The position numbers and the translations under genes are program-made. Of a DNA stretch of 64,000 bases, positions 1 through 64,000 are shown piece after piece. A model generated the notes under the pieces. The model saw only the letters and a program-made list of their open reading frames with translations. It did not search any database and was not told the origin of the DNA. How positions within the stretch are numbered: the first letter of the stretch is position 1; every line of letters starts with the position of its first letter. The DNA is taken from positions 24,549 to 88,548 of the forward strand of contig DATIMA010000172.1 of assembly GCA_035475915.1 (NCBI GenBank), given 5' to 3'. Source of the stretch: Bryobacteraceae bacterium (GTDB taxonomy: Bacteria; Acidobacteriota; Terriglobia; Bryobacterales; Bryobacteraceae).

Positions 1-1043
1 TCGACTTGCAGTACCAACTCAGCCCGCATTCGGTCTTTCAAATTGGTTACATTGGAAATCGCGGGCGTAAGCTGCTGTATGGCAATCCCAATATCAATGC
101 CGATCAGTTACCGGATCAATACCTAGGTTTGCAGTCAAAGCTCGACCAGCAGGTACCGAATCCGTTCTTCAACATTCTTGACCCAAGCACACCGCTGGGT
201 TCGCAAAACACCATCGCGTATAACAAGTTATTGCGGCCATTCCCGGAATTCACGTACCTCATTTGGGACCGCTCGTTGCCTGGCGCCCGATCTTCCTACA
301 ATGCGTTGGACGTGAAATATAATTACCGCTTCAGCGCGGGGTTAAACCTCCTGACGACTTACCGCTGGTCGAAGGCGTTGGATAACGGCCCGGAGGATTT
401 CATCGGATGGGGCACCGGCAACCAATGGCGCGACTCCTACAACACCATGCTGGATTACAACATCAGCACGCATGATGTTCCACAGAGCTTTGCAACCGCA
501 CTGGTATACGATCTTCCGTACGGAAGAGGCAAGCATTGGGGGAACAATGCTCCTGGAATTGTAAAAGAGGTTCTTGGAAATTGGCAGCTTTCCAGCGTCA
601 TCCGGATCGCCAGCGGCCTCCCAATCCCAGGGGCAGTGTCCTGGAGCGGTAATAATCCGCTGGGTCCTTACGGCTATCCGGGACCACAGATTGCTGACCT
701 GGTCGGGAACCCGGTCCCTTCAGGCAGAACGCCCGATAACTGGATCAATGCCGCTGCTTACGCGGCACCCGCAAACAACTGGACACTCGGGAACGCTCCT
801 CAGCGCATGACACAACTTCGAGAACGTGCAGCCAGAAACATCGATTTGTCGGTTGCGAAAAATCTGGGAGGTGAACGATTCCAAGCGTGGTTGCGCGGCG
901 AATTCCTGAACACGTTTAATTACGCCCAGTACAACTCGTTCTGTACTGATGTTTCGCAATCCAGTTGCGGTCCATTCGGTGCTGCGTTTGGGACAGAAAA
1001 CAGCCCGCGCACGATCCAGGTGAGCTTAAAGTTAGCGTTTTGA
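1..1043 (+). CDS. TonB-dependent outer-membrane receptor, C-terminal part (5' end outside window)
   Basis: The frame of ORF 6..1043 is open to the window edge. The sequence is Y/N/G-rich and beta-barrel-like and ends ...RGEFLNTFNYAQYNS...RTIQVSLKLAF. This parallels the C-terminus of the complete receptor at 43647..46835 (...RAEFFNFLNHAQFNN...RIIQGALKLVF). Confidence 0.7.
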   Translation, partial: DLQYQLSPHSVFQIGYIGNRGRKLLYGNPNINADQLPDQYLGLQSKLDQQVPNPFFNILDPSTPLGSQNTIAYNKLLRPFPEFTYLIWDRSLPGARSSYNALDVKYNYRFSAGLNLLTTYRWSKALDNGPEDFIGWGTGNQWRDSYNTMLDYNISTHDVPQSFATALVYDLPYGRGKHWGNNAPGIVKEVLGNWQLSSVIRIASGLPIPGAVSWSGNNPLGPYGYPGPQIADLVGNPVPSGRTPDNWINAAAYAAPANNWTLGNAPQRMTQLRERAARNIDLSVAKNLGGERFQAWLRGEFLNTFNYAQYNSFCTDVSQSSCGPFGAAFGTENSPRTIQVSLKLAF

Positions 1044-1054
1044 GGTAGCTTAAG

Positions 1055-1082
1055 GCAGGCGATGAAAAACGATCGCCTGCCC
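1055..1082. terminator. Hairpin between convergent genes (possible bidirectional terminator, no U-tract)
   Basis: ggcaggcgat (1055-1064) and atcgcctgcc (1073-1082) form a perfect 10-bp inverted repeat with an 8-nt loop. It lies between the stop at 1043 (+) and the stop at 1089 (-). Confidence 0.4.
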
Positions 1083-1088
1083 ACACGC

Positions 1089-2105
1089 TCACTTTTTCAA
1101 GGCCAGGTCGGATGGCTTTACGCCCTTCGTGTACGTCTGATCTAAATAAGAATGCGGGTGATACTCGCCGACTAGGTCGACATCGGCCTTCGCCGGAATC
1201 TTGTTTTCCATACCCACTGCCCAGTAGGTAGCGTTCACCAACAGACGCCGCAGCGGCTCACTCTCCAGATCGTCTGCCGCGCCCATTGTCGAGGTGAAAG
1301 TCCGGTCTGTTTTGCCTGACTCCGTCTTGTAATGATTCGTCCACGCCACAGGCATCATAGGATCGTTTACTTTGCCGGGAACCGGCGGATCGTTCGGATG
1401 CAAGTCGGACAGAACCTGTCCAAGCAGCAGCGGGCGGCAGCTCGGCTTCATCGGTAGCGTCACTTCGTACACCTCTGTCGGCACCCAGATCTCGCCGTTG
1501 CCGATACCACGCAGAATGGGGCTGTCCGCCGCACCGGGCGCGTACCACGCACGCGTGCTTTGCTTTCCATGCTTGCCGTGATGGGCCACCCAGGTTTCGC
1601 CCAAAACCTGACGGCCGAATCCGCCTTCCCAGCCGGGAACCTTGCTGTTCCAGTTGTACTTTTCGTAGGTCTTGCTGGTCTTGACTTCAAAGGGATGAGT
1701 GCCGGTGCGGATGGCGATGATGGGGCGGCCGGATTGGATGTAATCGATCAGCTCTTTCATTTGATCGTCGGGCAGATCGCGCCAGCGCATAAAGAGGACC
1801 AGCAGGTCCGCTTTACGAAGCGCCTCGAGGCCAGGTGTGTTGCGGTTATAGGTGGGGTCGATTGTGCCATCGGCCGGATTGATGGGAAACAGGACTGTGC
1901 ACTTGAACCCGTGGTGCACCGCAAGAATTTTGGCGAGCTGTGGAAGCGCTTCTTCCGAGTGATATTCGGCGTCATCGCCGGCCACCATCACCACATATTT
2001 ACCGTGGCCGGGGCCATGAGTCCCTTCGTAAGTGACGCCTGCGGCGTGGATTTGGAGCGCTGCCAGGGACAGCAACGCGGGTACAACGAATAGTGATCGA
2101 AACAT
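1089..2105 (-). CDS. Secreted ThuA-like (type-1 glutamine-amidotransferase-fold) protein
   Basis: The ORF is 1089..2252. The internal ATG at 2105 begins a signal-peptide-like MFRSLFVVPALLSLAALQIHAAG, and the Arg-rich upstream extension looks non-coding. The body (VVMVAGDDAEYHSEEALPQLAKIL..GFKCTVLF..DLLVLFMRW) resembles ThuA-domain proteins from memory; not searched. Confidence 0.5.
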   Translation of the reverse strand: MFRSLFVVPALLSLAALQIHAAGVTYEGTHGPGHGKYVVMVAGDDAEYHSEEALPQLAKILAVHHGFKCTVLFPINPADGTIDPTYNRNTPGLEALRKADLLVLFMRWRDLPDDQMKELIDYIQSGRPIIAIRTGTHPFEVKTSKTYEKYNWNSKVPGWEGGFGRQVLGETWVAHHGKHGKQSTRAWYAPGAADSPILRGIGNGEIWVPTEVYEVTLPMKPSCRPLLLGQVLSDLHPNDPPVPGKVNDPMMPVAWTNHYKTESGKTDRTFTSTMGAADDLESEPLRRLLVNATYWAVGMENKIPAKADVDLVGEYHPHSYLDQTYTKGVKPSDLALKK

Positions 2106-2124
2106 AAATCTTGAGATCCGCGAG

Positions 2125-3189
2125 CTAGAGCAGCATATGCTCTTCCTTTCGTAATGGCCGGCACGTGCTGCGCCGGGCGAAAACGGTCGGAACCGCCACC
2201 TCGCGATTCTCCGGGTGTTCGGACTCGATCTGCGCGATCGCCAACTTTGCAAGCTGACGTCCTACCTCAACCATATCGACGCAAACACTGGTCAAATTCG
2301 AACCGCGCGAATGCCCGATCTGGTGCTCAAACCCGATCAGGCTGACATCCTTCGGGACATCGCGCCGGTGCTGACGCAGACCTTCGCGCGCACCGAAGGC
2401 GAGCTCATCGGAACCAGCCAGAATTGCGGTTACGGGCCACTGCTCTTCGAGGATATAGGAGACAGCAGCCCGCCCGTTTTCAAACTCGTCATCCGAGAGT
2501 GCGATGGTATGGACGTGCGGCTCCAGGCCGAGATCGCCGATGGCGCGCGCGTATCCGCGATAGCGATTCTTGTTCCAAGGCCGCGCCGCATCACCGATGT
2601 ACCAGATGTGGGTGTGGCCGAGCTGGGCCAAATAGCGCGTCGCTTCATAACACCCGGATTCATCGTTGTATTGCACGCGACTGCTGTGGAGCCCGTTTTC
2701 GCCGGGATCCACGACGTGATTCCCCAAAAGCACGTAGCGGAACCCATGTTTCGCGAACGCGGTCAGGATATTGCGGTAGACAGTGCCCGCGATGATGACG
2801 CAATCGGCCAAACCGGGCGTTTCGATCACGCTTGGGATCTGAATATTCTGCGCGCTTAGCTCGGGTGAAAACTGGTGACGCGCAAAAAGGAGGTAATAGC
2901 CGGCCTGAGCGCAATACTCTTCAATTCCGAGCAGGAGAAGCGATTGGGCGGAGCTCAAGCCGAAGTCATTACACAGGACCAGGCCGATGATCCGCGATTT
3001 CGTATGCACCACGCTGCGGGTTCGGGAGTTCAGCCGGTATCCCAGCTTGCGAACGACCGTTTCGACGCGATCGCGAAGCTTTTCGTCTACGTCCTCATGC
3101 CGGTTCAGGACACGCGAAACAGTCCCGATGGAGACATTCGCGCGCGCGGCGATGTCCTTCATGGTAGGAGATGAGGAGCGCCGCGGCAT
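2125..3189 (-). CDS. LacI-family transcriptional regulator
   Basis: N-terminal HTH MKDIAARANVSIGTVSRVLN followed by a periplasmic-binding-protein-like sugar-binding fold. The start could instead be the MKDIA Met (3162). Confidence 0.85.
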   Translation of the reverse strand: MPRRSSSPTMKDIAARANVSIGTVSRVLNRHEDVDEKLRDRVETVVRKLGYRLNSRTRSVVHTKSRIIGLVLCNDFGLSSAQSLLLLGIEEYCAQAGYYLLFARHQFSPELSAQNIQIPSVIETPGLADCVIIAGTVYRNILTAFAKHGFRYVLLGNHVVDPGENGLHSSRVQYNDESGCYEATRYLAQLGHTHIWYIGDAARPWNKNRYRGYARAIGDLGLEPHVHTIALSDDEFENGRAAVSYILEEQWPVTAILAGSDELAFGAREGLRQHRRDVPKDVSLIGFEHQIGHSRGSNLTSVCVDMVEVGRQLAKLAIAQIESEHPENREVAVPTVFARRSTCRPLRKEEHMLL

Positions 3190-3192
3190 CGT

Positions 3193-4314
3193 TTAGCCTC
3201 GGCGCGAAACTGCGGGCGATTCCCTCGTGATCTCGGCAATGTCAATAGGCCGGCGTTCCCGCATGGACCGGTATCCCGCTTCGATCAGCGCCATGGTCCC
3301 CAGGTTGTCGTGTCCGCTCGTCGCCGGCTCCGTTTTTGAGGCAATGGCGTTCATAAGGTCGGCCATTGGCCCGCGAAAGGCGTCGGGAAACCAGACTTCC
3401 GGCCAGCGAGGTGTAACCCATACGCCCGGCTGAGCAAGAGTTGTGAAGCTCAGCGTGCTGGGCGCGCGATTCGGATAATGTGGCCAGCCGAGCGTCCCTT
3501 CCGCCAGACCCTCTGTCCCTTCCACGCGCCATTTGATATATGGCTTCAGATCGTCGCGCTCGGTGCGCGGGCCGGCCCAGACGTCGTCCCATCCTGTAGC
3601 CCGGAAGCCATCCGCGTATTCGAGTATGTACAGGCAAATGCCGTCTTCGTGCGGAAAGCGCGTGCGCGGGTCTTTCCGGGCACTCACATAGATCGATTCC
3701 GGCTCGCCGAACAGATATCGAAAGCTATCCAGGTGGTGGATGCTCATGTTTAACAGCGTCAGGCGGCCGTACTCGCGCAACCAGGCCTGCCAATGTGGAA
3801 CCGCGCGCATCTCAATGGTTGCCAGAACCGGCGTGCCGAGGCCGCCTTGGTTCAACAGGTTCTTGAGAGCCCGAATGGACTGGTCATACCGCATGTTTTG
3901 ATTCACAGCAAGGACCATGCCTGCGTGCTCGCAGAGGCGAACGATCTCGGCGGCATCCTCCAGCGTGACCGCCAACGGCTTCTGCGCCAGGATGCCTTTC
4001 AGATGATGACCACCTTGCAACGCCCGCCGGACAACATCAAGTTGTTTGTCAGGTGGAACCGCGATGTCCAGGATTTCAACCGCGGGATCCCACAGCATGT
4101 CTTCCAGCGTCTCGTAAACGCGCGGTATACTGCGCAAATCGGCGACTTCGCGAGCAATCTCGGGCGTCCTTGAGGTGATAGCAACGACGTTGTAACCGGC
4201 ATCCGCATAGGCTTTCAACTGCACGTCGCGCATAATGAAGCCGGCGCCTACAGCCCCAATCCCGAAATCGCTGCGAAGCGGCTCAGGAACCGGGTAATTC
4301 AGGTCCAAATCCAA
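3193..4314 (-). CDS. Gfo/Idh/MocA-family NAD(P)-dependent oxidoreductase
   Basis: N-terminal Rossmann GIGAVGAGFIMRD..AITSRTPE and EKPLA-like QKPLAVTLEDA, typical of the family. Its stop is 3 nt before the LacI start, consistent with an operon. Confidence 0.8.
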   Translation of the reverse strand: MDLDLNYPVPEPLRSDFGIGAVGAGFIMRDVQLKAYADAGYNVVAITSRTPEIAREVADLRSIPRVYETLEDMLWDPAVEILDIAVPPDKQLDVVRRALQGGHHLKGILAQKPLAVTLEDAAEIVRLCEHAGMVLAVNQNMRYDQSIRALKNLLNQGGLGTPVLATIEMRAVPHWQAWLREYGRLTLLNMSIHHLDSFRYLFGEPESIYVSARKDPRTRFPHEDGICLYILEYADGFRATGWDDVWAGPRTERDDLKPYIKWRVEGTEGLAEGTLGWPHYPNRAPSTLSFTTLAQPGVWVTPRWPEVWFPDAFRGPMADLMNAIASKTEPATSGHDNLGTMALIEAGYRSMRERRPIDIAEITRESPAVSRRG

Positions 4315-4340
4315 GAAAAGCTCCGATCATGAACTTAACG

Positions 4341-4352
4341 ATGAACGTTTAT
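4341..4352. promoter_or_regulatory. Candidate LacI-type operator in the divergent intergenic region
   Basis: atgaacgtttat is a 10/12 palindrome around a central AACGTT (LacI/GalR operators have a central CG with TT/AA flanks). It lies in the 100-bp gap between divergent operons (4314 and 4415). Confidence 0.3.
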
Positions 4353-4414
4353 GATATTATCGCTGCCAGCCAACCAGGTCAATCCATACCGCGCTAAAAG
4401 AGGAGGGATCGCGT

Positions 4415-5236
4415 TTGAAACTCGGGCTTATCAGTTCAGCCTGGCTCGGAACCCCGGTAGACACGGCACGCGGAATCGAGCTGACCAAGCAGATTGGCTT
4501 CGACACGATCGATGTCTTCGCCGATCCGCTGGAGATCACGCCCGTTGAGCGCAGGCTGATCCGGAAGACTTGCGAGCGATGCCATCTGCCGGTTGTCTCG
4601 ACGGTCTGCTGCGCGCTAGGCATTGCCGATTTCAACAAGCCGGTTCGGGATTTCCACGTTCACCGCGCCAAGCAGTACCTGGACTTCTGTTATGAACTGG
4701 AAGGCAAGAACCTGCTGCTGGTTTTGGGCGAGTATCTCTGGCAGCAGGAAGTGATTGCTCCCGCCGATCAGTGGAAGTGGGCCGTCGAGCATGTGCGCGA
4801 GCTGGCCGAGTACGCCCGCGGCCTGGGCCTGGAACTTGCAATTGAGCTGGAGCCTTTCCACCTATCGCTCGTCAATAACATTGATGGCATGAAACGGTTT
4901 CTGGCAGAGGTGGACCATCCCGCGGCGAAGGCGAACGTCGATATCTCGCATCTGGCTCTGGCGCGAAACTCCGCCAAAGAGGTCTCGAAATTGGCAGGGC
5001 AGATCTCCCACGTCCATCTCTCCGATTGCGATGGAAAGAAGCATGGCGACCTGCCGCCCGGCCGCGGAACGGTTGACTTTCCGCCCTATCTGAAAGCTCT
5101 TGCGGATGCAGGCTTCGCCGGGACCGTCAGCATTGAACTCGAGTATTCACCCCAGCCGGATAAGATCGTCGATTGGGTGCGGGAAGCGTACGATGCAACC
5201 AATAGCCTGATGAATTCGCTTGGAATCCGTTCCTGA
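4415..5236 (+). CDS. Sugar phosphate isomerase/epimerase (xylose-isomerase-like TIM barrel)
   Basis: TTG start preceded by GAGGAGGG. Family-typical pattern GFDTIDVF...ELEPFH...HVHLSDCDG..H..PG.G.VDF. Confidence 0.75.
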   Translation: MKLGLISSAWLGTPVDTARGIELTKQIGFDTIDVFADPLEITPVERRLIRKTCERCHLPVVSTVCCALGIADFNKPVRDFHVHRAKQYLDFCYELEGKNLLLVLGEYLWQQEVIAPADQWKWAVEHVRELAEYARGLGLELAIELEPFHLSLVNNIDGMKRFLAEVDHPAAKANVDISHLALARNSAKEVSKLAGQISHVHLSDCDGKKHGDLPPGRGTVDFPPYLKALADAGFAGTVSIELEYSPQPDKIVDWVREAYDATNSLMNSLGIRS

Positions 5237-5274
5237 CCCAGTTGGAGAACAGCAGAACAGAAAGGAGAGATGTT

Positions 5275-6131
<857 letters not shown>

Positions 6132-6132
<1 letters not shown>

Positions 6133-7007
6133 TGGATTCCGCCGCGAATGCCGGGTCAGCCCGCGATCCACAACTTCGCGTTTTCATGAACCTGATGGCG
6201 CTGGACTCGCTGCCGCGGAACTCAGTTGGACCGCGCGGCAGCTTTCAGCAGAAAATGGAAGCGCTCAAAGACGCGGGATTTGACGGCGTCCAGTTCGCGA
6301 ACATTGCGAACAGGGAGCAATTGGATCGCTGCGCTTCGCTTGGCTTAGGTTTCGCGGGCAGCGGACGGATCAACACGCCGGAAGAGGCATCGCTATTTGC
6401 GGAAAAAATGGCCGGCGACGGTTACGCGTGCGCGACTCTCCATGTGGGCTGGGGCTTGGAAGATGACGGCCAAGCGGCGCGGCTGATTGAAAGCGTTCTC
6501 GACGCTGTCGAGCGCTGGCGCGTGCCGCTTTATATTGAGACGCACCGTGCAACCATTTTTCAGGACATATGGCGCACGGTAAGTTTCGTGCGGCGCTTTC
6601 GGGAGATCCGGATCAACGGCGATTTCTCCCATTGGTACACGGGCCAGGAGATGGTGTACGGCGGATTCGAGAAGAAGCTTGCTTTTATCGAGCCGGTGCT
6701 GGAACGGGTCCGGTTCATCCACGGCCGCATTGGAAACCCGGGATGCATGCAGGTTCCGGTAGTTGCAGACGCGGTATACGTTGAACACTTCAAGCAACTG
6801 TGGACGGCCTCATTTCGCCGTTTCCTCGAATCAGCGCAAGCCGGAGACTCGATTACCTTTGCGCCGGAACTGCTCGCGCCAGACATCTATTACGCGCGCA
6901 CCTTTCCGGCCGCCGACGGAGATAGCGTCGAGGAAAGCGATCGTTGGGAGCAGTCGCTGCTGCTAAAGCAGATGGCGGAAGATTGTTTTCGAAACGCGAA
7001 ATGCTGA
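6132..7007 (+). CDS. Xylose-isomerase-like TIM-barrel protein
   Basis: KDAGFDGVQFA... and ...YIETHR...H.. pattern. The start overlaps the previous stop (TAATG). Confidence 0.6.
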
Positions 7008-7795
7008 AACTGAGCCTGGGGCGTAACGGACCCGTTTTCATCCTGTTCTCCTGCATTAGCCTTCATTGCCTCTATGCCCAAGACGCGGCGGACGTGCGGC
7101 AAGAGCAGGCCAACAGCGCAGACGTTGCCGCCGGTAAGCGCCAGTTTTCTCAAACCTGCGGTTTTTGCCATGGCCCGGACGGCCGCGGCGCCAGCGGGCC
7201 GGATCTGATTCGCTCGCCTTTGGTCAACCATGACGTGAATGGAAACCTGATCGGCGAGGTAGTGCGGAACGGAAGCCCGGATAAGGGCATGCCGGCGTTT
7301 CAGCTTCCGGACAGCGACATAAAAGCGATTGCCGCCTTTCTTCACGCAGAAGCAAAGCTGGCAGCTTCGGTAACGCAGAGGACTCCCTCCGAGTACCCAC
7401 TTGAGAAGCTTCTTGTTGGAAATGCCGAAGTGGGCAAAGCCTATTTTGGCGGCGCGGGGAAGTGCGCCGAATGCCATTCCATAACGGGCGACCTGGCGCA
7501 TATCGCGTCCAAATATAAACCCTTCGATCTGCAAACCCGGATTGTGTTTCCGTCGGGCGCAAAGCCCACCGTTACGGTTATGGAGAAGTCAGGAAAGAAA
7601 TTCTCCGGCCAGCAGGTCTATTCCGATGAGTTTCTGATCTCTTTACGCGACTCGCACGGCTGGATTCACTCCTGGCATCGAAACGAAGTCGAAGTGGAGA
7701 TTCACGATCCGCTCGCAGCGCACGAGAAGCTGCTGACGACGTATACCGATCAGAATATCCACGACCTGTTCGCCTATTTAGAGACGTTGAAATGA
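7001..7795 (+). CDS. Diheme c-type cytochrome (probable electron acceptor of the downstream PQQ dehydrogenase)
   Basis: Two CxxCH motifs (CGFCH, CAECH) plus GMPAF as a Met-ligand context. The ATG at 7001 gives a signal-like MLKLSLGRNGPVFILFSCISLHCLYAQ and overlaps the upstream stop. Confidence 0.8.
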   Translation: MLKLSLGRNGPVFILFSCISLHCLYAQDAADVRQEQANSADVAAGKRQFSQTCGFCHGPDGRGASGPDLIRSPLVNHDVNGNLIGEVVRNGSPDKGMPAFQLPDSDIKAIAAFLHAEAKLAASVTQRTPSEYPLEKLLVGNAEVGKAYFGGAGKCAECHSITGDLAHIASKYKPFDLQTRIVFPSGAKPTVTVMEKSGKKFSGQQVYSDEFLISLRDSHGWIHSWHRNEVEVEIHDPLAAHEKLLTTYTDQNIHDLFAYLETLK

Positions 7796-9375
7796 AGGTG
7801 ATGCGCATCCCGGTCAGCGGGCTGATTCTTGTGCTGGGCGCGGCAGCGGTTTCGTATGCCCAAGGGCTGGATCCCGCTTCCCTGCTCCACCCGGCGCCCG
7901 ACACCTGGCCGACGTACAATGGCGACTACTCCGGCAAGCGGTTCAGTCCGCTTAAGCAAATCAACAAACAGAATGTCGGCGCGCTCAGCATGGTCTGGGC
8001 GTTTCAGACGGACATACCAGCCGGTGTCGGGTTGAAGTCAACCCCGCTGCTGGTCGATGGCACCCTCTATTTCACCGAGCCGGACGATATCTGGGCGGTG
8101 GATGCGCGTTCCGGACGGCAGAACTGGCATTATCATTACCGCGCGAATGAGGGCCTGCATATCGGGCAGCGCGGCGTCGGCATGTATAAAGACCGGCTCT
8201 ATTTTGAAACGCCCGATGCGCACCTGCTTTGCCTCGATGCGAAGAGCGGTGAGGTCCAGTGGGACGTAGAACTCGCCGATGTGAAGCTCGGCTACTGGGC
8301 AACTATGGCTCCGCTGATCATTGGCAATCATGTGCTGGCCGGAATTTCAGGCGATTTTAATGATCTGCATGGGTTTATTGATTCGTTCGATCCGGAGACC
8401 GGAAAGCTGCAGTGGCGCTGGGATTCTCTTCCAAAGCCAGGACAACCAGGTTCCGAAACATGGCCCAATGCGGAGGCTATGAAGCACGGAGGCGGGATGA
8501 CCTGGATCACCGGCACCTATGATCCAGAGTTGAACCTGCTGTATTGGGGCACCGGCAATCCGAATCCGGTGTTGAATGGCGAGACGCGAGCCGGCGACAA
8601 CCTGTATACGTGTACGATTGTCGCGCTGAACCCGGATACCGGAAAGCTGGTCTGGTATTTCCAGCCCTCGCCTCACGACGTTCACGATTGGGATGCGGTC
8701 CAAACACCCGTGATCGTCGACGCCGATTTTCGGGGCCAGCCGCGAAAGCTGCTGCTGCAGGCATCCCGCAACGGATATTATTTTGTTCTGGAGCGGACCA
8801 ACGGGAAGGCCTTACTGACGGTTCCTTTCGAACAGATCAACTGGAGCACCGGCGTGGATTCCAGAGGGAGGCCAATCGCGAATCGCGAGAAGAATCCCAG
8901 CCCGGCTGGAACGCTCGTGGAACCCGATGCCATCGGGTCGACAAACTGGATGGCCCCCAGCTTCAATCCCGATACTGGATTGCTATACGTAGACTCGCAT
9001 CGTTCCTTTGGCCTCTATTATGATCTGTCAAATGGAAAACCAGAGGGGTTCGCGGGGACCAATCTATATGTGTGGTCCCGTTCAGCTCTGAATGCTATCG
9101 AATATCAGACGGGCAAGATTCGCTGGAGTCACGACCTTGGTCCGGGAAACAACTGGGCCAGTGTCCTGAGCACGGCCGGAGGGTTGGTATTCACGGCCGA
9201 CACGCACGGCAATATTCTCGGCCTGGATGCGGATACGGGGGAAACATTGTGGCATGCCTACGGCGGCGGCGAGGTCAATGGCGCCCCAATCACTTACGAG
9301 TTGGATGGGCGGCAGTATCTTTTGGTTGGATCGCACAACGTTCTGTACGCTTGGGCATTACCGGAAAAGCGTTAA
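7792..9375 (+). CDS. PQQ-dependent dehydrogenase (quinoprotein alcohol/sugar dehydrogenase, 8-bladed propeller)
   Basis: Signal peptide, then repeated W-motif propeller blades. GDNLYTCTIVALNPDTGKLVWYFQPSPHDVHDWD aligns by eye to the MxaF/XoxF active-site segment. ATGA overlap with the cytochrome gene. Confidence 0.8.
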   Translation: MKVMRIPVSGLILVLGAAAVSYAQGLDPASLLHPAPDTWPTYNGDYSGKRFSPLKQINKQNVGALSMVWAFQTDIPAGVGLKSTPLLVDGTLYFTEPDDIWAVDARSGRQNWHYHYRANEGLHIGQRGVGMYKDRLYFETPDAHLLCLDAKSGEVQWDVELADVKLGYWATMAPLIIGNHVLAGISGDFNDLHGFIDSFDPETGKLQWRWDSLPKPGQPGSETWPNAEAMKHGGGMTWITGTYDPELNLLYWGTGNPNPVLNGETRAGDNLYTCTIVALNPDTGKLVWYFQPSPHDVHDWDAVQTPVIVDADFRGQPRKLLLQASRNGYYFVLERTNGKALLTVPFEQINWSTGVDSRGRPIANREKNPSPAGTLVEPDAIGSTNWMAPSFNPDTGLLYVDSHRSFGLYYDLSNGKPEGFAGTNLYVWSRSALNAIEYQTGKIRWSHDLGPGNNWASVLSTAGGLVFTADTHGNILGLDADTGETLWHAYGGGEVNGAPITYELDGRQYLLVGSHNVLYAWALPEKR

Positions 9376-9399
9376 CACGAGATTGGCTATCGAGACAAG

Positions 9400-12300
9400 C
9401 TATTTCTTCGCTCCAACCGGCTCTTCCGCTGTCAATTCGTTCAGCATTGCTTTCAGCTCATCGAGTACCTCGGCGGGGCCGCGGGACGCGCTCAACGGAA
9501 ATTTCAAAACGCCGGCGGGAGTGAACTGCGCATTTTCTGTACTGCGGACCAATGCCATCAGCCTTAACGGGTCGATGTTCGATTGCTGGTGAAATTTGAC
9601 GTTCGCGAATCCTTGGCGTCGGTCGACCGATTCAACTCCCGCGCGTTCCGCCATGCTCTTCAGCAGAGAAAATTTCACCAGGTTTTTGACCTCGTCCGGC
9701 ACCGGGCCATATCGATCGGCAAGCTCGGCAGTAAGCCTCTTGGCCTGATCTTCATCGCTGACATCGGCGATCCGCTTATAGGATCTAAGGCGCTGCGCTT
9801 CATCCGAGATATATGCCATCGGAATGCGTATGTCCAGCCCCAGATTGAGATTCGCATGAATCTCCAACGGCACTTCTTCTCCCTTGATCTCTCGTACGGT
9901 CTCGTCCAGCAGGCGGACATAGGTGTCGTAGCCGACCGCTTCGATATGCCCGTGCTGCTCTCCTCCCAGCAGGTTGCCGGCGCCGCGCAGTTCCAGATCG
10001 AGCGCCGCAATCTTGAATCCTGCGCCGAGATCGCTAAACTCCTTCAGCGCGGCCAGACGTTTTCTCGCCACTTCGCTTAACTGGGTGTCAGCGGGGACCA
10101 GAAGATATGCATACGCTCGCCGATTAGACCGGCCGACGCGCCCGCGCAACTGATACAGCTCGCTTAGGCCATAGCGTTCGGCATTCTCGATAATCATCGT
10201 GTTTGCAAGCGGGATATCGAGCCCGTTTTCAACAATCGTCGTGCACACGAATACGTCATATTCGTGACGCATGAACCCGAGCAGTACCTTTTCCAGTTCC
10301 GCTTCCCCCATCTGGCCGTGGCCCACGCCAATCCGGCACTGCGGAACCAGTTCTTGAATGGAAGCAGCGCGCATGAAAATGGTATCCACGCGATTGTGGA
10401 CGAAATATACTTGGCCTTGGCGGCCCAGCTCCTGCTCGATGGCTGCCTTGATCAGCTCCGGATTGAAATGCGCCACGACGGTGTTGATAGTTAACCGGTC
10501 CTTCGGAGCGGTTTCGATTACCGACATATCGCGCAGCCCCAGCAGCGACATGTGAAGCGTACGGGGGATGGGCGTCGCGCTCATCGTGAGCACGTCCACA
10601 TCGTGCCGGAGTTGCTTTAACCGCTCCTTGTGACGAACTCCAAAGCGCTGTTCCTCATCGACGACCAGCAGGCCCAGGTCATAAAACTGAACGTCCTTCG
10701 ATAGCAGCCGATGCGTTCCGATCAGCACATCGACTCTACCGGTTGCGAGGTCATCCAAAACCGCCTTGATCTCTTTCGAAGTGCGGAACCGGCTGACCAG
10801 CTCAACCCGAACCGGAAAAGACGCGAATCGCCGTTTGAACGTTTCATAATGCTGGAAGGAAAGGACGGTTGTGGGCGCTAGCACCGCCACCTGCTTCCCG
10901 TCGCCAAGCGCTTTGAAAGCTGCGCGCATGGCCACCTCGGTCTTGCCGAACCCGACATCCCCGCAAAGCAGGCGGTCCATCGGCTGCTCGCTTTCCATAT
11001 CGGCCTTGATCTGTGAAACGGCGTTCAACTGATCTTTCGTCGGCATGTATTCGAACGCGTCTTCAAACTCGCGCTGCCAGTTGCTATCGGCCGAAAATGA
11101 GAAGCCTTTGGACATTCGCCGCTGTGCATAGAGTTTCAGTAGCTCGTCGGCCATATCGCGCATTTTGGCTTTGACGCGCGATTTGGTCTTCTCCCAGGTG
11201 ACGCCCCCCAAGCGGTCCAGGTGAGGTTTCGCTTCGCCCGCGCCGCGGTACTTCTGGATCAGATCCAGCCGGGCGAGCGGAACGTATAGCTTGGATTCCC
11301 CGGCGTACTCAATCAGCATGAAGTCGCCCGTCTGATCCCCCTGAGCCAGTTCCCGAATGCCCAGAAAGCGACCGACTCCGTGCGTGGTGTGCACGACAAA
11401 GTCGCCGGGCTTTAAATCGGCGATATCGGCGGCAAACGCTGCAAGTGGCGATTTTGCGGGCTGACGCGCAATCAGATCGGAGGTCTCGAACAGATCCTCC
11501 GAGCCGATAATTGCGAACTGCGAATCCGGTAATACTGCCCCCCGGCGCACGCTGCCTTTTACCAGGTAAGCGCTCGAAACTGCTCCCGCGTGATAGGCGC
11601 GCTCAGCAAGCGACGGGCGGGTACCGGCTGCCGATTCCAAACCAAGCTGATAAGGAACGGCGTATTCCTGCAGGACGTCTGCCAGACGCTCCACTTCGCC
11701 AGTTGAGGCCGCAAAGAACACAACCCGATTGCCAGCCGCGATCAGGTTGCGCGCTTCGGCTACCGCCACAGGCATGTTGCCCTGAAATGCGAGCGAGGGC
11801 CGCGTAGGGATATGGAAGCGCGAGACCGCTCCGTTCGTTTCCGCGCCCGCAATGATATCGAGTTCCTGCAAGCTGACCTGAACGCTCGGAGCCAGTTCGT
11901 CCTTAAGCTCGCTCCAACGCTTGAAGTTTTTGCCTGGTTCAATGGGTGCCGGGCGGTCTGGATGCTCCAGTCTTTGCCACAGCCTGTCGGCTGCAGACTC
12001 CACCGCCGCGGGTTCATCAATCACAATCAGCGCTTCGCGATTCAAAGAGAACACGTCATGCGACCGTGCCCGCACCAGCGGAACCAGGAACTCCCAGCCG
12101 GGGAAGATTTCGCCTGGGTTGGACAATTCCAGATCCGCCTGCTCTGCTGCTTCGGCAAGCTGCCGGAGCAAAGGACGCGATCGCGGGTACTCGGCGAGCG
12201 GCAGCAGCGTCGTGGAAGAAATCTTCAGGACGGAGCGCTGCGATTCCACGTCGAACTGACGAATCGATTCGATCTCATCACCGAAAAACTCTACCCGAAC

Positions 12301-12912
12301 CGGGCGCGGGGATTCAGTCGGAAAAACATCGAAAATGCCGCCGCGCACGGAATATTCGCCCACCATTTCGACCGGTTCGCGCCGCTCATAACCGATGCTG
12401 TCAAGGTGCTGAGTCAAATCATCAAGCGGAATCTCCTCGCCGGTCCGCAAGGTGAGCGCGAGCTGGCGGTAGAATTCAGCGGACTCGGTGCGCAGAAGCG
12501 CCGACGCAATCGGAACAATGGTGATGGGTATTTTTCGCGCCGAGAGCCTCAAGAGCGCAGCCGCGCGCTTCTCGGCAATCTCATTATGAGGCGAGAGCCG
12601 CTGGTGCGGAAGAATGTCGAGAGCAGGCAGGAGTTGGGGCGCCGGCAGATCGCGGCCCTCGAAGAGCATGCCAAAGAAGGCCTCAGTCGATTCCTGCAGA
12701 CTCTCCGCCTGTTTGTTCCCGTCGACTACTACGAAGAGAGATTTCTCAGTGGCCTGATAAAGCAAAACCAGGTAAAGAGCCTTGGCCGTGTTAACCAGAC
12801 CTGAGATGGAGAACGGTCCGTGTTCCCCGCGGGTGAGGTGCTGCAGCACCATCTGGAAATCAGCTTGTCTCGTTGCCGATTGCAGCAGATCGCGAGTCGC
12901 CGGGTGAATCAC
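9400..12912 (-). CDS. mfd: Transcription-repair coupling factor
   Basis: 1170 aa. CarD/RNAP-interaction segment (GDFVVHTTHGVGRFLG), SF2 helicase motifs (GDVGFGKTEVA, VVDEEQRFG, MSATPIPRT) and a TRG/C-terminal domain. GTG start overlaps the upstream stop (GTGA). Confidence 0.95.
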   Translation of the reverse strand: MIHPATRDLLQSATRQADFQMVLQHLTRGEHGPFSISGLVNTAKALYLVLLYQATEKSLFVVVDGNKQAESLQESTEAFFGMLFEGRDLPAPQLLPALDILPHQRLSPHNEIAEKRAAALLRLSARKIPITIVPIASALLRTESAEFYRQLALTLRTGEEIPLDDLTQHLDSIGYERREPVEMVGEYSVRGGIFDVFPTESPRPVRVEFFGDEIESIRQFDVESQRSVLKISSTTLLPLAEYPRSRPLLRQLAEAAEQADLELSNPGEIFPGWEFLVPLVRARSHDVFSLNREALIVIDEPAAVESAADRLWQRLEHPDRPAPIEPGKNFKRWSELKDELAPSVQVSLQELDIIAGAETNGAVSRFHIPTRPSLAFQGNMPVAVAEARNLIAAGNRVVFFAASTGEVERLADVLQEYAVPYQLGLESAAGTRPSLAERAYHAGAVSSAYLVKGSVRRGAVLPDSQFAIIGSEDLFETSDLIARQPAKSPLAAFAADIADLKPGDFVVHTTHGVGRFLGIRELAQGDQTGDFMLIEYAGESKLYVPLARLDLIQKYRGAGEAKPHLDRLGGVTWEKTKSRVKAKMRDMADELLKLYAQRRMSKGFSFSADSNWQREFEDAFEYMPTKDQLNAVSQIKADMESEQPMDRLLCGDVGFGKTEVAMRAAFKALGDGKQVAVLAPTTVLSFQHYETFKRRFASFPVRVELVSRFRTSKEIKAVLDDLATGRVDVLIGTHRLLSKDVQFYDLGLLVVDEEQRFGVRHKERLKQLRHDVDVLTMSATPIPRTLHMSLLGLRDMSVIETAPKDRLTINTVVAHFNPELIKAAIEQELGRQGQVYFVHNRVDTIFMRAASIQELVPQCRIGVGHGQMGEAELEKVLLGFMRHEYDVFVCTTIVENGLDIPLANTMIIENAERYGLSELYQLRGRVGRSNRRAYAYLLVPADTQLSEVARKRLAALKEFSDLGAGFKIAALDLELRGAGNLLGGEQHGHIEAVGYDTYVRLLDETVREIKGEEVPLEIHANLNLGLDIRIPMAYISDEAQRLRSYKRIADVSDEDQAKRLTAELADRYGPVPDEVKNLVKFSLLKSMAERAGVESVDRRQGFANVKFHQQSNIDPLRLMALVRSTENAQFTPAGVLKFPLSASRGPAEVLDELKAMLNELTAEEPVGAKK

Positions 12913-13418
12913 TGGGGCTGAACCGCTGTCCTGGGGATCGATTCGGCGTTATGTTGCGCGATAATTCTATCCGCGATGCCCGTAGTCGAGTATCCCGGTT
13001 CTAGCGGAAGCGCGTACACCTGTCCGCCAGCAGCCTCAACCTCTTCACGGCCCGCGATGAAATGGACCCAATCCGCGCCCTTCACCAGAACGTCCGGCTG
13101 CAGTACGGCAACGAGTTCCCGCGGTGTGTCTTCGCCGAAGAGAGTTACCACGTCCACCGCCTCCAGATGAAGCGCTAGTTCGGCTCGAGTGTGCTCATCA
13201 AAAAAGGGCCGGGTGGGCCCCTTCAATCGCTGGACGCTTTCATCGGTATTGAGCGCCAGAATAAGAACATCCCCGAGCGAACGCGCGCGCTCCAGCAGCC
13301 GGATGTGCCCAGGATGCAAAATGTCGTAACAGCCGTTGGTAAACACGACTTTTTTTCCTTCGGCTTTCCACAACCGGCGCGATACGATCAATTCTTCGCG
13401 CGTATACAGGCGAGACAT
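12909..13418 (-). CDS. D-glycero-beta-D-manno-heptose 1-phosphate adenylyltransferase (RfaE domain II-like cytidylyltransferase)
   Basis: VVFTNGCYDILHPGHIRLLERARSLGDVLILALNTDESV is the classic HxGH nucleotidyltransferase signature of RfaE-II/HldC. Confidence 0.8.
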   Translation of the reverse strand: MSRLYTREELIVSRRLWKAEGKKVVFTNGCYDILHPGHIRLLERARSLGDVLILALNTDESVQRLKGPTRPFFDEHTRAELALHLEAVDVVTLFGEDTPRELVAVLQPDVLVKGADWVHFIAGREEVEAAGGQVYALPLEPGYSTTGIADRIIAQHNAESIPRTAVQPQ

Positions 13419-13466
13419 TTCCCGCTCTCATTTTACGATTGAGGCGAACGGCGTCCGATAGGCGTT

Positions 13467-14162
13467 TTATTCCAGACCGGTTTCTTCCGCGTGAACCAGC
13501 CTCAGGAGTTCTTGCGGCTCGCCTATAATCGCGTCCGGAGGCTCCAAACGGAAGCTCTCCGGCTGGAATCCCCACAAGACACCGCAACTGCGCACCCCTG
13601 CGTTGCGCGCCGTCTGCACGTCCACAGCACTATCGCCCACCATTAGCGTCTGGTCTGGCTCTTTGCCGGCATCCGACATAAGCTGGAAGATACCAACCGG
13701 ATTCGGCTTCTTATGCGCGAATGTATCGCCGCCATACACACCGGCAAAGCGTTCGTGCAACCCGAGGGCCCGCACAATATCGAAGCTGATTCGTTCTGGT
13801 TTGTTCGTCAGGACAGCCAGTGTGTGCCCGTTCCCTGACAATTCCTCAACAGTCTCGCGCACGCCTGAATACAGGCGGGTGTGCTCCAGAGCATGTGCGC
13901 GGTAAAAGCTCAGGAAAAATGCCAGAGCCTCGTCGAGTTGCTCCTCAGGTGTATCCGCTGGCATCGACCGCCGCATCAGCATCGCAGCGCCATTCCCAAC
14001 ATATGAATAGATCAGCTTCGGATCAAGCGGCATCAGCCCGAAGTGCTGTCGGGTGGCATTCATCGAAATCGCCAGGTCCACACTCGAATCGATGAGCGTC
14101 CCATCCAGGTCGAAAATAATCAGCAACGATCTGCCACCGTGCTTATCAGACGGTGCGCGCAT
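13467..14162 (-). CDS. HAD-superfamily hydrolase, phosphoglycolate-phosphatase-like
   Basis: HAD motif I IIFDLDGTLIDS, motif II LAVLTNK, motif IV VGDSAVDVQTARNAG. Confidence 0.8.
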   Translation of the reverse strand: MRAPSDKHGGRSLLIIFDLDGTLIDSSVDLAISMNATRQHFGLMPLDPKLIYSYVGNGAAMLMRRSMPADTPEEQLDEALAFFLSFYRAHALEHTRLYSGVRETVEELSGNGHTLAVLTNKPERISFDIVRALGLHERFAGVYGGDTFAHKKPNPVGIFQLMSDAGKEPDQTLMVGDSAVDVQTARNAGVRSCGVLWGFQPESFRLEPPDAIIGEPQELLRLVHAEETGLE

Positions 14163-14709
14163 GCCCGTTTTGCGGAGTTGCCCACAGATGCTTCAAATTA
14201 TCCATCTGTTCGTTGAAGGAATCCTTCAGGTCCCGCGGCGCAAGTTGTGCAAGTCCGATGGCCAGTTCGCTGGCGTACGGCAGCACGCGCGAGGTCCCCA
14301 GAAAAGCCGGAAGCGGAGAGGGTGCGAACGCCACCACAACGTCGGCGAGTACAGCGATGATCAGCACACCGCGTACGAAACCCGCTACACCGCCCAGCAG
14401 ATGATCGAACCAGGAAAGACCCATCCACCGGAACAATTTCGCCAACAGGGCTGCAAGCAATGCCCCGATAATCAGCACGCCAACAAAAACAATCAAGAAC
14501 CCCATAATATTTGCCGCCCGCACGCCAATGCTCGTCCAGTCCATCAAATGGGCAGCCACAATGCGATAGCACCAGAAGCCGGCGAGAAATCCAGCCACCG
14601 TGGCGACCAACCCGATCACAACGCGCGCAAAGCCGGTTCGCAAACCGGCTGCTGCGGAAATCACGATCAGCAAAACCAGCGCAACATCAAACCAGTTCAC
14701 GGTCAACAT
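14146..14709 (-). CDS. cvpA: CvpA-family membrane protein
   Basis: Four hydrophobic helices and an N-terminus MLTVNWFDVALVLLIVISAAAGLRTGF typical of CvpA. The internal Met at 14709 was preferred over the 14745 extension. Confidence 0.7.
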   Translation of the reverse strand: MLTVNWFDVALVLLIVISAAAGLRTGFARVVIGLVATVAGFLAGFWCYRIVAAHLMDWTSIGVRAANIMGFLIVFVGVLIIGALLAALLAKLFRWMGLSWFDHLLGGVAGFVRGVLIIAVLADVVVAFAPSPLPAFLGTSRVLPYASELAIGLAQLAPRDLKDSFNEQMDNLKHLWATPQNGHARTV

Positions 14710-14725
14710 AGATCCGCTGTTTACT

Positions 14726-15637
14726 TCAGGCCTTGCTCTGGACAAGTTCGCGTCCAGTTAGCCGCGTAAACGCCTCCTCATACTTTTCGCTGGTCTTTTT
14801 CACTATTTCATCCGGTAACGTAGGCGCGGGTGGACGTTTATTCCAATTCAAGGTCTCCAGGTAGTCGCGAACATACTGCTTGTCGAATGAATACTGCGGT
14901 CCGCCGGGGCTGTACGTATCTGCAGGCCAGTAACGGGACGAGTCTGGCGTCAAGACTTCATCGGCCAGCACCAGCTGTTCATTTACAAACCCAAATTCAA
15001 ACTTGGTATCGGCGACAATGATACCGCGCTGTAGGGCATATTTCGCCGCACGGCCGTATAACTCAAGAGTCAAGTCTCTGAGTTGCCCCGCCAGATCCAC
15101 GCCCAACTGCTTCGCCACGTACCGGAAGGGTACATTCATGTCGTGCCCGCTCTGGGCTTTCGTCGCAGGAGTAAAAATAGGCTCCGGTAGGCGATCCCCA
15201 TCCCGCATACGCGGCGGAAGCGGAATTCCGCATACCGATCCTTTCTCCTGATACTCCTTCCAACCTGATCCCGCCAGATATCCCCGCGCTACACACTCAA
15301 CCTGAATCATCTGGGCTTTCTTCACCAGCATCGATCGGCCTTCCAGTCGTTTTCGGTAGCGGGAAAGTTTTCTCGGATATTTGGTTACATCGGCCGTCAG
15401 CAGGTGTGTTGGGAGCACCTCGCGCAAATAGTCAAACCAAAATAGCGACATCTGTGTGAGGATGCGCCCTTTGCAGGGGATGCCGCTGCCCAGGATGCAA
15501 TCAAACGCGGAGATTCTGTCAGAGGCGATGAAAAGCAAGGAGTCCCCCAGGTCATATATATCCCTCACTTTGCCTCGTCCGAGCAGCGGCAACGGCAGCT
15601 TGGTTTCGAGCAACACTTCGTCGCGGCACATAGACAT
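14726..15637 (-). CDS. purC: Phosphoribosylaminoimidazole-succinocarboxamide synthase
   Basis: GKVRDIYDLGDSLLFIASDRISAFD and ADTKFEFG motifs of SAICAR synthetase. Confidence 0.9.
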   Translation of the reverse strand: MSMCRDEVLLETKLPLPLLGRGKVRDIYDLGDSLLFIASDRISAFDCILGSGIPCKGRILTQMSLFWFDYLREVLPTHLLTADVTKYPRKLSRYRKRLEGRSMLVKKAQMIQVECVARGYLAGSGWKEYQEKGSVCGIPLPPRMRDGDRLPEPIFTPATKAQSGHDMNVPFRYVAKQLGVDLAGQLRDLTLELYGRAAKYALQRGIIVADTKFEFGFVNEQLVLADEVLTPDSSRYWPADTYSPGGPQYSFDKQYVRDYLETLNWNKRPPAPTLPDEIVKKTSEKYEEAFTRLTGRELVQSKA

Positions 15638-15793
15638 CTTTGAGTATCCCAGAGGCTCGGGCCCGAACTTCTACTGAGGAAAAAAGTCAATCTGAGGAAT
15701 AATTTTCGGTCGCAAGTAACTCGAAGCCATAGAAAACAGAGATGCCCGGCTCGTGGCGCGTCGATTGCTTCCTGAACGGAAGAAGGAGTATGA

Positions 15794-16036
15794 ATGAATT
15801 CAGATCAATTTGAAGGAAAATGGAAACAACTGAAAGGCTCGGTGAAGCTGCGCTGGGCTAAGCTTACCGACGATGACCTAACCGCGTTGGGCGGGAAAAA
15901 AGATCAGCTTGTAGGTAAGATCCAGGAGCGCTATGGCATCACTCGCGAGCAGGCGGAGAAAGAAGCCGACGAGTGGGCCAGTACTTCCACGAGCGATCTG
16001 CACGCCCAAGCTACGCATGCAGGTCACAAACCGTAG
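15794..16036 (+). CDS. CsbD-family stress protein
   Basis: 80 aa. QFEGKWKQLKGSVKLRWAKLTDDDL..GKKDQLVGKIQERYGITREQAEKEADEW is the CsbD signature. GAAGGAG lies upstream. Confidence 0.85.
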   Translation: MNSDQFEGKWKQLKGSVKLRWAKLTDDDLTALGGKKDQLVGKIQERYGITREQAEKEADEWASTSTSDLHAQATHAGHKP

Positions 16037-16070
16037 CTAACACAAGTTTTGGGGCGGGGCGCCATTGTTC

Positions 16071-17075
16071 TCACTTTGGCCACCGCCCTTTTTGTATCTG
16101 TTCATTCTTACGGGGCTGCGTTCCAGACCAGTACCCCGGTCGCGTGCGCACCGCGAGTTCCGGCCTGTTCTTAATCTTCACTTCGACAGCGTGAAAACTT
16201 GCTCGCGCGTCCGCTTTCGGAGTGAACGAAATAATATAGCGGCTATGGATTTCGCTTCCCAGCCGGATCAGGTCATTCTCTAGTTTGGATTTTGTTTCGA
16301 ATTTCAGAATCCGGCCTCCTGTCGCTGTGGTTAGAATCTCTGCTGCGCTTTTCCTGCCCAGTCGCGCGGTTTCGGTGATCGCGGATAAAAGCCCGCCGCT
16401 GTCCGGCGGTTCGTACTCGCTCCCTCGCGTTGTAAACGCGGTCAGGTATGCCGAATAGCTGAGGAGGTATACGGTCGCTCTCGATTCCTGAATTCTTGAA
16501 AGCAAATCATTGAGCTTGCCGCTACTTCCACGATCCTTACTCTCGCCGATGATCACAATCGCGGACCTTGCTGCCTTTGGGCGCTCCGCAAGCATGTCCA
16601 GCGCTTTTCCAGCCGCGTCAATCATCCGGCCTTTTCCGCTGTCCGCCACCTTCAAATCATGAAAGGTGTCTGAAATCGAATCCGCATTGTTCGTGAAATC
16701 CTGTACGATCTTCACTTCATCGGAGAACGTAACGATAGCCGCCTCGCCGTTCGCGCCGGCAACTGCTTCCGGAATCATCGACCCGACCTTCTTGATTTTC
16801 AGCAAAGCGGATCGCGAGAGATCGCTGGTTTGAATCAGCACAACCAATGCGAGCGGAGCAACTGCTGCGTCCGGATCGTCAACGCGAACCGGCCGCGGCT
16901 CTCCATTGTCGAGCACCAGGAAATCGGAAGCCCGGAGTCCGTAAACGAAATGCCCGTTGGTGTCCGTAACGCTGGCTGGAAGCACTACCAGAGGAACCGT
17001 GGTCCTGATTGTCGTCTGCTGCCCAAAGCACAACAACGCGAATGGCGTCGCAAGCAGAGCTGGAAACAACCTCAC
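16071..17075 (-). CDS. VWA-domain protein (acidobacterial VWFA-related type)
   Basis: Signal peptide, then N-terminal VPLVVLPASVTD.NGHFV.GL...DF.VLDNG and a VWA-like core (IVIIGESKDRGS). Family recognition is from memory. Confidence 0.6.
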   Translation of the reverse strand: MRLFPALLATPFALLCFGQQTTIRTTVPLVVLPASVTDTNGHFVYGLRASDFLVLDNGEPRPVRVDDPDAAVAPLALVVLIQTSDLSRSALLKIKKVGSMIPEAVAGANGEAAIVTFSDEVKIVQDFTNNADSISDTFHDLKVADSGKGRMIDAAGKALDMLAERPKAARSAIVIIGESKDRGSSGKLNDLLSRIQESRATVYLLSYSAYLTAFTTRGSEYEPPDSGGLLSAITETARLGRKSAAEILTTATGGRILKFETKSKLENDLIRLGSEIHSRYIISFTPKADARASFHAVEVKIKNRPELAVRTRPGYWSGTQPRKNEQIQKGRWPK

Positions 17076-17156
17076 AGCGTCACCGACGGATAGTAAGGAT
17101 TCTTAGTTTCCGGATATGGCGTGATTTCCAAGCCCGAATGCCGGATACTAATGTGA

Positions 17157-18041
17157 GTGGCTGTTCCGTACGGTTTTGCCATTTGTAATGAACTCTTTCA
17201 AAAACTGCCCTTTGCCGAAACTTGCGAGACTGTTCGTGCACTCGGCTATGCCGGCCTGGAGGTCGCGCCCTTCACACTGGGGCCCAATGCCGCCGCGCTT
17301 ACACATCAAGAGCGCCGGGACCTGCACTGTGCCATCCGAGATGCCGGCATCAGCTTTGTGGGTCTCCACTGGTTGCTGGCAGGGCCGCCTGGTCTCCACG
17401 CAACGACCTCGGACGATGCCGTTCGCCGCCGGACGTGGGATTATCTACACGCGCTGATCGACTTATGCTCGGATTTGGCGGATCAAAGTACCGAAAAAGA
17501 TATGGTCGCCGATAGGGAGGTTGTGATGGTGTTCGGCTCGCCCAAGCAGCGATCCGCGATTGGCGGCGCCTCTGCCTACGACGCCGGCCAGATTCTCACA
17601 GAAGAACTGGCTGCCGCCGCGCCGCACGCCGAAAGCCAAGGTGTTAAGATTCTGCTCGAACCGCTTTCGCCGGACCAGACTAATGTCGTGACTACTCTCG
17701 CTGAAGCCGCCGCAATTGTGAAAGAAATTCGCAGCCCATCGATCCAGACCATGTTCGATGTTCACAATGCTGCCCGCGAGACTCAGACGCATAGCCGCCT
17801 GCTTCGCGATTTCGCCCCACTCATCCATCATGTTCACGTCAATGAACGCGACGGCCGCGAACCGGGTACGGGAACCTATAACTTTGGCGAACTGCTTTCG
17901 ACCCTTGCTGATCTGAAGTATTCCGGCTGGGTCTCGCTCGAAGTTTTCGATTTTAGCCGGGGTCCGATTGAGATCGCCCGGGATGCGCTGCATTATCTAT
18001 CTGCAGCTTTGCCCTCTTCAGCGCTTCCTCAAAGTATATGA
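17157..18041 (+). CDS. Sugar phosphate isomerase/epimerase (TIM barrel)
   Basis: LGYAGLEVAPF.., ..LLEPL.., HHVHVNERDG..PGTG pattern. Confidence 0.7.
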   Translation: MAVPYGFAICNELFQKLPFAETCETVRALGYAGLEVAPFTLGPNAAALTHQERRDLHCAIRDAGISFVGLHWLLAGPPGLHATTSDDAVRRRTWDYLHALIDLCSDLADQSTEKDMVADREVVMVFGSPKQRSAIGGASAYDAGQILTEELAAAAPHAESQGVKILLEPLSPDQTNVVTTLAEAAAIVKEIRSPSIQTMFDVHNAARETQTHSRLLRDFAPLIHHVHVNERDGREPGTGTYNFGELLSTLADLKYSGWVSLEVFDFSRGPIEIARDALHYLSAALPSSALPQSI

Positions 18042-19018
18042 ACCGCTATATCGTTACCGGCGGCGCCGGATTCATCGGCTCGGCGCTTGTCCGCGCGTTG
18101 GTCGCACAAGGCCGCCATGTCCATGTCATCGACAACCTTTCGACCGGCAGTCTGAATAACCTCGAGGAAATTGCCGATCAAATTACGGTCCACGAGTATG
18201 ATATTCGCGATTATGGCCGCATCGTTCCCGTTATTGCTGGCGCTCACCGCGTCTTTCATCTCGCTGCCCTGCCGTCGGTCCCGAAGTCCATTCTGAATCC
18301 CGTACCGAGTCATGAGAGCAATATTGACGGCACATTCAATGTCTTCCTCGCCGCATCGGAAGGGAAAGTTGGGCGCGTGGTGTATGCGGCCTCTTCTTCA
18401 GCCTATGGCGATACCGAAGTTCTGCCCAAAGTGGAGAGTATGGCCCCCCGCCCGAAATCGCCCTACGCGGTGCAGAAGCTTCTGGGCGAATACTATGCCA
18501 GCGTCTTTGCGGAGTGCTTTGGTTTGGAGACGGTCTCGCTGCGCTTCTTTAATGTATTCGGGCCTCGGCAGGATCCCACCAGTGTTTACTCCGGCGTGCT
18601 TTCCATTTTTCTTACCTGCCTCATCGAACGGCGCAGCCCGACTATCAACGGCGACGGCGAGCAATCGCGTGACTTCACCTATGTCGAAGACGTAGTAGCC
18701 CTTCTGCTGAAGGCATCCGAAGCGTCTGGTGTTTCCGGCAAGGTCTTCAATGCGGGCAACGGCAATCGCTATACCCTGAATGAAACGTGGCGTCTGCTCC
18801 AGAAGATCGAATGCCTCGACCTGCCTGCACAGTACGGGCCGCCGCGGTCCGGCGATGTGCGCGACTCGCAAGCGGATATTACGGCTGCCGTACGGGCGCT
18901 CGGCCATGCCCCGCGGTTCACGTTCGAGCAAGGCTTGCGCCTTACTCTCGATTGGTATCGGACCGACCTCGCCCGTAAGCAATCGAGTGTGCGATCGGGC
19001 GCTACACTGGTCTCGTGA
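18038..19018 (+). CDS. NAD-dependent epimerase/dehydratase (extended SDR, UDP-sugar 4-epimerase-like)
   Basis: TGGAGFIGSALV Rossmann motif and YAVQK catalytic YxxxK. ATGA overlap with the upstream gene. Confidence 0.8.
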   Translation: MNRYIVTGGAGFIGSALVRALVAQGRHVHVIDNLSTGSLNNLEEIADQITVHEYDIRDYGRIVPVIAGAHRVFHLAALPSVPKSILNPVPSHESNIDGTFNVFLAASEGKVGRVVYAASSSAYGDTEVLPKVESMAPRPKSPYAVQKLLGEYYASVFAECFGLETVSLRFFNVFGPRQDPTSVYSGVLSIFLTCLIERRSPTINGDGEQSRDFTYVEDVVALLLKASEASGVSGKVFNAGNGNRYTLNETWRLLQKIECLDLPAQYGPPRSGDVRDSQADITAAVRALGHAPRFTFEQGLRLTLDWYRTDLARKQSSVRSGATLVS

Positions 19019-19725
19019 TCCGCTCAGAGCCGGCTGATTCCCCCAAAACCGGAACGGCAGGTGATTCCTTCCGGCTCGGACCCGACGGCATCTACCGTTG
19101 CGATGCATTCCAGGAGTTCTTTTGGCAGAAGCATGGATTCGGCACCAGACTGGCCAGTCCCGAGGCACAGATTACCCTTCGCCAGATTCACTCCGATCAG
19201 GTGGTCAACGCCAATTCCTTAAGAGATCGAGACAGGGATGGCGATGCTCTCATTACCGATTGCGTCGGCAAGAGCATCGGCGTCCGTACTGCCGATTGCG
19301 TCCCTATTCTGCTGCTCGATTGTAGGACGCGCGCAATTGCCGCCGTTCATGCCGGGTGGCGCGGCACTCTCTCGCGAATCGTTGAGCGTACGATCGCGAA
19401 ACTCCATGACGATTTTGATACCGCGCCCGCGGATCTGTATGCGGCCCTGGGACCGTGTATCCGGGCCTGCTGTTACGCCGTGGATCTGGAGGTGGCCGAT
19501 CGGTTTTCATCGCTTTTTCCCGAATGGGAGCCGGTCGCGGGAAATAAGCGCGCGCTTGACCTCCCGGAAGCGAATCGCCGTCAAATGCAGGCCGCTGGTA
19601 TGAACCCGCAGCGCATTTTTGACTGCGGGCTCTGTACTACCTGTCAAAGCGCCAGTTTTCACTCCTTCCGGCGCGAACCCGAAAATCCAGGCCGGATGGT
19701 TTCTGCCATCGAACGTCTGGCCTAA
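19015..19725 (+). CDS. pgeF: Peptidoglycan editing factor PgeF (YfiH / laccase-domain protein)
   Basis: LRQIHSDQV.., DALITD.., TADCVPILL.., AAVHAGWRGT.., GPCI..CCY.V motifs of the YfiH family. Confidence 0.8.
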   Translation: MIRSEPADSPKTGTAGDSFRLGPDGIYRCDAFQEFFWQKHGFGTRLASPEAQITLRQIHSDQVVNANSLRDRDRDGDALITDCVGKSIGVRTADCVPILLLDCRTRAIAAVHAGWRGTLSRIVERTIAKLHDDFDTAPADLYAALGPCIRACCYAVDLEVADRFSSLFPEWEPVAGNKRALDLPEANRRQMQAAGMNPQRIFDCGLCTTCQSASFHSFRREPENPGRMVSAIERLA

Positions 19726-19740
19726 TGCCCCGGTTCTGGC

Positions 19741-20292
19741 TCAGTACTGCTTCTTCTTGGTAGGTGGAGCCTGCTGGTGCTGGCTCGAGGGCGGCACCAG
19801 GCCCTTTATGCGTAAGTAAGTGACCATGTTGCCGTAGTGCTCGTCGTTATGCGCGCTGTTGAAGTTCAGCAGGGTCAGCTTTGGCGCGTCCTGGCCGAAG
19901 AATTTGACCATTTCCGCCCCGCGCGCATCGGTCATGTTGTCGTATGCCTTGTCACAGTAGGCGAACCCCTCTTTCAGCGATTGGATAAGATCCGCTTTGC
20001 TGGTTTTGTTCTTTTCCACTCCGGGCGATTTCGCGCCGTCGCCCACTACCGGCGCGCAGAATTCATATTGCGCATCCGCTACGTGGCCCACCAGTTCGCC
20101 GAAGGTTCGAACGGTCGAAACCGGCTTAAATGAATAGTTCGCTTCCGGCATCTCTTCGGCTGATTTCAGCACGTCGTCCTTTGTGATGTTGTAGAGAAAT
20201 TTGGCGCCCGAGCTGAGCGGATTCGCCGGGGATTGTGAGAAAGCTGGCAGGGCCAAAAGACAAACTGTGGCCAGGGACACGCATACCTTCAT
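19741..20292 (-). CDS. DinB-family protein (secreted)
   Basis: Signal peptide plus FGELVGHVADAQYEFC ... HNDEHYGNMVTYLR, a DinB-like four-helix His pattern. Confidence 0.65.
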   Translation of the reverse strand: MKVCVSLATVCLLALPAFSQSPANPLSSGAKFLYNITKDDVLKSAEEMPEANYSFKPVSTVRTFGELVGHVADAQYEFCAPVVGDGAKSPGVEKNKTSKADLIQSLKEGFAYCDKAYDNMTDARGAEMVKFFGQDAPKLTLLNFNSAHNDEHYGNMVTYLRIKGLVPPSSQHQQAPPTKKKQY

Positions 20293-20358
20293 AGACTTGC
20301 AATTCTCCTTTGAATTGTCTCTTGGAAGATGATATCCCGTTCTGGACCGCTGTAAACA

Positions 20359-20805
20359 TCAGCCGAGTTTCTGCTTCACCAAATCACTCAGGGCCTTCCC
20401 ATCCACTCGTTTTCCCGCCAACTTCGTCTGCGCGGCCTTCATCACCGCTCCCATCTGCTTTTGTGATGTGGCGCCGGTCTCCGCGATGGCCGAATTCACG
20501 GCGGCTTCCAGTTCTTCCGCCGTGGGTGCGGGGGGCAAATACGCCTCAATAATGATGATTTCGGCCTCTTCTTTGTCTGCAAGTTCGTTGCGCCCAGCCT
20601 TGCGAAACACATCCGCTGATTCCCGTCGTTGCTTCAGAAGCGTATTCATCACCTGCATCTCAGAAGCGTCGTTCAAAGGCTTCATGGAATCCACCTCCTG
20701 TTTCTTGAGAGCCGTTTTGATCAGGCGCAGCGCTCCCAGCCGCGCCTCATCCCTCGACTTCATGGCATCCACCATGTCTCTTTGTATTTTTTCGAGAAGG
20801 GGCAT
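20359..20805 (-). CDS. GatB/YqeY domain protein
   Basis: MPLLEKIQRDMVDAMKSRDEARLGALRLIKTALK...EAYLP...MGAVMK is the YqeY signature. Confidence 0.85.
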   Translation of the reverse strand: MPLLEKIQRDMVDAMKSRDEARLGALRLIKTALKKQEVDSMKPLNDASEMQVMNTLLKQRRESADVFRKAGRNELADKEEAEIIIIEAYLPPAPTAEELEAAVNSAIAETGATSQKQMGAVMKAAQTKLAGKRVDGKALSDLVKQKLG

Positions 20806-20909
20806 CGCTCAACATTGTACGAATCGGATCTTTCCGAGATCGGGAGGATAAGTACCGGAACTCCTTTGGGGTCCGATTGAGAGAGCAATAGGGCTGCCCC
20901 CGCACTCAT

Positions 20910-21620
20910 GTGAAGAGTATTCCTGCCGATAAGGAGCATAGGCAGCTTATGGATTCGAATCTAGTTTCTAATCAGAAGACCGTATCGATCTGCGAGACCC
21001 AACCGCTGACGGTGCATGGCCTTCAGCATCTGCTCGAGCTGACAGATGACCTCAGATTCGGATGCTCCCACGCATCTCCCGCGGAATGGATGCTCAGTCC
21101 AGGCGCGGAGAGGACAGACCTGCTGATCATCGACAAAGGGCTTGGAGCAAAAACTGTACTGGATGCGCTCGACCAGCTTCCGGCCGAGCACGGGACCGTT
21201 CGGGCAACGGTTCCCGCGGTAGTCATTTGGGGTATGTCCATAACCGAGGCTGAGGCTCTTCGGTTCCTTCAGTCCGGCGCAAAGGGGATCATTCGGAAAT
21301 CGGCCGATACCGACACAATATTGGCTTGTTTGCGCGCCGTCGCGCAGGGCCGTAGCTGGATGCAGGATTCCGTCTTCCGGGAAAACACCTCTGCCGAAAC
21401 ACAAGTGCGAACCGATTTGACGCCGCGCGAGCACCAGGTTATGGAACTGGTTGAACAGGGCTTTAAAAATCGGGAGATCGCGCAGGAACTTGGGATCCGG
21501 CCCGGCACGGTAAAGATTCATCTGAAGCACATTTTCGAAAAGACCGGTGTCCGCGGGCGGCACGGTCTCGCCTTAAACGGATTGCGCCAAAAGGGTGTAA
21601 TCTCGCTGCTGGCCTCCTAG
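20910..21620 (+). CDS. LuxR/NarL-type response regulator with a degenerate receiver domain
   Basis: C-terminal LuxR HTH LTPREHQVMELVEQGFKNREIAQELGIRPGTVKIHLKHIFEKTG. The receiver-like N-terminus has ICETQPL where NarL-type proteins have VDDHPL, and keeps LLIID. The start is uncertain (GTG 20910 or ATG 20949). Confidence 0.7.
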   Translation: MKSIPADKEHRQLMDSNLVSNQKTVSICETQPLTVHGLQHLLELTDDLRFGCSHASPAEWMLSPGAERTDLLIIDKGLGAKTVLDALDQLPAEHGTVRATVPAVVIWGMSITEAEALRFLQSGAKGIIRKSADTDTILACLRAVAQGRSWMQDSVFRENTSAETQVRTDLTPREHQVMELVEQGFKNREIAQELGIRPGTVKIHLKHIFEKTGVRGRHGLALNGLRQKGVISLLAS

Positions 21621-21759
21621 CAGGATAGAAAAAGGCCAGCCGCCGCTTGCTGACGCGCGCGGTTCCGAAACTTGCGTCCGTGAGCGAGGAAAAACGGCTC
21701 GCCCTTCCGCAACCTCCTAGCCTGCTCCTCTAGATAATCCTTTCTCCCTTCTTCAGCCT

Positions 21760-22839
21760 TCAGCGCCAGCGAAACAGGCGTAACGCGAGAAAGAACGGAA
21801 TAACAAACCAGGCTGCCATCACAGCCAGTTGCCAGTGTAGTTGTGTGAACCCGGTACCCTGCAGCATGTTCGCCCGCAGCGCATCGATAACGGCAGTCAG
21901 AGGCAGGGCGCGGATGAACGGCTGTACGACACCGGGAAAGCGGTCCGCGGAAAAGAAGATACCGGAGAGGATCCACATTGGCAGCATCACCAGATTCATG
22001 AGCCCGGAAACCGCTTCCATGGTTCGAGCGCGAGACGCAGTCAGCAGGCCCAGCGCATTAAAGCTAAGCGAAGCGATGATGCAGAGAACCGCCAGTTGCC
22101 ACAACGAACCGCGCAGGGGCACTCCGAAAACGAATACCGCGAACGCAAGGAACGCAACCACCTCAACGGGCAGCATCAGCAGACGCGACAACACAAAAGC
22201 AGCCAGGTACTGCCAGCGGCGCATCGGTGAGGCTACCAGCCTCTTCAGCAATTTCTTCTGGCGGAAGTCGACAATGGCCAAGCCCACGCCCCAGATCGCA
22301 CTGCCCATCAGGTTCATTCCTAAGAGGCCCGGCACGACGAAATCGATGTAACGCGACCCCGGCTCGCGCACCAGGTCGTTTATCGTCTTAAACGGCTCCG
22401 GCTGCCCGCTGCTTGCCTGAAGCGCACGGTCAGTGACCAGGCGCGCAATGCGGGAATCGGGATTGGTGTCATCGTATCGATAGATGACTCCGTTCGGGGT
22501 TGAAATAGCAAGCAATTGAATCCGTCCGGTCTTCAGCGCCAGTTCGCCGCCGGCGCGATCCATCGTTTTGACCGACAGATCCTTGCCGCTCCTCAGCGCC
22601 TTCGCCAGGTTGTTCCCGACAACGCCGATTCGCGGGACTTCCGGAGGTTGATTTCGAAAAGCGATACCCAGGCCAAACGCCAGCAGGATCGGGAAGACAA
22701 AGATCCAGAAGATCGCTTCAGGTTCGCGGAAGAACAGCCGAAAGCGGGCAAACGTCAACTGAACCAGCGAACGGTCCCAAAAGCCATTTGTGTCTAGTTC
22801 GAGATCTCTTGCGGGAGTGTGGAGAGCTCTCTCACTCAT
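21760..22839 (-). CDS. ABC-2-type transporter permease
   Basis: Six predicted TM helices with a large first loop, directly after and overlapping the ATPase gene. The internal Met (MSERAL) at 22839 was preferred. Confidence 0.75.
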   Translation of the reverse strand: MSERALHTPARDLELDTNGFWDRSLVQLTFARFRLFFREPEAIFWIFVFPILLAFGLGIAFRNQPPEVPRIGVVGNNLAKALRSGKDLSVKTMDRAGGELALKTGRIQLLAISTPNGVIYRYDDTNPDSRIARLVTDRALQASSGQPEPFKTINDLVREPGSRYIDFVVPGLLGMNLMGSAIWGVGLAIVDFRQKKLLKRLVASPMRRWQYLAAFVLSRLLMLPVEVVAFLAFAVFVFGVPLRGSLWQLAVLCIIASLSFNALGLLTASRARTMEAVSGLMNLVMLPMWILSGIFFSADRFPGVVQPFIRALPLTAVIDALRANMLQGTGFTQLHWQLAVMAAWFVIPFFLALRLFRWR

Positions 22840-23776
22840 CTCGCAGATTCCTCCCCGTAAGTGAAACGAATACATCCTCGAGCGTGGCCGAATGCGTTCT
22901 CAGCTCGGTCAGCTTGATCCTGCGGCGGGCGAGCTCGCCGAAAAGTTCCGGGACGGATGTATGCAATTCCGAGACCGATAATTGATACCGTCCGTTGTCG
23001 ACCCGCGTATGCCGAACTCCCTCAAGCCGCTGTAATGCCTCGGCTTCCAAATCGGCTGCAAGTCCGTCGACAACAAACTCGACAATATGCTCCGCGCCAA
23101 TCGTCGCGATGAGTTCCCGCGGGGTGCCGAGGGCGATGATACGGCCCTGATCCATGACCGCTACCCGGTCGCACAGCCGCTCGGCTTCATCCATGTAGTG
23201 CGTAGTGAGAATAATCGTCCGGCCCGCCTTCTTCAGGTCTTCCACCAGATCCCACAGATGCCGCCGTGCCTGAGGATCGAGGCCGGTGGTCGGTTCATCC
23301 AGAAACAGCAATTCAGGATCACCGACCAGCGCACAGGCCATGGCGAGCCGCTGCTTCTGTCCTCCGGACAGGCTACCCGCGCGCGCTGATTTCTTCTCGG
23401 TCAATTGGACCGTCTCGATAATCTTGCCTGGGCGTAATCCGTGGCGGTAGAAACTGCGAAATAGTTGCACGATCTCTTCAACCGTGAGCTTTTCAGGGAA
23501 TTGGGTCTCTTGGAGCTGAATTCCAATACGCTCGCGAAGCTCAGCGGAACTGTTCTTCCAACTGAGCCCGAGCAGCTCTACCGTTCCGGAATCCGGTGCT
23601 GTCAAGCCTTCACAAATCTCAATTGTGGTGGTTTTGCCAGCCCCGTTGGGCCCCAGCAGACCAAAACACTCTCCCGGGTACGCTTCCAGGTCGATTCCGT
23701 TGACTGCGACGACATCTCCATACGCCTTGCGAAGCCCGCGGATAGACAGAGGGAGCGGATTGTTCGAAGAAGACAT
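22832..23776 (-). CDS. ABC transporter ATP-binding protein
   Basis: Walker A GPNGAGKTT, signature LSGGQKQR, Walker B LLFLDEPTTGLD. The start was chosen at MSSSNNPLPLSIRGL (23776). Confidence 0.9.
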   Translation of the reverse strand: MSSSNNPLPLSIRGLRKAYGDVVAVNGIDLEAYPGECFGLLGPNGAGKTTTIEICEGLTAPDSGTVELLGLSWKNSSAELRERIGIQLQETQFPEKLTVEEIVQLFRSFYRHGLRPGKIIETVQLTEKKSARAGSLSGGQKQRLAMACALVGDPELLFLDEPTTGLDPQARRHLWDLVEDLKKAGRTIILTTHYMDEAERLCDRVAVMDQGRIIALGTPRELIATIGAEHIVEFVVDGLAADLEAEALQRLEGVRHTRVDNGRYQLSVSELHTSVPELFGELARRRIKLTELRTHSATLEDVFVSLTGRNLRDE

Positions 23777-23920
23777 TTTTCGGGGCCGGCACTTTGATTT
23801 TCTCAGGTTGCCCCGATGATATCCTTGCGGAGACGGCCATCTCAATGAGGTATCAAAACTGGGTCACGGCTGAAGGGAGCGGTTTTTCAGCCGAGCGACT
23901 ACACCCTCACGAAAACGCTA

Positions 23921-24121
23921 ATGAGACGAGATGAACAAATAGTTGAATCGGAGCTGATGGAGATCAGCGCGATTCAAGACGACACCACCAAGCTGGAACG
24001 AATTGTCGCCTGGTGCGCGAATTACCCGGATGAGATCCCGTTTGCGTTGAGGTTCTTTCGAAGGCGTTCGGAATCAACGCATCAATTCCCGGCAGAAGTC
24101 AGCGGGTCGAATGAATCTTAG
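23921..24121 (+). CDS. Hypothetical small protein (66 aa)
   Basis: This is the only ORF in this gap. No recognisable motif, so coding status is unverified. Confidence 0.3.
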   Translation: MRRDEQIVESELMEISAIQDDTTKLERIVAWCANYPDEIPFALRFFRRRSESTHQFPAEVSGSNES

Positions 24122-24148
24122 CCCGTGCAATCTTCCTCTATCTGCCAT

Positions 24149-26500
24149 TTAGAACACGAAACTTACGCCGGCCGTTACTTTCTGTTGCCGCAAAGGGCCG
24201 CTCGGCAGATCGGATTCTTTGTAAACCACGTAATTGTCCGAATCGGACGGGTCGTCAATCTTAATAGATCGCTCGACGAAATTAGGCTGAGCGCTTATTG
24301 CTTCCCGGTAATCCAGACGCAAAAGCCATCGCCGGCTGACGCGGTATTTCACGCCGCCTCCGTATTGGAATCCAAACTGAAATATGCCGCCGCCATCTAA
24401 CGGTGGGTTGTTCGCAAAATTGTAAGCGGCCAGAATCAGTCCTACATTCCGCAACCCTACCTTGAAGACTCCGCCGCTCGATTTGAATGGCGCATCGGTA
24501 ATATGCAGAAGCTGAAATACCGGACCTGCCGCGATATAGGGCCGAAAACGCTTCTCACGTGGTCTGAAGTTACCCACGAATGCATAACCAAACTGATTTG
24601 TTGAGAGCCCAGTGGTTTCCTCCTGATAGCCGACTGGTTCCTGGCCGGGAAAACCGCTGAACGAAGCACCCAGACGGTATCTTCCCTGCTGATAGTCAAA
24701 AGCGAACTCGTTCGAGAAGTATCGCCACGAATTCAAGGTGACAGAGGTGCCAAGCGCCCATCCATTATGCAGCTGGTTCTGGAGTGTGAGATTGAAGGAC
24801 GGAATTTCCGGTGACTTGGATTCGAGGCCGATCTGCGTGACCGCGAGGGTACTTCCAAAACGAAGCCAGCCGCCCTGTACCCCGAGTTCGATTAACGGCG
24901 GCCTTTCTTCCTGATTCGCATGGAATGGGTTCTCGGGAACGGCGGGCGTCGGATAGGGACGCTCGCGCGCACTTCGCTCCGGCTCCGCGTGTGTGTCCGG
25001 TTCGCCTGTTTCCGAAGGGATCGTATTGTCATCCGCGCCGGCCGGACCGGCTGCTGGTGTATTTTCTCCTGTGTGCCTCAAATTGTGGATTCCCAATTTG
25101 GCGCCTTCGTACCCTTGGTAGATCAGGTTGCCGCGATAGAGATCATTGCGGGTGATAAGGAGGCCTTGCCGGAAACCTCGTTCGACAGGATTCCCGGTAA
25201 TCCGTCTATCCGGCGGCGCTTGCAAATCAATCGGGTCTCTTGGATGCGCACAAGTGTTGAATTCCAGAACTGCGATGCGGCCGTCCGTAATCAGCGGTTC
25301 TCCGGTTGCGTTATGAGCCCCGGACGGCACCCACGGCCGGGAATATAGTTCCGCCGCATCGACACATCCCGTAAAGATGAGGTCGTTTATGATTTTCGTT
25401 CGCTCACCGTCGATGTTTGTATTGATCACATGGATGAATGTCTTGTTCTTCCGGGAGAGCTGTATCCCAATATCCTGCGTGGATGAAGCTGTCAGGACGA
25501 TCCTTCCTTCCCATTTTTCCGGACGCAGCCAGATCCTGGTATGATGGCGCTTCGAGAAGGTGTTTAGTGATTTGGAAAATTCAAAGCGCGGCCGCTGCTC
25601 GTCCAGTAAGAGTAGCGACATCGGCGCGCGATGGTATTGCTGGTTTTCAGCAATCGACCGTAGCGTCAGAAACCCGCTTATCGTGTTGAGCCGGTCTACT
25701 TGCACCCAGCCCGCGGCCCCGAAGGCGCGTTCGACAGCGGCTGGCGTACCCAGAAACACAAGATTAGTCAAATCGGACGGCTTATTCGAGTTTGCAGTCA
25801 TGGTTCGGTACGGCAAAGTTCGCAGAAGCGATCTGAGCGCCGCCTTTTCCTGTCCTGTCGCTTGGATCGCAGGTACTGGCGTTCCGTATTTCTTTGATAG
25901 TTCGACAGGTGAAAGCAAGCTGATACCCATCTCCGTTCCGGCAGGGAGCCAGATTTCCGGTTCGGAGAAGCGAAGCACCCGCGCCGCTGCGACGTTCACA
26001 TAAAGATATGCGATCGGATCGAACATAGCGAATCCGGCGATCAAGTTATCAGCCCGGTAACCAATTGTTCCGGTCGAACGGATGCCCTTGATCCGGCCCT
26101 CTTTGTCCACGGATTCTCGCGCATTGTCGAGTTCAGTCACATGCGTGGCAATGGGAAGCATCGTGCCGTCCGGCAAAACGAGCCGGTTAAAGTCAATGCT
26201 AAGACGAGCCGTCTCATGGATCAGACCCAGTCCGATCCGCTTCACATCCCGAACCGTGCCGATCACTTGGGCACCCATCGGGATAACCACTTGCCCCTGC
26301 TCTCGTACAGGTGCGATGATGACGCTTTCCACTGCGCTTCCTTTCTTTGAAGAAAACGAAGCGAGCGAATGCGTAATGCGGATTTCGAGCGTTTTGCCGG
26401 CGGGAACAGTTAAGCTTGCGGCTTTGGTGGCCATAGAAGCAAGCGCGATGCACGCTGCCAAACGACGGAATCTTACAAAAGGCGAGGAGCCCAGACCCAT
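24149..26500 (-). CDS. Large multidomain outer-membrane protein: N-terminal beta-domain + LssY_C-like domain + C-terminal beta-barrel
   Basis: 783 aa with a signal-like N-terminus. The central NLVFLGTPAAVERAFGAAGWVQVD...SKRHHTRIWL resembles LssY C-terminal domains (from memory). A Pro/Glu-rich linker is followed by an alternating-hydrophobic barrel ending VTAGVSFVF (terminal Phe). Confidence 0.55.
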   Translation of the reverse strand: MGLGSSPFVRFRRLAACIALASMATKAASLTVPAGKTLEIRITHSLASFSSKKGSAVESVIIAPVREQGQVVIPMGAQVIGTVRDVKRIGLGLIHETARLSIDFNRLVLPDGTMLPIATHVTELDNARESVDKEGRIKGIRSTGTIGYRADNLIAGFAMFDPIAYLYVNVAAARVLRFSEPEIWLPAGTEMGISLLSPVELSKKYGTPVPAIQATGQEKAALRSLLRTLPYRTMTANSNKPSDLTNLVFLGTPAAVERAFGAAGWVQVDRLNTISGFLTLRSIAENQQYHRAPMSLLLLDEQRPRFEFSKSLNTFSKRHHTRIWLRPEKWEGRIVLTASSTQDIGIQLSRKNKTFIHVINTNIDGERTKIINDLIFTGCVDAAELYSRPWVPSGAHNATGEPLITDGRIAVLEFNTCAHPRDPIDLQAPPDRRITGNPVERGFRQGLLITRNDLYRGNLIYQGYEGAKLGIHNLRHTGENTPAAGPAGADDNTIPSETGEPDTHAEPERSARERPYPTPAVPENPFHANQEERPPLIELGVQGGWLRFGSTLAVTQIGLESKSPEIPSFNLTLQNQLHNGWALGTSVTLNSWRYFSNEFAFDYQQGRYRLGASFSGFPGQEPVGYQEETTGLSTNQFGYAFVGNFRPREKRFRPYIAAGPVFQLLHITDAPFKSSGGVFKVGLRNVGLILAAYNFANNPPLDGGGIFQFGFQYGGGVKYRVSRRWLLRLDYREAISAQPNFVERSIKIDDPSDSDNYVVYKESDLPSGPLRQQKVTAGVSFVF

Positions 26501-26630
26501 GTTTCGAGAGTACCGGAAGCTTTACGGGGAACTAAACCACCCGCAAGCGAGTGACCGACCCGAGACATAGGTAACAGAACGTTCCGCAGACATGGGTTAC
26601 ACTTTTTGCCTTTTAGGGAGGCGGAAAGAG

Positions 26631-26865
26631 ATGCCCTGGAAGGAGCGTTCTGTGATGGACGAGCGAATTCGTTTTGTGATTCGACTGAAGGACGGAGAGA
26701 CGATGGCGTCCCTGTGTAGAGAATTCGGGATCTCACGCAAGACGGGTTACAAGATCCTGGAGCGGTATGAGGAATATGGCTGGGAAGGGCTCACGGACCG
26801 TGCGAGGCGTCCGCATCGGTATGCGAATGCATTACCGGTACAGATGGAAGCAGCGATCATCCGTA
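26631..26865 (+). pseudogene. IS481-family transposase, N-terminal HTH fragment only
   Basis: MPWKERSVMDERIRFVIRLKDGETMASLCREFGISRKTGYKILERYEEYGWEGLTDRARRPHRYAN is the typical IS481-type N-terminus. GGGAGG lies 9 nt upstream of the ATG at 26631. The DDE core is absent. Confidence 0.65.
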
Positions 26866-27386
26866 AGCACTTCCCCAAAGCCAAGATTGTGGCGGATCGT
26901 TTTCATGTGATCCGCCTCGTCAACCATCACTTCCTGGCCTGCTGGCGGGAGATCGACCCGACAGGCTCCAAACATCATGGCTTGGTCTCACTGCTGCGCC
27001 GCCATCGCCACCATCTCAAACCCGAGCAGCGGAACAAGTTGGAGCAGTATTTCGAGCAGTTCCCGGCCTTGCGCGCTCTATCGCTTCAAACAACGGCTCT
27101 GCTACTTACTGCTGAAGAAACACCGAACGCGCAAGCAGTGCGTTCATCTGGTGAGCCGTTTTCTCAAAGCCCTGCACGAGTTGAGTCAGGCCGGCCTGTC
27201 GCGGCTCGTGCAACTCCGCCAAACGATGGAATCCTGGTCCGTCGAGATTGCGACCATGTGGCGATTTACTCGCAACAACGGAATCACCGAGGGCTTCCAC
27301 ACAAAAATGGAAGTTCTGCACCGGCAGCGTATGGATTTCGAAATTTCAAAAACTATCGGTTGCGAGTTAGGATTATGTGTTCGTGA
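26866..27386 (+). pseudogene. ISL3-family transposase, C-terminal fragment with two frameshifts
   Basis: FPKAKIVADRFHVIRLVNHHF... (frame of 26592). It then continues in the frame of 26977 (YRFKQRLCYLLLKKHRTRKQC...WRFTRNNGITEGFHTKMEVL). It returns to the first frame for AYGFRNFKNYRLRVRIMCS*. The shifts are near 27077 and 27328. Confidence 0.7.
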
Positions 27387-27477
27387 GTCGGTCGGGAACG
27401 GTGAGTGCCCCATTAATGGCGGAGAGCCCTTAGGAACAACCTGTTACCTATGTGTCCGCTCCGGACAAGGACGCTTC

Positions 27478-27553
27478 TGGAGCCGGCAGAGGGACTTGAA
27501 CCCCCGACCCGCAGTTTACAAAACTGCCGCTCTACCAACTGAGCTATGCCGGC
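27478..27553 (-). tRNA. tRNA-Thr (anticodon UGU), CCA encoded
   Basis: The reverse complement is GCCGGCATAGCTCAGTTGGTAGAGCGGCAGTTTTGTAAACTGCGGGTCGGGGGTTCAAGTCCCTCTGCCGGCTCCA. It has a 7-bp acceptor stem, a GCTC/GAGC D-stem, a GCAGT/ACTGC anticodon stem with loop TTTGTAA, and a GGGGG/CCCTC T-stem with a TTCAAGT loop. Confidence 0.9.
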
Positions 27554-27606
27554 TTGCTTTTCCAGCGGAGGTGCTGCGTTCTGACCGTCATTTTACACTG
27601 ACATCT

Positions 27607-29595
27607 GTGCAACGCCTCAGCTTGATTCTTCTGATCGCGGCTCTTTGTCCGCCCCTAGCTCTCACGGCCGAGATCGCCGCAGTCACCGATTACACCAACT
27701 ACAACACCGATAGCGAAGTGCGAATGCGTCTCGAAGGCGCCGGCGATGTAACGGCTGCCATCCGCTATGCGGGCGAAGACAAACCGCTTGCCACGGCAAT
27801 CAAGATACACGGACGCGAATACTCGAATTTATGGGCAGTTCCCTGGGATGCCCGGACGGGCCGCTATGAAGTAGATCTCACCACCGGCGGCGGCAACACA
27901 ATCCGGAATGCCACATCCTTCGCCGTTCATCGACAGCTTGCAAAGGTGGAATCGGTAGAACTCGATAAGACGTTTTACACATCGGGCGATAGCGTGAATC
28001 CGCGCATCGTGGTTCGGAACTTGTCGAATCGGCCGCTCGATCACTTACAAGTAGAATTTGAGCCGTATACCTATCCTTGGATTGCTCCCGCTCCCGATGA
28101 GCCGCCCATGTGGAAGCACATCGTGGCCCGCGCGCTTTCGCTGCCTCCCGGCGGGCAGAAGGAGTTCGATGTCCAGAAGGCCGCGGTTGTGCAGGCGCGG
28201 AAAGAGCCGGTCATTATCTATTATTCGGTGGTGATTCGCGATAGCCGCCAGCCTGACCGCATCTACGATCTCGCGTTTGCTCCACCGGCGTTCACCACGC
28301 CTCCCAATAAGCCGCTGCCAAAGCAGTACCCTTTTCTTTATCTCTACTGGCATCTCAGGGATGTCCCGAAATCGCAGGCGTACCGGCAATTTTATCCGCC
28401 TGAGTTCGTTTCGGACGTCATCCGTTTTGTGACCGATCACACGATTTTCCCGACGCACGTCGCTCCATCCGTTTCCTTTTCCGTAACTCAGACTCCGGAT
28501 GCCGACTGGAAGAACGCATCGCTGCACGTGCGCGTGGTCGATTCGAGCGGAAAGGAACTGGAGAACAAAACGCTCACGGGCCCCATTCCGGGGCAGCACG
28601 TAATCGGATTACAGACGCAAGCACCAGGCGTTTATACCGCGCGAGTTTACGTTCAAACGGCGGATGGCGCGGTCATCGCGCATAATCAGCTCGAGATCGC
28701 GATCGATGATCTGCCCAAATCCATTTTAATTTTCTGCGCTCACGAGGACGATGACACGGCGCATCCGGGCATCATCCGCGCAGCGGTTGAAAATCACATC
28801 CCGATTCATTTCGTCTATTTCACAGGCGGCGATGCAGGGGGGTGCGATCGCTACTACATGCACTCCTGCGATGCCGCACGCGCCATGGATTTCGGCGAAG
28901 TGCGCATGGACGAAGCGCGTGCTTCCTTGGGACATCTTGGAGTTTCGCGGGACGACATTTTTTTCTTGGGCCTGCCGGACGGGGGACTTGGGCAAGTGTG
29001 GGACCACGTCAAAGCGGATGATCCCTATCTCTCGGTGCTGCTGGCCAGCGACCATGCTCCGTACCGCAACGCCGCGATTCCGAACCTCCCCTACGCTCGC
29101 GATTCAGCCGTATCCGCCGCAAAACAATTTATCTCACGCTTTAAGCCAGACATGATCATCACGGGCCACCCGGATGAACGCCACGTCGATCATCGAACCA
29201 ACAACTGGATCGTCGTGGAGGCCATGCAGGAGTTGCTGCGCGCGGGCGCAATCCCTCGTGACACAAAGCTGGTTGTGGATGTTTCATACGGTCCTATGCC
29301 CGGGAGGCACGCACCTTACAAATACGAAAAGCAGATGCTGTACGTCTCCGGTGAAGCTGCAAAGTTGGGCCAGGAGGCGTTGTGGTATTACCAATCACAA
29401 GATGGCAATCACCAGCAGGCGGAGATTGTGGATTTCGGCAAGCTGCCGCGCCACGAACCGTATCCGCACTACCGGATTCTCGACTGGCAGGATCATGAAG
29501 GCTGGAACGAGCAGCGGAAAGAGAGCCAGCGCGACGCACGCTCCCTGGTTGCTAATCTGAAATCACTCCCCGGGGCATTCACAGCGCCGAAATGA
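27607..29595 (+). CDS. Secreted multidomain protein: Ig-like beta-sandwich repeats + C-terminal PIG-L/LmbE-family deacetylase
   Basis: There is no ATG after the tRNA. GTG at 27607 gives the signal peptide (M)QRLSLILLIAALCPPLALTA|EI; GTG at 27571 is an alternative. The C-terminal IFCAHEDDDTAHPG...YFTGGDAGG...GHPDERHVDH is the PIG-L (AHPDD/HxxH-type) signature. Confidence 0.7.
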   Translation: MQRLSLILLIAALCPPLALTAEIAAVTDYTNYNTDSEVRMRLEGAGDVTAAIRYAGEDKPLATAIKIHGREYSNLWAVPWDARTGRYEVDLTTGGGNTIRNATSFAVHRQLAKVESVELDKTFYTSGDSVNPRIVVRNLSNRPLDHLQVEFEPYTYPWIAPAPDEPPMWKHIVARALSLPPGGQKEFDVQKAAVVQARKEPVIIYYSVVIRDSRQPDRIYDLAFAPPAFTTPPNKPLPKQYPFLYLYWHLRDVPKSQAYRQFYPPEFVSDVIRFVTDHTIFPTHVAPSVSFSVTQTPDADWKNASLHVRVVDSSGKELENKTLTGPIPGQHVIGLQTQAPGVYTARVYVQTADGAVIAHNQLEIAIDDLPKSILIFCAHEDDDTAHPGIIRAAVENHIPIHFVYFTGGDAGGCDRYYMHSCDAARAMDFGEVRMDEARASLGHLGVSRDDIFFLGLPDGGLGQVWDHVKADDPYLSVLLASDHAPYRNAAIPNLPYARDSAVSAAKQFISRFKPDMIITGHPDERHVDHRTNNWIVVEAMQELLRAGAIPRDTKLVVDVSYGPMPGRHAPYKYEKQMLYVSGEAAKLGQEALWYYQSQDGNHQQAEIVDFGKLPRHEPYPHYRILDWQDHEGWNEQRKESQRDARSLVANLKSLPGAFTAPK

Positions 29596-31352
29596 ATTTT
29601 GCCGAGCATCTGAAGAGTCAAATCGACATCGTTGATGTTGTCGGCCAGTACGTTCGCCTGAAACGGCAGGGTGCTGGTCCACGCTATGTGGGCCTGTGTC
29701 CATTCCACTCAGAGAAGACTCCATCATTTGGCGTACACAGCGCTCTGCAGTATTACAAATGCTTCGGCTGCGATGCGGCTGGAGACGTATTCAAGTTTGT
29801 ACAGCAGATGGAGAGCCTCACGTTTCCGGAAGCCCTGAAGGTCCTAGCGGAACGGTACGGCGTCCCGATGCCGGAACGGCAACGGAGCGATGATCCTGAA
29901 GCGCAGAATCGGGCGGCTCTCTTCGAGATGCACGAGACGGCGGCCAGCGTGTTTCAGGACAACCTGCGGAGTACGGCAGGCGTGGCGGCACGCAGCTATC
30001 TGGAATCACGCGGCGTTTCCCGCGCTGCGATGGACGAGTTTCGGCTGGGACTGTCTGAATCGTCCGGCCAGCAGCTCGTGCAGCGTTTGCAGAAGTTCGG
30101 GCCGGGGATGCTGGAAGACTCAGGACTGGTAATCAAGCGCCAGGAGGGCGGATTCTACGATCGTTTCCGTGCACGGCTGATGTTTCCCATCCACAACGAA
30201 TCGGGCAAGCTGATTGCCTTCGGGGGCCGGGCACTGCGGCCTAATGATGAACCGAAGTACCTCAATTCCCCCGAGACGAAGCTGTACAAAAAATCGACTA
30301 TTTTATATAACCTGCATCGCGCAAAGATCGACGCCCGCAAAAACGACCGCATCATCCTGGTGGAAGGCTATATGGACGTGATCGGAGTGTATTCGGCCGG
30401 TATTCATGAAGTGGTCGCCAGCAGCGGAACGGCGCTCGGCCTGGAACAGATCCGATCCATAAAGCGGCAGATTTCTCAGCAGCAGGCGAATACCGGACAA
30501 ATTATTTTAAATTTCGATCCCGACCCGGCAGGCGCTCGTTCTACCGAGAAGTACATCTCCCTCCTCCTCGCGGAAGGACTGCGTGTGCGGGTGCTGGAGA
30601 TGCCGGGAGGATTGGATCCGGACGAATACATTCACCAGAGCGGAGCGGATGGTTACCGCAAGCTGCTGGAAACCGCGGCTTCCTATTTTCACTGGCTGGC
30701 AGACCGTGCCCGTTCCAAATTCGATATGCGGACGGCCGAGGGCCGGATTGATGCATTCAAATTTATTGAACCGGCCATCCAGCAGGTGAACAATCGTTTG
30801 GAAAGGGCGGCGATCGCGACCGAAATGGCGGAATACTTAAACGTCGACCGCGATGTCATGCGGCAGATGTTCCGCCAGAATGCACCTTTGAAGCCAGCCG
30901 TAAAAGCGCAGGAGTTCGCCTCGGCGGTTCCACCCAACGAGAAACTGCTGATCTGGTGTCTGCTGGCAAGCGCGGATGCTCGTGCAGCGATTCGGAACTA
31001 TCTATCGAATCCGACTCTGCTCGAACTGCTGGAATTGAGGAGCATTTTCGAAGCCGTCATGAATCTGGATGACGGCGCTCCATTTACGCTGGACACTCTG
31101 GCGGGCAATCTGGAGCCGCGTTTACAGCGCATTCTTTCTGAAATCAGCTTCTCGGATTGTGGAATTCGCGAAGAGGATGCGGCGGAGCAGGCACTTCATT
31201 GTTTAAAGGCTCTGGGAAACAAGGCTGATAGTACAAAGTGCGAGATCCTACGGAGGCAAATTCGAGAGCTGGAACAAGCGGGAAATGTCCATGAAGCGCT
31301 CTGTTTGGCCGATGAGTTAGACAGCTTGAGACGGCGGTCCCATGGGGCGTAA
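29592..31352 (+). CDS. dnaG: DNA primase
   Basis: Zinc ribbon GLCPFHSEKTPSFGVHSALQYYKCFGCDAAGD, and Toprim region VEGYMDVI...NFDPDPAG. Confidence 0.95.
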   Translation: MNFAEHLKSQIDIVDVVGQYVRLKRQGAGPRYVGLCPFHSEKTPSFGVHSALQYYKCFGCDAAGDVFKFVQQMESLTFPEALKVLAERYGVPMPERQRSDDPEAQNRAALFEMHETAASVFQDNLRSTAGVAARSYLESRGVSRAAMDEFRLGLSESSGQQLVQRLQKFGPGMLEDSGLVIKRQEGGFYDRFRARLMFPIHNESGKLIAFGGRALRPNDEPKYLNSPETKLYKKSTILYNLHRAKIDARKNDRIILVEGYMDVIGVYSAGIHEVVASSGTALGLEQIRSIKRQISQQQANTGQIILNFDPDPAGARSTEKYISLLLAEGLRVRVLEMPGGLDPDEYIHQSGADGYRKLLETAASYFHWLADRARSKFDMRTAEGRIDAFKFIEPAIQQVNNRLERAAIATEMAEYLNVDRDVMRQMFRQNAPLKPAVKAQEFASAVPPNEKLLIWCLLASADARAAIRNYLSNPTLLELLELRSIFEAVMNLDDGAPFTLDTLAGNLEPRLQRILSEISFSDCGIREEDAAEQALHCLKALGNKADSTKCEILRRQIRELEQAGNVHEALCLADELDSLRRRSHGA

Positions 31353-31466
31353 CCGTGTTGTACTATGAGGAATCGAGGAAACGAGGGGTCTCCTCGATAC
31401 ATATACCGGTTTGCTGTTTACGAATCTTTTTTGCCAAACGGTCGCGTAGCGGATGGATGAAGGCTG

Positions 31467-33122
31467 TTGATGCAAGACGGTAACGACAAGGGCTTCGTTC
31501 TATATGACGATGTCAGGGCAGTCGTGCCCGAGGATCTGGCAAACGGCGGCGATTTGAACGATCTGTTTGCCGACCTGGAGGGTCCACCCGTTGAGCTGCT
31601 GGAAGAATCCAAGCAGTTCGATAAGAAAGAGGAAGAGTTCGATGAGCTCTCCGATCTCGACCTTTCGCCGGGCACCCTGGACAAGAGCAACGATTCCGTC
31701 CGCGTCTATCTCCGCGAGATGGGCATGGTTCCGCTTCTCACACGCGACGGTGAAATCGAGCTTGCGAAACGAATTGAGCGTGGCGAAAAAGCGGTTCGCA
31801 AAGCGCTCTCGAGGTCCCACCTTGTTGTCCACCTCCTTCTTGAAACCATGCACGGAATGGAACGCGGAACGGTATCCATCCTGGATGTACTGCAGGCGCC
31901 GGATGTGCACGATGGGCACGAGGAAGAGGATTCCATCAGAACATTGAAGGAAAATTTCCTTCACGCGTTGCACGCAATCGAGAAGCTGTACCGAAAATCC
32001 CAGCAAATCGAGCAGAAGCTTATCAGCATTTCACGGACCATGAAGGCAAAGCAGCATCGCAGGTTACGCTTCGAGTATGCCCGCCTGATGGTTACCATTT
32101 CCCGCCATATTCGAGCTCTCCCTATCGCGGCACATTATCGACGGCATCTGAGCGATGGCTTGCGGCAAGTCGTGGATAAGCTAAAGCCGCTTGAACAGGA
32201 GATCGCGCGGTTGCAGCGCAAGCTGGAAACGTCGTCCGCAAATGAATCCGGGTCTGTTTCCAGCATTAAGAAAGAGTTGAAGGCGCTCTCGGCTCATTTG
32301 CAGGGGTTAGAGGACCGCTGCGGAACCACTGCCACTGAGTTGCGGCGCACGCTGCAAATCGTGGAACGGGGAGAAACGGAAACGGAGCTGGCCAAAAAAA
32401 GGCTCATTGAGGCCAACCTTCGCCTGGTGGTTTCGGTGGCCAAGCGATACACAAATCGGGGCATGCAATTCCTGGATTTGATTCAGGAAGGCAATATCGG
32501 GCTGATGCGCGCCGTCGATAAATTCGACTACAAACGCGGTTATAAGTTCTCGACATATGCCACGTGGTGGGTACGACAAGCGGTCACGCGTGCTATTGCG
32601 GACCAGGCCCGCACTATTCGCATTCCCGTGCATATGATCGAGACCATCAATAAGCTCGTGCGGCTTCAGCGCCTGATGCAGCAAGAACTGGGGCGGGAAC
32701 CAACCACCGAAGAACTGGCCGTCCGCATGGAGCTTCCGCCCAGCAAAATACGTCGCGTCCTTCGCATTTCCCAGGAACCGATTTCATTGCAGACCCCGGT
32801 GGGCGAGGAAGAGGAATCGAATCTGGGCGATTTTCTGGTGGACGGCAGGATGGTTTCGCCCTCGGAAGCGGTCATCAATCTAAATCTCCGTGAGCAGACA
32901 GCCGAGGTATTGAAGACACTCAGCCCGCGTGAAGAGAAGATCGTCAAAATGAGGTTCGGTCTGCAGGACGGCAGCGAGCACACGCTCGAAGAGGTAGGGC
33001 AGAGCTTCGCTGTCACTCGCGAGCGTATTCGTCAGATTGAAGCAAAGGCGCTTCGCAAGCTCCGGCACCCCAGTCGCAGTCACCGCTTGCGCAACTTCCT
33101 CGAAAACGGCGCACCATCCTAG
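31467..33122 (+). CDS. rpoD: Primary RNA polymerase sigma factor
   Basis: Region 2 [56 protein letters not shown]. Region 4 [30 protein letters not shown]. An in-frame stop at 31458 bounds the N-terminus. Confidence 0.95.
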
Positions 33123-33160
33123 TACTCGGGCGATTTCCGTACTGACGCCAACAACTCGGG

Positions 33161-34054
33161 TCAGTGCTCCATGCCGATCTTCACCATGCCCGGGTACCAG
33201 GAGCGTACCGCAAGGATACGCGATGTAACACCCGGAGCGCTGTAGTACCCGACAGTACAGTTCAGCCGGAAGAAATAGGCGTCGCCGGGCTTCGCGGGAT
33301 GCCGGCCTTCGACCCCGTCCTTGCCCCCGCCCGCAACCATATCGCCGTGCCCATCGAGAACGAGATAAATCTCCTCTTCGCGCTGATGATGATGCGGAAA
33401 GTTCGTCCCGCCCGGAGCGATCTCCATCAGGAAAAGGCTGGTCAGAACCCGGCCCGCGGCAATGCGGTCGCGTTTGCTATCCACATCTCCCATTAGCAGG
33501 CGGTAGAGTGTCGAAGCGGGATGGCCGCTGACAGGTTGGGTTCGGACATCGTCGATGTTTGCTTTCAGAGGCTCTCGCGGAATCGGAGCTGCTTGGAACC
33601 CTTTCGTGCGAAAGCCCATGATGATCACCTTGAGAGGCGCTGACGACGAATTGATGAGTGCGTGCGGCACGGTCCGGGGGAGATAAATGTAGTCTTCCTT
33701 GGCCAGCGGGACAGTCGCGTTCCCATACTTAGCGGACCCGTTGCCATCAAGCACAACATACACTTGGTCTTCCTGCGGATATTGAACCGTGCCACAGGCT
33801 CCATGCGGATCGACGATCGCTTCGCCGAATCGCGCTACTCCGACAACAACCGACGTGTTACCGCCGCCTTCGCCAAACAGAGGCTTGTAATGACAGGTAG
33901 CGGTAGTGAGCTCTGAGTTCTTTTCTTGTGCGGTATCGAGATTCCGATACAGGAATGTGGGATCTACCGTCCGATCCGCTGCGCTGAGACCAGAGATTAT
34001 GAGGAGCCCGAAGGCTAAACCGAGCTTCATTAGACTAGATTTGTACCATGTCAC
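33161..34054 (-). CDS. Secreted bicupin-domain protein
   Basis: Signal peptide (MKLGLAFGLLIISGLSAA). There are two cupin-like halves (QEDQVYVVLDGNG...; HHHQREEEIYLVLDGHGDM), the second with a His-rich metal motif. The start is 34054 or 34030. Confidence 0.55.
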   Translation of the reverse strand: MTWYKSSLMKLGLAFGLLIISGLSAADRTVDPTFLYRNLDTAQEKNSELTTATCHYKPLFGEGGGNTSVVVGVARFGEAIVDPHGACGTVQYPQEDQVYVVLDGNGSAKYGNATVPLAKEDYIYLPRTVPHALINSSSAPLKVIIMGFRTKGFQAAPIPREPLKANIDDVRTQPVSGHPASTLYRLLMGDVDSKRDRIAAGRVLTSLFLMEIAPGGTNFPHHHQREEEIYLVLDGHGDMVAGGGKDGVEGRHPAKPGDAYFFRLNCTVGYYSAPGVTSRILAVRSWYPGMVKIGMEH

Positions 34055-35325
34055 GAATAGATGAACAACGGCGCATGTTTATGAAATGGGCGGCAGCTGC
34101 GCCTGTTTTAGGCGCTATTGCCTGGCAGGAAATGGGACAGAAGCTGGCCGCGGCGACAACCCGCGCAGCGAACGTTTACGAGCGGATTGGCGTTCGACCG
34201 CTGATTAATGCTCGCGGGACCTGGACTTATTTGAGCGGCTCGCTGATTTTGCCTGAGGTTCGGGAAGCAATGGAGGCGGCATCGCGTCAGTTTGTGGATA
34301 TGTTCGAACTGCAGGCGGCTGTCGGGAAGCGACTGGCGGCTCTCTCGGGTGCTGAATCGGCAATGATCACATCCGGATCCGCAGGCGCTATGGCGGCAGC
34401 TACTGCCGCATGCATTGCGGGTTCAGATCCGGAAAACATCTGGCATCTGCCGGACACGACCGGCCTCAAGAACGAAGTGGTCATGCTGGGCGGCCGGATT
34501 GCGTTCGACAGCGCCATACGTCTGGCAGGGGCCAAATTAGTTGTAGCCAAGACATTGGAAGACCTGCAGCCCGCAATTCATTCCCAAACCGCGATGGTCT
34601 ACACCACATGGCGCGATGACAATCTGGTGAAGGCGCTGGAGATCACTCGCGCTGCCAAAGTGCCGCTCCTGTTGGACGATGCCGCCGGAATCCCGCCCTT
34701 TGACAACCTGTCGCGTTACGCAAAGCTGGGCGTAGATCTTTACTGCTTCAGCGGCGGGAAAGGGATGAGAGGACCGCAATGCGCCGGCGTGCTGCTGGGA
34801 CGAAAGGATCTGATCGACGCCGCGCTTAAGAACTACAACCCGTACGAAGGCGCAATCTGCCGTCCGATGAAGGTGGGCAAGGAGGAAATCATGGGCATGC
34901 TGGCCGCCATTGAAACCTGGCAGAAGCTGGATGTGAATGCGCTCAACAAAGAGTGGAACGCACGGGTACAACGGATCGCAAAATTGGTGGATACTGTGCC
35001 CGGGGTGACAACAAACATTTATGTTCCCGAAGAAGCGAACAGCTACCCGACACTCCGCATCGAGTGGGATGAGCAGAAGTTCGGCCTTACGGTGGCGCAA
35101 TGCGATCAGAAATTGCGCGATGGGCGCCCTCGCATTGAAGCTCTCACAAACAGCAATCCGAGCATGGTTGCGGCAGTCGAAGAAGGTGAGCACGATACCA
35201 AACACGAACCGCCGAAAAACCGGCTCGAGATTGTGTCCATGACTCTGGAAAACGGAGAAGATTTGATTGTTGGACGGCGGCTGCGGGAGATTTTGAACAG
35301 CGCCCGCTCTGCGGCGCGAGCCTGA
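34048..35325 (+). CDS. Tat-signal SelA/DgaE-like PLP-dependent enzyme (class-V-fold aminotransferase superfamily)
   Basis: Twin-arginine motif QRRMFMKWAAAAPVLGA. INARGTWTYLSGS, SGSAGAM and FSGGKGMRGPQ (Lys for PLP) are typical of SelA-like proteins. Confidence 0.55.
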   Translation: MSRIDEQRRMFMKWAAAAPVLGAIAWQEMGQKLAAATTRAANVYERIGVRPLINARGTWTYLSGSLILPEVREAMEAASRQFVDMFELQAAVGKRLAALSGAESAMITSGSAGAMAAATAACIAGSDPENIWHLPDTTGLKNEVVMLGGRIAFDSAIRLAGAKLVVAKTLEDLQPAIHSQTAMVYTTWRDDNLVKALEITRAAKVPLLLDDAAGIPPFDNLSRYAKLGVDLYCFSGGKGMRGPQCAGVLLGRKDLIDAALKNYNPYEGAICRPMKVGKEEIMGMLAAIETWQKLDVNALNKEWNARVQRIAKLVDTVPGVTTNIYVPEEANSYPTLRIEWDEQKFGLTVAQCDQKLRDGRPRIEALTNSNPSMVAAVEEGEHDTKHEPPKNRLEIVSMTLENGEDLIVGRRLREILNSARSAARA

Positions 35326-35349
35326 GGATCAATTTACGTGCAGCTATTC

Positions 35350-36021
35350 TCACAAAGCTCTGCGAAATGTTAGATTGATGCGGCAGCGGCCGGTGACCGG
35401 ATCTTCGCCGTCGGCCAGCGCGGCGACTCCATGATAGGCCAGGCGCGAGGGGCCACCCCACACCGCAATATCCCCGCTTTCGAGCCGAATGCGGCGTGGG
35501 CGGTCTTTCCGGGTACTCGTTCCGAAAAGGAAGGTTGCGGGCAAGCCAAGTGATACCGAAACGATGGGCTGGGTAAAATCACGCTCGTCCTTATCCTGAT
35601 GCAGCGTTAACCGTGCGCCGGGCTCGTAGCGGTTGACGAGGCAGGCATCGGGTTCGAAATTGACGTACCCCGCTGCCTTGGCTGCTCCGATTGCAACAGT
35701 CCGAAACGAAGCAGGAATTTCGGGCCAGTGGAGCCCTGTCAAAGGATCAACGGGCCCGTACCGGTAGCCGGTTCGGTCGCTGAGCCAGCCCGCATCGCCG
35801 CAATTGGTCATTGCAACCGACATGCGAAAGCCGCCCGGCGTGACCATGTGGCGGAACGGCGCGACCGAAAGGATGTCCGCAAGCACCTTCCACAGAACGT
35901 CTGCCTTATCTGCGACATATCCGCGTAGGAGAACTGCGCCTTCGGCTAGCGCCTCCGTATCTTCCGGAGAGTACGGAAGATCGCGGAAAAGGCCGCTCGT
36001 GTTTCCTGAATTCTTAGTCAT
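35350..36021 (-). CDS. alkB: Alpha-ketoglutarate-dependent DNA/RNA dioxygenase AlkB
   Basis: CLVNRYEPGARLTLHQDKDE (HxD), ...GGPSRLAYHGV..., RINLTFR. The start at 36021 overlaps the upstream stop (ATGA). Confidence 0.85.
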   Translation of the reverse strand: MTKNSGNTSGLFRDLPYSPEDTEALAEGAVLLRGYVADKADVLWKVLADILSVAPFRHMVTPGGFRMSVAMTNCGDAGWLSDRTGYRYGPVDPLTGLHWPEIPASFRTVAIGAAKAAGYVNFEPDACLVNRYEPGARLTLHQDKDERDFTQPIVSVSLGLPATFLFGTSTRKDRPRRIRLESGDIAVWGGPSRLAYHGVAALADGEDPVTGRCRINLTFRRAL

Positions 36022-36752
36022 TTTGCGTCGTGGAAAATTATTCCGAGCGTGTTTCGCTTTCCGGAACGCAAACGGCTGACTCCGTGCCGCATATTGACGC
36101 GATACCAACCTTTAGAGCCGTATACAGGCCGGTGGTGAACCGGGAAGATGACGCCATCGCCTTGCTCCAGGGGTACCACTTCTACGCGCGACTGCATGCG
36201 CGGCCGCTGTTCGGTAAGGACGAATTCACCGCCCGTGAAATCTCGACGCGGGTCGGAGAGCAAAAACGCGACCTGGATGGGAAAGACATGTTCGCCGTAA
36301 ATATCCTGATGGAGGCAGTTGTAATCCCCCTCGTGATATTCGAGCAGCAGCGGCGTCGGCTGGGTCTGGCATGCCGCATGGCAGCGTTCGAGAAAAGCCG
36401 GGTGATCGCTGGGATAGCGTGTGTCGATAGCCAAGGTTTCGTTCCAGTGGTTTGCGATTTCCGAGAGCGGCGGATATAGGGCGGTACGAAGCTCCGCGAT
36501 CAGCTCCGGCAGGGGATATCGAAAATATTTGTATTCGCCGCGTCCGAAGCCATGGCGAGCCATAACGATACGGCTGCGGAACTGTTGATCATCGGCATAG
36601 CTGTTCGCCAAGGCGCGGCAGTGCTCGGGAGAGAGCACTGCGCCGGCAACTGCACAGCCATAGGCGTCAAGGTCTGCCGCGATGCGCTGAAAATCGAGTT
36701 TTACGATGCGGTCTAAGGCGCGAGTCGCCGGCCGCGCAGACACCACGCTCAT
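36018..36752 (-). CDS. Uncharacterised 2OG-Fe(II) oxygenase embedded in the ada operon
   Basis: HxD in CLHQDIYGEH, and a distal His/Arg in VNMRHGVSRLRSGKR. ATGA overlaps at both ends (36749-36752 and 36018-36021). Confidence 0.7.
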   Translation of the reverse strand: MSVVSARPATRALDRIVKLDFQRIAADLDAYGCAVAGAVLSPEHCRALANSYADDQQFRSRIVMARHGFGRGEYKYFRYPLPELIAELRTALYPPLSEIANHWNETLAIDTRYPSDHPAFLERCHAACQTQPTPLLLEYHEGDYNCLHQDIYGEHVFPIQVAFLLSDPRRDFTGGEFVLTEQRPRMQSRVEVVPLEQGDGVIFPVHHRPVYGSKGWYRVNMRHGVSRLRSGKRNTLGIIFHDAK

Positions 36753-37834
36753 GATTCAGCCTCGCGTTTAAGCAGTGTACGCTTGCGTTCCACGCCCCAG
36801 CGGTAACCGGACAGCGCGCCATCTTTGCGCACCACGCGATGACACGGAATGGCAACAGCAATGGCGTTTGAGGCGCAGGCCTGCGCTACGGCCCGAACGG
36901 CCTTGGGAGCGCCCACGCGCCGCGCGATATCCGTATAGGTGGTCGTCGACCCAGATGGGATGTCGCGTAATGCCTGCCAGACGCGCTGCTGAAAGGCAGT
37001 GCCGCGCATGTCGAGAGGCAGATGAAGCCCTTGTTTCGGCGCCTCAATGAAGCCCACCACCTGGGCCACCCATTGCTCGAATTCAGGATCGCCGCCCAGG
37101 AGCTGGGCTTTGGGAAAACGGTCCTGGAGATCGCGCACTAATTTGTCGGGATCGTCTCCGAGCAGGATGGAGCAAATACCCTTCTCCGTTGCGGCAACGA
37201 GAATGGAGCCCAGCGAGCATTCGCCAACCGCGAAGCGAATCGGCACATCTTTTCCGCCCGCGCGAAATTTGGTGGGCGTCATTCCTAGCAGTTGAGAAGA
37301 GGTCGCATAAAAGGGTCCGTTCGAATTGAAGCCAGCGCCGTAGATGGCTTCGGTAACGGTCTCGCTTCGGGCCAGTTCGTCCCGAACCCGCTGGGCGCGA
37401 CGGGCATCGAAATAGGCGCGCGGGGTGATGCCCGTAATCGACTTGAACACACGATGAAAGTGGAAGCGGCTCATCCCGGCCGCTTCGGCCAGGCGATCGA
37501 GGTCGGGCGCTTCCTCGGCGGTCTCCATGGTCCGGCATGCTTTGGTAACTGCCGCGGTCCTCTCCTGAGTTAGCGAAGCAGCATTGGGCCGGCAGCGCTT
37601 ACAAGGCCGGAAGCCCGCTTGTTCGGCAGCTTCGCAGGTCAGGTGAAACTGCACGTTCTCGCGATGCGCCAGCCGGGCGGCGCAGGAAGCTCTGCAGTAC
37701 ACGCCAGTGGTGCGAACCGAATAGTAGAACATTCCATCGGCATTCCGGTCACGCCGCATCACCGCTGCCCAGCGATCTTCGTCCGTTAAGAATAGCGGGG
37801 ATGTCCTTTGAATCTGAGTCGCCGCTAAGCTCAT
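36749..37834 (-). CDS. ada: Bifunctional Ada: methylphosphotriester-DNA methyltransferase / AraC-type activator / O6-methylguanine-DNA methyltransferase
   Basis: Ada Zn domain (YCRASCAARLAHRENV..FRPCKRCRP), AraC HTH (MSRFHFHRVFKSITGITPRAY) and the Ogt active site IPCHRVV. The ATG at 37834 has AAAGGAGA upstream; the ORF-track start 37852 is an alternative. Confidence 0.9.
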   Translation of the reverse strand: MSLAATQIQRTSPLFLTDEDRWAAVMRRDRNADGMFYYSVRTTGVYCRASCAARLAHRENVQFHLTCEAAEQAGFRPCKRCRPNAASLTQERTAAVTKACRTMETAEEAPDLDRLAEAAGMSRFHFHRVFKSITGITPRAYFDARRAQRVRDELARSETVTEAIYGAGFNSNGPFYATSSQLLGMTPTKFRAGGKDVPIRFAVGECSLGSILVAATEKGICSILLGDDPDKLVRDLQDRFPKAQLLGGDPEFEQWVAQVVGFIEAPKQGLHLPLDMRGTAFQQRVWQALRDIPSGSTTTYTDIARRVGAPKAVRAVAQACASNAIAVAIPCHRVVRKDGALSGYRWGVERKRTLLKREAES

Positions 37835-37902
37835 AATCGTTCTCCTTTTCATTTTGGCGCGCCCGGGGGCGGCCTCTGCAAACCATATTGGAGAAAGATT
37901 TG

Positions 37903-37919
37903 CCCGGAAGCACTCCGGG
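37903..37919 (-). terminator. Short hairpin after the threonine dehydratase gene
   Basis: cccgga / tccggg forms a 6-bp stem with a 5-nt loop, 9 nt downstream of the stop at 37928. It is followed on the minus strand by caaatctttct. Weak. Confidence 0.3.
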
Positions 37920-37927
37920 TCTTGCTC

Positions 37928-38944
37928 TCAAATTCGAAGCACCCGGGCAAATACGTCGCTATCCACGTTCGATCCGGTAAGGACTACGCCTATTCGCTTG
38001 CCGCGCATCGACTGATTCTCCTTTAAAAGGCCTGCAAAGGAGGCTGCTCCGGCGCCTTCGGCAACATTGTGAGTGTCCCGAAACAAAGTCCGCATCGCAT
38101 CCGCGATTTCGCCTTCCGAGACCTCCGCGATGCGCTCCACACCCTTTAGAATCAGCTCCAGAGCTTGCGGATCGGGCACAGAGCAGGCCAGGCCGTCGGC
38201 AAAATGCGTTTCGGCAGGATGGGTCACCGGCATTCGTTCGCGAAACGAAATGGCATAGGAGGGAGAGGCCGCCGCAACCACGCCAACAATGCGCGTCCGC
38301 ACATTGAGTGCCGCGCGGGCAGCCAGCATACCGCAGATGGATGAACCGAGCCCGATTGGAACGTATACGGTGTCCAGTTCCGGAGCGCCGCGCAGAAACT
38401 CCAGCGCATACGTGCCTGTGCCGCGCACCAGCAGCTCATGAAACGAAGGCACGCGATGATAGCCGCGTTCCCGTGCCAGCCCTTCCGAGAACTCGCTCGC
38501 GGACTGGAAATCGGGCCCGTGCTCGATCAGCTCGGCTCCCAACGCGCGCATCGCGGAGTTTTTTTCACGGCTGTTGCCAAACGGAACGACTATGACCGTT
38601 TTAAGGCCGTGGCGGTTCGCTGCGAACGCAACTGCCTGGCCATGGTTGCCGCGCGTTGCCGCGATAACCGTTTTCACCTGGGGCTGCGTTTCGGCCAGAG
38701 AATGCATGTAGACCAAAGCGCCGCGAATTTTGAACGCCCCGACAGGAGAGTGATTTTCGTGTTTCACCCACACTTCCGCGCCCGTGCGCACATTGATCAG
38801 CGGCCAGGTGTATTGCGGAGTTGGGCGCATGGCGGCACCTACAATTTCAGCGGCGCGCGTGAGGGAATCGAGCGAGGGTAGTTCCAATCGATATTTTAGC
38901 GGCTTGTGGCAGCATGATACGATCTGGTTCGCTTCTGCATGCAT
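37928..38944 (-). CDS. PLP-dependent threonine/serine dehydratase
   Basis: KHENHSPVGAFKIRGA (PLP Lys), ATRGNHGQAVA, GLGSSICG. The start is uncertain (ATG 38944, or TTG near 38887). Confidence 0.8.
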   Translation of the reverse strand: MHAEANQIVSCCHKPLKYRLELPSLDSLTRAAEIVGAAMRPTPQYTWPLINVRTGAEVWVKHENHSPVGAFKIRGALVYMHSLAETQPQVKTVIAATRGNHGQAVAFAANRHGLKTVIVVPFGNSREKNSAMRALGAELIEHGPDFQSASEFSEGLARERGYHRVPSFHELLVRGTGTYALEFLRGAPELDTVYVPIGLGSSICGMLAARAALNVRTRIVGVVAAASPSYAISFRERMPVTHPAETHFADGLACSVPDPQALELILKGVERIAEVSEGEIADAMRTLFRDTHNVAEGAGAASFAGLLKENQSMRGKRIGVVLTGSNVDSDVFARVLRI

Positions 38945-39799
38945 ACACTGGCAATTGATATTGGCGGTACGAAGTTAACGCTTGGGCTCTTTCAAGACGA
39001 CGTTCTGATAGAGCGCAGCAGTTGCGCAACCGACCGCGCCGGCGGTCCTGGCTGGATGGTGGATCAGATTGAAAGCATCGCGATGCCGTGGTCCCGCAGA
39101 AACCCGATTGGCGCGTGCGGCATTGGATTTGGAGGGCCGGTCGATTTCGGGCAGCAGCGCGTGATTTGCTCGACGCACGTTGAAGGTTGGACCGATTTTG
39201 ACCTGGTGGGCGCTGTTCGTGAGCGACTCGGAATAGAAGCCGTCATGGATCGCGACACGATGGTGGGAGCGTTGGGCGAGGGCTACTATGGCGCGGGCAT
39301 CGGCGCACGCCCGTTGTTCTACATGACCATTTCTACCGGAATTGGAGGGGGCCTGTTAACCGACACGGGGCTGTACCATGGCGCAGACTCATTCTCGTGC
39401 GAGATCGGCCATCACACCGTTCAGCCCGGCGGTCCGGAATGCCTTTGCAGCGCGCGCGGATGTCTGGAGCGGTTATGTTGCGGTCTATGGCTGGAACGCG
39501 ACCACGGCAAGCCCGCAAGCGAACTGCTACAGGATGCCGAATTCACAAGGGAGTATGTCAAGCCGTTAGCGCAAGGTCTGAAGAACTGCATCATGTTTCT
39601 GAATCCGGGACGCATCGTCATTGGAGGCGGCATCAGCAAGGCAGGTGACGCGCTTTTCCTACCGTTGCGCGAAGAATTGCAAAGACAACTAACGCCCTGG
39701 TCGCGTGCGCGAGTGGATGTCGTTCCGGCAAAGCTGGGAGACGATAGCGTGCTGTGGGGTGCGCTTATGCTGGCACAAACCATGAAGGCCGGGCGCTAA
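38939..39799 (+). CDS. ROK-family sugar kinase (glucokinase-like)
   Basis: LAIDIGGTKL ATP motif and the ROK zinc motif CLCSARGCLERLC. Confidence 0.8.
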   Translation: MHTLAIDIGGTKLTLGLFQDDVLIERSSCATDRAGGPGWMVDQIESIAMPWSRRNPIGACGIGFGGPVDFGQQRVICSTHVEGWTDFDLVGAVRERLGIEAVMDRDTMVGALGEGYYGAGIGARPLFYMTISTGIGGGLLTDTGLYHGADSFSCEIGHHTVQPGGPECLCSARGCLERLCCGLWLERDHGKPASELLQDAEFTREYVKPLAQGLKNCIMFLNPGRIVIGGGISKAGDALFLPLREELQRQLTPWSRARVDVVPAKLGDDSVLWGALMLAQTMKAGR

Positions 39800-41166
39800 T
39801 TTGAGGGCGCGGCCTCCAGATATTTCAACCGCGCGAACTGCTCTTTCGCGAGTCCTGGTTTCCCCAACTTTTGATAAAGCCTCGCGAGTTGATAGTACGG
39901 ACCGGACTCCAGTGGACGCAGTTCAATCGAGCGGTTCAGCGCCGCGACAGCTTCCTTGTACTTGTTGGTCGCGATATACACCTTTCCACGCAGGTAAAAC
40001 ACATCGGGATCGGCAGGCGCAAGTTTCTCCGCCTGGGCCAGCTCTTCCAGTACCTTCGGATAATCAACCGTGCTGCCGTTCAGCATGGCACGCGCCAGCA
40101 GAACGTGGATCATCGGATAATCCGGCTTACGTGATGCGAGATCGCGGAGCGCTTGGACCTCTTGAGCGGAATTTCCCATTTTGCGCGAAGCATCGGCGAT
40201 GCTGAGGTAGGCTTGATCGGCATCGGGCGAACGCCGCAACAGTTCGCGCAGAAGATCGATTCCATCCTGATGCTGTTCGGTTCGGATCAGATCGGATCCG
40301 AGCGGCAAGAGGAAAGCGGTCGAAGCCGGCACATTCGCGCGGCCTTGCTTCAGCACAGCAACCGCATCGGCATATCGTTGCGCTTGTTCAAACAAATCAG
40401 CTAAGGCGAGGTAGGAGTTCTCGCGCGACGGATCGAGCCGGATTGCCTCCTGCAAATGATGGATGGCCTCATCGCGCTGTCCGATGCTTTCGTAGCTGAG
40501 CCCGGCCACACCCGCGGCGGAGGCGCGCAACGCTTGCGACAGCTCCGTTCGACGCTCCACCGCTTCGGCGTTGCGAATTGCATCGTCATCCGCCCCGGCG
40601 GCGTTTTCCAGGATTGCAAGCTGCGCTTTTGAATCCGGATCGGCACTGCCGGCTTGTTGCGCGCGAAGCGATTCGGCAAGCGCTAAAGTCACCAGCTTTT
40701 TCTCCGCCAGGAAGCGAGCGAGCAATGCATGCAACTGGGCGTCTCGCGGAAATCGCGCGGCTTCTTCCCGAAGATCGGCTTTCAACGCATCCACATCGTT
40801 CAGGGAGAAGTCGATTCGCACCTCCATGGCCAACGGCAGAGGGCTGGTCGGCTGGATGTGATCGGCTTTGCGCAGTGACTCGCGCGCATTCAGGAAATCT
40901 CCCGATGCAGCTTGTGCGACTCCAAGTCCGTAAAGCCCGCGCGGGCTCTCCGGAGCCAGACAGGTTGCCTCGCGGTACAGATCGACGGCCTCAGTAAAGC
41001 GCTTCTGTTGCATGGCGGTCTGGGCGCGCGCGTCCAGATCGTGGAATCGGGATAATCTCTCCTGCGGATTCAAATCAGGATGCGCGCAATCCTGGCCGAA
41101 GAGGGCTCCGGCCAGCAACAAGCTAGCGCACGCTGCAATGAATCGGCACGCACCAATTAAGCTCAT
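39796..41166 (-). CDS. Tetratricopeptide-repeat protein (secreted or membrane-anchored)
   Basis: Hydrophobic N-terminus followed by many 34-residue A/Y/L TPR-like repeats (e.g. AVDLYREATCLAPESPRGLYGLGVAQ). The start is uncertain (41166 or 41229), and either overlaps the upstream gene end. Confidence 0.7.
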   Translation of the reverse strand: MSLIGACRFIAACASLLLAGALFGQDCAHPDLNPQERLSRFHDLDARAQTAMQQKRFTEAVDLYREATCLAPESPRGLYGLGVAQAASGDFLNARESLRKADHIQPTSPLPLAMEVRIDFSLNDVDALKADLREEAARFPRDAQLHALLARFLAEKKLVTLALAESLRAQQAGSADPDSKAQLAILENAAGADDDAIRNAEAVERRTELSQALRASAAGVAGLSYESIGQRDEAIHHLQEAIRLDPSRENSYLALADLFEQAQRYADAVAVLKQGRANVPASTAFLLPLGSDLIRTEQHQDGIDLLRELLRRSPDADQAYLSIADASRKMGNSAQEVQALRDLASRKPDYPMIHVLLARAMLNGSTVDYPKVLEELAQAEKLAPADPDVFYLRGKVYIATNKYKEAVAALNRSIELRPLESGPYYQLARLYQKLGKPGLAKEQFARLKYLEAAPSN

Positions 41167-42184
41167 AACCGTCCTTGCGAGCCGGATCGCGCTGCAGCGG
41201 CTGCTGATTACCCGCGTGGTCGGCCGCACGGCTCATCACAACGTACTCGCCCGGCGTGGCATTCCATTGATATTCCCAACGAACCCAGCTATCAGGGCCC
41301 GCCTGCTTCTGGAGTCCCGCGAGATTCCAGGTTCTTCCCGCATCCACGCTGACGGATACGTCGCGAATCGCAGCAGCGCCGCTCCAGGCAAAGCCCCAAA
41401 CAGAATACCGGCCCTTCGGGAGCTTCAATCCATCATTCGGCCAAGCCACAGACGACTTTACCCGGACCGACGAAACGCGCGTCACTTGGACGTCGTTCCC
41501 CGTGCGCTTCGCGCGATTGTACAGCCGGTCCATCCCGCTCTGATGAAATCCAGATTGCTGATCTTGTGCGCTCATGACCACAATCCGGCGCAGCCACTTC
41601 ACGGAATCCATGCCGTACCACCCTGGAAACAGAGCTCGGGCCGGGAAACCGTGGCGCTTCGGCAACAAAAGATCATTCAGCTTGAAAGCAATCAAGCTGG
41701 ACGGTTCCATGCAGCGTTCGAGCGGAACCATCTGCGAATAGGGCAGCGAAGAACAATCTTCAAACAGGCGGCCGGAATCCGCGGCTTCGAGCATCACAAA
41801 TCGTGCGTCTGGCAACGGTTGCGCGCGGTGCAGTAAAGCTGGAAGTGGTACTCCCTCCCAAACTCCGTTGCTGACCGCCGAGCCATTGGCGGCGTTTCCG
41901 GCGCACTCCAACACCGCCTCGATCTTCTTGCTCGGCAGCTCCACCAAATCACTAAAGCTCAGTTCATACGGTTTCGCAATGCGTCCCTCAATGCGAACGT
42001 TCCAGGTCTCGACGGAAATCTCCGGTTGATTGAAATGATCCCGGACGAAAAAGAGATTCGGCGGAGTCACCGAACCGTCAAGTGTTCGGAGCGGAAAAGA
42101 GAGATTTTGCGGGCCCGTCGTTGCGAACACCGGTCGCGTTAGCAGGCCGGCCCCAGAAAGCCAAAGTAATTCTCGTCTGGTCAC
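41123..42184 (-). CDS. Tat-exported molybdopterin oxidoreductase of the sulfite-oxidase (SUOX) fold
   Basis: Tat motif MTRRELLWLSGAG. FFVRDHF...W.VRIEG...LECAGN (Mo-ligand Cys context), followed by a C-terminal Ig-like dimerisation domain. Confidence 0.8.
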   Translation of the reverse strand: MTRRELLWLSGAGLLTRPVFATTGPQNLSFPLRTLDGSVTPPNLFFVRDHFNQPEISVETWNVRIEGRIAKPYELSFSDLVELPSKKIEAVLECAGNAANGSAVSNGVWEGVPLPALLHRAQPLPDARFVMLEAADSGRLFEDCSSLPYSQMVPLERCMEPSSLIAFKLNDLLLPKRHGFPARALFPGWYGMDSVKWLRRIVVMSAQDQQSGFHQSGMDRLYNRAKRTGNDVQVTRVSSVRVKSSVAWPNDGLKLPKGRYSVWGFAWSGAAAIRDVSVSVDAGRTWNLAGLQKQAGPDSWVRWEYQWNATPGEYVVMSRAADHAGNQQPLQRDPARKDGYELNWCVPIHCSVR

Positions 42185-42207
42185 TAAAACATCAGTGTAA
42201 GCGGCGG

Positions 42208-43611
42208 TTACGCCCGGTCAATCTCTTCAGCGGCACGGTTCGCCGATTCCAGCGCTGCCTCCTGGCCCCAGTTCATCTGGGCGGCATATGCGCCAGCGAA
42301 ATGAATGCGGCCAACGGGACGTGTGACTTCCGGCCAAAACCGCGCCAGCTCGCCGAGTTTGTAGGGAATGCGCTCGCACATGCCGGCCCACGGGTCCTTC
42401 GACCAGTCATGCACAAGCGCCTGCTCAATGTCCGCCGATTTTCCAGGGTAAAGCTTGAGAAAAGCAGAAAGGGCCTCGGGAGCCGTCACGCCCGCTTGCG
42501 CACCGCCCAGAAGAATGCCTCGCGGCGTTTTCACCTCGTCCGCCATGCTCCAAAGTTCACTCAGACGTGGATCCGGAGGCGCCCAGTTCGGACTGACTCC
42601 GTCCATCTCCCAGAAACGAGTTCTTGATTGAAAGACGATTCGGGTGCGCGTGTAATACGGCATTTGTTGTATGACGAACTGCTTGGATTCCGACCACGCT
42701 GGAGTTACCGGAAGCTGCCGCAGCATGACGAGAGAAATGCAACTCACCAGGTAATCGGCATCCCGCGTCCGTTCCTTCCCGAATTCCCGATAAGTAACCG
42801 TGACGCCTGACGCACCGTGCGTAATGGCGGTAACCGGGCAGCCTAAATGCACCTTCTCGCCCAGCCGCGCCGCGAACGCGTCGGTCATCAATTGGTTGCC
42901 GCCCTTCAACCGGAACAGCTTCTTGGTTTCAAACTCTGTACCGCGTATCGTCTTGATGGCGGCCGCCCATATCATCTGCAGGGCCGATCCCGAGCCTCCA
43001 AAGTGCTGCACCGCCGCAGACGAGGCGCCAGAACGCTTCAACAAATCGGAAACGGTAATTTGGTCTAATTCGCCGAGCCCACCGGCAAACGGATCTGTCT
43101 CATCCTGAACGCGGTCTACATATTTCTCTAAGTAGAGAAACGGCAGCTCCGGCCAAGGGTGGCCAACAAGGAAGTCGATCTCGCGCTGGTTGAACCCGAA
43201 CTTGCTAAGGACATCCCGGCTGTGCAGATCATCTTCGCTTAACGGCTTGCCGTTCACAAAGCGAATAAGATGATCGCGCCGGTGATACGGAATGGCAGTA
43301 AGCTCAAAGTCGTGTAAATAGCGCCAATATTGGGTGTATCCCGGATAGTAGAAGTGTTCCGCTCCGATATCGGCGTACAGCCCATCTGCGAACGGATCAT
43401 GCCAGGTTTTGACGTGGCCTCCGGGGCGGCCGCTTGCTTCGAGCACTGTGACGTCATGCCCGCGCCTGGTCAGTTCGTACGCACTACAGAGACCCGAAAT
43501 TCCAGCACCGATGACAACTACGCTTCTCTTTGTCCCGGCAGTCTGGCCGGCGTTTGCCATCGGGAGCAAGCTGCCGGCTAACCCGGCCTTTAGAACGTCA
43601 CGGCGATTCAT
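42208..43611 (-). CDS. Tat-signal flavin-dependent amine oxidase
   Basis: MNRRDVLKAGLAG, then FAD motif VVVIGAGISGLCSAYEL..GHDVTVLEASGRPGGHV and C-terminal HFAGAY. Confidence 0.8.
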   Translation of the reverse strand: MNRRDVLKAGLAGSLLPMANAGQTAGTKRSVVVIGAGISGLCSAYELTRRGHDVTVLEASGRPGGHVKTWHDPFADGLYADIGAEHFYYPGYTQYWRYLHDFELTAIPYHRRDHLIRFVNGKPLSEDDLHSRDVLSKFGFNQREIDFLVGHPWPELPFLYLEKYVDRVQDETDPFAGGLGELDQITVSDLLKRSGASSAAVQHFGGSGSALQMIWAAAIKTIRGTEFETKKLFRLKGGNQLMTDAFAARLGEKVHLGCPVTAITHGASGVTVTYREFGKERTRDADYLVSCISLVMLRQLPVTPAWSESKQFVIQQMPYYTRTRIVFQSRTRFWEMDGVSPNWAPPDPRLSELWSMADEVKTPRGILLGGAQAGVTAPEALSAFLKLYPGKSADIEQALVHDWSKDPWAGMCERIPYKLGELARFWPEVTRPVGRIHFAGAYAAQMNWGQEAALESANRAAEEIDRA

Positions 43612-43646
43612 GGTGCTGAATGAATCGGACGGGGCATGCCCGATGT

Positions 43647-46600
43647 CTAGAAAACAAGCTTGAGCGCCCCCTGAATGATACGCGGATCGCGCGCGCTGGT
43701 TATCTGGCCGAACGTGCTGTCCGACAAAGTCGTATCCGGGTTATTGAATTGCGCGTGATTTAAGAAATTGAAGAATTCAGCTCTGAACTGCAGCTTCAAT
43801 CGCTCGCCAATGGGAAAGACTTTATGCGCCGAGAAATCGATGTTGAATGTTCCCGGCCCAATCAGGATATTCCGCCCGGCATTACCGAAGCTGTTGGGCT
43901 GCGGCGCTCCGAAGGCGCTCGTCGTAAACCACTGGGCAAGCTTAGCATCCGTCGATCCGTGCGTGTAGTGAGGCGGCGCCACCACCTCGGCCTGATCATT
44001 GCCGACTTCAGGAAGGCTGTACGAGTAATCGCCGCCAGACGTGATGTTCAACGGAAATCCGCTTTGCCAGTTCACGATGGCCGACGTTTCCCAACCACCG
44101 AACAGCGCGCGCTCCAGACCTTCCTTCGGCGAGGGAAGCTGCCAGAGATAGTTCAATACAAACCGCTGCGGAACGTTGAAATCGGAAACTCCCCGATATG
44201 CGCGGATATCGTACGGATTGATGATGTTGATCCCGCACAGATCCGTCTGATAAGACACCTCGTCAATGCTTCTGCTCCAGGTGTAATTTGCGCTGACGGT
44301 TACGCCGTGCGTAAAGCGCTTGTCCACCTCGACCTGCAAGGAGTTGTAGCTGGAATTTCCGTTGGAGGAGTCCTGGGTAATTTGCTGAAACTGTTGATAA
44401 GGACGCCTGGCATCCTCGTTATCACTGGTTGCATCGGGGCTCGGCAGCGGGGCATTCACGTCGGTGTTATAGGCCAGGTGGGTCCCCTTTGAAGCGACGT
44501 AACCCACACGAAGCAGAACATTGTTCGTCAGTTGCTGTTCCAATGTTAAGTTCCAATTCATCACGTTGGACGGATGCCAGTTCGGCTGATAGGAGACGGC
44601 CAGCGACAAGGGATTGGGAAACGCGACATCGCGCGGTGGAACAAATGGCGCGAACTGTGCTGGGAATGGATTCACGCGGCTACCGTACGGATTCATAAAC
44701 GAAGTCCGCAGAATCTGATATTGCGGGCTCCACGGCGGACTGTCCACCATGTTGTTGAAGGCCTCCACAAATGGCGGCTGATAGAAACTGCCCCATCCGC
44801 CGCGAATGGTGGTGCGCCCTTTTCCTCCGACGTTATAGGCAAAGCCGAAGCGCGGCGCAAGCAGCCACCAACTGGATTCGAACCCGCCCGCCGGACAACC
44901 CGGATCACCGGCGAAGAGATAGCCGGTTGGAGAATTCGGAAATTTCTGCGACTGCACGCCGGGCCGGAAGCACTCCGTTCGGCCGAGCGAGTCACCGTAC
45001 GGAATGAACGGGTCCCACCGCAGCCCGAGGTTCAGGACCAGTTCCCTATTGACGCGGTAATTGTCCTGAAAGAAAAGCGCCCCCAGGTTGGCCTGGCGCT
45101 CCGCGAACTCGCCGCCACCCTGGATGAATTTCCGCACATCACCCAGAAAGAAATCGGAAAGCGGGTCACCGCTGAGATTGGTGGTTTGGAACGTGAAGCC
45201 GGCGTTTTGCCGGAAGGTGTTGATCAGTTCAACATGTTCACGCAGGAAATCGCCGCCGATAGCCATTTCGTGAGCGCCGCGCACCCAATGAAGACTGTCG
45301 GAAATGTGGTAGTCATGGCGATTGGCTTCTGTGGGGTGACCCGAGCTAATTGTGAAGTAGCCGGACACCGAAAGCGACAGTTCCGGCGGCGTGGTGCTCG
45401 CGATGGGGATTCCTAGGCTGGTCCAACTGAATGGCGCGCCGGAAACCACTGTGCCATTATTCCGGTTATACGAGAAGATGAAGCTGTTCAGCAGGTTGGG
45501 ACTGAAGTTGAAGGTATCGCCAACCGCGGCTCCCTGATCGAAAAGGTCGAGTCCGCGATTGGAGGTGATTATATTTTGGCTCCCGATGACCGGATCTCTT
45601 CCATAGCGCGAATAGAAGTAACGCCCGTAAATGCGGTTCTTGTTCAGATCGTAATCAACGCGAGTCAGAAACTGGTTTTCGTGCTCGTTCACGGGAAGGA
45701 TGTAATGAATCACGCCGCTGGAGTCAGTGGCTTGCGGAATCAGCGCTAACAACTTTACGCTGGCCGGCGCATAATCACTGACTGGAATCTGGTTATTGGC
45801 GAACGGAACGCCGGTCGAAGGGTTTACAAGCTGGCGATCGATGGACGAAAAATCTCCGGCACGCTGGGCTGCCGTGGGCACCGTAGCAGAGTTGCCGCCT
45901 GTAACGTTACGAGATTGCGTGCCCTGGTAAGACCCAAAGAAAAACAGCTTGTTTCTGATGATCGGGCCGCCGATGCTTCCCCCGAACTGGTTACGCTTGA
46001 GTTGATCGGGTTCAGCGGCAAAGAAGTTTCGCGCGTTCAAATCGCCATTGCGCAAGAAATCGAAAGCCGACCCGTGAAACTCGTTCGTGCCTGATTTCGT
46101 GACAACATTCACGATAGCTCCCGAGCCGCGTCCATATTCGGCGCTAAAGCTGTTGGTCTGGACACTGAATTCTTCCAGCGCGTCGGGATTCGGAAACGGG
46201 TTGTTCACGTTCGTGTAAGGATCTTGATTACTTCCACCGTCCAGATTGTAGTTGACCATGTCGGTTCGGGCTCCGTTTGCACTGACGGACTGCGCGCCGG
46301 GATAGGAAGTGCTCTGAATGGTATCCGAACAGGCACTGAAATTGCTCACATGGGTATCGGCGGTTCCTGGCGTAAGCAGGATCAGCGTAGCCGCATTCCG
46401 GCCGTTCAATGGCAGCTCGACAATCTTCTGCTGGCCCACTACCTGGCTCAGAGCTCCCGATTGGGTCTGCACCATTTGGGCGTTCGCTTCAACCGTTACT
46501 GATTGCGTGGCGCTACCGATCTGCAGACTAACGGGGACAGTCGAGGATTGATCTGTCTTTACCTCAACTCCCCGCTGCTCAAAATGGCGGAAACCTTGTG

Positions 46601-46835
46601 CCTCGACAGCGACGCTATAAAAACCGACCGGAAGGAGTGGAAAGACATAGCCGCCATCGCTCGCCGTGATTGTGTCGCGCGTAAACCCAGTATTGATGTT
46701 CGTTACCGTCACCTTTGCTCCGGCAATCGCCGCACCGCTGGGGTCGGAAACATTTCCGGCAATGGTTCCGGTGGGATCGGCACCCCAGAGCGCTGAAGAC
46801 AGGGCAAGCAGCAAGGAAAGCAGTGCGAGACGCAT
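43647..46835 (-). CDS. TonB-dependent receptor with N-terminal carboxypeptidase-regulatory-like domain
   Basis: 1062 aa with a signal peptide. GTIAGNVSDPSGAAIAGAKVTVTNINTGFTRDTITASDGGYVF is the CarboxypepD_reg pattern. A plug-like segment and a long beta-barrel follow, ending KLVF. Confidence 0.85.
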   Translation of the reverse strand: MRLALLSLLLALSSALWGADPTGTIAGNVSDPSGAAIAGAKVTVTNINTGFTRDTITASDGGYVFPLLPVGFYSVAVEAQGFRHFEQRGVEVKTDQSSTVPVSLQIGSATQSVTVEANAQMVQTQSGALSQVVGQQKIVELPLNGRNAATLILLTPGTADTHVSNFSACSDTIQSTSYPGAQSVSANGARTDMVNYNLDGGSNQDPYTNVNNPFPNPDALEEFSVQTNSFSAEYGRGSGAIVNVVTKSGTNEFHGSAFDFLRNGDLNARNFFAAEPDQLKRNQFGGSIGGPIIRNKLFFFGSYQGTQSRNVTGGNSATVPTAAQRAGDFSSIDRQLVNPSTGVPFANNQIPVSDYAPASVKLLALIPQATDSSGVIHYILPVNEHENQFLTRVDYDLNKNRIYGRYFYSRYGRDPVIGSQNIITSNRGLDLFDQGAAVGDTFNFSPNLLNSFIFSYNRNNGTVVSGAPFSWTSLGIPIASTTPPELSLSVSGYFTISSGHPTEANRHDYHISDSLHWVRGAHEMAIGGDFLREHVELINTFRQNAGFTFQTTNLSGDPLSDFFLGDVRKFIQGGGEFAERQANLGALFFQDNYRVNRELVLNLGLRWDPFIPYGDSLGRTECFRPGVQSQKFPNSPTGYLFAGDPGCPAGGFESSWWLLAPRFGFAYNVGGKGRTTIRGGWGSFYQPPFVEAFNNMVDSPPWSPQYQILRTSFMNPYGSRVNPFPAQFAPFVPPRDVAFPNPLSLAVSYQPNWHPSNVMNWNLTLEQQLTNNVLLRVGYVASKGTHLAYNTDVNAPLPSPDATSDNEDARRPYQQFQQITQDSSNGNSSYNSLQVEVDKRFTHGVTVSANYTWSRSIDEVSYQTDLCGINIINPYDIRAYRGVSDFNVPQRFVLNYLWQLPSPKEGLERALFGGWETSAIVNWQSGFPLNITSGGDYSYSLPEVGNDQAEVVAPPHYTHGSTDAKLAQWFTTSAFGAPQPNSFGNAGRNILIGPGTFNIDFSAHKVFPIGERLKLQFRAEFFNFLNHAQFNNPDTTLSDSTFGQITSARDPRIIQGALKLVF

Positions 46836-46957
46836 CGGACGAAACTCCTTCCACCTACGGGTTTAGATCAGTTTCGACGGAATCTATTGGAATGTCAAGA
46901 GTATTTCAGAAAGATTTTTCGCCGGTAAGAAATTTTTCTTTATGAGGGCGTTCGGCC

Positions 46958-46967
46958 TGTGTATAAT
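46958..46967 (+). promoter_or_regulatory. Candidate extended -10 promoter element (TGTGTATAAT)
   Basis: A perfect TATAAT (46962-46967) is preceded by TGTG. The ATG at 46974 lies 6 nt downstream of the hexamer, suggesting a leaderless or near-leaderless transcript. Confidence 0.35.
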
Positions 46968-46973
46968 CTCTGC

Positions 46974-47783
46974 ATGCCGCACCAAGAAGACAGCCAGCAG
47001 TTCCAATGCGGAACTGCGCGCATACACATTTACCAATCCCGCTCAGCGTTGGGCACGGCTGCGGCGGCGCGAGCGGCTCAATTGATCACGAACGCCATCC
47101 AGAAACATAACCGGGCGAGGGTAATCGTCGCAACTGGAAATTCCCAACTCCCGCTCATCGAAGCTCTCGTCCAATGCGAGCTCAATTGGAAGGCTGTAGA
47201 GATATTTCACATGGACGAGTATGCGGGTATGAAAGCCGATCATCCGTCCAGCTTTCGTCATTGGATCCGGACGCGCGTTGAGGAGAAGGCACACCCGGGC
47301 AAAACGAATTACCTGGCCGGAGATGCCGCCGACCTGGATGCCGAAATGAGGCGATACTCGCAACTTCTTAACGCGGCGCCTATCGACCTTGCGTTCGTCG
47401 GTTTCGGGGAGAACGGGCATATCGCGTTCAACGATCCGCACGTAGCGGATTTCGACGATCCCGCAACGGTGAAGCGGATCACGCTGGATGAAGCTTCGCG
47501 GAGGCAACAAGCCGGAGAGGGGCATTTTAAGGATTTCGAGTCCGTTCCGAGAGAAGCTCTTACGGTAACCTGCAGCGGTCTGTTTCGCGCAGAGTCCTGG
47601 GTGTGCTGCGTTCCGGAACGCCGGAAAGCAGAGGCTGTGCGGAATGCATTAGAAGGTCCGATCTCGGAATCCTGCCCGGCATCGCTGGTTCGCAGACATC
47701 CGAACGCGGATGTGTATCTGGATGCCGACTCCGCTGCCCTGCTACCAGACGCGGTTCGGAATGCGGCGGCCACCAGGCCCTGA
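46974..47783 (+). CDS. Glucosamine-6-phosphate deaminase / 6-phosphogluconolactonase-family protein (NagB-like)
   Basis: VIVATGNSQLPLIEAL, FHMDEY and FVGFGENGHIAFNDP signatures. The ATG at 46974 was preferred over GTG at 46959, which lies inside the putative promoter. Confidence 0.75.
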   Translation: MPHQEDSQQFQCGTARIHIYQSRSALGTAAAARAAQLITNAIQKHNRARVIVATGNSQLPLIEALVQCELNWKAVEIFHMDEYAGMKADHPSSFRHWIRTRVEEKAHPGKTNYLAGDAADLDAEMRRYSQLLNAAPIDLAFVGFGENGHIAFNDPHVADFDDPATVKRITLDEASRRQQAGEGHFKDFESVPREALTVTCSGLFRAESWVCCVPERRKAEAVRNALEGPISESCPASLVRRHPNADVYLDADSAALLPDAVRNAAATRP

Positions 47784-47803
47784 GCGTCAACAACGAGATT
47801 GTT

Positions 47804-48802
47804 ATGAAAAAGCCTTATTATCTCCGACTGACCCGCAGCGCGGCTGCTTTCATTCTGATTTCCGCCACCCTCGGCGCCGCATCGGTTGAACTGAAGCGCT
47901 CGCAAAACCAAATTGAAGTTACCGTAGATGGGAAGCCCTTCACGACATACTATTTCAATGCCGGAACAGCAAAGCCATATCTGATGCCCTTGCGAGCGGC
48001 TTCGGGCGAAATTGTCACTCGCGGATTCCCGGTGCTAAACGACGCCTCCATGGGCAATCCGAAGACATCATCGTTTGAGCCGCACCAACGGCCTCTTTAT
48101 TTCGCTCACGGAAACATTGATGGTTTGGATTTTTGGGCAGAGCAGGTCTTCAACAAATATTACGGCGACCACGGCAACCAGGCGTACGGGCACATGGTCT
48201 TCAAAACCATCGAAGAACCGCACCAGCAAAACAACTCCGGAACTACGATCGTCGCGCGCTACACCTTGAACAGCCCCAACAATCGCGTGATCGGCGAAGA
48301 AACGCAATCCTTCACCTTCGGAGGCGATGCCCATACCAGAACCATCGATTGCGAATTCATTCTCTATGCCACCGCGGGGCCTTTAGATATGGGCGATACC
48401 AAGGAGGGCACGTTCGGCATCCGGCTCGCCCCGGAACTGAGCGGGTCACACGCTCACATGCTGAATTCGAAGGGAGCCGAAGGAGAAAAGGCAATCTGGG
48501 GCAAGCCTGCGGATTGGGTTGATTACTCCGGGACAATTTCAGGAAAAAAGGTAGACATCGCGGTGTTCGATAGCCCCAAGAGCTTTCGGCATCCGACCAC
48601 CTGGCACGCGCGCGCATACGGCCTGTTTGCGGCGAATCCATTTGGCCTTCGCGAGTTTACGCGTGATCCCGATAAAGATGGAAGCTGGACCATCCCGGAA
48701 GGAAAGTCACTCACTTTCCGATATCGTGTATTGATCAGCGAGGGTGGCCTGTCGGCAGATCAAATTAATGAAGCCTACCGTCAATACGCAGCTCAGCAAT
48801 GA
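47804..48802 (+). CDS. PmoA-family (DUF6807-like) secreted protein
   Basis: The ATG at 47804 gives a signal peptide. GKPFTTYYFNAGTAKPYLMPL...VTRGFP...HQRPLYFAHGNIDGLDFW matches the family pattern from memory. Confidence 0.6.
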   Translation: MKKPYYLRLTRSAAAFILISATLGAASVELKRSQNQIEVTVDGKPFTTYYFNAGTAKPYLMPLRAASGEIVTRGFPVLNDASMGNPKTSSFEPHQRPLYFAHGNIDGLDFWAEQVFNKYYGDHGNQAYGHMVFKTIEEPHQQNNSGTTIVARYTLNSPNNRVIGEETQSFTFGGDAHTRTIDCEFILYATAGPLDMGDTKEGTFGIRLAPELSGSHAHMLNSKGAEGEKAIWGKPADWVDYSGTISGKKVDIAVFDSPKSFRHPTTWHARAYGLFAANPFGLREFTRDPDKDGSWTIPEGKSLTFRYRVLISEGGLSADQINEAYRQYAAQQ

Positions 48803-50078
48803 GGAGCGGCAGGAGCGGCCCTCGTTATCCGCGAGGGATCGCAGGCGATGGTGGATCGTTTGGACACTCTTTTGTTCAACCGCGATCAATTACATTAACC
48901 GGCAGACATTATCCGTTCTCGCCCCGCTCATCTCAAAGCAGTTTCATCTAAACCACTCCCAGCTTTCAGACATTTTTGGCGCGTTTCAGATCTCGTATGC
49001 GCTGACATGGCTGGTGGGCGGCGTCTTTCTCGATATCGTAGGCACGCGGCTCGGGCTCTCGATTGGAGTTTTCTGGTGGTCCATTGTCAGCATCGTGACC
49101 AGCTTCGCAAATTCCGCACTTTCCTTCGGTATCCTGCGTTTCCTGCTGGGCATTGGTGAAGGCCTGAATTGGCCCGGAGCGAGCAAAGCCGTCGCGGAAC
49201 ACTTTCCCGCCGCGGAACGCAGTACCGCAGTGGCTATTTTTGACAGCGGTTCGAGCGTTGGAGGAGCGGTCGCGGCAATCGCGATTCCGTGGATCGCCTT
49301 GCAATTCGGATGGCGTTGGGCTTTTGGATTTTCGGGCGTGCTCGGGTTCTTGTGGCTGGCGCTGTGGCTGGTGGTTTACCCGCGCACTGGCACAGGTGCG
49401 AAGCAGGCGCCGCGAAATTCGCTGAAACTGAGCGACACCAAAAGCTGGCTCCCCATTCTAAAGCGGCGCGAGACCTGGGCCATCGTGCTGGGACGTTCCC
49501 TAACGGACCCCATCTGGTGGTTTTACGTCTTCTGGCTTCCGCAGTACCTCAGCGACACGCGCGGATTCAGCCTGAAGGAAATTGCGATCTTTGCCTGGAT
49601 ACCGTTCGTGGCCGCCGATATCGGCAACTTCGCGGGCGGGCTCACGTCCGGCGCGCTGGTGAAGCGCGGCATGCCGGTCATGCGCGCCCGAAAGTGGATT
49701 TGTGTCGTGAGCTGTATGCCTTTGCTCGCCGGAATTCCGGCGGTTCTGGTGGCAAGCCCGTTCTCGGCGCTCGCGTTCATTTGCCTGGCCTTGTTTGGAT
49801 TTGCAAGCTGGTCCACTATGGGACTGACTCTTCCTTCCGACCTGTTTCCTCCTGAGGTAGTTGGTTCCGTCACGGGCTTGAGCGGACTTGCAGCGGGTCT
49901 GGTGAGCACGCTATTCACCTTGCTGGTAGGAACGCTGGTAGATCACTTCTCTTATCTGCCAGCTTTTTTCCTCGCCGCCACGGCCCCCATTGTGGCGACG
50001 CTATGCGTCGTCTATCTCATTCCTACGACAGGCGGGCCTGGAGTGATGCGGCCTAATTCTATTCCCGAACAGGTGTGA
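48768..50078 (+). CDS. MFS transporter (hexuronate/ExuT-like)
   Basis: RRRWWIVWTLFCSTAINYINRQTLSVLAP and about 12 TM helices. The start overlaps the upstream gene by about 35 nt (alternative 48744). Confidence 0.8.
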   Translation: MKPTVNTQLSNEERQERPSLSARDRRRWWIVWTLFCSTAINYINRQTLSVLAPLISKQFHLNHSQLSDIFGAFQISYALTWLVGGVFLDIVGTRLGLSIGVFWWSIVSIVTSFANSALSFGILRFLLGIGEGLNWPGASKAVAEHFPAAERSTAVAIFDSGSSVGGAVAAIAIPWIALQFGWRWAFGFSGVLGFLWLALWLVVYPRTGTGAKQAPRNSLKLSDTKSWLPILKRRETWAIVLGRSLTDPIWWFYVFWLPQYLSDTRGFSLKEIAIFAWIPFVAADIGNFAGGLTSGALVKRGMPVMRARKWICVVSCMPLLAGIPAVLVASPFSALAFICLALFGFASWSTMGLTLPSDLFPPEVVGSVTGLSGLAAGLVSTLFTLLVGTLVDHFSYLPAFFLAATAPIVATLCVVYLIPTTGGPGVMRPNSIPEQV

Positions 50079-50079
50079 T

Positions 50080-52221
50080 ATGAAATCGAACCAGCTTGCT
50101 TTATCCAGACGTCAGGTCTTGTCTTTAGCGGCGACCGCTTGCGCGCTGCCGATCAAGATCTCCGCAGCGGAACTCTCGGGGTTTTATTATCGTGATTATT
50201 CAAAATGCCTACCGGACCATCTCTCGGCTCTTGCCCGTACTGCATATAACAAACGCAACCGCGCTCTCGGCCTTCTAACCGACGCCGAGAGCATCCACAA
50301 ACGCCAGGCCTGGGTGCGCAAGACGTTCTGGAAGTTAATCGGCGGCGAACCGGAACGGACCTCCCTGAAGCCCCGCAAGACGGGTGAGTTTGAGCGCGCC
50401 GGCTACCGGGTCGAGAAAATTGTTTACGAAAGCCGCCCCGGCCTTTTCGTTACCTCTAACCTCTACGTGCCCACAACGGGTAAGCCACCCTTTCCCGCGG
50501 TACTTTTTCAGATGGGACACTCGGACGCTGGGAAAGCCTACCCGAGCTATCAAAAATGCTGCCAAGGCCTCGCCCGGCTCGGCTATGCTGTGCTGGCGTT
50601 CGATCCCATGGGTCAGGGGGAGCGCATCGCTTACCTTGACTCATCCGGCGTCAGTACTCGCCTGCCATCAATCGACGAGGAGCATAGCTTTCCGGGCAAG
50701 CAAATGCTGCTGCTGGGCGATACGGCATCGCGGTATCAGGCGTGGGATGCCATCCGCAGCCTCGATTATCTTGCTTCGCTGCCCTTTGTTGACCCGCAGC
50801 GCTTAGCGTCGGCCGGTCAATCGGGAGGCGGCACGCTCACTATGCTGCTCGCTTGCGCCGATTCGCGGCTGGCAGCGGCGGCGGTTTGCTCCGGTAATAC
50901 GGAGAACGTTGCCTGTGCAAATTTCAATCCGCCAGGCTCCACGGACGACGCCGAGCAAGACCTGATTGGTTCCGGACCGCTTGGCTTCGATCGGTGGGAC
51001 CTGCTGTACCCGCTCGCTCCGAAGCCTCTTCTCATACAGGTAAGCGCACACGATTTCTTCGGCACATACTCTCCCCGCTATCTCAGCGATGGCCGTGAGG
51101 AATACGAGAAGCTGTTGAAGTGTTACAACGTTCTCGGCCACCCGGATCATCTTGGCTGGACCAGCACGCCGTTACCGCATTCCCTGAGTTACTCACTGCG
51201 ACTCAATATCTATAACTGGTTTGAGAAATGGCTTAAGAAATCGGACCAGATCATTAAGGATGAGCCGCCGGTAGCGCCGGAACCGGATAAAACTCTTTGG
51301 GTGGGGCCGACCGGCAACGTCGGGCGTGACTTTGCGAGCCTGCGTCCGTTCGACTTCATTAAGCGTGAAGCGGAAGCAACTCGACCCACAAAACCGGCGA
51401 AGTCCTGGACAGACGCAATCGGGTTGCGCCCTCCTGTACAGCAGTTGAAGATGCGCAAGTTGGCACACACGCCCTCCGAAGATGCCGCGATAGAAGCGAT
51501 TGAGATCCAACCGGGGCCGGAGGTTTGGGCCCCGGCGTGGCTCTTTACGCCCCAAAAAACCGATGCGAACCGGGCGGCCTTGCTGGTGCTGGATGATAGA
51601 GGCCGGAATGCAAATGCCGGTGAGAATGGCCTGTATCACCGAATCGCTCGCCGCGGACGGGTAGTCTGCGCGGCAGACATTCGCGGGATGGGAGATATGC
51701 GGCCGGAGGTCGGGCGCGGAAATCCCGGTTACACCATTTCCCACGATTCAGAAGAGGACTTCGCCTGGGCGTCGCTGATCCTCGGCGATTCACTATTGGC
51801 ACAGCGCATCGAAGACATTCTGGCGGTGGCGCAGTCGATGCGGAACGAGCCTGCTTTCGGCAACGGCCGTTTGGCGGTCGCCGCTAAAGGGCGGCTTACT
51901 ATTCCGGCGCTCTTTGCCTTCGCCGCATCTCCGGTTATCGATTCGCTATACCTGGCAGGCGGCCTGGTTTCGTATCGAAATTTGCTCGAAACCGAAAATT
52001 ACCGCGAACCACTTTCGAATTTTGCCTGGGATCTGTTCCGAGTGATCGATCTCCCGCAACTTGCCGGGCAGGCAGCGCCCCGTCGCCTTCATCTGGCAGG
52101 TACGGTGGATGCCGCCAACAACCGGATGGACCCCGCCGTGCTTCGGACTATTTATTCAGCCGGAAACACTACGATCTCGGCGGAGCCGCTCTGGGATGAA
52201 GATTCGCTGGGATCGGCGTAA
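50080..52221 (+). CDS. Tat-signal alpha/beta-hydrolase (acetyl-xylan-esterase/dienelactone-hydrolase-like), two-lobed 713-aa protein
   Basis: SRRQVLSLAATACA signal. Nucleophile elbow GQSGGG, and an N-terminal AXE1-like region (YRVEKIVYESRPGLFVTSNLYVP). Confidence 0.55.
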   Translation: MKSNQLALSRRQVLSLAATACALPIKISAAELSGFYYRDYSKCLPDHLSALARTAYNKRNRALGLLTDAESIHKRQAWVRKTFWKLIGGEPERTSLKPRKTGEFERAGYRVEKIVYESRPGLFVTSNLYVPTTGKPPFPAVLFQMGHSDAGKAYPSYQKCCQGLARLGYAVLAFDPMGQGERIAYLDSSGVSTRLPSIDEEHSFPGKQMLLLGDTASRYQAWDAIRSLDYLASLPFVDPQRLASAGQSGGGTLTMLLACADSRLAAAAVCSGNTENVACANFNPPGSTDDAEQDLIGSGPLGFDRWDLLYPLAPKPLLIQVSAHDFFGTYSPRYLSDGREEYEKLLKCYNVLGHPDHLGWTSTPLPHSLSYSLRLNIYNWFEKWLKKSDQIIKDEPPVAPEPDKTLWVGPTGNVGRDFASLRPFDFIKREAEATRPTKPAKSWTDAIGLRPPVQQLKMRKLAHTPSEDAAIEAIEIQPGPEVWAPAWLFTPQKTDANRAALLVLDDRGRNANAGENGLYHRIARRGRVVCAADIRGMGDMRPEVGRGNPGYTISHDSEEDFAWASLILGDSLLAQRIEDILAVAQSMRNEPAFGNGRLAVAAKGRLTIPALFAFAASPVIDSLYLAGGLVSYRNLLETENYREPLSNFAWDLFRVIDLPQLAGQAAPRRLHLAGTVDAANNRMDPAVLRTIYSAGNTTISAEPLWDEDSLGSA

Positions 52222-52223
52222 GC

Positions 52224-53273
52224 ATGAAGAGAAAATCTTTCAAAGATGTAGCCCGAGTGGCAAATGTGAGTGCGGCTACCGTCTCGCGTGTAGCCAAAGG
52301 CCAAGTAAATGTAGACGGAAGCATACGCGCCCGGGTTCGAAAAGCTGCCGAGGCGCTGGGCGTGGACCTCGATCAAAAGCGCAATGATAAGGCCAATATT
52401 ATTGCATTCATGCTGGCGAATCGCGATCTTCTGCATAATTTTCAGGCGCGTATTCTGTTCGGCTCCGAGGCCTATTGCGCCTCGCAGGATCGCGAGCTTC
52501 TGTTTATGTCATTCCGGTATTCCGCCAGCACGCCGGCGAAGGAACTCCATCTCCCCAGAATCCTGACTCAGCGCGGTATCGTGCGAGCGATGATTCTTGG
52601 CGGAACCAATTCGTCAAACATGCTCCATGCATTATGGGAGCGTGAAATTCCCTTTGCGGTGCTTGGAAATAACGTGCTTGGGGATTGGAAAGGGAGCGAG
52701 TACGATGCCGTATATTCCGATGACGTGCAGGGCGCTTTCGATCTCACTGCTCAGTTGATATCGGATGGACACCGCGATATCTGGTTCATTGGCGACGTAG
52801 ACTTGCCCTGGTACGCGCGCTGCGCAAAGGGTTATAGCCAGAGCATGGCGAAAGCCGGCCTGGAGCCGCGTTTCAGTGAGATTCATTCCGACGATCACCA
52901 ATTGGGCTATCTGGCCATGCGTTCCCTGCTCTCCCGGCGGGAACCGGTAACAGCCGTGTTCGCCGGCTCAGATCAGATTGCCAGAGGCGTATATGATGCC
53001 ATACGGCAGGCCGGCCTGAGTATCCCGGACGATGTCAGCGTAGCGGGTTTCAACGACAGCGAGGGGGCACTGATGGACCCGCCCCTTACCAGCGTGCGCG
53101 AGTTTCCGGAGGAGTTGGGAAAACATCTCGCCGAGCTTGTCCTGAAACGTATTCAGACCCCCGACCGGACGCCTCAGCAACTAACGATTCCGACTCGGGT
53201 CGTGGTGCGGCAATCGACCCGGCTGGCGTTGGTTAGAAGGAAGGAGTTCGAGCCGGTATACAGAGGCATTTAG
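52224..53273 (+). CDS. LacI-family transcriptional regulator
   Basis: HTH FKDVARVANVSAATVSRVAKG followed by a sugar-binding fold. Confidence 0.85.
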   Translation: MKRKSFKDVARVANVSAATVSRVAKGQVNVDGSIRARVRKAAEALGVDLDQKRNDKANIIAFMLANRDLLHNFQARILFGSEAYCASQDRELLFMSFRYSASTPAKELHLPRILTQRGIVRAMILGGTNSSNMLHALWEREIPFAVLGNNVLGDWKGSEYDAVYSDDVQGAFDLTAQLISDGHRDIWFIGDVDLPWYARCAKGYSQSMAKAGLEPRFSEIHSDDHQLGYLAMRSLLSRREPVTAVFAGSDQIARGVYDAIRQAGLSIPDDVSVAGFNDSEGALMDPPLTSVREFPEELGKHLAELVLKRIQTPDRTPQQLTIPTRVVVRQSTRLALVRRKEFEPVYRGI

Positions 53274-53452
53274 CCGTGCGGCTTCAGAGTCGCTCCTGCA
53301 ATTTCACTGGATGATGCAACCGGCAGAGGCGCGCCGTCGTCCATATTGGCTGCTCGCGCGTATTGAAGGCATCTCGCATAAGCTGCGCTATATTTAGCAT
53401 TCGCCCTCGGGAACGGCGCTTCGCCATATGATCAGGAGATGACATTACTGTA

Positions 53453-54628
53453 ATGAAAGACTGGGCGAAGGCCAACCGCACCAGGTCAGCAGCCGTTGTG
53501 GTTCTCGTATTGGCCCTCCTGCTAGCGGATTGTGGACCTTCAAACAGCCCCAAGAGTGATCTCCCGAGTGAAGCCCAATCGGAGAATGCCAGTCTGTTTA
53601 CGGTGTCTCCCGAGCAGCTTCCGCATTTGCACGTAGAGCCGGTGCGGAGTACGACTTGGCAGACCAGTGTCACAACAACCGGCACTGTGGATTGGGATGC
53701 GGATCACACCACCCAAGCAATCACTCAGGTCAGCGGCCCCATCACTCGCATCGTGGTCGATTATGGATCACATGTGCGTGCCGGCGATCCGCTGCTCTAT
53801 GTCGCGAGCCCCGATATTACGAATGCAGTAGCGACCTACAAAAAGGCTCGGGACCAGCAGGAACTGGCGCGGAAGGTTCTCGACCGCGAAAAGGAATTGC
53901 TCGCCCACGGCGCCGCTGCCCAGAAGGATGTAGAGAGCGCGGAGGCTGCCTACAACGACGCGGCTACCGATGTCCAGAACAGCTTGCAGGCGCTAAAGAT
54001 TTTTGCGATTACTCAGCAAGAACTGGAAAATGCCGAGCGGCAATCGGTGCCGATCAGCCCGGAACTTGCGGTTCGCGCGCCAATCGGAGGCACAGTAGTG
54101 CAGAAGCTGGTTATGCCGGGTCAGTTGATTCAGGCAGGATCCACCATCTGCTTCGTACTGAGCGATACGTCAACCGTTTGGGTGCAGGGACACATTTTCG
54201 ACCGCGATCTGCAGTTGGTACACGTCGGAGATGCCGTGGAGGAAGCCAACTCCTCGCTCGACCGGACCTTCCATGGCAGAGTTTCCTATATCGGAGCCAT
54301 GGTGGATCCGAACACGCGCACAACGCCAGTTCGCATTATCACCCGAAACGTTGGGGATCTCCTGAAGAAAGACATGTATCTAGAGGCGGAAATCCATACC
54401 AAGACGGATCGAAATGTTCTCAGCGTTCCCGTTTCGTCCGTGCTGCATGATACGGAAAATGAGCCCTTTGTATACGTCGAAGTCCGGCCGCGCGAATTCG
54501 CCCGGCGATCGGTCGCGGTTGGCGCCCGGCAAAACGGCGCGGCGGAAATTCGAAGCGGTCTGAAAGAAGGCGAGAAAGTGGTTTCGGAAGGCAGCGTGTT
54601 CCTGCAGTTCGCAAACAGCTATCAATAG
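53453..54628 (+). CDS. RND efflux periplasmic adaptor (CzcB/CusB-like MFP)
   Basis: Lipoprotein-like LLADCG, a coiled-coil hairpin and beta-barrel segments (VRAPIGGTVVQKLV). Directly upstream of the CzcA-like gene. Confidence 0.8.
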   Translation: MKDWAKANRTRSAAVVVLVLALLLADCGPSNSPKSDLPSEAQSENASLFTVSPEQLPHLHVEPVRSTTWQTSVTTTGTVDWDADHTTQAITQVSGPITRIVVDYGSHVRAGDPLLYVASPDITNAVATYKKARDQQELARKVLDREKELLAHGAAAQKDVESAEAAYNDAATDVQNSLQALKIFAITQQELENAERQSVPISPELAVRAPIGGTVVQKLVMPGQLIQAGSTICFVLSDTSTVWVQGHIFDRDLQLVHVGDAVEEANSSLDRTFHGRVSYIGAMVDPNTRTTPVRIITRNVGDLLKKDMYLEAEIHTKTDRNVLSVPVSSVLHDTENEPFVYVEVRPREFARRSVAVGARQNGAAEIRSGLKEGEKVVSEGSVFLQFANSYQ

Positions 54629-54639
54629 GCTCCTCCGGA

Positions 54640-57600
54640 ATGATTTCACGCCTGGTCTCGTTCGCCCTCTCACAGCGCTTCCTGATCGTAATCGCCTCGC
54701 TCGCATTGATGGTCTGGGGAGGAATCGCGTTCCAGCGCTTACCTATCGATGCGTATCCCGATCTTTCCCCGCCCCACGTTGAAATCATCACTCAATGGCC
54801 CGGCCACGCGGCGGAGGAGGTTGAGCGGCTAATCACGATTCCCATTGAAATCGAGATGAACGGCATTCCGCGCTTGGAATCGCTGCGCTCGATTTCGTTG
54901 TACGGCCTCTCTTCCGTTCAGATGAATTTTGATTACGGCGCCGATCCTTACTTCGTCAGGGAGCAGGCGTTCGAACGAGTGGCTAACGCCGCCATGCCAC
55001 AAGGCGTCGCGCCCAGCCTTTCTCCGCTTTACAGCCCCAGTGGTCTGATTTATCGCTACGTTCTCCAAAGCCCCGATCGATCACCACGAGAGCTAAAAAC
55101 CATCCAGGATTGGTTGTTGCAACGCAGCTACCGTTCCATTCCCGGTGTGGCCGACGATTCTGGTTTTGGCGGAACAACCATGCAGTACCAGGTGCTGCTC
55201 GATCCAAACAAACTCCTCACCTACGGCATTTCTGTCGCGCAAGTGCAGCAGCAGCTTAGCGCAAACAATGCCAACGCGGGCGGCGGTTTCTACTCACAGG
55301 GCGGCCAGATCTATTACATCCGCGGACTTGGATTAGTCACAAATACAGCCGATATAGGCAATGTCGTCCTGGCAATGCACAACGGCATCCCCGTTTACGT
55401 GCGTGATGTCGCGAAAGTGCAGATCGGTCACGCCGTACGGCTCGGACAGTTTGGATACATGCGCCAGGAGGAGGCCGTGGAGGGCGTCATCCTGATGCGC
55501 GTTGGAGAGCAGGCGCAGGTAATCCTGAAGCGTGTGGAAGAGAAGACGAATGAACTGAACCGGCGCGTATTGCCGCGGGACGTCAAAGTAGTTCCCTACT
55601 ACGACCGCAGCTATTTGATTGAGGAGACCACCCGCACCGTGGAGCGGAATCTGCTGCGCGGCATGATTCTGGTGCTGGTGATTCTCGGTTTGATGCTCTT
55701 CAGCGTACGCACCGCGCTCATCGTCGCGGTGACCATTCCGTTTTCGTTGCTGTTTGCCTTCATCTGCCTCGACCGAAGCCATATTCCGGCCAATCTTCTA
55801 TCGATCGGGGCAATCGACTTCGGAATCATCGTTGATGGCGCTGTAGTCATGGTCGAAAACATTTTCCGCGAACTGGCGGCACGGCACGGCCAGAGCTACA
55901 ACCTGCTGGATGTCATCCGCGGCGCGGCGCGCGACGTCGAGCGGCCCATTTTTTATGCTATCGCGGTAATTATCGCCGGATATCTTCCCATCTATGTGCT
56001 GACCGGTCCTTCAGGGCGCCTCTTCCGGCCGATGGCTGACACCATGTGTTTCGCGCTGGTCGGCTCGCTGCTCTGTGCTCTGACGCTGCTGCCGGTGCTC
56101 TGCGCGTATTTCATGCGCAAACACGTTCGCGAGCCTCAACTGAAACTCTATGACCGGCTCCGTAATTCATACGGCAGGGGTCTCGAAATCTGTTTGCGTA
56201 ATCGAATGCTGACGGTGGTCGTCTGTCTGGTGATTTTTTTGGCCTCGCTGCTGTTGATTCCGGGAATTGGCGCAGAGTTCATGCCGCATCTCGATGAAGG
56301 GGCGCTGTGGGTGCGCGCCACCACGCCATATACGATCTCATTCGAGGAAGCCTCCCGCCTTTCACCTCAAATCCGCGATGTTCTGCTGAGCTTCCCCCAG
56401 GTGACCACCGTTGCAAACGAATTAGGACGTCCCGACGACGGGACCGACCCAACCGGATTCTTCAACAACGAGTTTTATGTCGGGCTGCGGCCCTATGATG
56501 ACGCCTCCTGGCATCACGATATTCACACGAAACCGGAACTGATTGATGCCCTTCAGCGCAAGCTCTCTGCGTTCCCGGGCGTCATTTTCAACTACACCCA
56601 GCCCGCTGAGGATGCTGTAGACGAAGCCGAGACCGGATTGAAGAGTCTGCTGGCAGTCAAAATTTTTGGCAGCGATTTGAAGACACTGGAACAAAAGGCC
56701 GAGCAGGCGAGAGACATCCTCTCGCATGTGCGCGGCATCACTCACATCGTGATCGTCCGGGAACTGGGGCAGCCTAGCCTGCTCATCAAGCCGGATCGCG
56801 CCAAGATTGCGCGCTATGGCCTGAACGTCAGTGACGTGAATACTTTAATCGAGACTGCCCTGGGAGGCACCGCGGCAACGCAGGTCATTCAAGGGGAGGA
56901 GCAGTTCGATCTCGTAGTCCGAATGCAGGAACCTTTTCGCAGCGATGAAAACGCGATTAAGAATCTGCTGATCACCACGCCGGACGGGCAGCATCTTCCA
57001 CTCAGCCAGTTCGCTGACGTTCACATCGAAAACGGCGCATCGCTCATTTACCGTGAAGCGAACTCCAGATACATCGGAGTGCAATTCAGTGTTGATGGCC
57101 GGGACCTGGCCAGCGCCGTTGGAGAAGCGCGCAGAAAAGTGGCGCGACAGGTTAAGCTTCCAATCGGCTACTCGTTTGACTGGGGTGGCGAGTATCAAGA
57201 TTACCTGTCTTCGATGGCTCAGATGAAAGTGATCCTGCCGCTTACTGTGCTGCTGATCTTGCTGATCCTGTTCGCGCTCTATGGCAACTTGAAATTTCCT
57301 CTTATCATCTTCTTCAGCGTACTCATCACTCAGCCGGTAGGCGGATTGATCGCCCTCCGCATGACCGGGACAACCTTCAGCGTGTCGTCCATGCTGGGAT
57401 TTGTGGCGCTCATGGGCCTGGCGGTTCAGACCAGCGTGATTCTCTATTCCTTCATCAACAAGCTGAGGTTGGAAGGCAAAGATACCATGACCGCCACCCT
57501 GGAAGCTTCGGTTCTACGCCTGCGGCCGATCGCGATGACTGCGTTGGTGGCCTGTTTTGGCCTCCTACCCGCCGCAATGTCCACGGGAATCGGCAGCGAC

Positions 57601-57723
57601 TCGCAGAAGCCCTTCGCGATTGTCATCGTGGGCGGCATGATCTCACGGCTGTTTCTTTCCATTTTCCTCGCCCCTGTGCTCTATTCACTTGTGGCGCGGA
57701 AGGGAGATGTTCTGCAGGTCTGA
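54640..57723 (+). CDS. CusA/CzcA-family heavy-metal RND efflux pump
   Basis: 1027 aa with 12 TM helices and two large periplasmic loops. Family-typical N-terminus (FALSQRFLIVIASLALMVWGGIAFQRLPIDAYPD), and AIDFGIIVDGAVVMVEN in TM4. Confidence 0.85.
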   Translation: MISRLVSFALSQRFLIVIASLALMVWGGIAFQRLPIDAYPDLSPPHVEIITQWPGHAAEEVERLITIPIEIEMNGIPRLESLRSISLYGLSSVQMNFDYGADPYFVREQAFERVANAAMPQGVAPSLSPLYSPSGLIYRYVLQSPDRSPRELKTIQDWLLQRSYRSIPGVADDSGFGGTTMQYQVLLDPNKLLTYGISVAQVQQQLSANNANAGGGFYSQGGQIYYIRGLGLVTNTADIGNVVLAMHNGIPVYVRDVAKVQIGHAVRLGQFGYMRQEEAVEGVILMRVGEQAQVILKRVEEKTNELNRRVLPRDVKVVPYYDRSYLIEETTRTVERNLLRGMILVLVILGLMLFSVRTALIVAVTIPFSLLFAFICLDRSHIPANLLSIGAIDFGIIVDGAVVMVENIFRELAARHGQSYNLLDVIRGAARDVERPIFYAIAVIIAGYLPIYVLTGPSGRLFRPMADTMCFALVGSLLCALTLLPVLCAYFMRKHVREPQLKLYDRLRNSYGRGLEICLRNRMLTVVVCLVIFLASLLLIPGIGAEFMPHLDEGALWVRATTPYTISFEEASRLSPQIRDVLLSFPQVTTVANELGRPDDGTDPTGFFNNEFYVGLRPYDDASWHHDIHTKPELIDALQRKLSAFPGVIFNYTQPAEDAVDEAETGLKSLLAVKIFGSDLKTLEQKAEQARDILSHVRGITHIVIVRELGQPSLLIKPDRAKIARYGLNVSDVNTLIETALGGTAATQVIQGEEQFDLVVRMQEPFRSDENAIKNLLITTPDGQHLPLSQFADVHIENGASLIYREANSRYIGVQFSVDGRDLASAVGEARRKVARQVKLPIGYSFDWGGEYQDYLSSMAQMKVILPLTVLLILLILFALYGNLKFPLIIFFSVLITQPVGGLIALRMTGTTFSVSSMLGFVALMGLAVQTSVILYSFINKLRLEGKDTMTATLEASVLRLRPIAMTALVACFGLLPAAMSTGIGSDSQKPFAIVIVGGMISRLFLSIFLAPVLYSLVARKGDVLQV

Positions 57724-57736
57724 CCGGAGCCGCTTC

Positions 57737-59005
57737 TCAGCGGATTACTTCGCGTCCAACAGCAAAATTCACTTGATTGGCCGCTGAGAAGTATGCGCCC
57801 ACAAGGTTCACATAGCTAAGTTGCGTATCGCGATACGCCTTTTGTGCATCCAGGAAGTCGAGCAGCGACGCGCCCCCATGTAGATACGCAAAAGACACGG
57901 AAGATCGGACATCTTGCGCTTCTTTCAGGTACTTCGCCTTGTATGGCTTCAGCAGATCTAGCGTGCTTTCGAGAGTCGCGTAGGCAGAGTCGACATCATG
58001 GAGCGCCGCCAATTCGGATGCATCGAGTAATTGCTGGTTCCGCCCGATATCGAGCAGGGTATGCTGCTTCTCGCCCTGATTCCGATCAAAGATGCGCAGC
58101 GGGATACTGACACTCAAGCCTACGTACGTGTTCAGTGGAGGAGGCTGGTGCGATGCATCGACACTGAATGTCGGGTCTGTCGAACCGTTCGCAATTGCAA
58201 GCTGGTGATCGGTTCTTGCCTTTTCGAGCGACTGCTCCGCTTCCTTCAGATCCGGGCGGCTGTTTATAGCCAAAGTTCGGAGATCCGCGAGCGTCGTCAC
58301 TGGTTCCTCGAAATCGAAAGGCTCCGACACGTCGAATTGTTCCACCGGAGTCGAGTCTCGCAGCAACGCGATCAGATCGATCTTTGCGGTCCGCAAATTG
58401 ACTTGCGCAGTTTCCAGATCAGATTCGAATTGGACGCGCTGCAGGTCTATCCGCTGGAAATCGACTTGCGAAATATCGCCGGACTTGAGCCGTTCCCGGC
58501 CGATCGCAATCTCTTTATCGTAGTAATCGAGATTTTCCCGCGCCACCTGCCGTACGGCCTTGGCCAGCAGCACGCGCACGAAGGCGTCCCGTAAGGTGAA
58601 CATCAGGTTTCGTTCCAGATCCGATTGCGCCGATATGGAAATTGCAGTCGCTTTCTTCGCGCTCGCCAGCCGCAGTTCGCGCTTGTGGTCCCGCTCGTGC
58701 AGGTAAGCTACACTGCCGAACAAATAGGACTGGGCGATCGGCCGATATGGATTCGTGGAAAACGGCGTGAACTGGTCCCACCCAACGGTCAGGTCGGGAT
58801 TTGGCCGGAGATTCGCGGTAATCTCGTCGGCGCGTGATTCGTCGATGGTGACTTGCCCCGCTAATAGAGTCGGGTTACTCGCCCTGAATTTGTCTCGCGT
58901 CTCTTGCCAGGTGAGTGCATGCTGTGCAAGCGCCATCTGCGCCAGGCAAGGGACTGCTGCAAGTTGCAGGCACGAAAGACCCAAACGGCGCGCATAACAA
59001 TTCAT
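57737..59005 (-). CDS. TolC-family outer-membrane efflux protein (CzcC-like)
   Basis: Signal peptide and duplicated alpha-helical/beta-barrel repeats typical of OMFs. Convergent with the pump genes. Confidence 0.75.
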   Translation of the reverse strand: MNCYARRLGLSCLQLAAVPCLAQMALAQHALTWQETRDKFRASNPTLLAGQVTIDESRADEITANLRPNPDLTVGWDQFTPFSTNPYRPIAQSYLFGSVAYLHERDHKRELRLASAKKATAISISAQSDLERNLMFTLRDAFVRVLLAKAVRQVARENLDYYDKEIAIGRERLKSGDISQVDFQRIDLQRVQFESDLETAQVNLRTAKIDLIALLRDSTPVEQFDVSEPFDFEEPVTTLADLRTLAINSRPDLKEAEQSLEKARTDHQLAIANGSTDPTFSVDASHQPPPLNTYVGLSVSIPLRIFDRNQGEKQHTLLDIGRNQQLLDASELAALHDVDSAYATLESTLDLLKPYKAKYLKEAQDVRSSVSFAYLHGGASLLDFLDAQKAYRDTQLSYVNLVGAYFSAANQVNFAVGREVIR

Positions 59006-59101
59006 CGAAAATCGGGTTCACTCTAAAAGCGTGTCCCCTCATTTTTTCACACCTCGAAAGCGAACACGCTTTGTAGGAACGAAGTTGCGGCGTAATGGGC
59101 G

Positions 59102-60523
59102 TCAGACTTCTTCCGGCACTACAAAAGGAGCGCGATACCCGCGATCTCCATCGCGAAGCAGCAGGGAAGCCTCTTCATCTCCGATAACCTCCTGCGTCTC
59201 GGGGTTGAAGTGAAGTGTTCTGCCTAAGCGGTACGATGCATTTGCCAGGTGTACCATTGCCGTTGACATGTGCCCTTCCTCAATGGGTGCATTGAGGTCC
59301 GCTTTGTTCCTGCTGGCGACGCAATCGATAAAGTTTTGAAAGTGCGCGCGTTCGCTGCCGCCGTGAACGGCAGGCTGCACCTCCTGATCCCTGCCCAGCG
59401 TCACGACATACGTACAGGCATCTTCGTCGCCGGTAGCCAAATATCCGTTGGAGCCGTAGAAGATGTCGCCGACTGTGTTGTGACTGCCCGCATTGGGACC
59501 CAGTTTAGGTTGTCCGGGGGCTCGCTTGGGCGGAGGCGTCCCGAGTTCCGGCGTTCCGATTCCCGCTTCGTGATTCGTGATCCAATGCCTGACTTCAAAA
59601 GTGATCATCTTGCGCTTCCCATCCGGGAGATCGAATTCAAAAGCGCAGTTAAGATCGTTCGGCGTCTCCTGGTCGTCATCAAACATGAAATGGCCGCCGA
59701 TGGCACTCACCTTATTTGGAAAGCCTACGCCCATTCCCCAGCGCGCCATGTCCACCTGATGAACCCCCTGGTTCCCGATGTCACCATTGCCGTAATACCA
59801 GAACCAGTGCCAGTTGTAGTGAAAGCGGTTTTGCGTGAAAGCGTGCTGCGGAGCCGGACCGGTCCACAAGTCGTAATCAACCCCGGCAGGGACCTCCGAA
59901 ACGGGCTTGCGGCCAATCGTGTCGCGCCACTTGTAACAGAGCCCGCGCGCCATGTAGGTATCGCCGACTATGCCATCGTGAAGCTTTTGGACCGCCTCGC
60001 GCGCAGCCGTGGCCGACCGGATCTGGGTTCCATGCTGCACGATGCGGTTATAGCGTTGCGACGCCTTGACCAACTGCTTTCCTTCCCACAGATTGTGAGA
60101 GCAGGGCTTCTCCACATAGACATCCTTGCCGGCCTGACACCCCCAAATTGCCATCAGAGAATGCCAGTGGTTCGGAGTCGCGATTGATATCGCGTCGATT
60201 GACTTGTCCTCCAGCAGTTTTCGAATGTCAACATAAGTGACGGGCTTAGGCAGTCCCATCTTGTCCATCTGCGCCAGCCGCTGGCGAAGGACGTTTTCGT
60301 CAATGTCGCAGAGTGCCGCAATTTGCGCATTCTTAATCTGCGAGTAGTTGTGAAGGTGATCCCGCCCTCTTCCGTGCAGGCCGCAGATGGCGACTCGCAC
60401 CCGGTCGTTTGCCCCGAAGACCCGCTCCGGGTGGGCCAAGAACGTTATGCCTCCCATCGCTGCCAGGCCCGCTGTGCTGCTGCCGAGGAAGTCTCGACGG
60501 TTGATCTCTTTTGAAGCCGCCAT
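59102..60523 (-). CDS. Tat-exported Gfo/Idh/MocA-family oxidoreductase
   Basis: Tat motif NRRDFLGSSTAGLAAMGG, Rossmann VRVAICGLHGRG, and EKP motif VYVEKPCSHN. Confidence 0.85.
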   Translation of the reverse strand: MAASKEINRRDFLGSSTAGLAAMGGITFLAHPERVFGANDRVRVAICGLHGRGRDHLHNYSQIKNAQIAALCDIDENVLRQRLAQMDKMGLPKPVTYVDIRKLLEDKSIDAISIATPNHWHSLMAIWGCQAGKDVYVEKPCSHNLWEGKQLVKASQRYNRIVQHGTQIRSATAAREAVQKLHDGIVGDTYMARGLCYKWRDTIGRKPVSEVPAGVDYDLWTGPAPQHAFTQNRFHYNWHWFWYYGNGDIGNQGVHQVDMARWGMGVGFPNKVSAIGGHFMFDDDQETPNDLNCAFEFDLPDGKRKMITFEVRHWITNHEAGIGTPELGTPPPKRAPGQPKLGPNAGSHNTVGDIFYGSNGYLATGDEDACTYVVTLGRDQEVQPAVHGGSERAHFQNFIDCVASRNKADLNAPIEEGHMSTAMVHLANASYRLGRTLHFNPETQEVIGDEEASLLLRDGDRGYRAPFVVPEEV

Positions 60524-60534
60524 TCCAATTCTCC

Positions 60535-61470
60535 TTAGGTCAGATACTTTAAACTCTCTTGAACCAGCTTCTGCGTCCCTTGGAGCGGGTCGCCCGAGCC
60601 GGTGTCATATTCCATTGAAAAGTAGCCTCGATACCCGCTGGCCTTTGCGATACTGAACATCCGTTTGAGGTCGACCGAGTAGAGCTTACCTTCCGATCTC
60701 ACGCTGTCCTTTACATGGACCATGCTGTAGGCGTACTTGAACATCGCGGTAACTGCTCTTTCGTTGTACGCGGCATCGTGCCCTTCGAGCGAGTTGCCAA
60801 AATCCGGTAAGGCGCGCAGATAAGGGCTATTTACCCGCCGAATAACATCGACCAGAAAGAACGGGTCTTCCGCAACCGGATTATCATTTTCCAGATTCAC
60901 TATAACGTTGCGCTTTGAACCGTAGTCCGCCAGTTGCCCAAGGCTTTCCGCAGCCAACCCGGCATCGGGCTTCACGTCTCGATGTCCCGAAACGTGCTGG
61001 CGTACGCTGGGCGATTCGACAATGACCGCTATATCGATCCATTTCCGCCCATACTCCACGGCTGCTTGACGTTTAGACGCGTCAGGATCATAAAAGCTCC
61101 CGCCCGAGAGGCCCAAATCGACCATATGAGAACCGGCTTTCTCTACGGCCTCCCGGAATTCGTCGAGGTATGCCTGATCGGTCGAACGAAAATGACTGCT
61201 CAGAGGATTGATGTTGTAGACCCCGAATCTCTTCGCGACGAAGGCTGGAAAGTCCTTCAGGTCCATAGCCTGCTTGTGTGGATCGTAGCCACGGTTGGTT
61301 GGACTCTGAATGTACGCTCGAAATGGATAGGATGTGACCGCCAGCCGGGCACGTGGATCTGTCGGAAATTGAAGATCCGGATGAGACGAGTTTTGACCTG
61401 CGCGAAGGAGCGGGGCGCAGGCCGCAAGCGCTGGCACGGTCTTCAGAAGACAACGGCGAGTTTGAACCAA
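60535..61470 (-). CDS. Tat-signal xylose-isomerase-like TIM-barrel protein
   Basis: TTG start giving (M)VQTRRCLLKTVPALAACAPL. The TIM-barrel pattern includes NLEND and YAYSMVHVKD...GYRGYFSMEYD. Confidence 0.7.
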   Translation of the reverse strand: MVQTRRCLLKTVPALAACAPLLRAGQNSSHPDLQFPTDPRARLAVTSYPFRAYIQSPTNRGYDPHKQAMDLKDFPAFVAKRFGVYNINPLSSHFRSTDQAYLDEFREAVEKAGSHMVDLGLSGGSFYDPDASKRQAAVEYGRKWIDIAVIVESPSVRQHVSGHRDVKPDAGLAAESLGQLADYGSKRNVIVNLENDNPVAEDPFFLVDVIRRVNSPYLRALPDFGNSLEGHDAAYNERAVTAMFKYAYSMVHVKDSVRSEGKLYSVDLKRMFSIAKASGYRGYFSMEYDTGSGDPLQGTQKLVQESLKYLT

Positions 61471-61488
61471 GATTCACCTCAGTCAATC

Positions 61489-64000
61489 ATGAACGTTTCA
61501 CGCTGTCAAGAAATATATCTCATCTTCGGTAAAGATTTTCCAACGACTCCTGTTGAGCCGCCTGGCAAACGCGCCCGGCCCGTATCGGGATATCCTAATG
61601 GCTTCGTGAGCACCAAGGGACAACTCGATCTGGTCGAGACAACATTTGAAACCGCAAGGCCGCCAAATCCTCTCTTCTGCCACCAGGAATTCCTCGAAAA
61701 GCTGAGCGAGCATGGCCGGGATTCCATTGGAAAGAGAGCCGCTTTCTTACTTCAGAGGCTCTCGTTCGATTCGCAGCGGGTGCACTATAAAACAACCCAG
61801 GGACTCAATCGAGGCTGGCGTCGCTCGCGGCTTGGCGGCAACCACGGAAGCCATTTCTATGCCTGGTGGGCTCCCAAAAACGCGCTTCCCCTAAAGGAGT
61901 CGGGCCAGTTCTCGGATGTGCCGGATGGCTCGCTTATCTTGCGCGATATCCGTCACCATGATGATCACACGCCGCTCTCGCCGCAATCCTTCGACATGAA
62001 TTACATGCCGGTAACCGTGCACGATCTCCGGCGCGAGGAATACGCTCCGCTCCCTTGGACGCAGCCACAGATCAGGTTCGCCGCAGCCCGGCAGCCCGTG
62101 CGGCTTCTGAAGGGGCACCCGGGATCAGGAAAGACAACTGCGCTATTGCACGCCGCGGATTCATCCGCCGCCGAACGGACGCTGTACATCACCTATTCGC
62201 GAAATTTAGCTGCGCTCGCCCGGGACTACTTCGATCGTTTTTGCTCGTCTCAAAAACGGTTTCATGTCATCACGTTCCCGGAGTTGGTCCGGCAAGTGCT
62301 TGGGTTGGATGCCCCGGTAGTGCCCGAAAGTGAAACCAGGCAGCGCTTTCTGCGCGATCTGTCGCCATTTTCAAGGTCTTTGGGAGCTTGGGCCAACAGC
62401 CAGCGGGCTCTCTATGACGAACTCTATGCCCATCTGGCCGGCGATGCCCTTCCAATCTCCATCGGCCGGTTCACCGCTTCGAAGCAGCCCCGAGTGTCCG
62501 AAAAAGCGTATCGGGAGCGGCGGACACGATATCTGGGCCAGGGACCTACTGCCTCCGCACTTGAAGCAGCAGTTCGCCTGGAAAAGCTCGATTCAAAGTC
62601 GCTCGCCGAGCGCTATTTCCCGGAACTGGCGCTCGCCTGGCGCGCGGTAGAGCGGTTGCATGCCCCGGGCGATGCCGGCACAAAGCCGAATTTCGATCCG
62701 GCGTTGCTTGATTTTGATTGCATCGCGGTGGATGAATGTCAGGATCTTACACCCCTTGAGGCATTCTTTATCGTCGAGCTGGCATCGTCCATCAATCACC
62801 GCCGCCGGATGGCCGTACCGCTGCTGTTGTCGGGCGATGAAGCACAGACGGTGCGCCCCACCGACTTTGAATGGGGCTGGTTGAACGACCTGCTGCATTC
62901 GCAAATAGGCACACCCTCTGAGCACAAGCTTACGTCCAATTTGCGCAGCCCTCACCGTATCGCGGAACTTGTGAACCGTGTGTGGGATCTCTACTCACAT
63001 ATTCAAAAGCAGGATCGCCCCAGCGGAACCGGGTATGCCGAAATCGAAGACGACGCAACCGACCAGATTTTATATTGCAGCGCCAATCCCGGACCGGAAT
63101 TAGACCAGCTTCTGATTTCGCTCGCGGGCCGGGAGGGTCTGGCCCTCATCACGCTCGAAGATGCGGTTCCCGCCTATGTTCCGGAGGCGGCCCGGAGCGG
63201 AGTGTTCACCGTGTCCGAAGCCAAGGGACTCGACTTCAACTCCGTATGCGTGCTCGACGCGGGCCGGAACCTGGAGCGGATTGTTCATGACGATGGCCGC
63301 TTGCGTGCCGACCACGACATCGAGGGCTTAAGGAGACGGCTGGCGATCGATCAGCTTCGCGTCGCCCTGAGCCGTCCGACCGAACGCCTGTTCTGGCTAG
63401 ACGTTAATCCGACTGATCAAATGATTCGTCAGAGCATCGGATTTCTAAACGGCAGAGATGCCGTAGCAGGAGTGGCTGCATGCGTCCCTGCGGCATTGCT
63501 GACAACGCTCGATGAGGACGATCTCGATCCGGAAGAGCGCGTTCAGCGCTGCCGTGCCGATGCATTGCAATTCCTAGACATTAAACCGGAAATCGCGTGG
63601 TCGCGGGCGCAGCAGGCGATCACGCTCTTGGGCCGCCCCGGGTCACTGGCCGCTGTGACAGATGAAGCGGCCCGGAATGCTGCCTATCTGACCCTGGCCC
63701 AGGTGTGTTTCATGCTCGGGCTGCGTAATGCGCGCCTGACAGCCGAACTGGGCAGACCCGATCTGTTTCACGAGGCATATCGCGCAGCACTAAACGCCAG
63801 CCGTTACGGATTGGCCGCCATACTCGAGGCCGTCGGGCGGGTTCACCGCGCGACTATCCAAAACCGGCTCCAGGCATTGGTCGAACTAACCCAAATTCTT
63901 CCGTCGCGCAAAGCCGAACTCGAACCGTGGCTGCTGGTCGAGTTCGGAGCAAAGTCGAAATTCTGGGTTGAAGAGTTGGAGGCGGCCTTTTTCAACAGTC
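61489..64000 (+). CDS. SF1 (UvrD/RecD-like) P-loop helicase with RelE/ParE-like N-terminal module and helical C-terminal extension; 3' end outside window; NOT in the supplied ORF track
   Basis: Hand translation gives 837 codons with no stop from the ATG at 61489 to the window end. Motifs occur in canonical SF1 order: Walker A GHPGSGKTT (62113-62139), DExx CIAVDECQDL (62719-62748), SGDEAQTV, SNLRSPHRI, TVSEAKGLDFNSVCV, LRVALSRPTERLFWL. An alternative start is GTG at 61606. Confidence 0.8.
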   Translation, partial: MNVSRCQEIYLIFGKDFPTTPVEPPGKRARPVSGYPNGFVSTKGQLDLVETTFETARPPNPLFCHQEFLEKLSEHGRDSIGKRAAFLLQRLSFDSQRVHYKTTQGLNRGWRRSRLGGNHGSHFYAWWAPKNALPLKESGQFSDVPDGSLILRDIRHHDDHTPLSPQSFDMNYMPVTVHDLRREEYAPLPWTQPQIRFAAARQPVRLLKGHPGSGKTTALLHAADSSAAERTLYITYSRNLAALARDYFDRFCSSQKRFHVITFPELVRQVLGLDAPVVPESETRQRFLRDLSPFSRSLGAWANSQRALYDELYAHLAGDALPISIGRFTASKQPRVSEKAYRERRTRYLGQGPTASALEAAVRLEKLDSKSLAERYFPELALAWRAVERLHAPGDAGTKPNFDPALLDFDCIAVDECQDLTPLEAFFIVELASSINHRRRMAVPLLLSGDEAQTVRPTDFEWGWLNDLLHSQIGTPSEHKLTSNLRSPHRIAELVNRVWDLYSHIQKQDRPSGTGYAEIEDDATDQILYCSANPGPELDQLLISLAGREGLALITLEDAVPAYVPEAARSGVFTVSEAKGLDFNSVCVLDAGRNLERIVHDDGRLRADHDIEGLRRRLAIDQLRVALSRPTERLFWLDVNPTDQMIRQSIGFLNGRDAVAGVAACVPAALLTTLDEDDLDPEERVQRCRADALQFLDIKPEIAWSRAQQAITLLGRPGSLAAVTDEAARNAAYLTLAQVCFMLGLRNARLTAELGRPDLFHEAYRAALNASRYGLAAILEAVGRVHRATIQNRLQALVELTQILPSRKAELEPWLLVEFGAKSKFWVEELEAAFFNS

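Follow-up and report, generated by a model that had tools for sequence, protein, structure and literature searches.

A widespread, undescribed bacterial protein family combining a RelE-toxin-like domain, a UvrD-type motor and TPR-like repeats

Introduction

For proteins in which a RelE-like domain is fused to a superfamily 1 (SF1) helicase, ArmD and CnuH were the sole precedents that we found in the literature on such architectures. ArmD, a component of the ARMADA type II system of E. coli (WP_000218176/7), joins a RelE-like domain to a GajB-like UvrD helicase and is needed for phage defence. Its Walker A and Walker B residues, K266 and D454, were mutated in the ARMADA study, and it acts only together with ArmA, ArmB and ArmC, with which it forms a fixed four-gene operon in mobile defence islands (10.1101/2025.09.15.676423). 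CnuH, a component of CoCoNuT systems of types II and III-A, is an SF1 helicase with an internal RelE-like domain, termed ‘RNase toxin-like’, which was seen by structure comparison only; the protein is predicted to act on RNA (PMC11090510). Furthermore, Cami1 illustrates that a RelE-fold domain can serve as effector within a larger protein of defence that is regulated and acts on the ribosome (PDB 8phj description).

Here, we describe a gene at the end of a 64,000-nucleotide stretch of DNA from a Bryobacteraceae bacterium (contig DATIMA010000172.1; hereafter the window), together with the family to which its product belongs. This family is undescribed yet widespread, and combines a RelE-toxin-like domain with a UvrD-type motor and TPR-like repeats. 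Its closest precedent is ArmD, and the protein discussed here lies outside the ArmD family.

Results

The gene, its reading frame and its start

The first-pass annotation of the window had described a forward frame that is fully open from 61489 to 64000 (837 codons), took it for a genuine long gene that extends past the window's end, and explained its absence from the list of open reading frames (ORFs) as an artefact of a frame without a stop inside the window. All three points proved correct. The frame 1 translation of this segment contains no stop in 837 codons, the other five frames contain 19–29 stops each, and the chance of so long an open run, computed on base composition, is P ~4e-13. 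The list is silent on this frame because the lister reports just those ORFs that close inside its source. The sequence beyond 64000 could be obtained from a near-identical Logan contig (L001), which matches the window from 59036 to 64000 with 99.5% DNA identity, reaches 2,690 nt further, and supplies both the end of the gene, at a stop 569 nt past the end of the window, and the next genes. This contig and the full-length protein P0001 were the source of the complete gene (DNA identity 99.5%). A pseudogene or a chance ORF is ruled out by conservation and by the P value given above.

The annotated start is a different matter: the frame is indeed open from ATG 61489, but the start should be shifted to 61606. 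Counted from ATG 61489, the ORF comprises 1,026 codons and leaves a gap of just 18 bp to the divergent upstream ORF. Homologues begin two to four residues ahead of a conserved KGQL, and in the nearest other species (L003), the equivalent of 61489–61605 contains in-frame stops as well as non-triplet, frame-breaking indels. We therefore place the start at GTG 61606, which is most likely the true one by sequence comparison and would yield a product of ~987 aa. The start column is kept as GTG or ATG in six of the seven aligned loci. A scan of the leader for a promoter and a terminator found neither. The features of the gene are collected in Table 1.

Table 1. Features of the gene within the window (positions in window coordinates)
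Feature	Position	Strand	Basis or remark
In-frame leader of the longest ORF	61489..61605	+	Most likely untranslated 5' region, not coding
Coding sequence, 5' 2,395 nt (RelE-fold / SF1A helicase / TPR-like)	61606..64000	+	569 nt more beyond the window
RelE/ParE-fold N-terminal domain (predicted)	61666..61974	+	Residues 60-162 (P0001 numbering); AF2 model and Foldseek
Linker with Q-motif-like PWTQPQ (62053-62070), ahead of Walker A	61975..62088	+	hhalign and N-domain alignment
Divergent UvrD-like SF1A helicase/ATPase core	62089..63438	+	Motifs and hhalign
Walker A	62113-62139	+	Motif location
Motif Ia	62182-62199	+	Motif location
Motif II	62725-62748	+	Motif location
Motif III	62830-62853	+	Motif location
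Motif IV	62938-62961	+	Motif location
Motif V	63208-63237	+	Motif location
Motif VI	63355-63393	+	Motif location
TPR-like alpha-solenoid, first half	63451..64000	+	Residues ~655-990; rest and tail beyond the window

A predicted RelE/ParE toxin fold at the N-terminus

About 200 residues at the N-terminus had been set apart in the first-pass annotation as lying outside the helicase. This is the case, and structure prediction combined with a Foldseek search assigns them a fold that the earlier reading had missed. The AF2 model of residues 45–205 (pLDDT 90.2, pTM 0.81) has the β-α-α-β-β-β arrangement of the RelE/ParE toxin fold, and the first 46 Foldseek matches in the PDB are toxins of the RelE/ParE superfamily, save two short cupin alignments (37 columns). 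These toxin matches reach probabilities of up to 1.00 and target-normalised TM scores of 0.58–0.76. They include YoeB, YafQ, RelE, ParE and Cami1, the last as the ribosome-bound defence RNase of the Cami1–70S complex (8phj description), and the top scores belong to YoeB, YafQ and RelE (0.72–0.76), compared with 0.65 for ParE2. At the sequence level, no likeness to any RelE-family protein was detected with Pfam, PDB profile searches or hhalign: Pfam returned nothing consistent for 44 N-domain sequences, the family profiles found no match for the domain among PDB sequences, and no signal emerged when hhalign compared the N-domain profile with approximate sequences of RelE, YoeB and YafQ from E. 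coli.

The N-domain is the best-conserved module of the protein, with a mean identity of 0.77 within its clade and 0.38 in the broad family. K101, G109, W110, R112, Y124 and H157 are invariant across the family, and R152, R155 and D158 nearly so. In the AF2 model, K101, R112, Y124, H157, R152, R155 and D158 are found on the short strand, on the two long strands and at the end of the last strand. In RelE, YoeB and YafQ, it is these strand elements that bear the catalytic residues, and we infer from the model that the conserved basic, histidine and tyrosine residues sit on strands equivalent to the catalytic ones of the RelE family. In the following, we refer to the N-domain as a putative RNase.

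A divergent UvrD-like helicase core

The central part of the protein had been described as an SF1 motor core with flanking domains, based on six quoted SF1 motifs in order. Each of these motifs is found at its expected place, and both the motifs and hhalign identify the core as UvrD-like SF1A. The ordered set comprises motifs Q, I, Ia, II, III, IV, V and VI with UvrD-type signatures, namely GDxxQ, N-x-R-S/T, KGL-E/D-F and an arginine in motif VI. At the beginning of the helicase match, hhalign sets the family consensus ‘PWT..Q’ opposite ‘FLHPSQ’ in ArmD, and the glutamine of PWT..Q is nearly invariant in the N-domain alignment. Since the helicase motifs are invariant across the family, the ATPase is likely active. 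The mean identity of the core is 0.72 within the clade and 0.34 in the broad family.

Against the ArmD family, hhalign aligns the core motif by motif over 385 columns (probability 97.9, E 3e-13). In the PDB profile search, the core matches FBH1, UvrD1 and PcrA alone, with FBH1 also aligning in its motifs and with weak matches for UvrD1 and PcrA (E 0.05–0.25); a GajB match, which would have pointed to a specific affinity, is absent from this search. Likewise, scans of the whole protein with Pfam, NCBIfam and PADLOC yielded no model over threshold. Sub-threshold matches concern the P-loop or the region of motifs II–III, to which the best-scoring PADLOC stretches are also confined: Pfam AAA_19 reaches 22.1 bits where 25.1 are required and UvrD-helicase 13 bits where 23 are required, UvrD_C has no match, and NCBIfam offers nothing beyond a RecB-like model at E 0.22. 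The motif assignments are hence upheld by the alignment with the ArmD family, but the Pfam, NCBIfam and PADLOC models stay below threshold. Its sequence places the protein on a divergent branch of the UvrD-like SF1A superfamily, outside any named family.

Several more specific assignments were considered and rejected. As the first-pass annotation had maintained, the protein is not a typical housekeeping helicase: it is not claimed by the models for UvrD, PcrA, Rep, HelD or RecD2, with no match at the equivalog level and no conserved neighbourhood. It is not a STAND NTPase either, as the nSTAND_NTPase5 match is confined to the P-loop and, with 19.9 bits, stays below the cut-off of 34, the protein having the full SF1 motif set instead. 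The PADLOC models for GajB match at E 0.002–0.02 with partial best-scoring stretches, and there is no OLD-type ATPase/TOPRIM protein among the neighbours. For Nhi and AbiO, the best-scoring PADLOC stretches fall on residues 405–524 (E 5e-6 and 8e-6), and the N-domain of the present protein has the predicted RelE fold; since no Pfam nuclease domain was detected, we find no nuclease domain of the Nhi/AbiO type.

A TPR-like C-terminal domain and a basic tail

The helical C-terminal region, which had been noted to continue past the window, is a TPR-like solenoid. The full-length AF2 model (30 close homologues) was of poor overall quality (pLDDT 62); it was used for this domain alone and is all-helical there, with block-mean pLDDT values of ~76–93 for residues 730–950. 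Foldseek matches the domain to the TPR domains of LGN, LapB, RapI and OGT, and its profile matches the TPR regions of IFT172/IFT144. Its mean identity is 0.67 within the clade and 0.22 in the broad family. In Bryobacterales only, it is followed by a basic tail rich in K, R, P and A that usually ends in PYF.

Distribution of the family

The family comprises 1,429 clusters at 50% identity, is spread patchily over at least six phyla, and is labelled ‘hypothetical protein’ almost everywhere. We found the gene in 192 GTDB species representatives, of which the best 80 are all Acidobacteriota and mostly Bryobacterales, and found no family members in viral contigs or GenBank phages. Nearly every full-length representative that we examined has both the N-domain and the helicase core, whereas the C-terminal module differs between clades, being TPR-like, a combination of FGE-sulfatase and canonical TPR arrays, or DUF7662. 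Purifying selection acts on each of the three domains.

Genomic neighbourhood

In the window, the gene is accompanied by genes for an RND efflux pump, an outer-membrane efflux protein, a GFO/IDH/MocA oxidoreductase and a TIM-barrel isomerase, with ~135 bp between the gene and the divergent TIM-barrel gene upstream. On L001, a gene for a pyridine-nucleotide disulfide oxidoreductase comes next, along with one for a radical-SAM/DUF3641 protein; the downstream neighbour is already a different one in the nearest other species. A fixed core-genome neighbourhood, which the first-pass annotation had listed among the signs of a housekeeping helicase, is absent: across 77 related loci, no neighbour recurs, and synteny is seen between close relatives. 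Clustering of the neighbours (~900 ORFs from 82 loci, with an ORF caller floor of 90 aa) yielded no recurrent family among these 77 loci; their flanks contain no recurrent methylase or helicase family, and no antitoxin gene was found beside the family members. When the 142 proteins directly beside the gene were scanned with PADLOC and Pfam, no family was matched by more than three of them, no defence family recurred, and IF3 occurred twice.

Within the Bryobacterales clade, the surrounding genes serve metabolism, transport and translation, and defence genes are absent from the vicinity; close relatives share the synteny, and the gene diverges at about the rate of its neighbours. It thus behaves as a stable chromosomal gene. 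Distant members are found on plasmids, where they adjoin a CARF protein or DUF1156–DUF499 and toxin–antitoxin genes, or beside an integrase and transposases, and some of them adjoin other defence-type helicases and ATPases.

Discussion

What could such a protein do? It looks like a single-protein device for conflict or RNA surveillance, not like a part of a multi-gene system. Our tentative proposal is an autonomous sensor-motor-RNase, that is, a stand-alone conflict-type protein of ~987 aa which is kept stably in Bryobacterales. Its TPR-like domain would bind a ligand, a protein; its SF1A motor would bind to or translocate on nucleic acid, with ATP driving a conformational switch; and this switch would free or position the RelE-like domain, which would cleave mRNA as an endoribonuclease, probably at the ribosome, and thereby shut down translation. 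RelE, YoeB, YafQ and Cami1 are ribosome-linked mRNA endoribonucleases. The ribosome or mRNA target is read from the fold alone, as UvrD-like motors usually have DNA as their substrate.

The conflict reading builds on the putative RelE-type RNase and its precedents in ArmD and CnuH, on the plasmid, mobile and defence contexts of distant members, on the patchy spread, and on the gene standing alone. The C-terminal modules, which vary between clades, follow the pattern of immune proteins composed of effector, NTPase and sensor. Most likely, the family would have originated in a conflict role, directed against phages or mobile elements in the manner of abortive infection, and in the Bryobacterales lineage a conflict protein may have turned into a stably kept chromosomal gene. 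Here, the gene looks ordinary among its chromosomal neighbours and the putative sensor domain is still 67% conserved within the clade, both counterpoints to the conflict reading, as is the lack of members in the viral and phage collections; defence genes usually turn over faster.

This stability would also suit a housekeeping role in RNA surveillance or ribosome rescue, which we consider rather unlikely. The RelE-like domain would then cleave mRNA on stalled or collided ribosomes, the motor would strip or thread the mRNA, and the TPR-like domain and the tail would dock on the ribosome or on RNA, so that the protein would be a bacterial analogue of the helicase-plus-endonuclease pairs in quality control. 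The gene is syntenic in close relatives of the Bryobacterales and as conserved as the ordinary genes around it, all three domains are under purifying selection, and N-domain and core form an obligate unit rather than carrying a swappable effector; the RelE fold is known to act on the ribosome (Cami1–70S, RelE, YoeB), and the lineage-specific K/R-rich tail is of a kind typical of nucleic-acid binders. However, such a role is difficult to reconcile with the patchiness across phyla and the plasmid, mobile or defence-like locations elsewhere, with C-terminal domains that vary as in immune sensors, with the lack of any tie to translation genes (IF3 adjoins in 2/142), and with a motor that is UvrD-like, from a DNA-helicase lineage, and not Upf1-like. 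Restricted to Bryobacterales, the protein could be a domesticated conflict protein that now serves as a non-immune, ribosome-associated helicase-endonuclease, its RelE fold cutting the A-site mRNA of stalled ribosomes, and its motor, TPR-like domain and tail clearing the message. This we regard as improbable; if true, it would reveal a hitherto unknown pathway of mRNA surveillance or ribosome rescue in bacteria.

Alternatively, the lineage of the motor may be taken at face value. In an accessory helicase of DNA metabolism, the RelE/ParE fold would be a non-catalytic module for protein interactions, for example in a ParE-like binding of gyrase or some other enzyme of DNA, and the TPR-like domain would recruit partners at forks or repair sites. 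The matches of the core (FBH1, UvrD1, PcrA and the GajB-like ArmD) are in line with a UvrD-like SF1A DNA helicase, ParE2 is among the structural matches of the N-domain, the basic tail could bind DNA, and the gene is chromosomally stable. Yet the top structural matches are the RNase members of the fold rather than ParE, the strongest conservation concerns K, R, H and Y residues of the toxin-like domain, beyond what a docking surface usually needs, none of the 77 loci shows a tie to repair or replication genes, and the housekeeping helicase families do not claim the protein; we hence find this role doubtful.

Finally, the claim of the first-pass annotation that the gene is one part of an undescribed, Gabija-like or Nhi-like multi-gene defence system with partners past 64000 found no support and has become highly improbable, since weak PADLOC matches to AbiO, Nhi, DRT helicase and GajB models and other defence-type genes near some distant homologues are outweighed by the oxidoreductase and radical-SAM genes downstream on the 99.5%-identical contig, the change of downstream neighbour in the nearest other species, the lack of any recurring neighbour (77 loci) or defence family (142 flanking proteins), and the absence of both an OLD-family GajA-type nuclease gene and an Nhi nuclease domain.

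This is a large family that is invisible to Pfam, NCBIfam and PADLOC, and with a family profile, thousands of proteins from soil metagenomes would become recognisable by name. Its best-conserved part is a predicted translation-targeting toxin fold in permanent fusion with an ATP motor and a putative sensor made of repeats, and free of an antitoxin.

Comparison with known systems

At the level of fold and superfamily, the protein shares with ArmD the order of its first domains, RelE-like and then UvrD-family SF1A helicase. By hhalign, the two helicase cores are homologous, and Walker A and B align with K266 and D454 of ArmD. In a relaxed-gap alignment of the N-domains, R112, Y124 and H157–D158 of the family stand opposite the invariant R62, Y67 and H88–D89 of ArmD, a lead without statistical support, and as a further lead, a [KR]HDD motif follows the last strand in both N-domains. 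As hhalign of the N-domain with that of ArmD was not significant, with either the single sequence or the family, we do not claim a common origin for the two RelE-like domains. ArmD is shorter (~705 aa), has no TPR-like C-terminal domain and is recognised by Pfam UvrD-helicase and UvrD_C, with its relatives called ‘SF1 helicase/RelE’ by JGI, whereas the family described here stays below the Pfam threshold. Moreover, unlike in ARMADA, there is no armA (SNF2-like), armB (PglX-like methylase) or armC (YprA-like) beside the gene, which stands alone. CnuH differs in being UPF1-like, of the SF1B branch, and in its extra OB-fold and coiled-coil modules, none of which is seen in the present protein.

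The predicted fold of the N-domain is that of RelE, YoeB, YafQ, HigB and the CARF-RelE effector Cami1. Unlike type II toxins, however, the domain is fused into a protein of ~987 aa and has an oxidoreductase gene downstream in place of an antitoxin. The ATPase and TPR-like domains fused to it would have to provide its control. With GajB, Nhi and AbiO, the protein has a UvrD-like SF1 motor in common. The analogy to GajB and Nhi that had been drawn earlier is therefore valid at the superfamily level, but does not extend to partner genes or a nuclease domain, both of which are absent, and the PADLOC matches are weak (E 5e-6 to 0.02).

In its overall design, the protein resembles the Avs/STAND sensors, with an effector at the N-terminus, a P-loop NTPase in the middle and, at the C-terminus, repeats that differ from clade to clade (Avs analogy per PMC13581612). 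Unlike in those sensors, the NTPase is an SF1 helicase with two RecA domains, and the effector is not swapped between members. If the putative RNase and sensor roles hold, the family would represent an immune or surveillance device encoded by one gene, in which a helicase takes the place of a STAND NTPase, and would extend the RelE–helicase fusions known from ArmD and CnuH to an autonomous form, whose stable presence in Bryobacterales would then amount to the long-term retention or domestication of a toxin-bearing protein.

Extent and start of the gene

From position 61489 to the end of the window, one forward frame (frame 1) reads through 837 codons with 0 stops, compared with 19-29 stops in each of the remaining five frames; given the base composition, a frame of this length would stay open by chance with a probability of about 4e-13. 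This bears out the long frame running off the window that had been described in the first-pass annotation, which was also right to regard its absence from the ORF track as an artefact, because the ORF lister leaves out any ORF that does not close within the source sequence. A protein search yielded the full-length product (P0001, whose residue numbers we use here), which has 1,026 residues counted from ATG 61489 and from which the window differs by one residue. A near-identical contig (L001; 99.5% DNA identity to window positions 59036-64000) runs on for 2,690 nt and places the end of the gene 569 nt past the window.

As judged from aligned homologues, ATG 61489 is probably not the true start, and GTG 61606 is better placed. 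Homologues start 2-4 residues ahead of a conserved KGQL, the GTG/ATG column of the aligned loci lines up with GTG 61606, and in the locus from the nearest other species (L003, 81% nucleotide identity), the equivalent of 61489-61605 contains in-frame stops and non-triplet indels. With a start at GTG 61606, the product would have ~987 residues and the gap to the divergent upstream gene would be ~135 bp, as opposed to the 18 bp between the longest-ORF starts ATG 61489 and TTG 61470. Just upstream of GTG 61606, GTATCGGGATATCCTAATGGCTTC holds the palindrome GGATATCC and is conserved in L003, though non-coding there.

Domain architecture

The protein is built of three modules: a RelE/ParE-fold N-terminal domain, which is under the strongest constraint, a UvrD-like SF1A helicase core with intact ATPase motifs, and a C-terminal module that varies between clades. 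The accessory domains proposed to flank the helicase are thus both present, here as a RelE-fold and a TPR-like domain. Mean identities fall from the N-terminal domain (0.77 in the Bryobacterales clade, 0.38 in the broad family) through the helicase (0.72 and 0.34) and the C-terminal domain (0.67 and 0.22) to the tail (0.45 in the clade).

AlphaFold, supplied with 44 diverse sequences, gave a confident model of residues 45-205 (pLDDT 90.2, pTM 0.81). The first 46 Foldseek matches of this model in the PDB are, save two short cupin alignments, RelE/ParE-superfamily toxins, including HP0894, YoeB, YafQ, ParE2, archaeal and mycobacterial RelE, HigB2 and the CARF-RelE defence effector Cami1, with probabilities up to 1.00 and target-normalised TM-scores of 0.58-0.76. 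As sequence methods detected no relationship of this domain to RelE/ParE toxins, the assignment is made at the fold level. K101, G109, W110, R112, Y124 and H157 are invariant across the broad family and R152, R155 and D158 nearly so; the conserved segments are NRGWRRSRLGG, HFYAWWAP and LRDIRHHDDH, and the conserved residues are spread over the short strand that follows helix 2, the two long strands and the end of the final strand. Equivalent fold elements carry the catalytic residues of RelE (K52, K54, R61, R81, Y87) and YoeB (E46, R65, H83, Y84), to which the conserved residues would correspond in a placement by fold element rather than by superposition.

A linker with a Q-motif-like PWTQPQ leads into the core. 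Every helicase motif of the core (I, Ia, II, III, IV, V and VI) is invariant in the family, and the core's sequence relatives in the PDB are FBH1, UvrD1 and PcrA.

Residues ~655-990 form an all-helical solenoid (block-mean pLDDT ~76-93 for 730-950, in an otherwise poor full-length model) that resembles the TPR proteins LGN, LapB, RapI and OGT. The profile of this domain also matches the TPR regions of IFT172, IFT144 and IFT122. These matches fall at positions ~780-940 of the family alignment profile (A3), with E-values of 1.7e-16 for IFT172 and 1e-5 to 1e-8 for IFT144, IFT122 and WDR19, and such eukaryotic intraflagellar-transport TPRs match much better than ordinary bacterial TPR proteins; the resemblance may reflect repeat composition only. 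A 35-residue tail rich in K, R, P and A follows in the Bryobacterales clade, but not in the wider family. Its aromatic-Phe tip, which could be a short docking motif for a partner, is PYF in 39 of the close homologues examined and mostly PHF, SPF, SYF, PLF or PFF in the others.

A large family without annotation

None of the curated models in Pfam, NCBIfam and PADLOC claims P0001. Pfam AAA_19 reaches 22.1 bits against a cut-off of 25.1 and UvrD-helicase 13 bits against 23, the NCBIfam scan returned nothing, and the PADLOC models for AbiO, Nhi and GajB match weakly (E 5e-6 to 0.02), with the best-scoring segments shown confined to either the P-loop or the region of motifs II-III. Nevertheless, the family is large: the first protein search returned 681 clusters at 90% identity, the best 120 of which are 68-100% identical and carry the source names Bryobacteraceae, Terriglobia or Acidobacteriaceae, and a profile search of 1.84 billion representatives returned 1,429 clusters at E <= 1e-3, of which 466 reach E <= 1e-30; most are matched over their full length. 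The named members belong to Acidobacteriota, Gemmatimonadota, Myxococcota and Gammaproteobacteria, and plasmid-borne ones to Rhodothermota and Cyanobacteria; the IMG/VR contigs and GenBank phages searched contain none.

In almost every full-length representative, the N-terminal domain and the core are found together. The module at the C-terminus is TPR-like here; proteins of 1,400-1,700 residues have FGE-sulfatase with canonical TPR arrays, and others have DUF7662. Such long relatives (P0151, P0318, P0327 and P0328, with 1,377-1,708 residues, and P0290, P0304 and P0305) retain the RelE-like domain and core and have C-terminal modules added or substituted: one group has an FGE-sulfatase domain together with canonical TPR arrays, the second DUF7662. 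Many other family members have an extra N-terminal extension of ~90 residues.

Genomic context

Features of the helicase gene and its surroundings (window coordinates unless stated)
Feature	Position	Strand	Remark
Esterase-like hydrolase	50080-52221		ahead of RND efflux set
LacI-family regulator	52224-53273	+	ahead of RND efflux set
HlyD-type adaptor	53453-54628	+	
AcrB-type pump	54640-57723	+	
Outer-membrane efflux protein	57737-59005	-	convergent with AcrB-type pump
GFO/IDH/MocA oxidoreductase		-	upstream
Xylose-isomerase-like TIM-barrel protein	60535-61470	-	upstream, divergent
Helicase gene, open frame	61489-64000	+	runs off window
C-terminal domain, first part	63451-64000		
Basic tail	L001:5424-5534		P0001 residues 991-1026; beyond window end
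Pyridine-nucleotide disulfide oxidoreductase	L001		downstream
Radical-SAM/DUF3641 protein	L001		downstream

The RND efflux set (53453-59005) is an ordinary housekeeping context. Among GTDB species representatives, 192 genomes hold a relative, and the best 80 of these are all Acidobacteriota, mostly Bryobacterales. When the ORFs of related GTDB loci were clustered, the helicase cluster had 77 members and the largest neighbour cluster 7, with no conserved neighbour position. PADLOC families match at most one each of the 142 immediately flanking proteins and Pfam families (MFS, SDR, amidohydrolases, IF3 and similar) at most three. Synteny persists among close relatives, and when these are compared in pairs, the helicase diverges to about the same degree as its neighbours, equalling or exceeding them in conservation in 7 of 11 pairs; the entire upstream block from AcrB to the helicase is common to the window and L003 (81% nucleotide identity). 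Directly 3' of the gene, this synteny is lost (L001:5564-7653 versus L003:11038 onward).

Among distant members, those on Rhodothermus marinus plasmids adjoin a CARF protein, a RecQ helicase and an AAA ATPase, and the one on a Picosynechococcus sp. PCC 7117 plasmid directly follows a DUF1156-DUF499 pair, near PIN/HicB genes. An integrase and several transposases lie beside one further member; other loci have a DUF4011/DUF3320 helicase with HNH, or SNF2/NOV_C helicases with an AAA_15 ATPase, and some have neutral surroundings. The PCC 7117 member (L089:7971-11201) is split in its annotation into two consecutive hypothetical CDS (7971-9011 and 9090-11201) and may be a frameshifted or decaying copy; the other Picosynechococcus plasmids in the collection searched gave no family match.

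Possible functions

Neither a partner gene nor an antitoxin was found, and we infer that the protein may be an autonomous sensor, motor and effector. Its TPR-like domain would bind a protein ligand, the SF1A motor would engage nucleic acid and couple ATP to a conformational change, and the RelE-like domain would then cleave RNA, most plausibly mRNA on the ribosome. That such a machine serves in biological conflict is a tentative reading, somewhat short of an even chance, suggested by the architecture, the two precedents ArmD and CnuH and the mobile or defence-like surroundings in which distant members lie. The main counter-evidence is that the clade gene is chromosomal, syntenic in close relatives and located among metabolic genes; the 67% conservation of the putative sensor domain within Bryobacterales also counts against it. 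This behaviour in the clade keeps alive a housekeeping role in RNA surveillance or ribosome rescue, which we nonetheless consider unlikely. Were the protein a domesticated ribosome-associated surveillance nuclease-helicase, the importance of the family would climb sharply. A role in DNA metabolism, with the N-terminal domain as a non-catalytic, ParE-like docking domain, appears more doubtful still. The multi-gene system with downstream partners envisaged in the first-pass annotation is essentially excluded by the neighbour counts and by the downstream genes seen in L001.

Comparison with known systems

In working mode, that is, as a regulated RelE-fold effector, the conflict-type protein outlined here would be nearest to ArmD and Cami1, while Avs-type effector-NTPase-TPR sensors are alike in logic; it is a member of none of these groups. 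ARMADA type II defence requires ArmD, in which a RelE-like domain is joined to a GajB-like helicase (10.1101/2025.09.15.676423). A second RelE-helicase precedent is CnuH of CoCoNuTs (PMC11090510). The core aligns with the ArmD family over 385 columns (probability 97.9, E 3e-13), its Walker A and B residues falling opposite K266 and D454 of ArmD, residues targeted by mutagenesis in the ARMADA work (10.1101/2025.09.15.676423). By contrast, ArmD's operon partners are absent beside the helicase gene, and the N-terminal domain profiles of the two show no significant similarity; a relaxed-gap alignment, as a lead only, pairs the invariant R, Y and H-D of one family with those of the other, and the two have a [KR]HDD motif in common. 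In E. coli, published primers for mutagenesis served to reconstruct a 48-nt probe, which finds armD in 526 of 5,426 complete genomes (15 of 533 places on plasmids), and in strain ATCC 8739 (L088:3229-5343), an IS1 transposase comes next after the gene.

Membership of the GajB, Nhi or AbiO groups, the first two of which had been named as examples in the first-pass annotation, fails on model coverage and on the absence of their partner domains. STAND membership is ruled out by the NTPase being an SF1 helicase, and a type II toxin-antitoxin system is discounted for want of an antitoxin and a free-standing toxin. RelE-helicase fusions have been recognised recently, and the helicase protein is a new variant of them that stands alone and carries a TPR-like domain.
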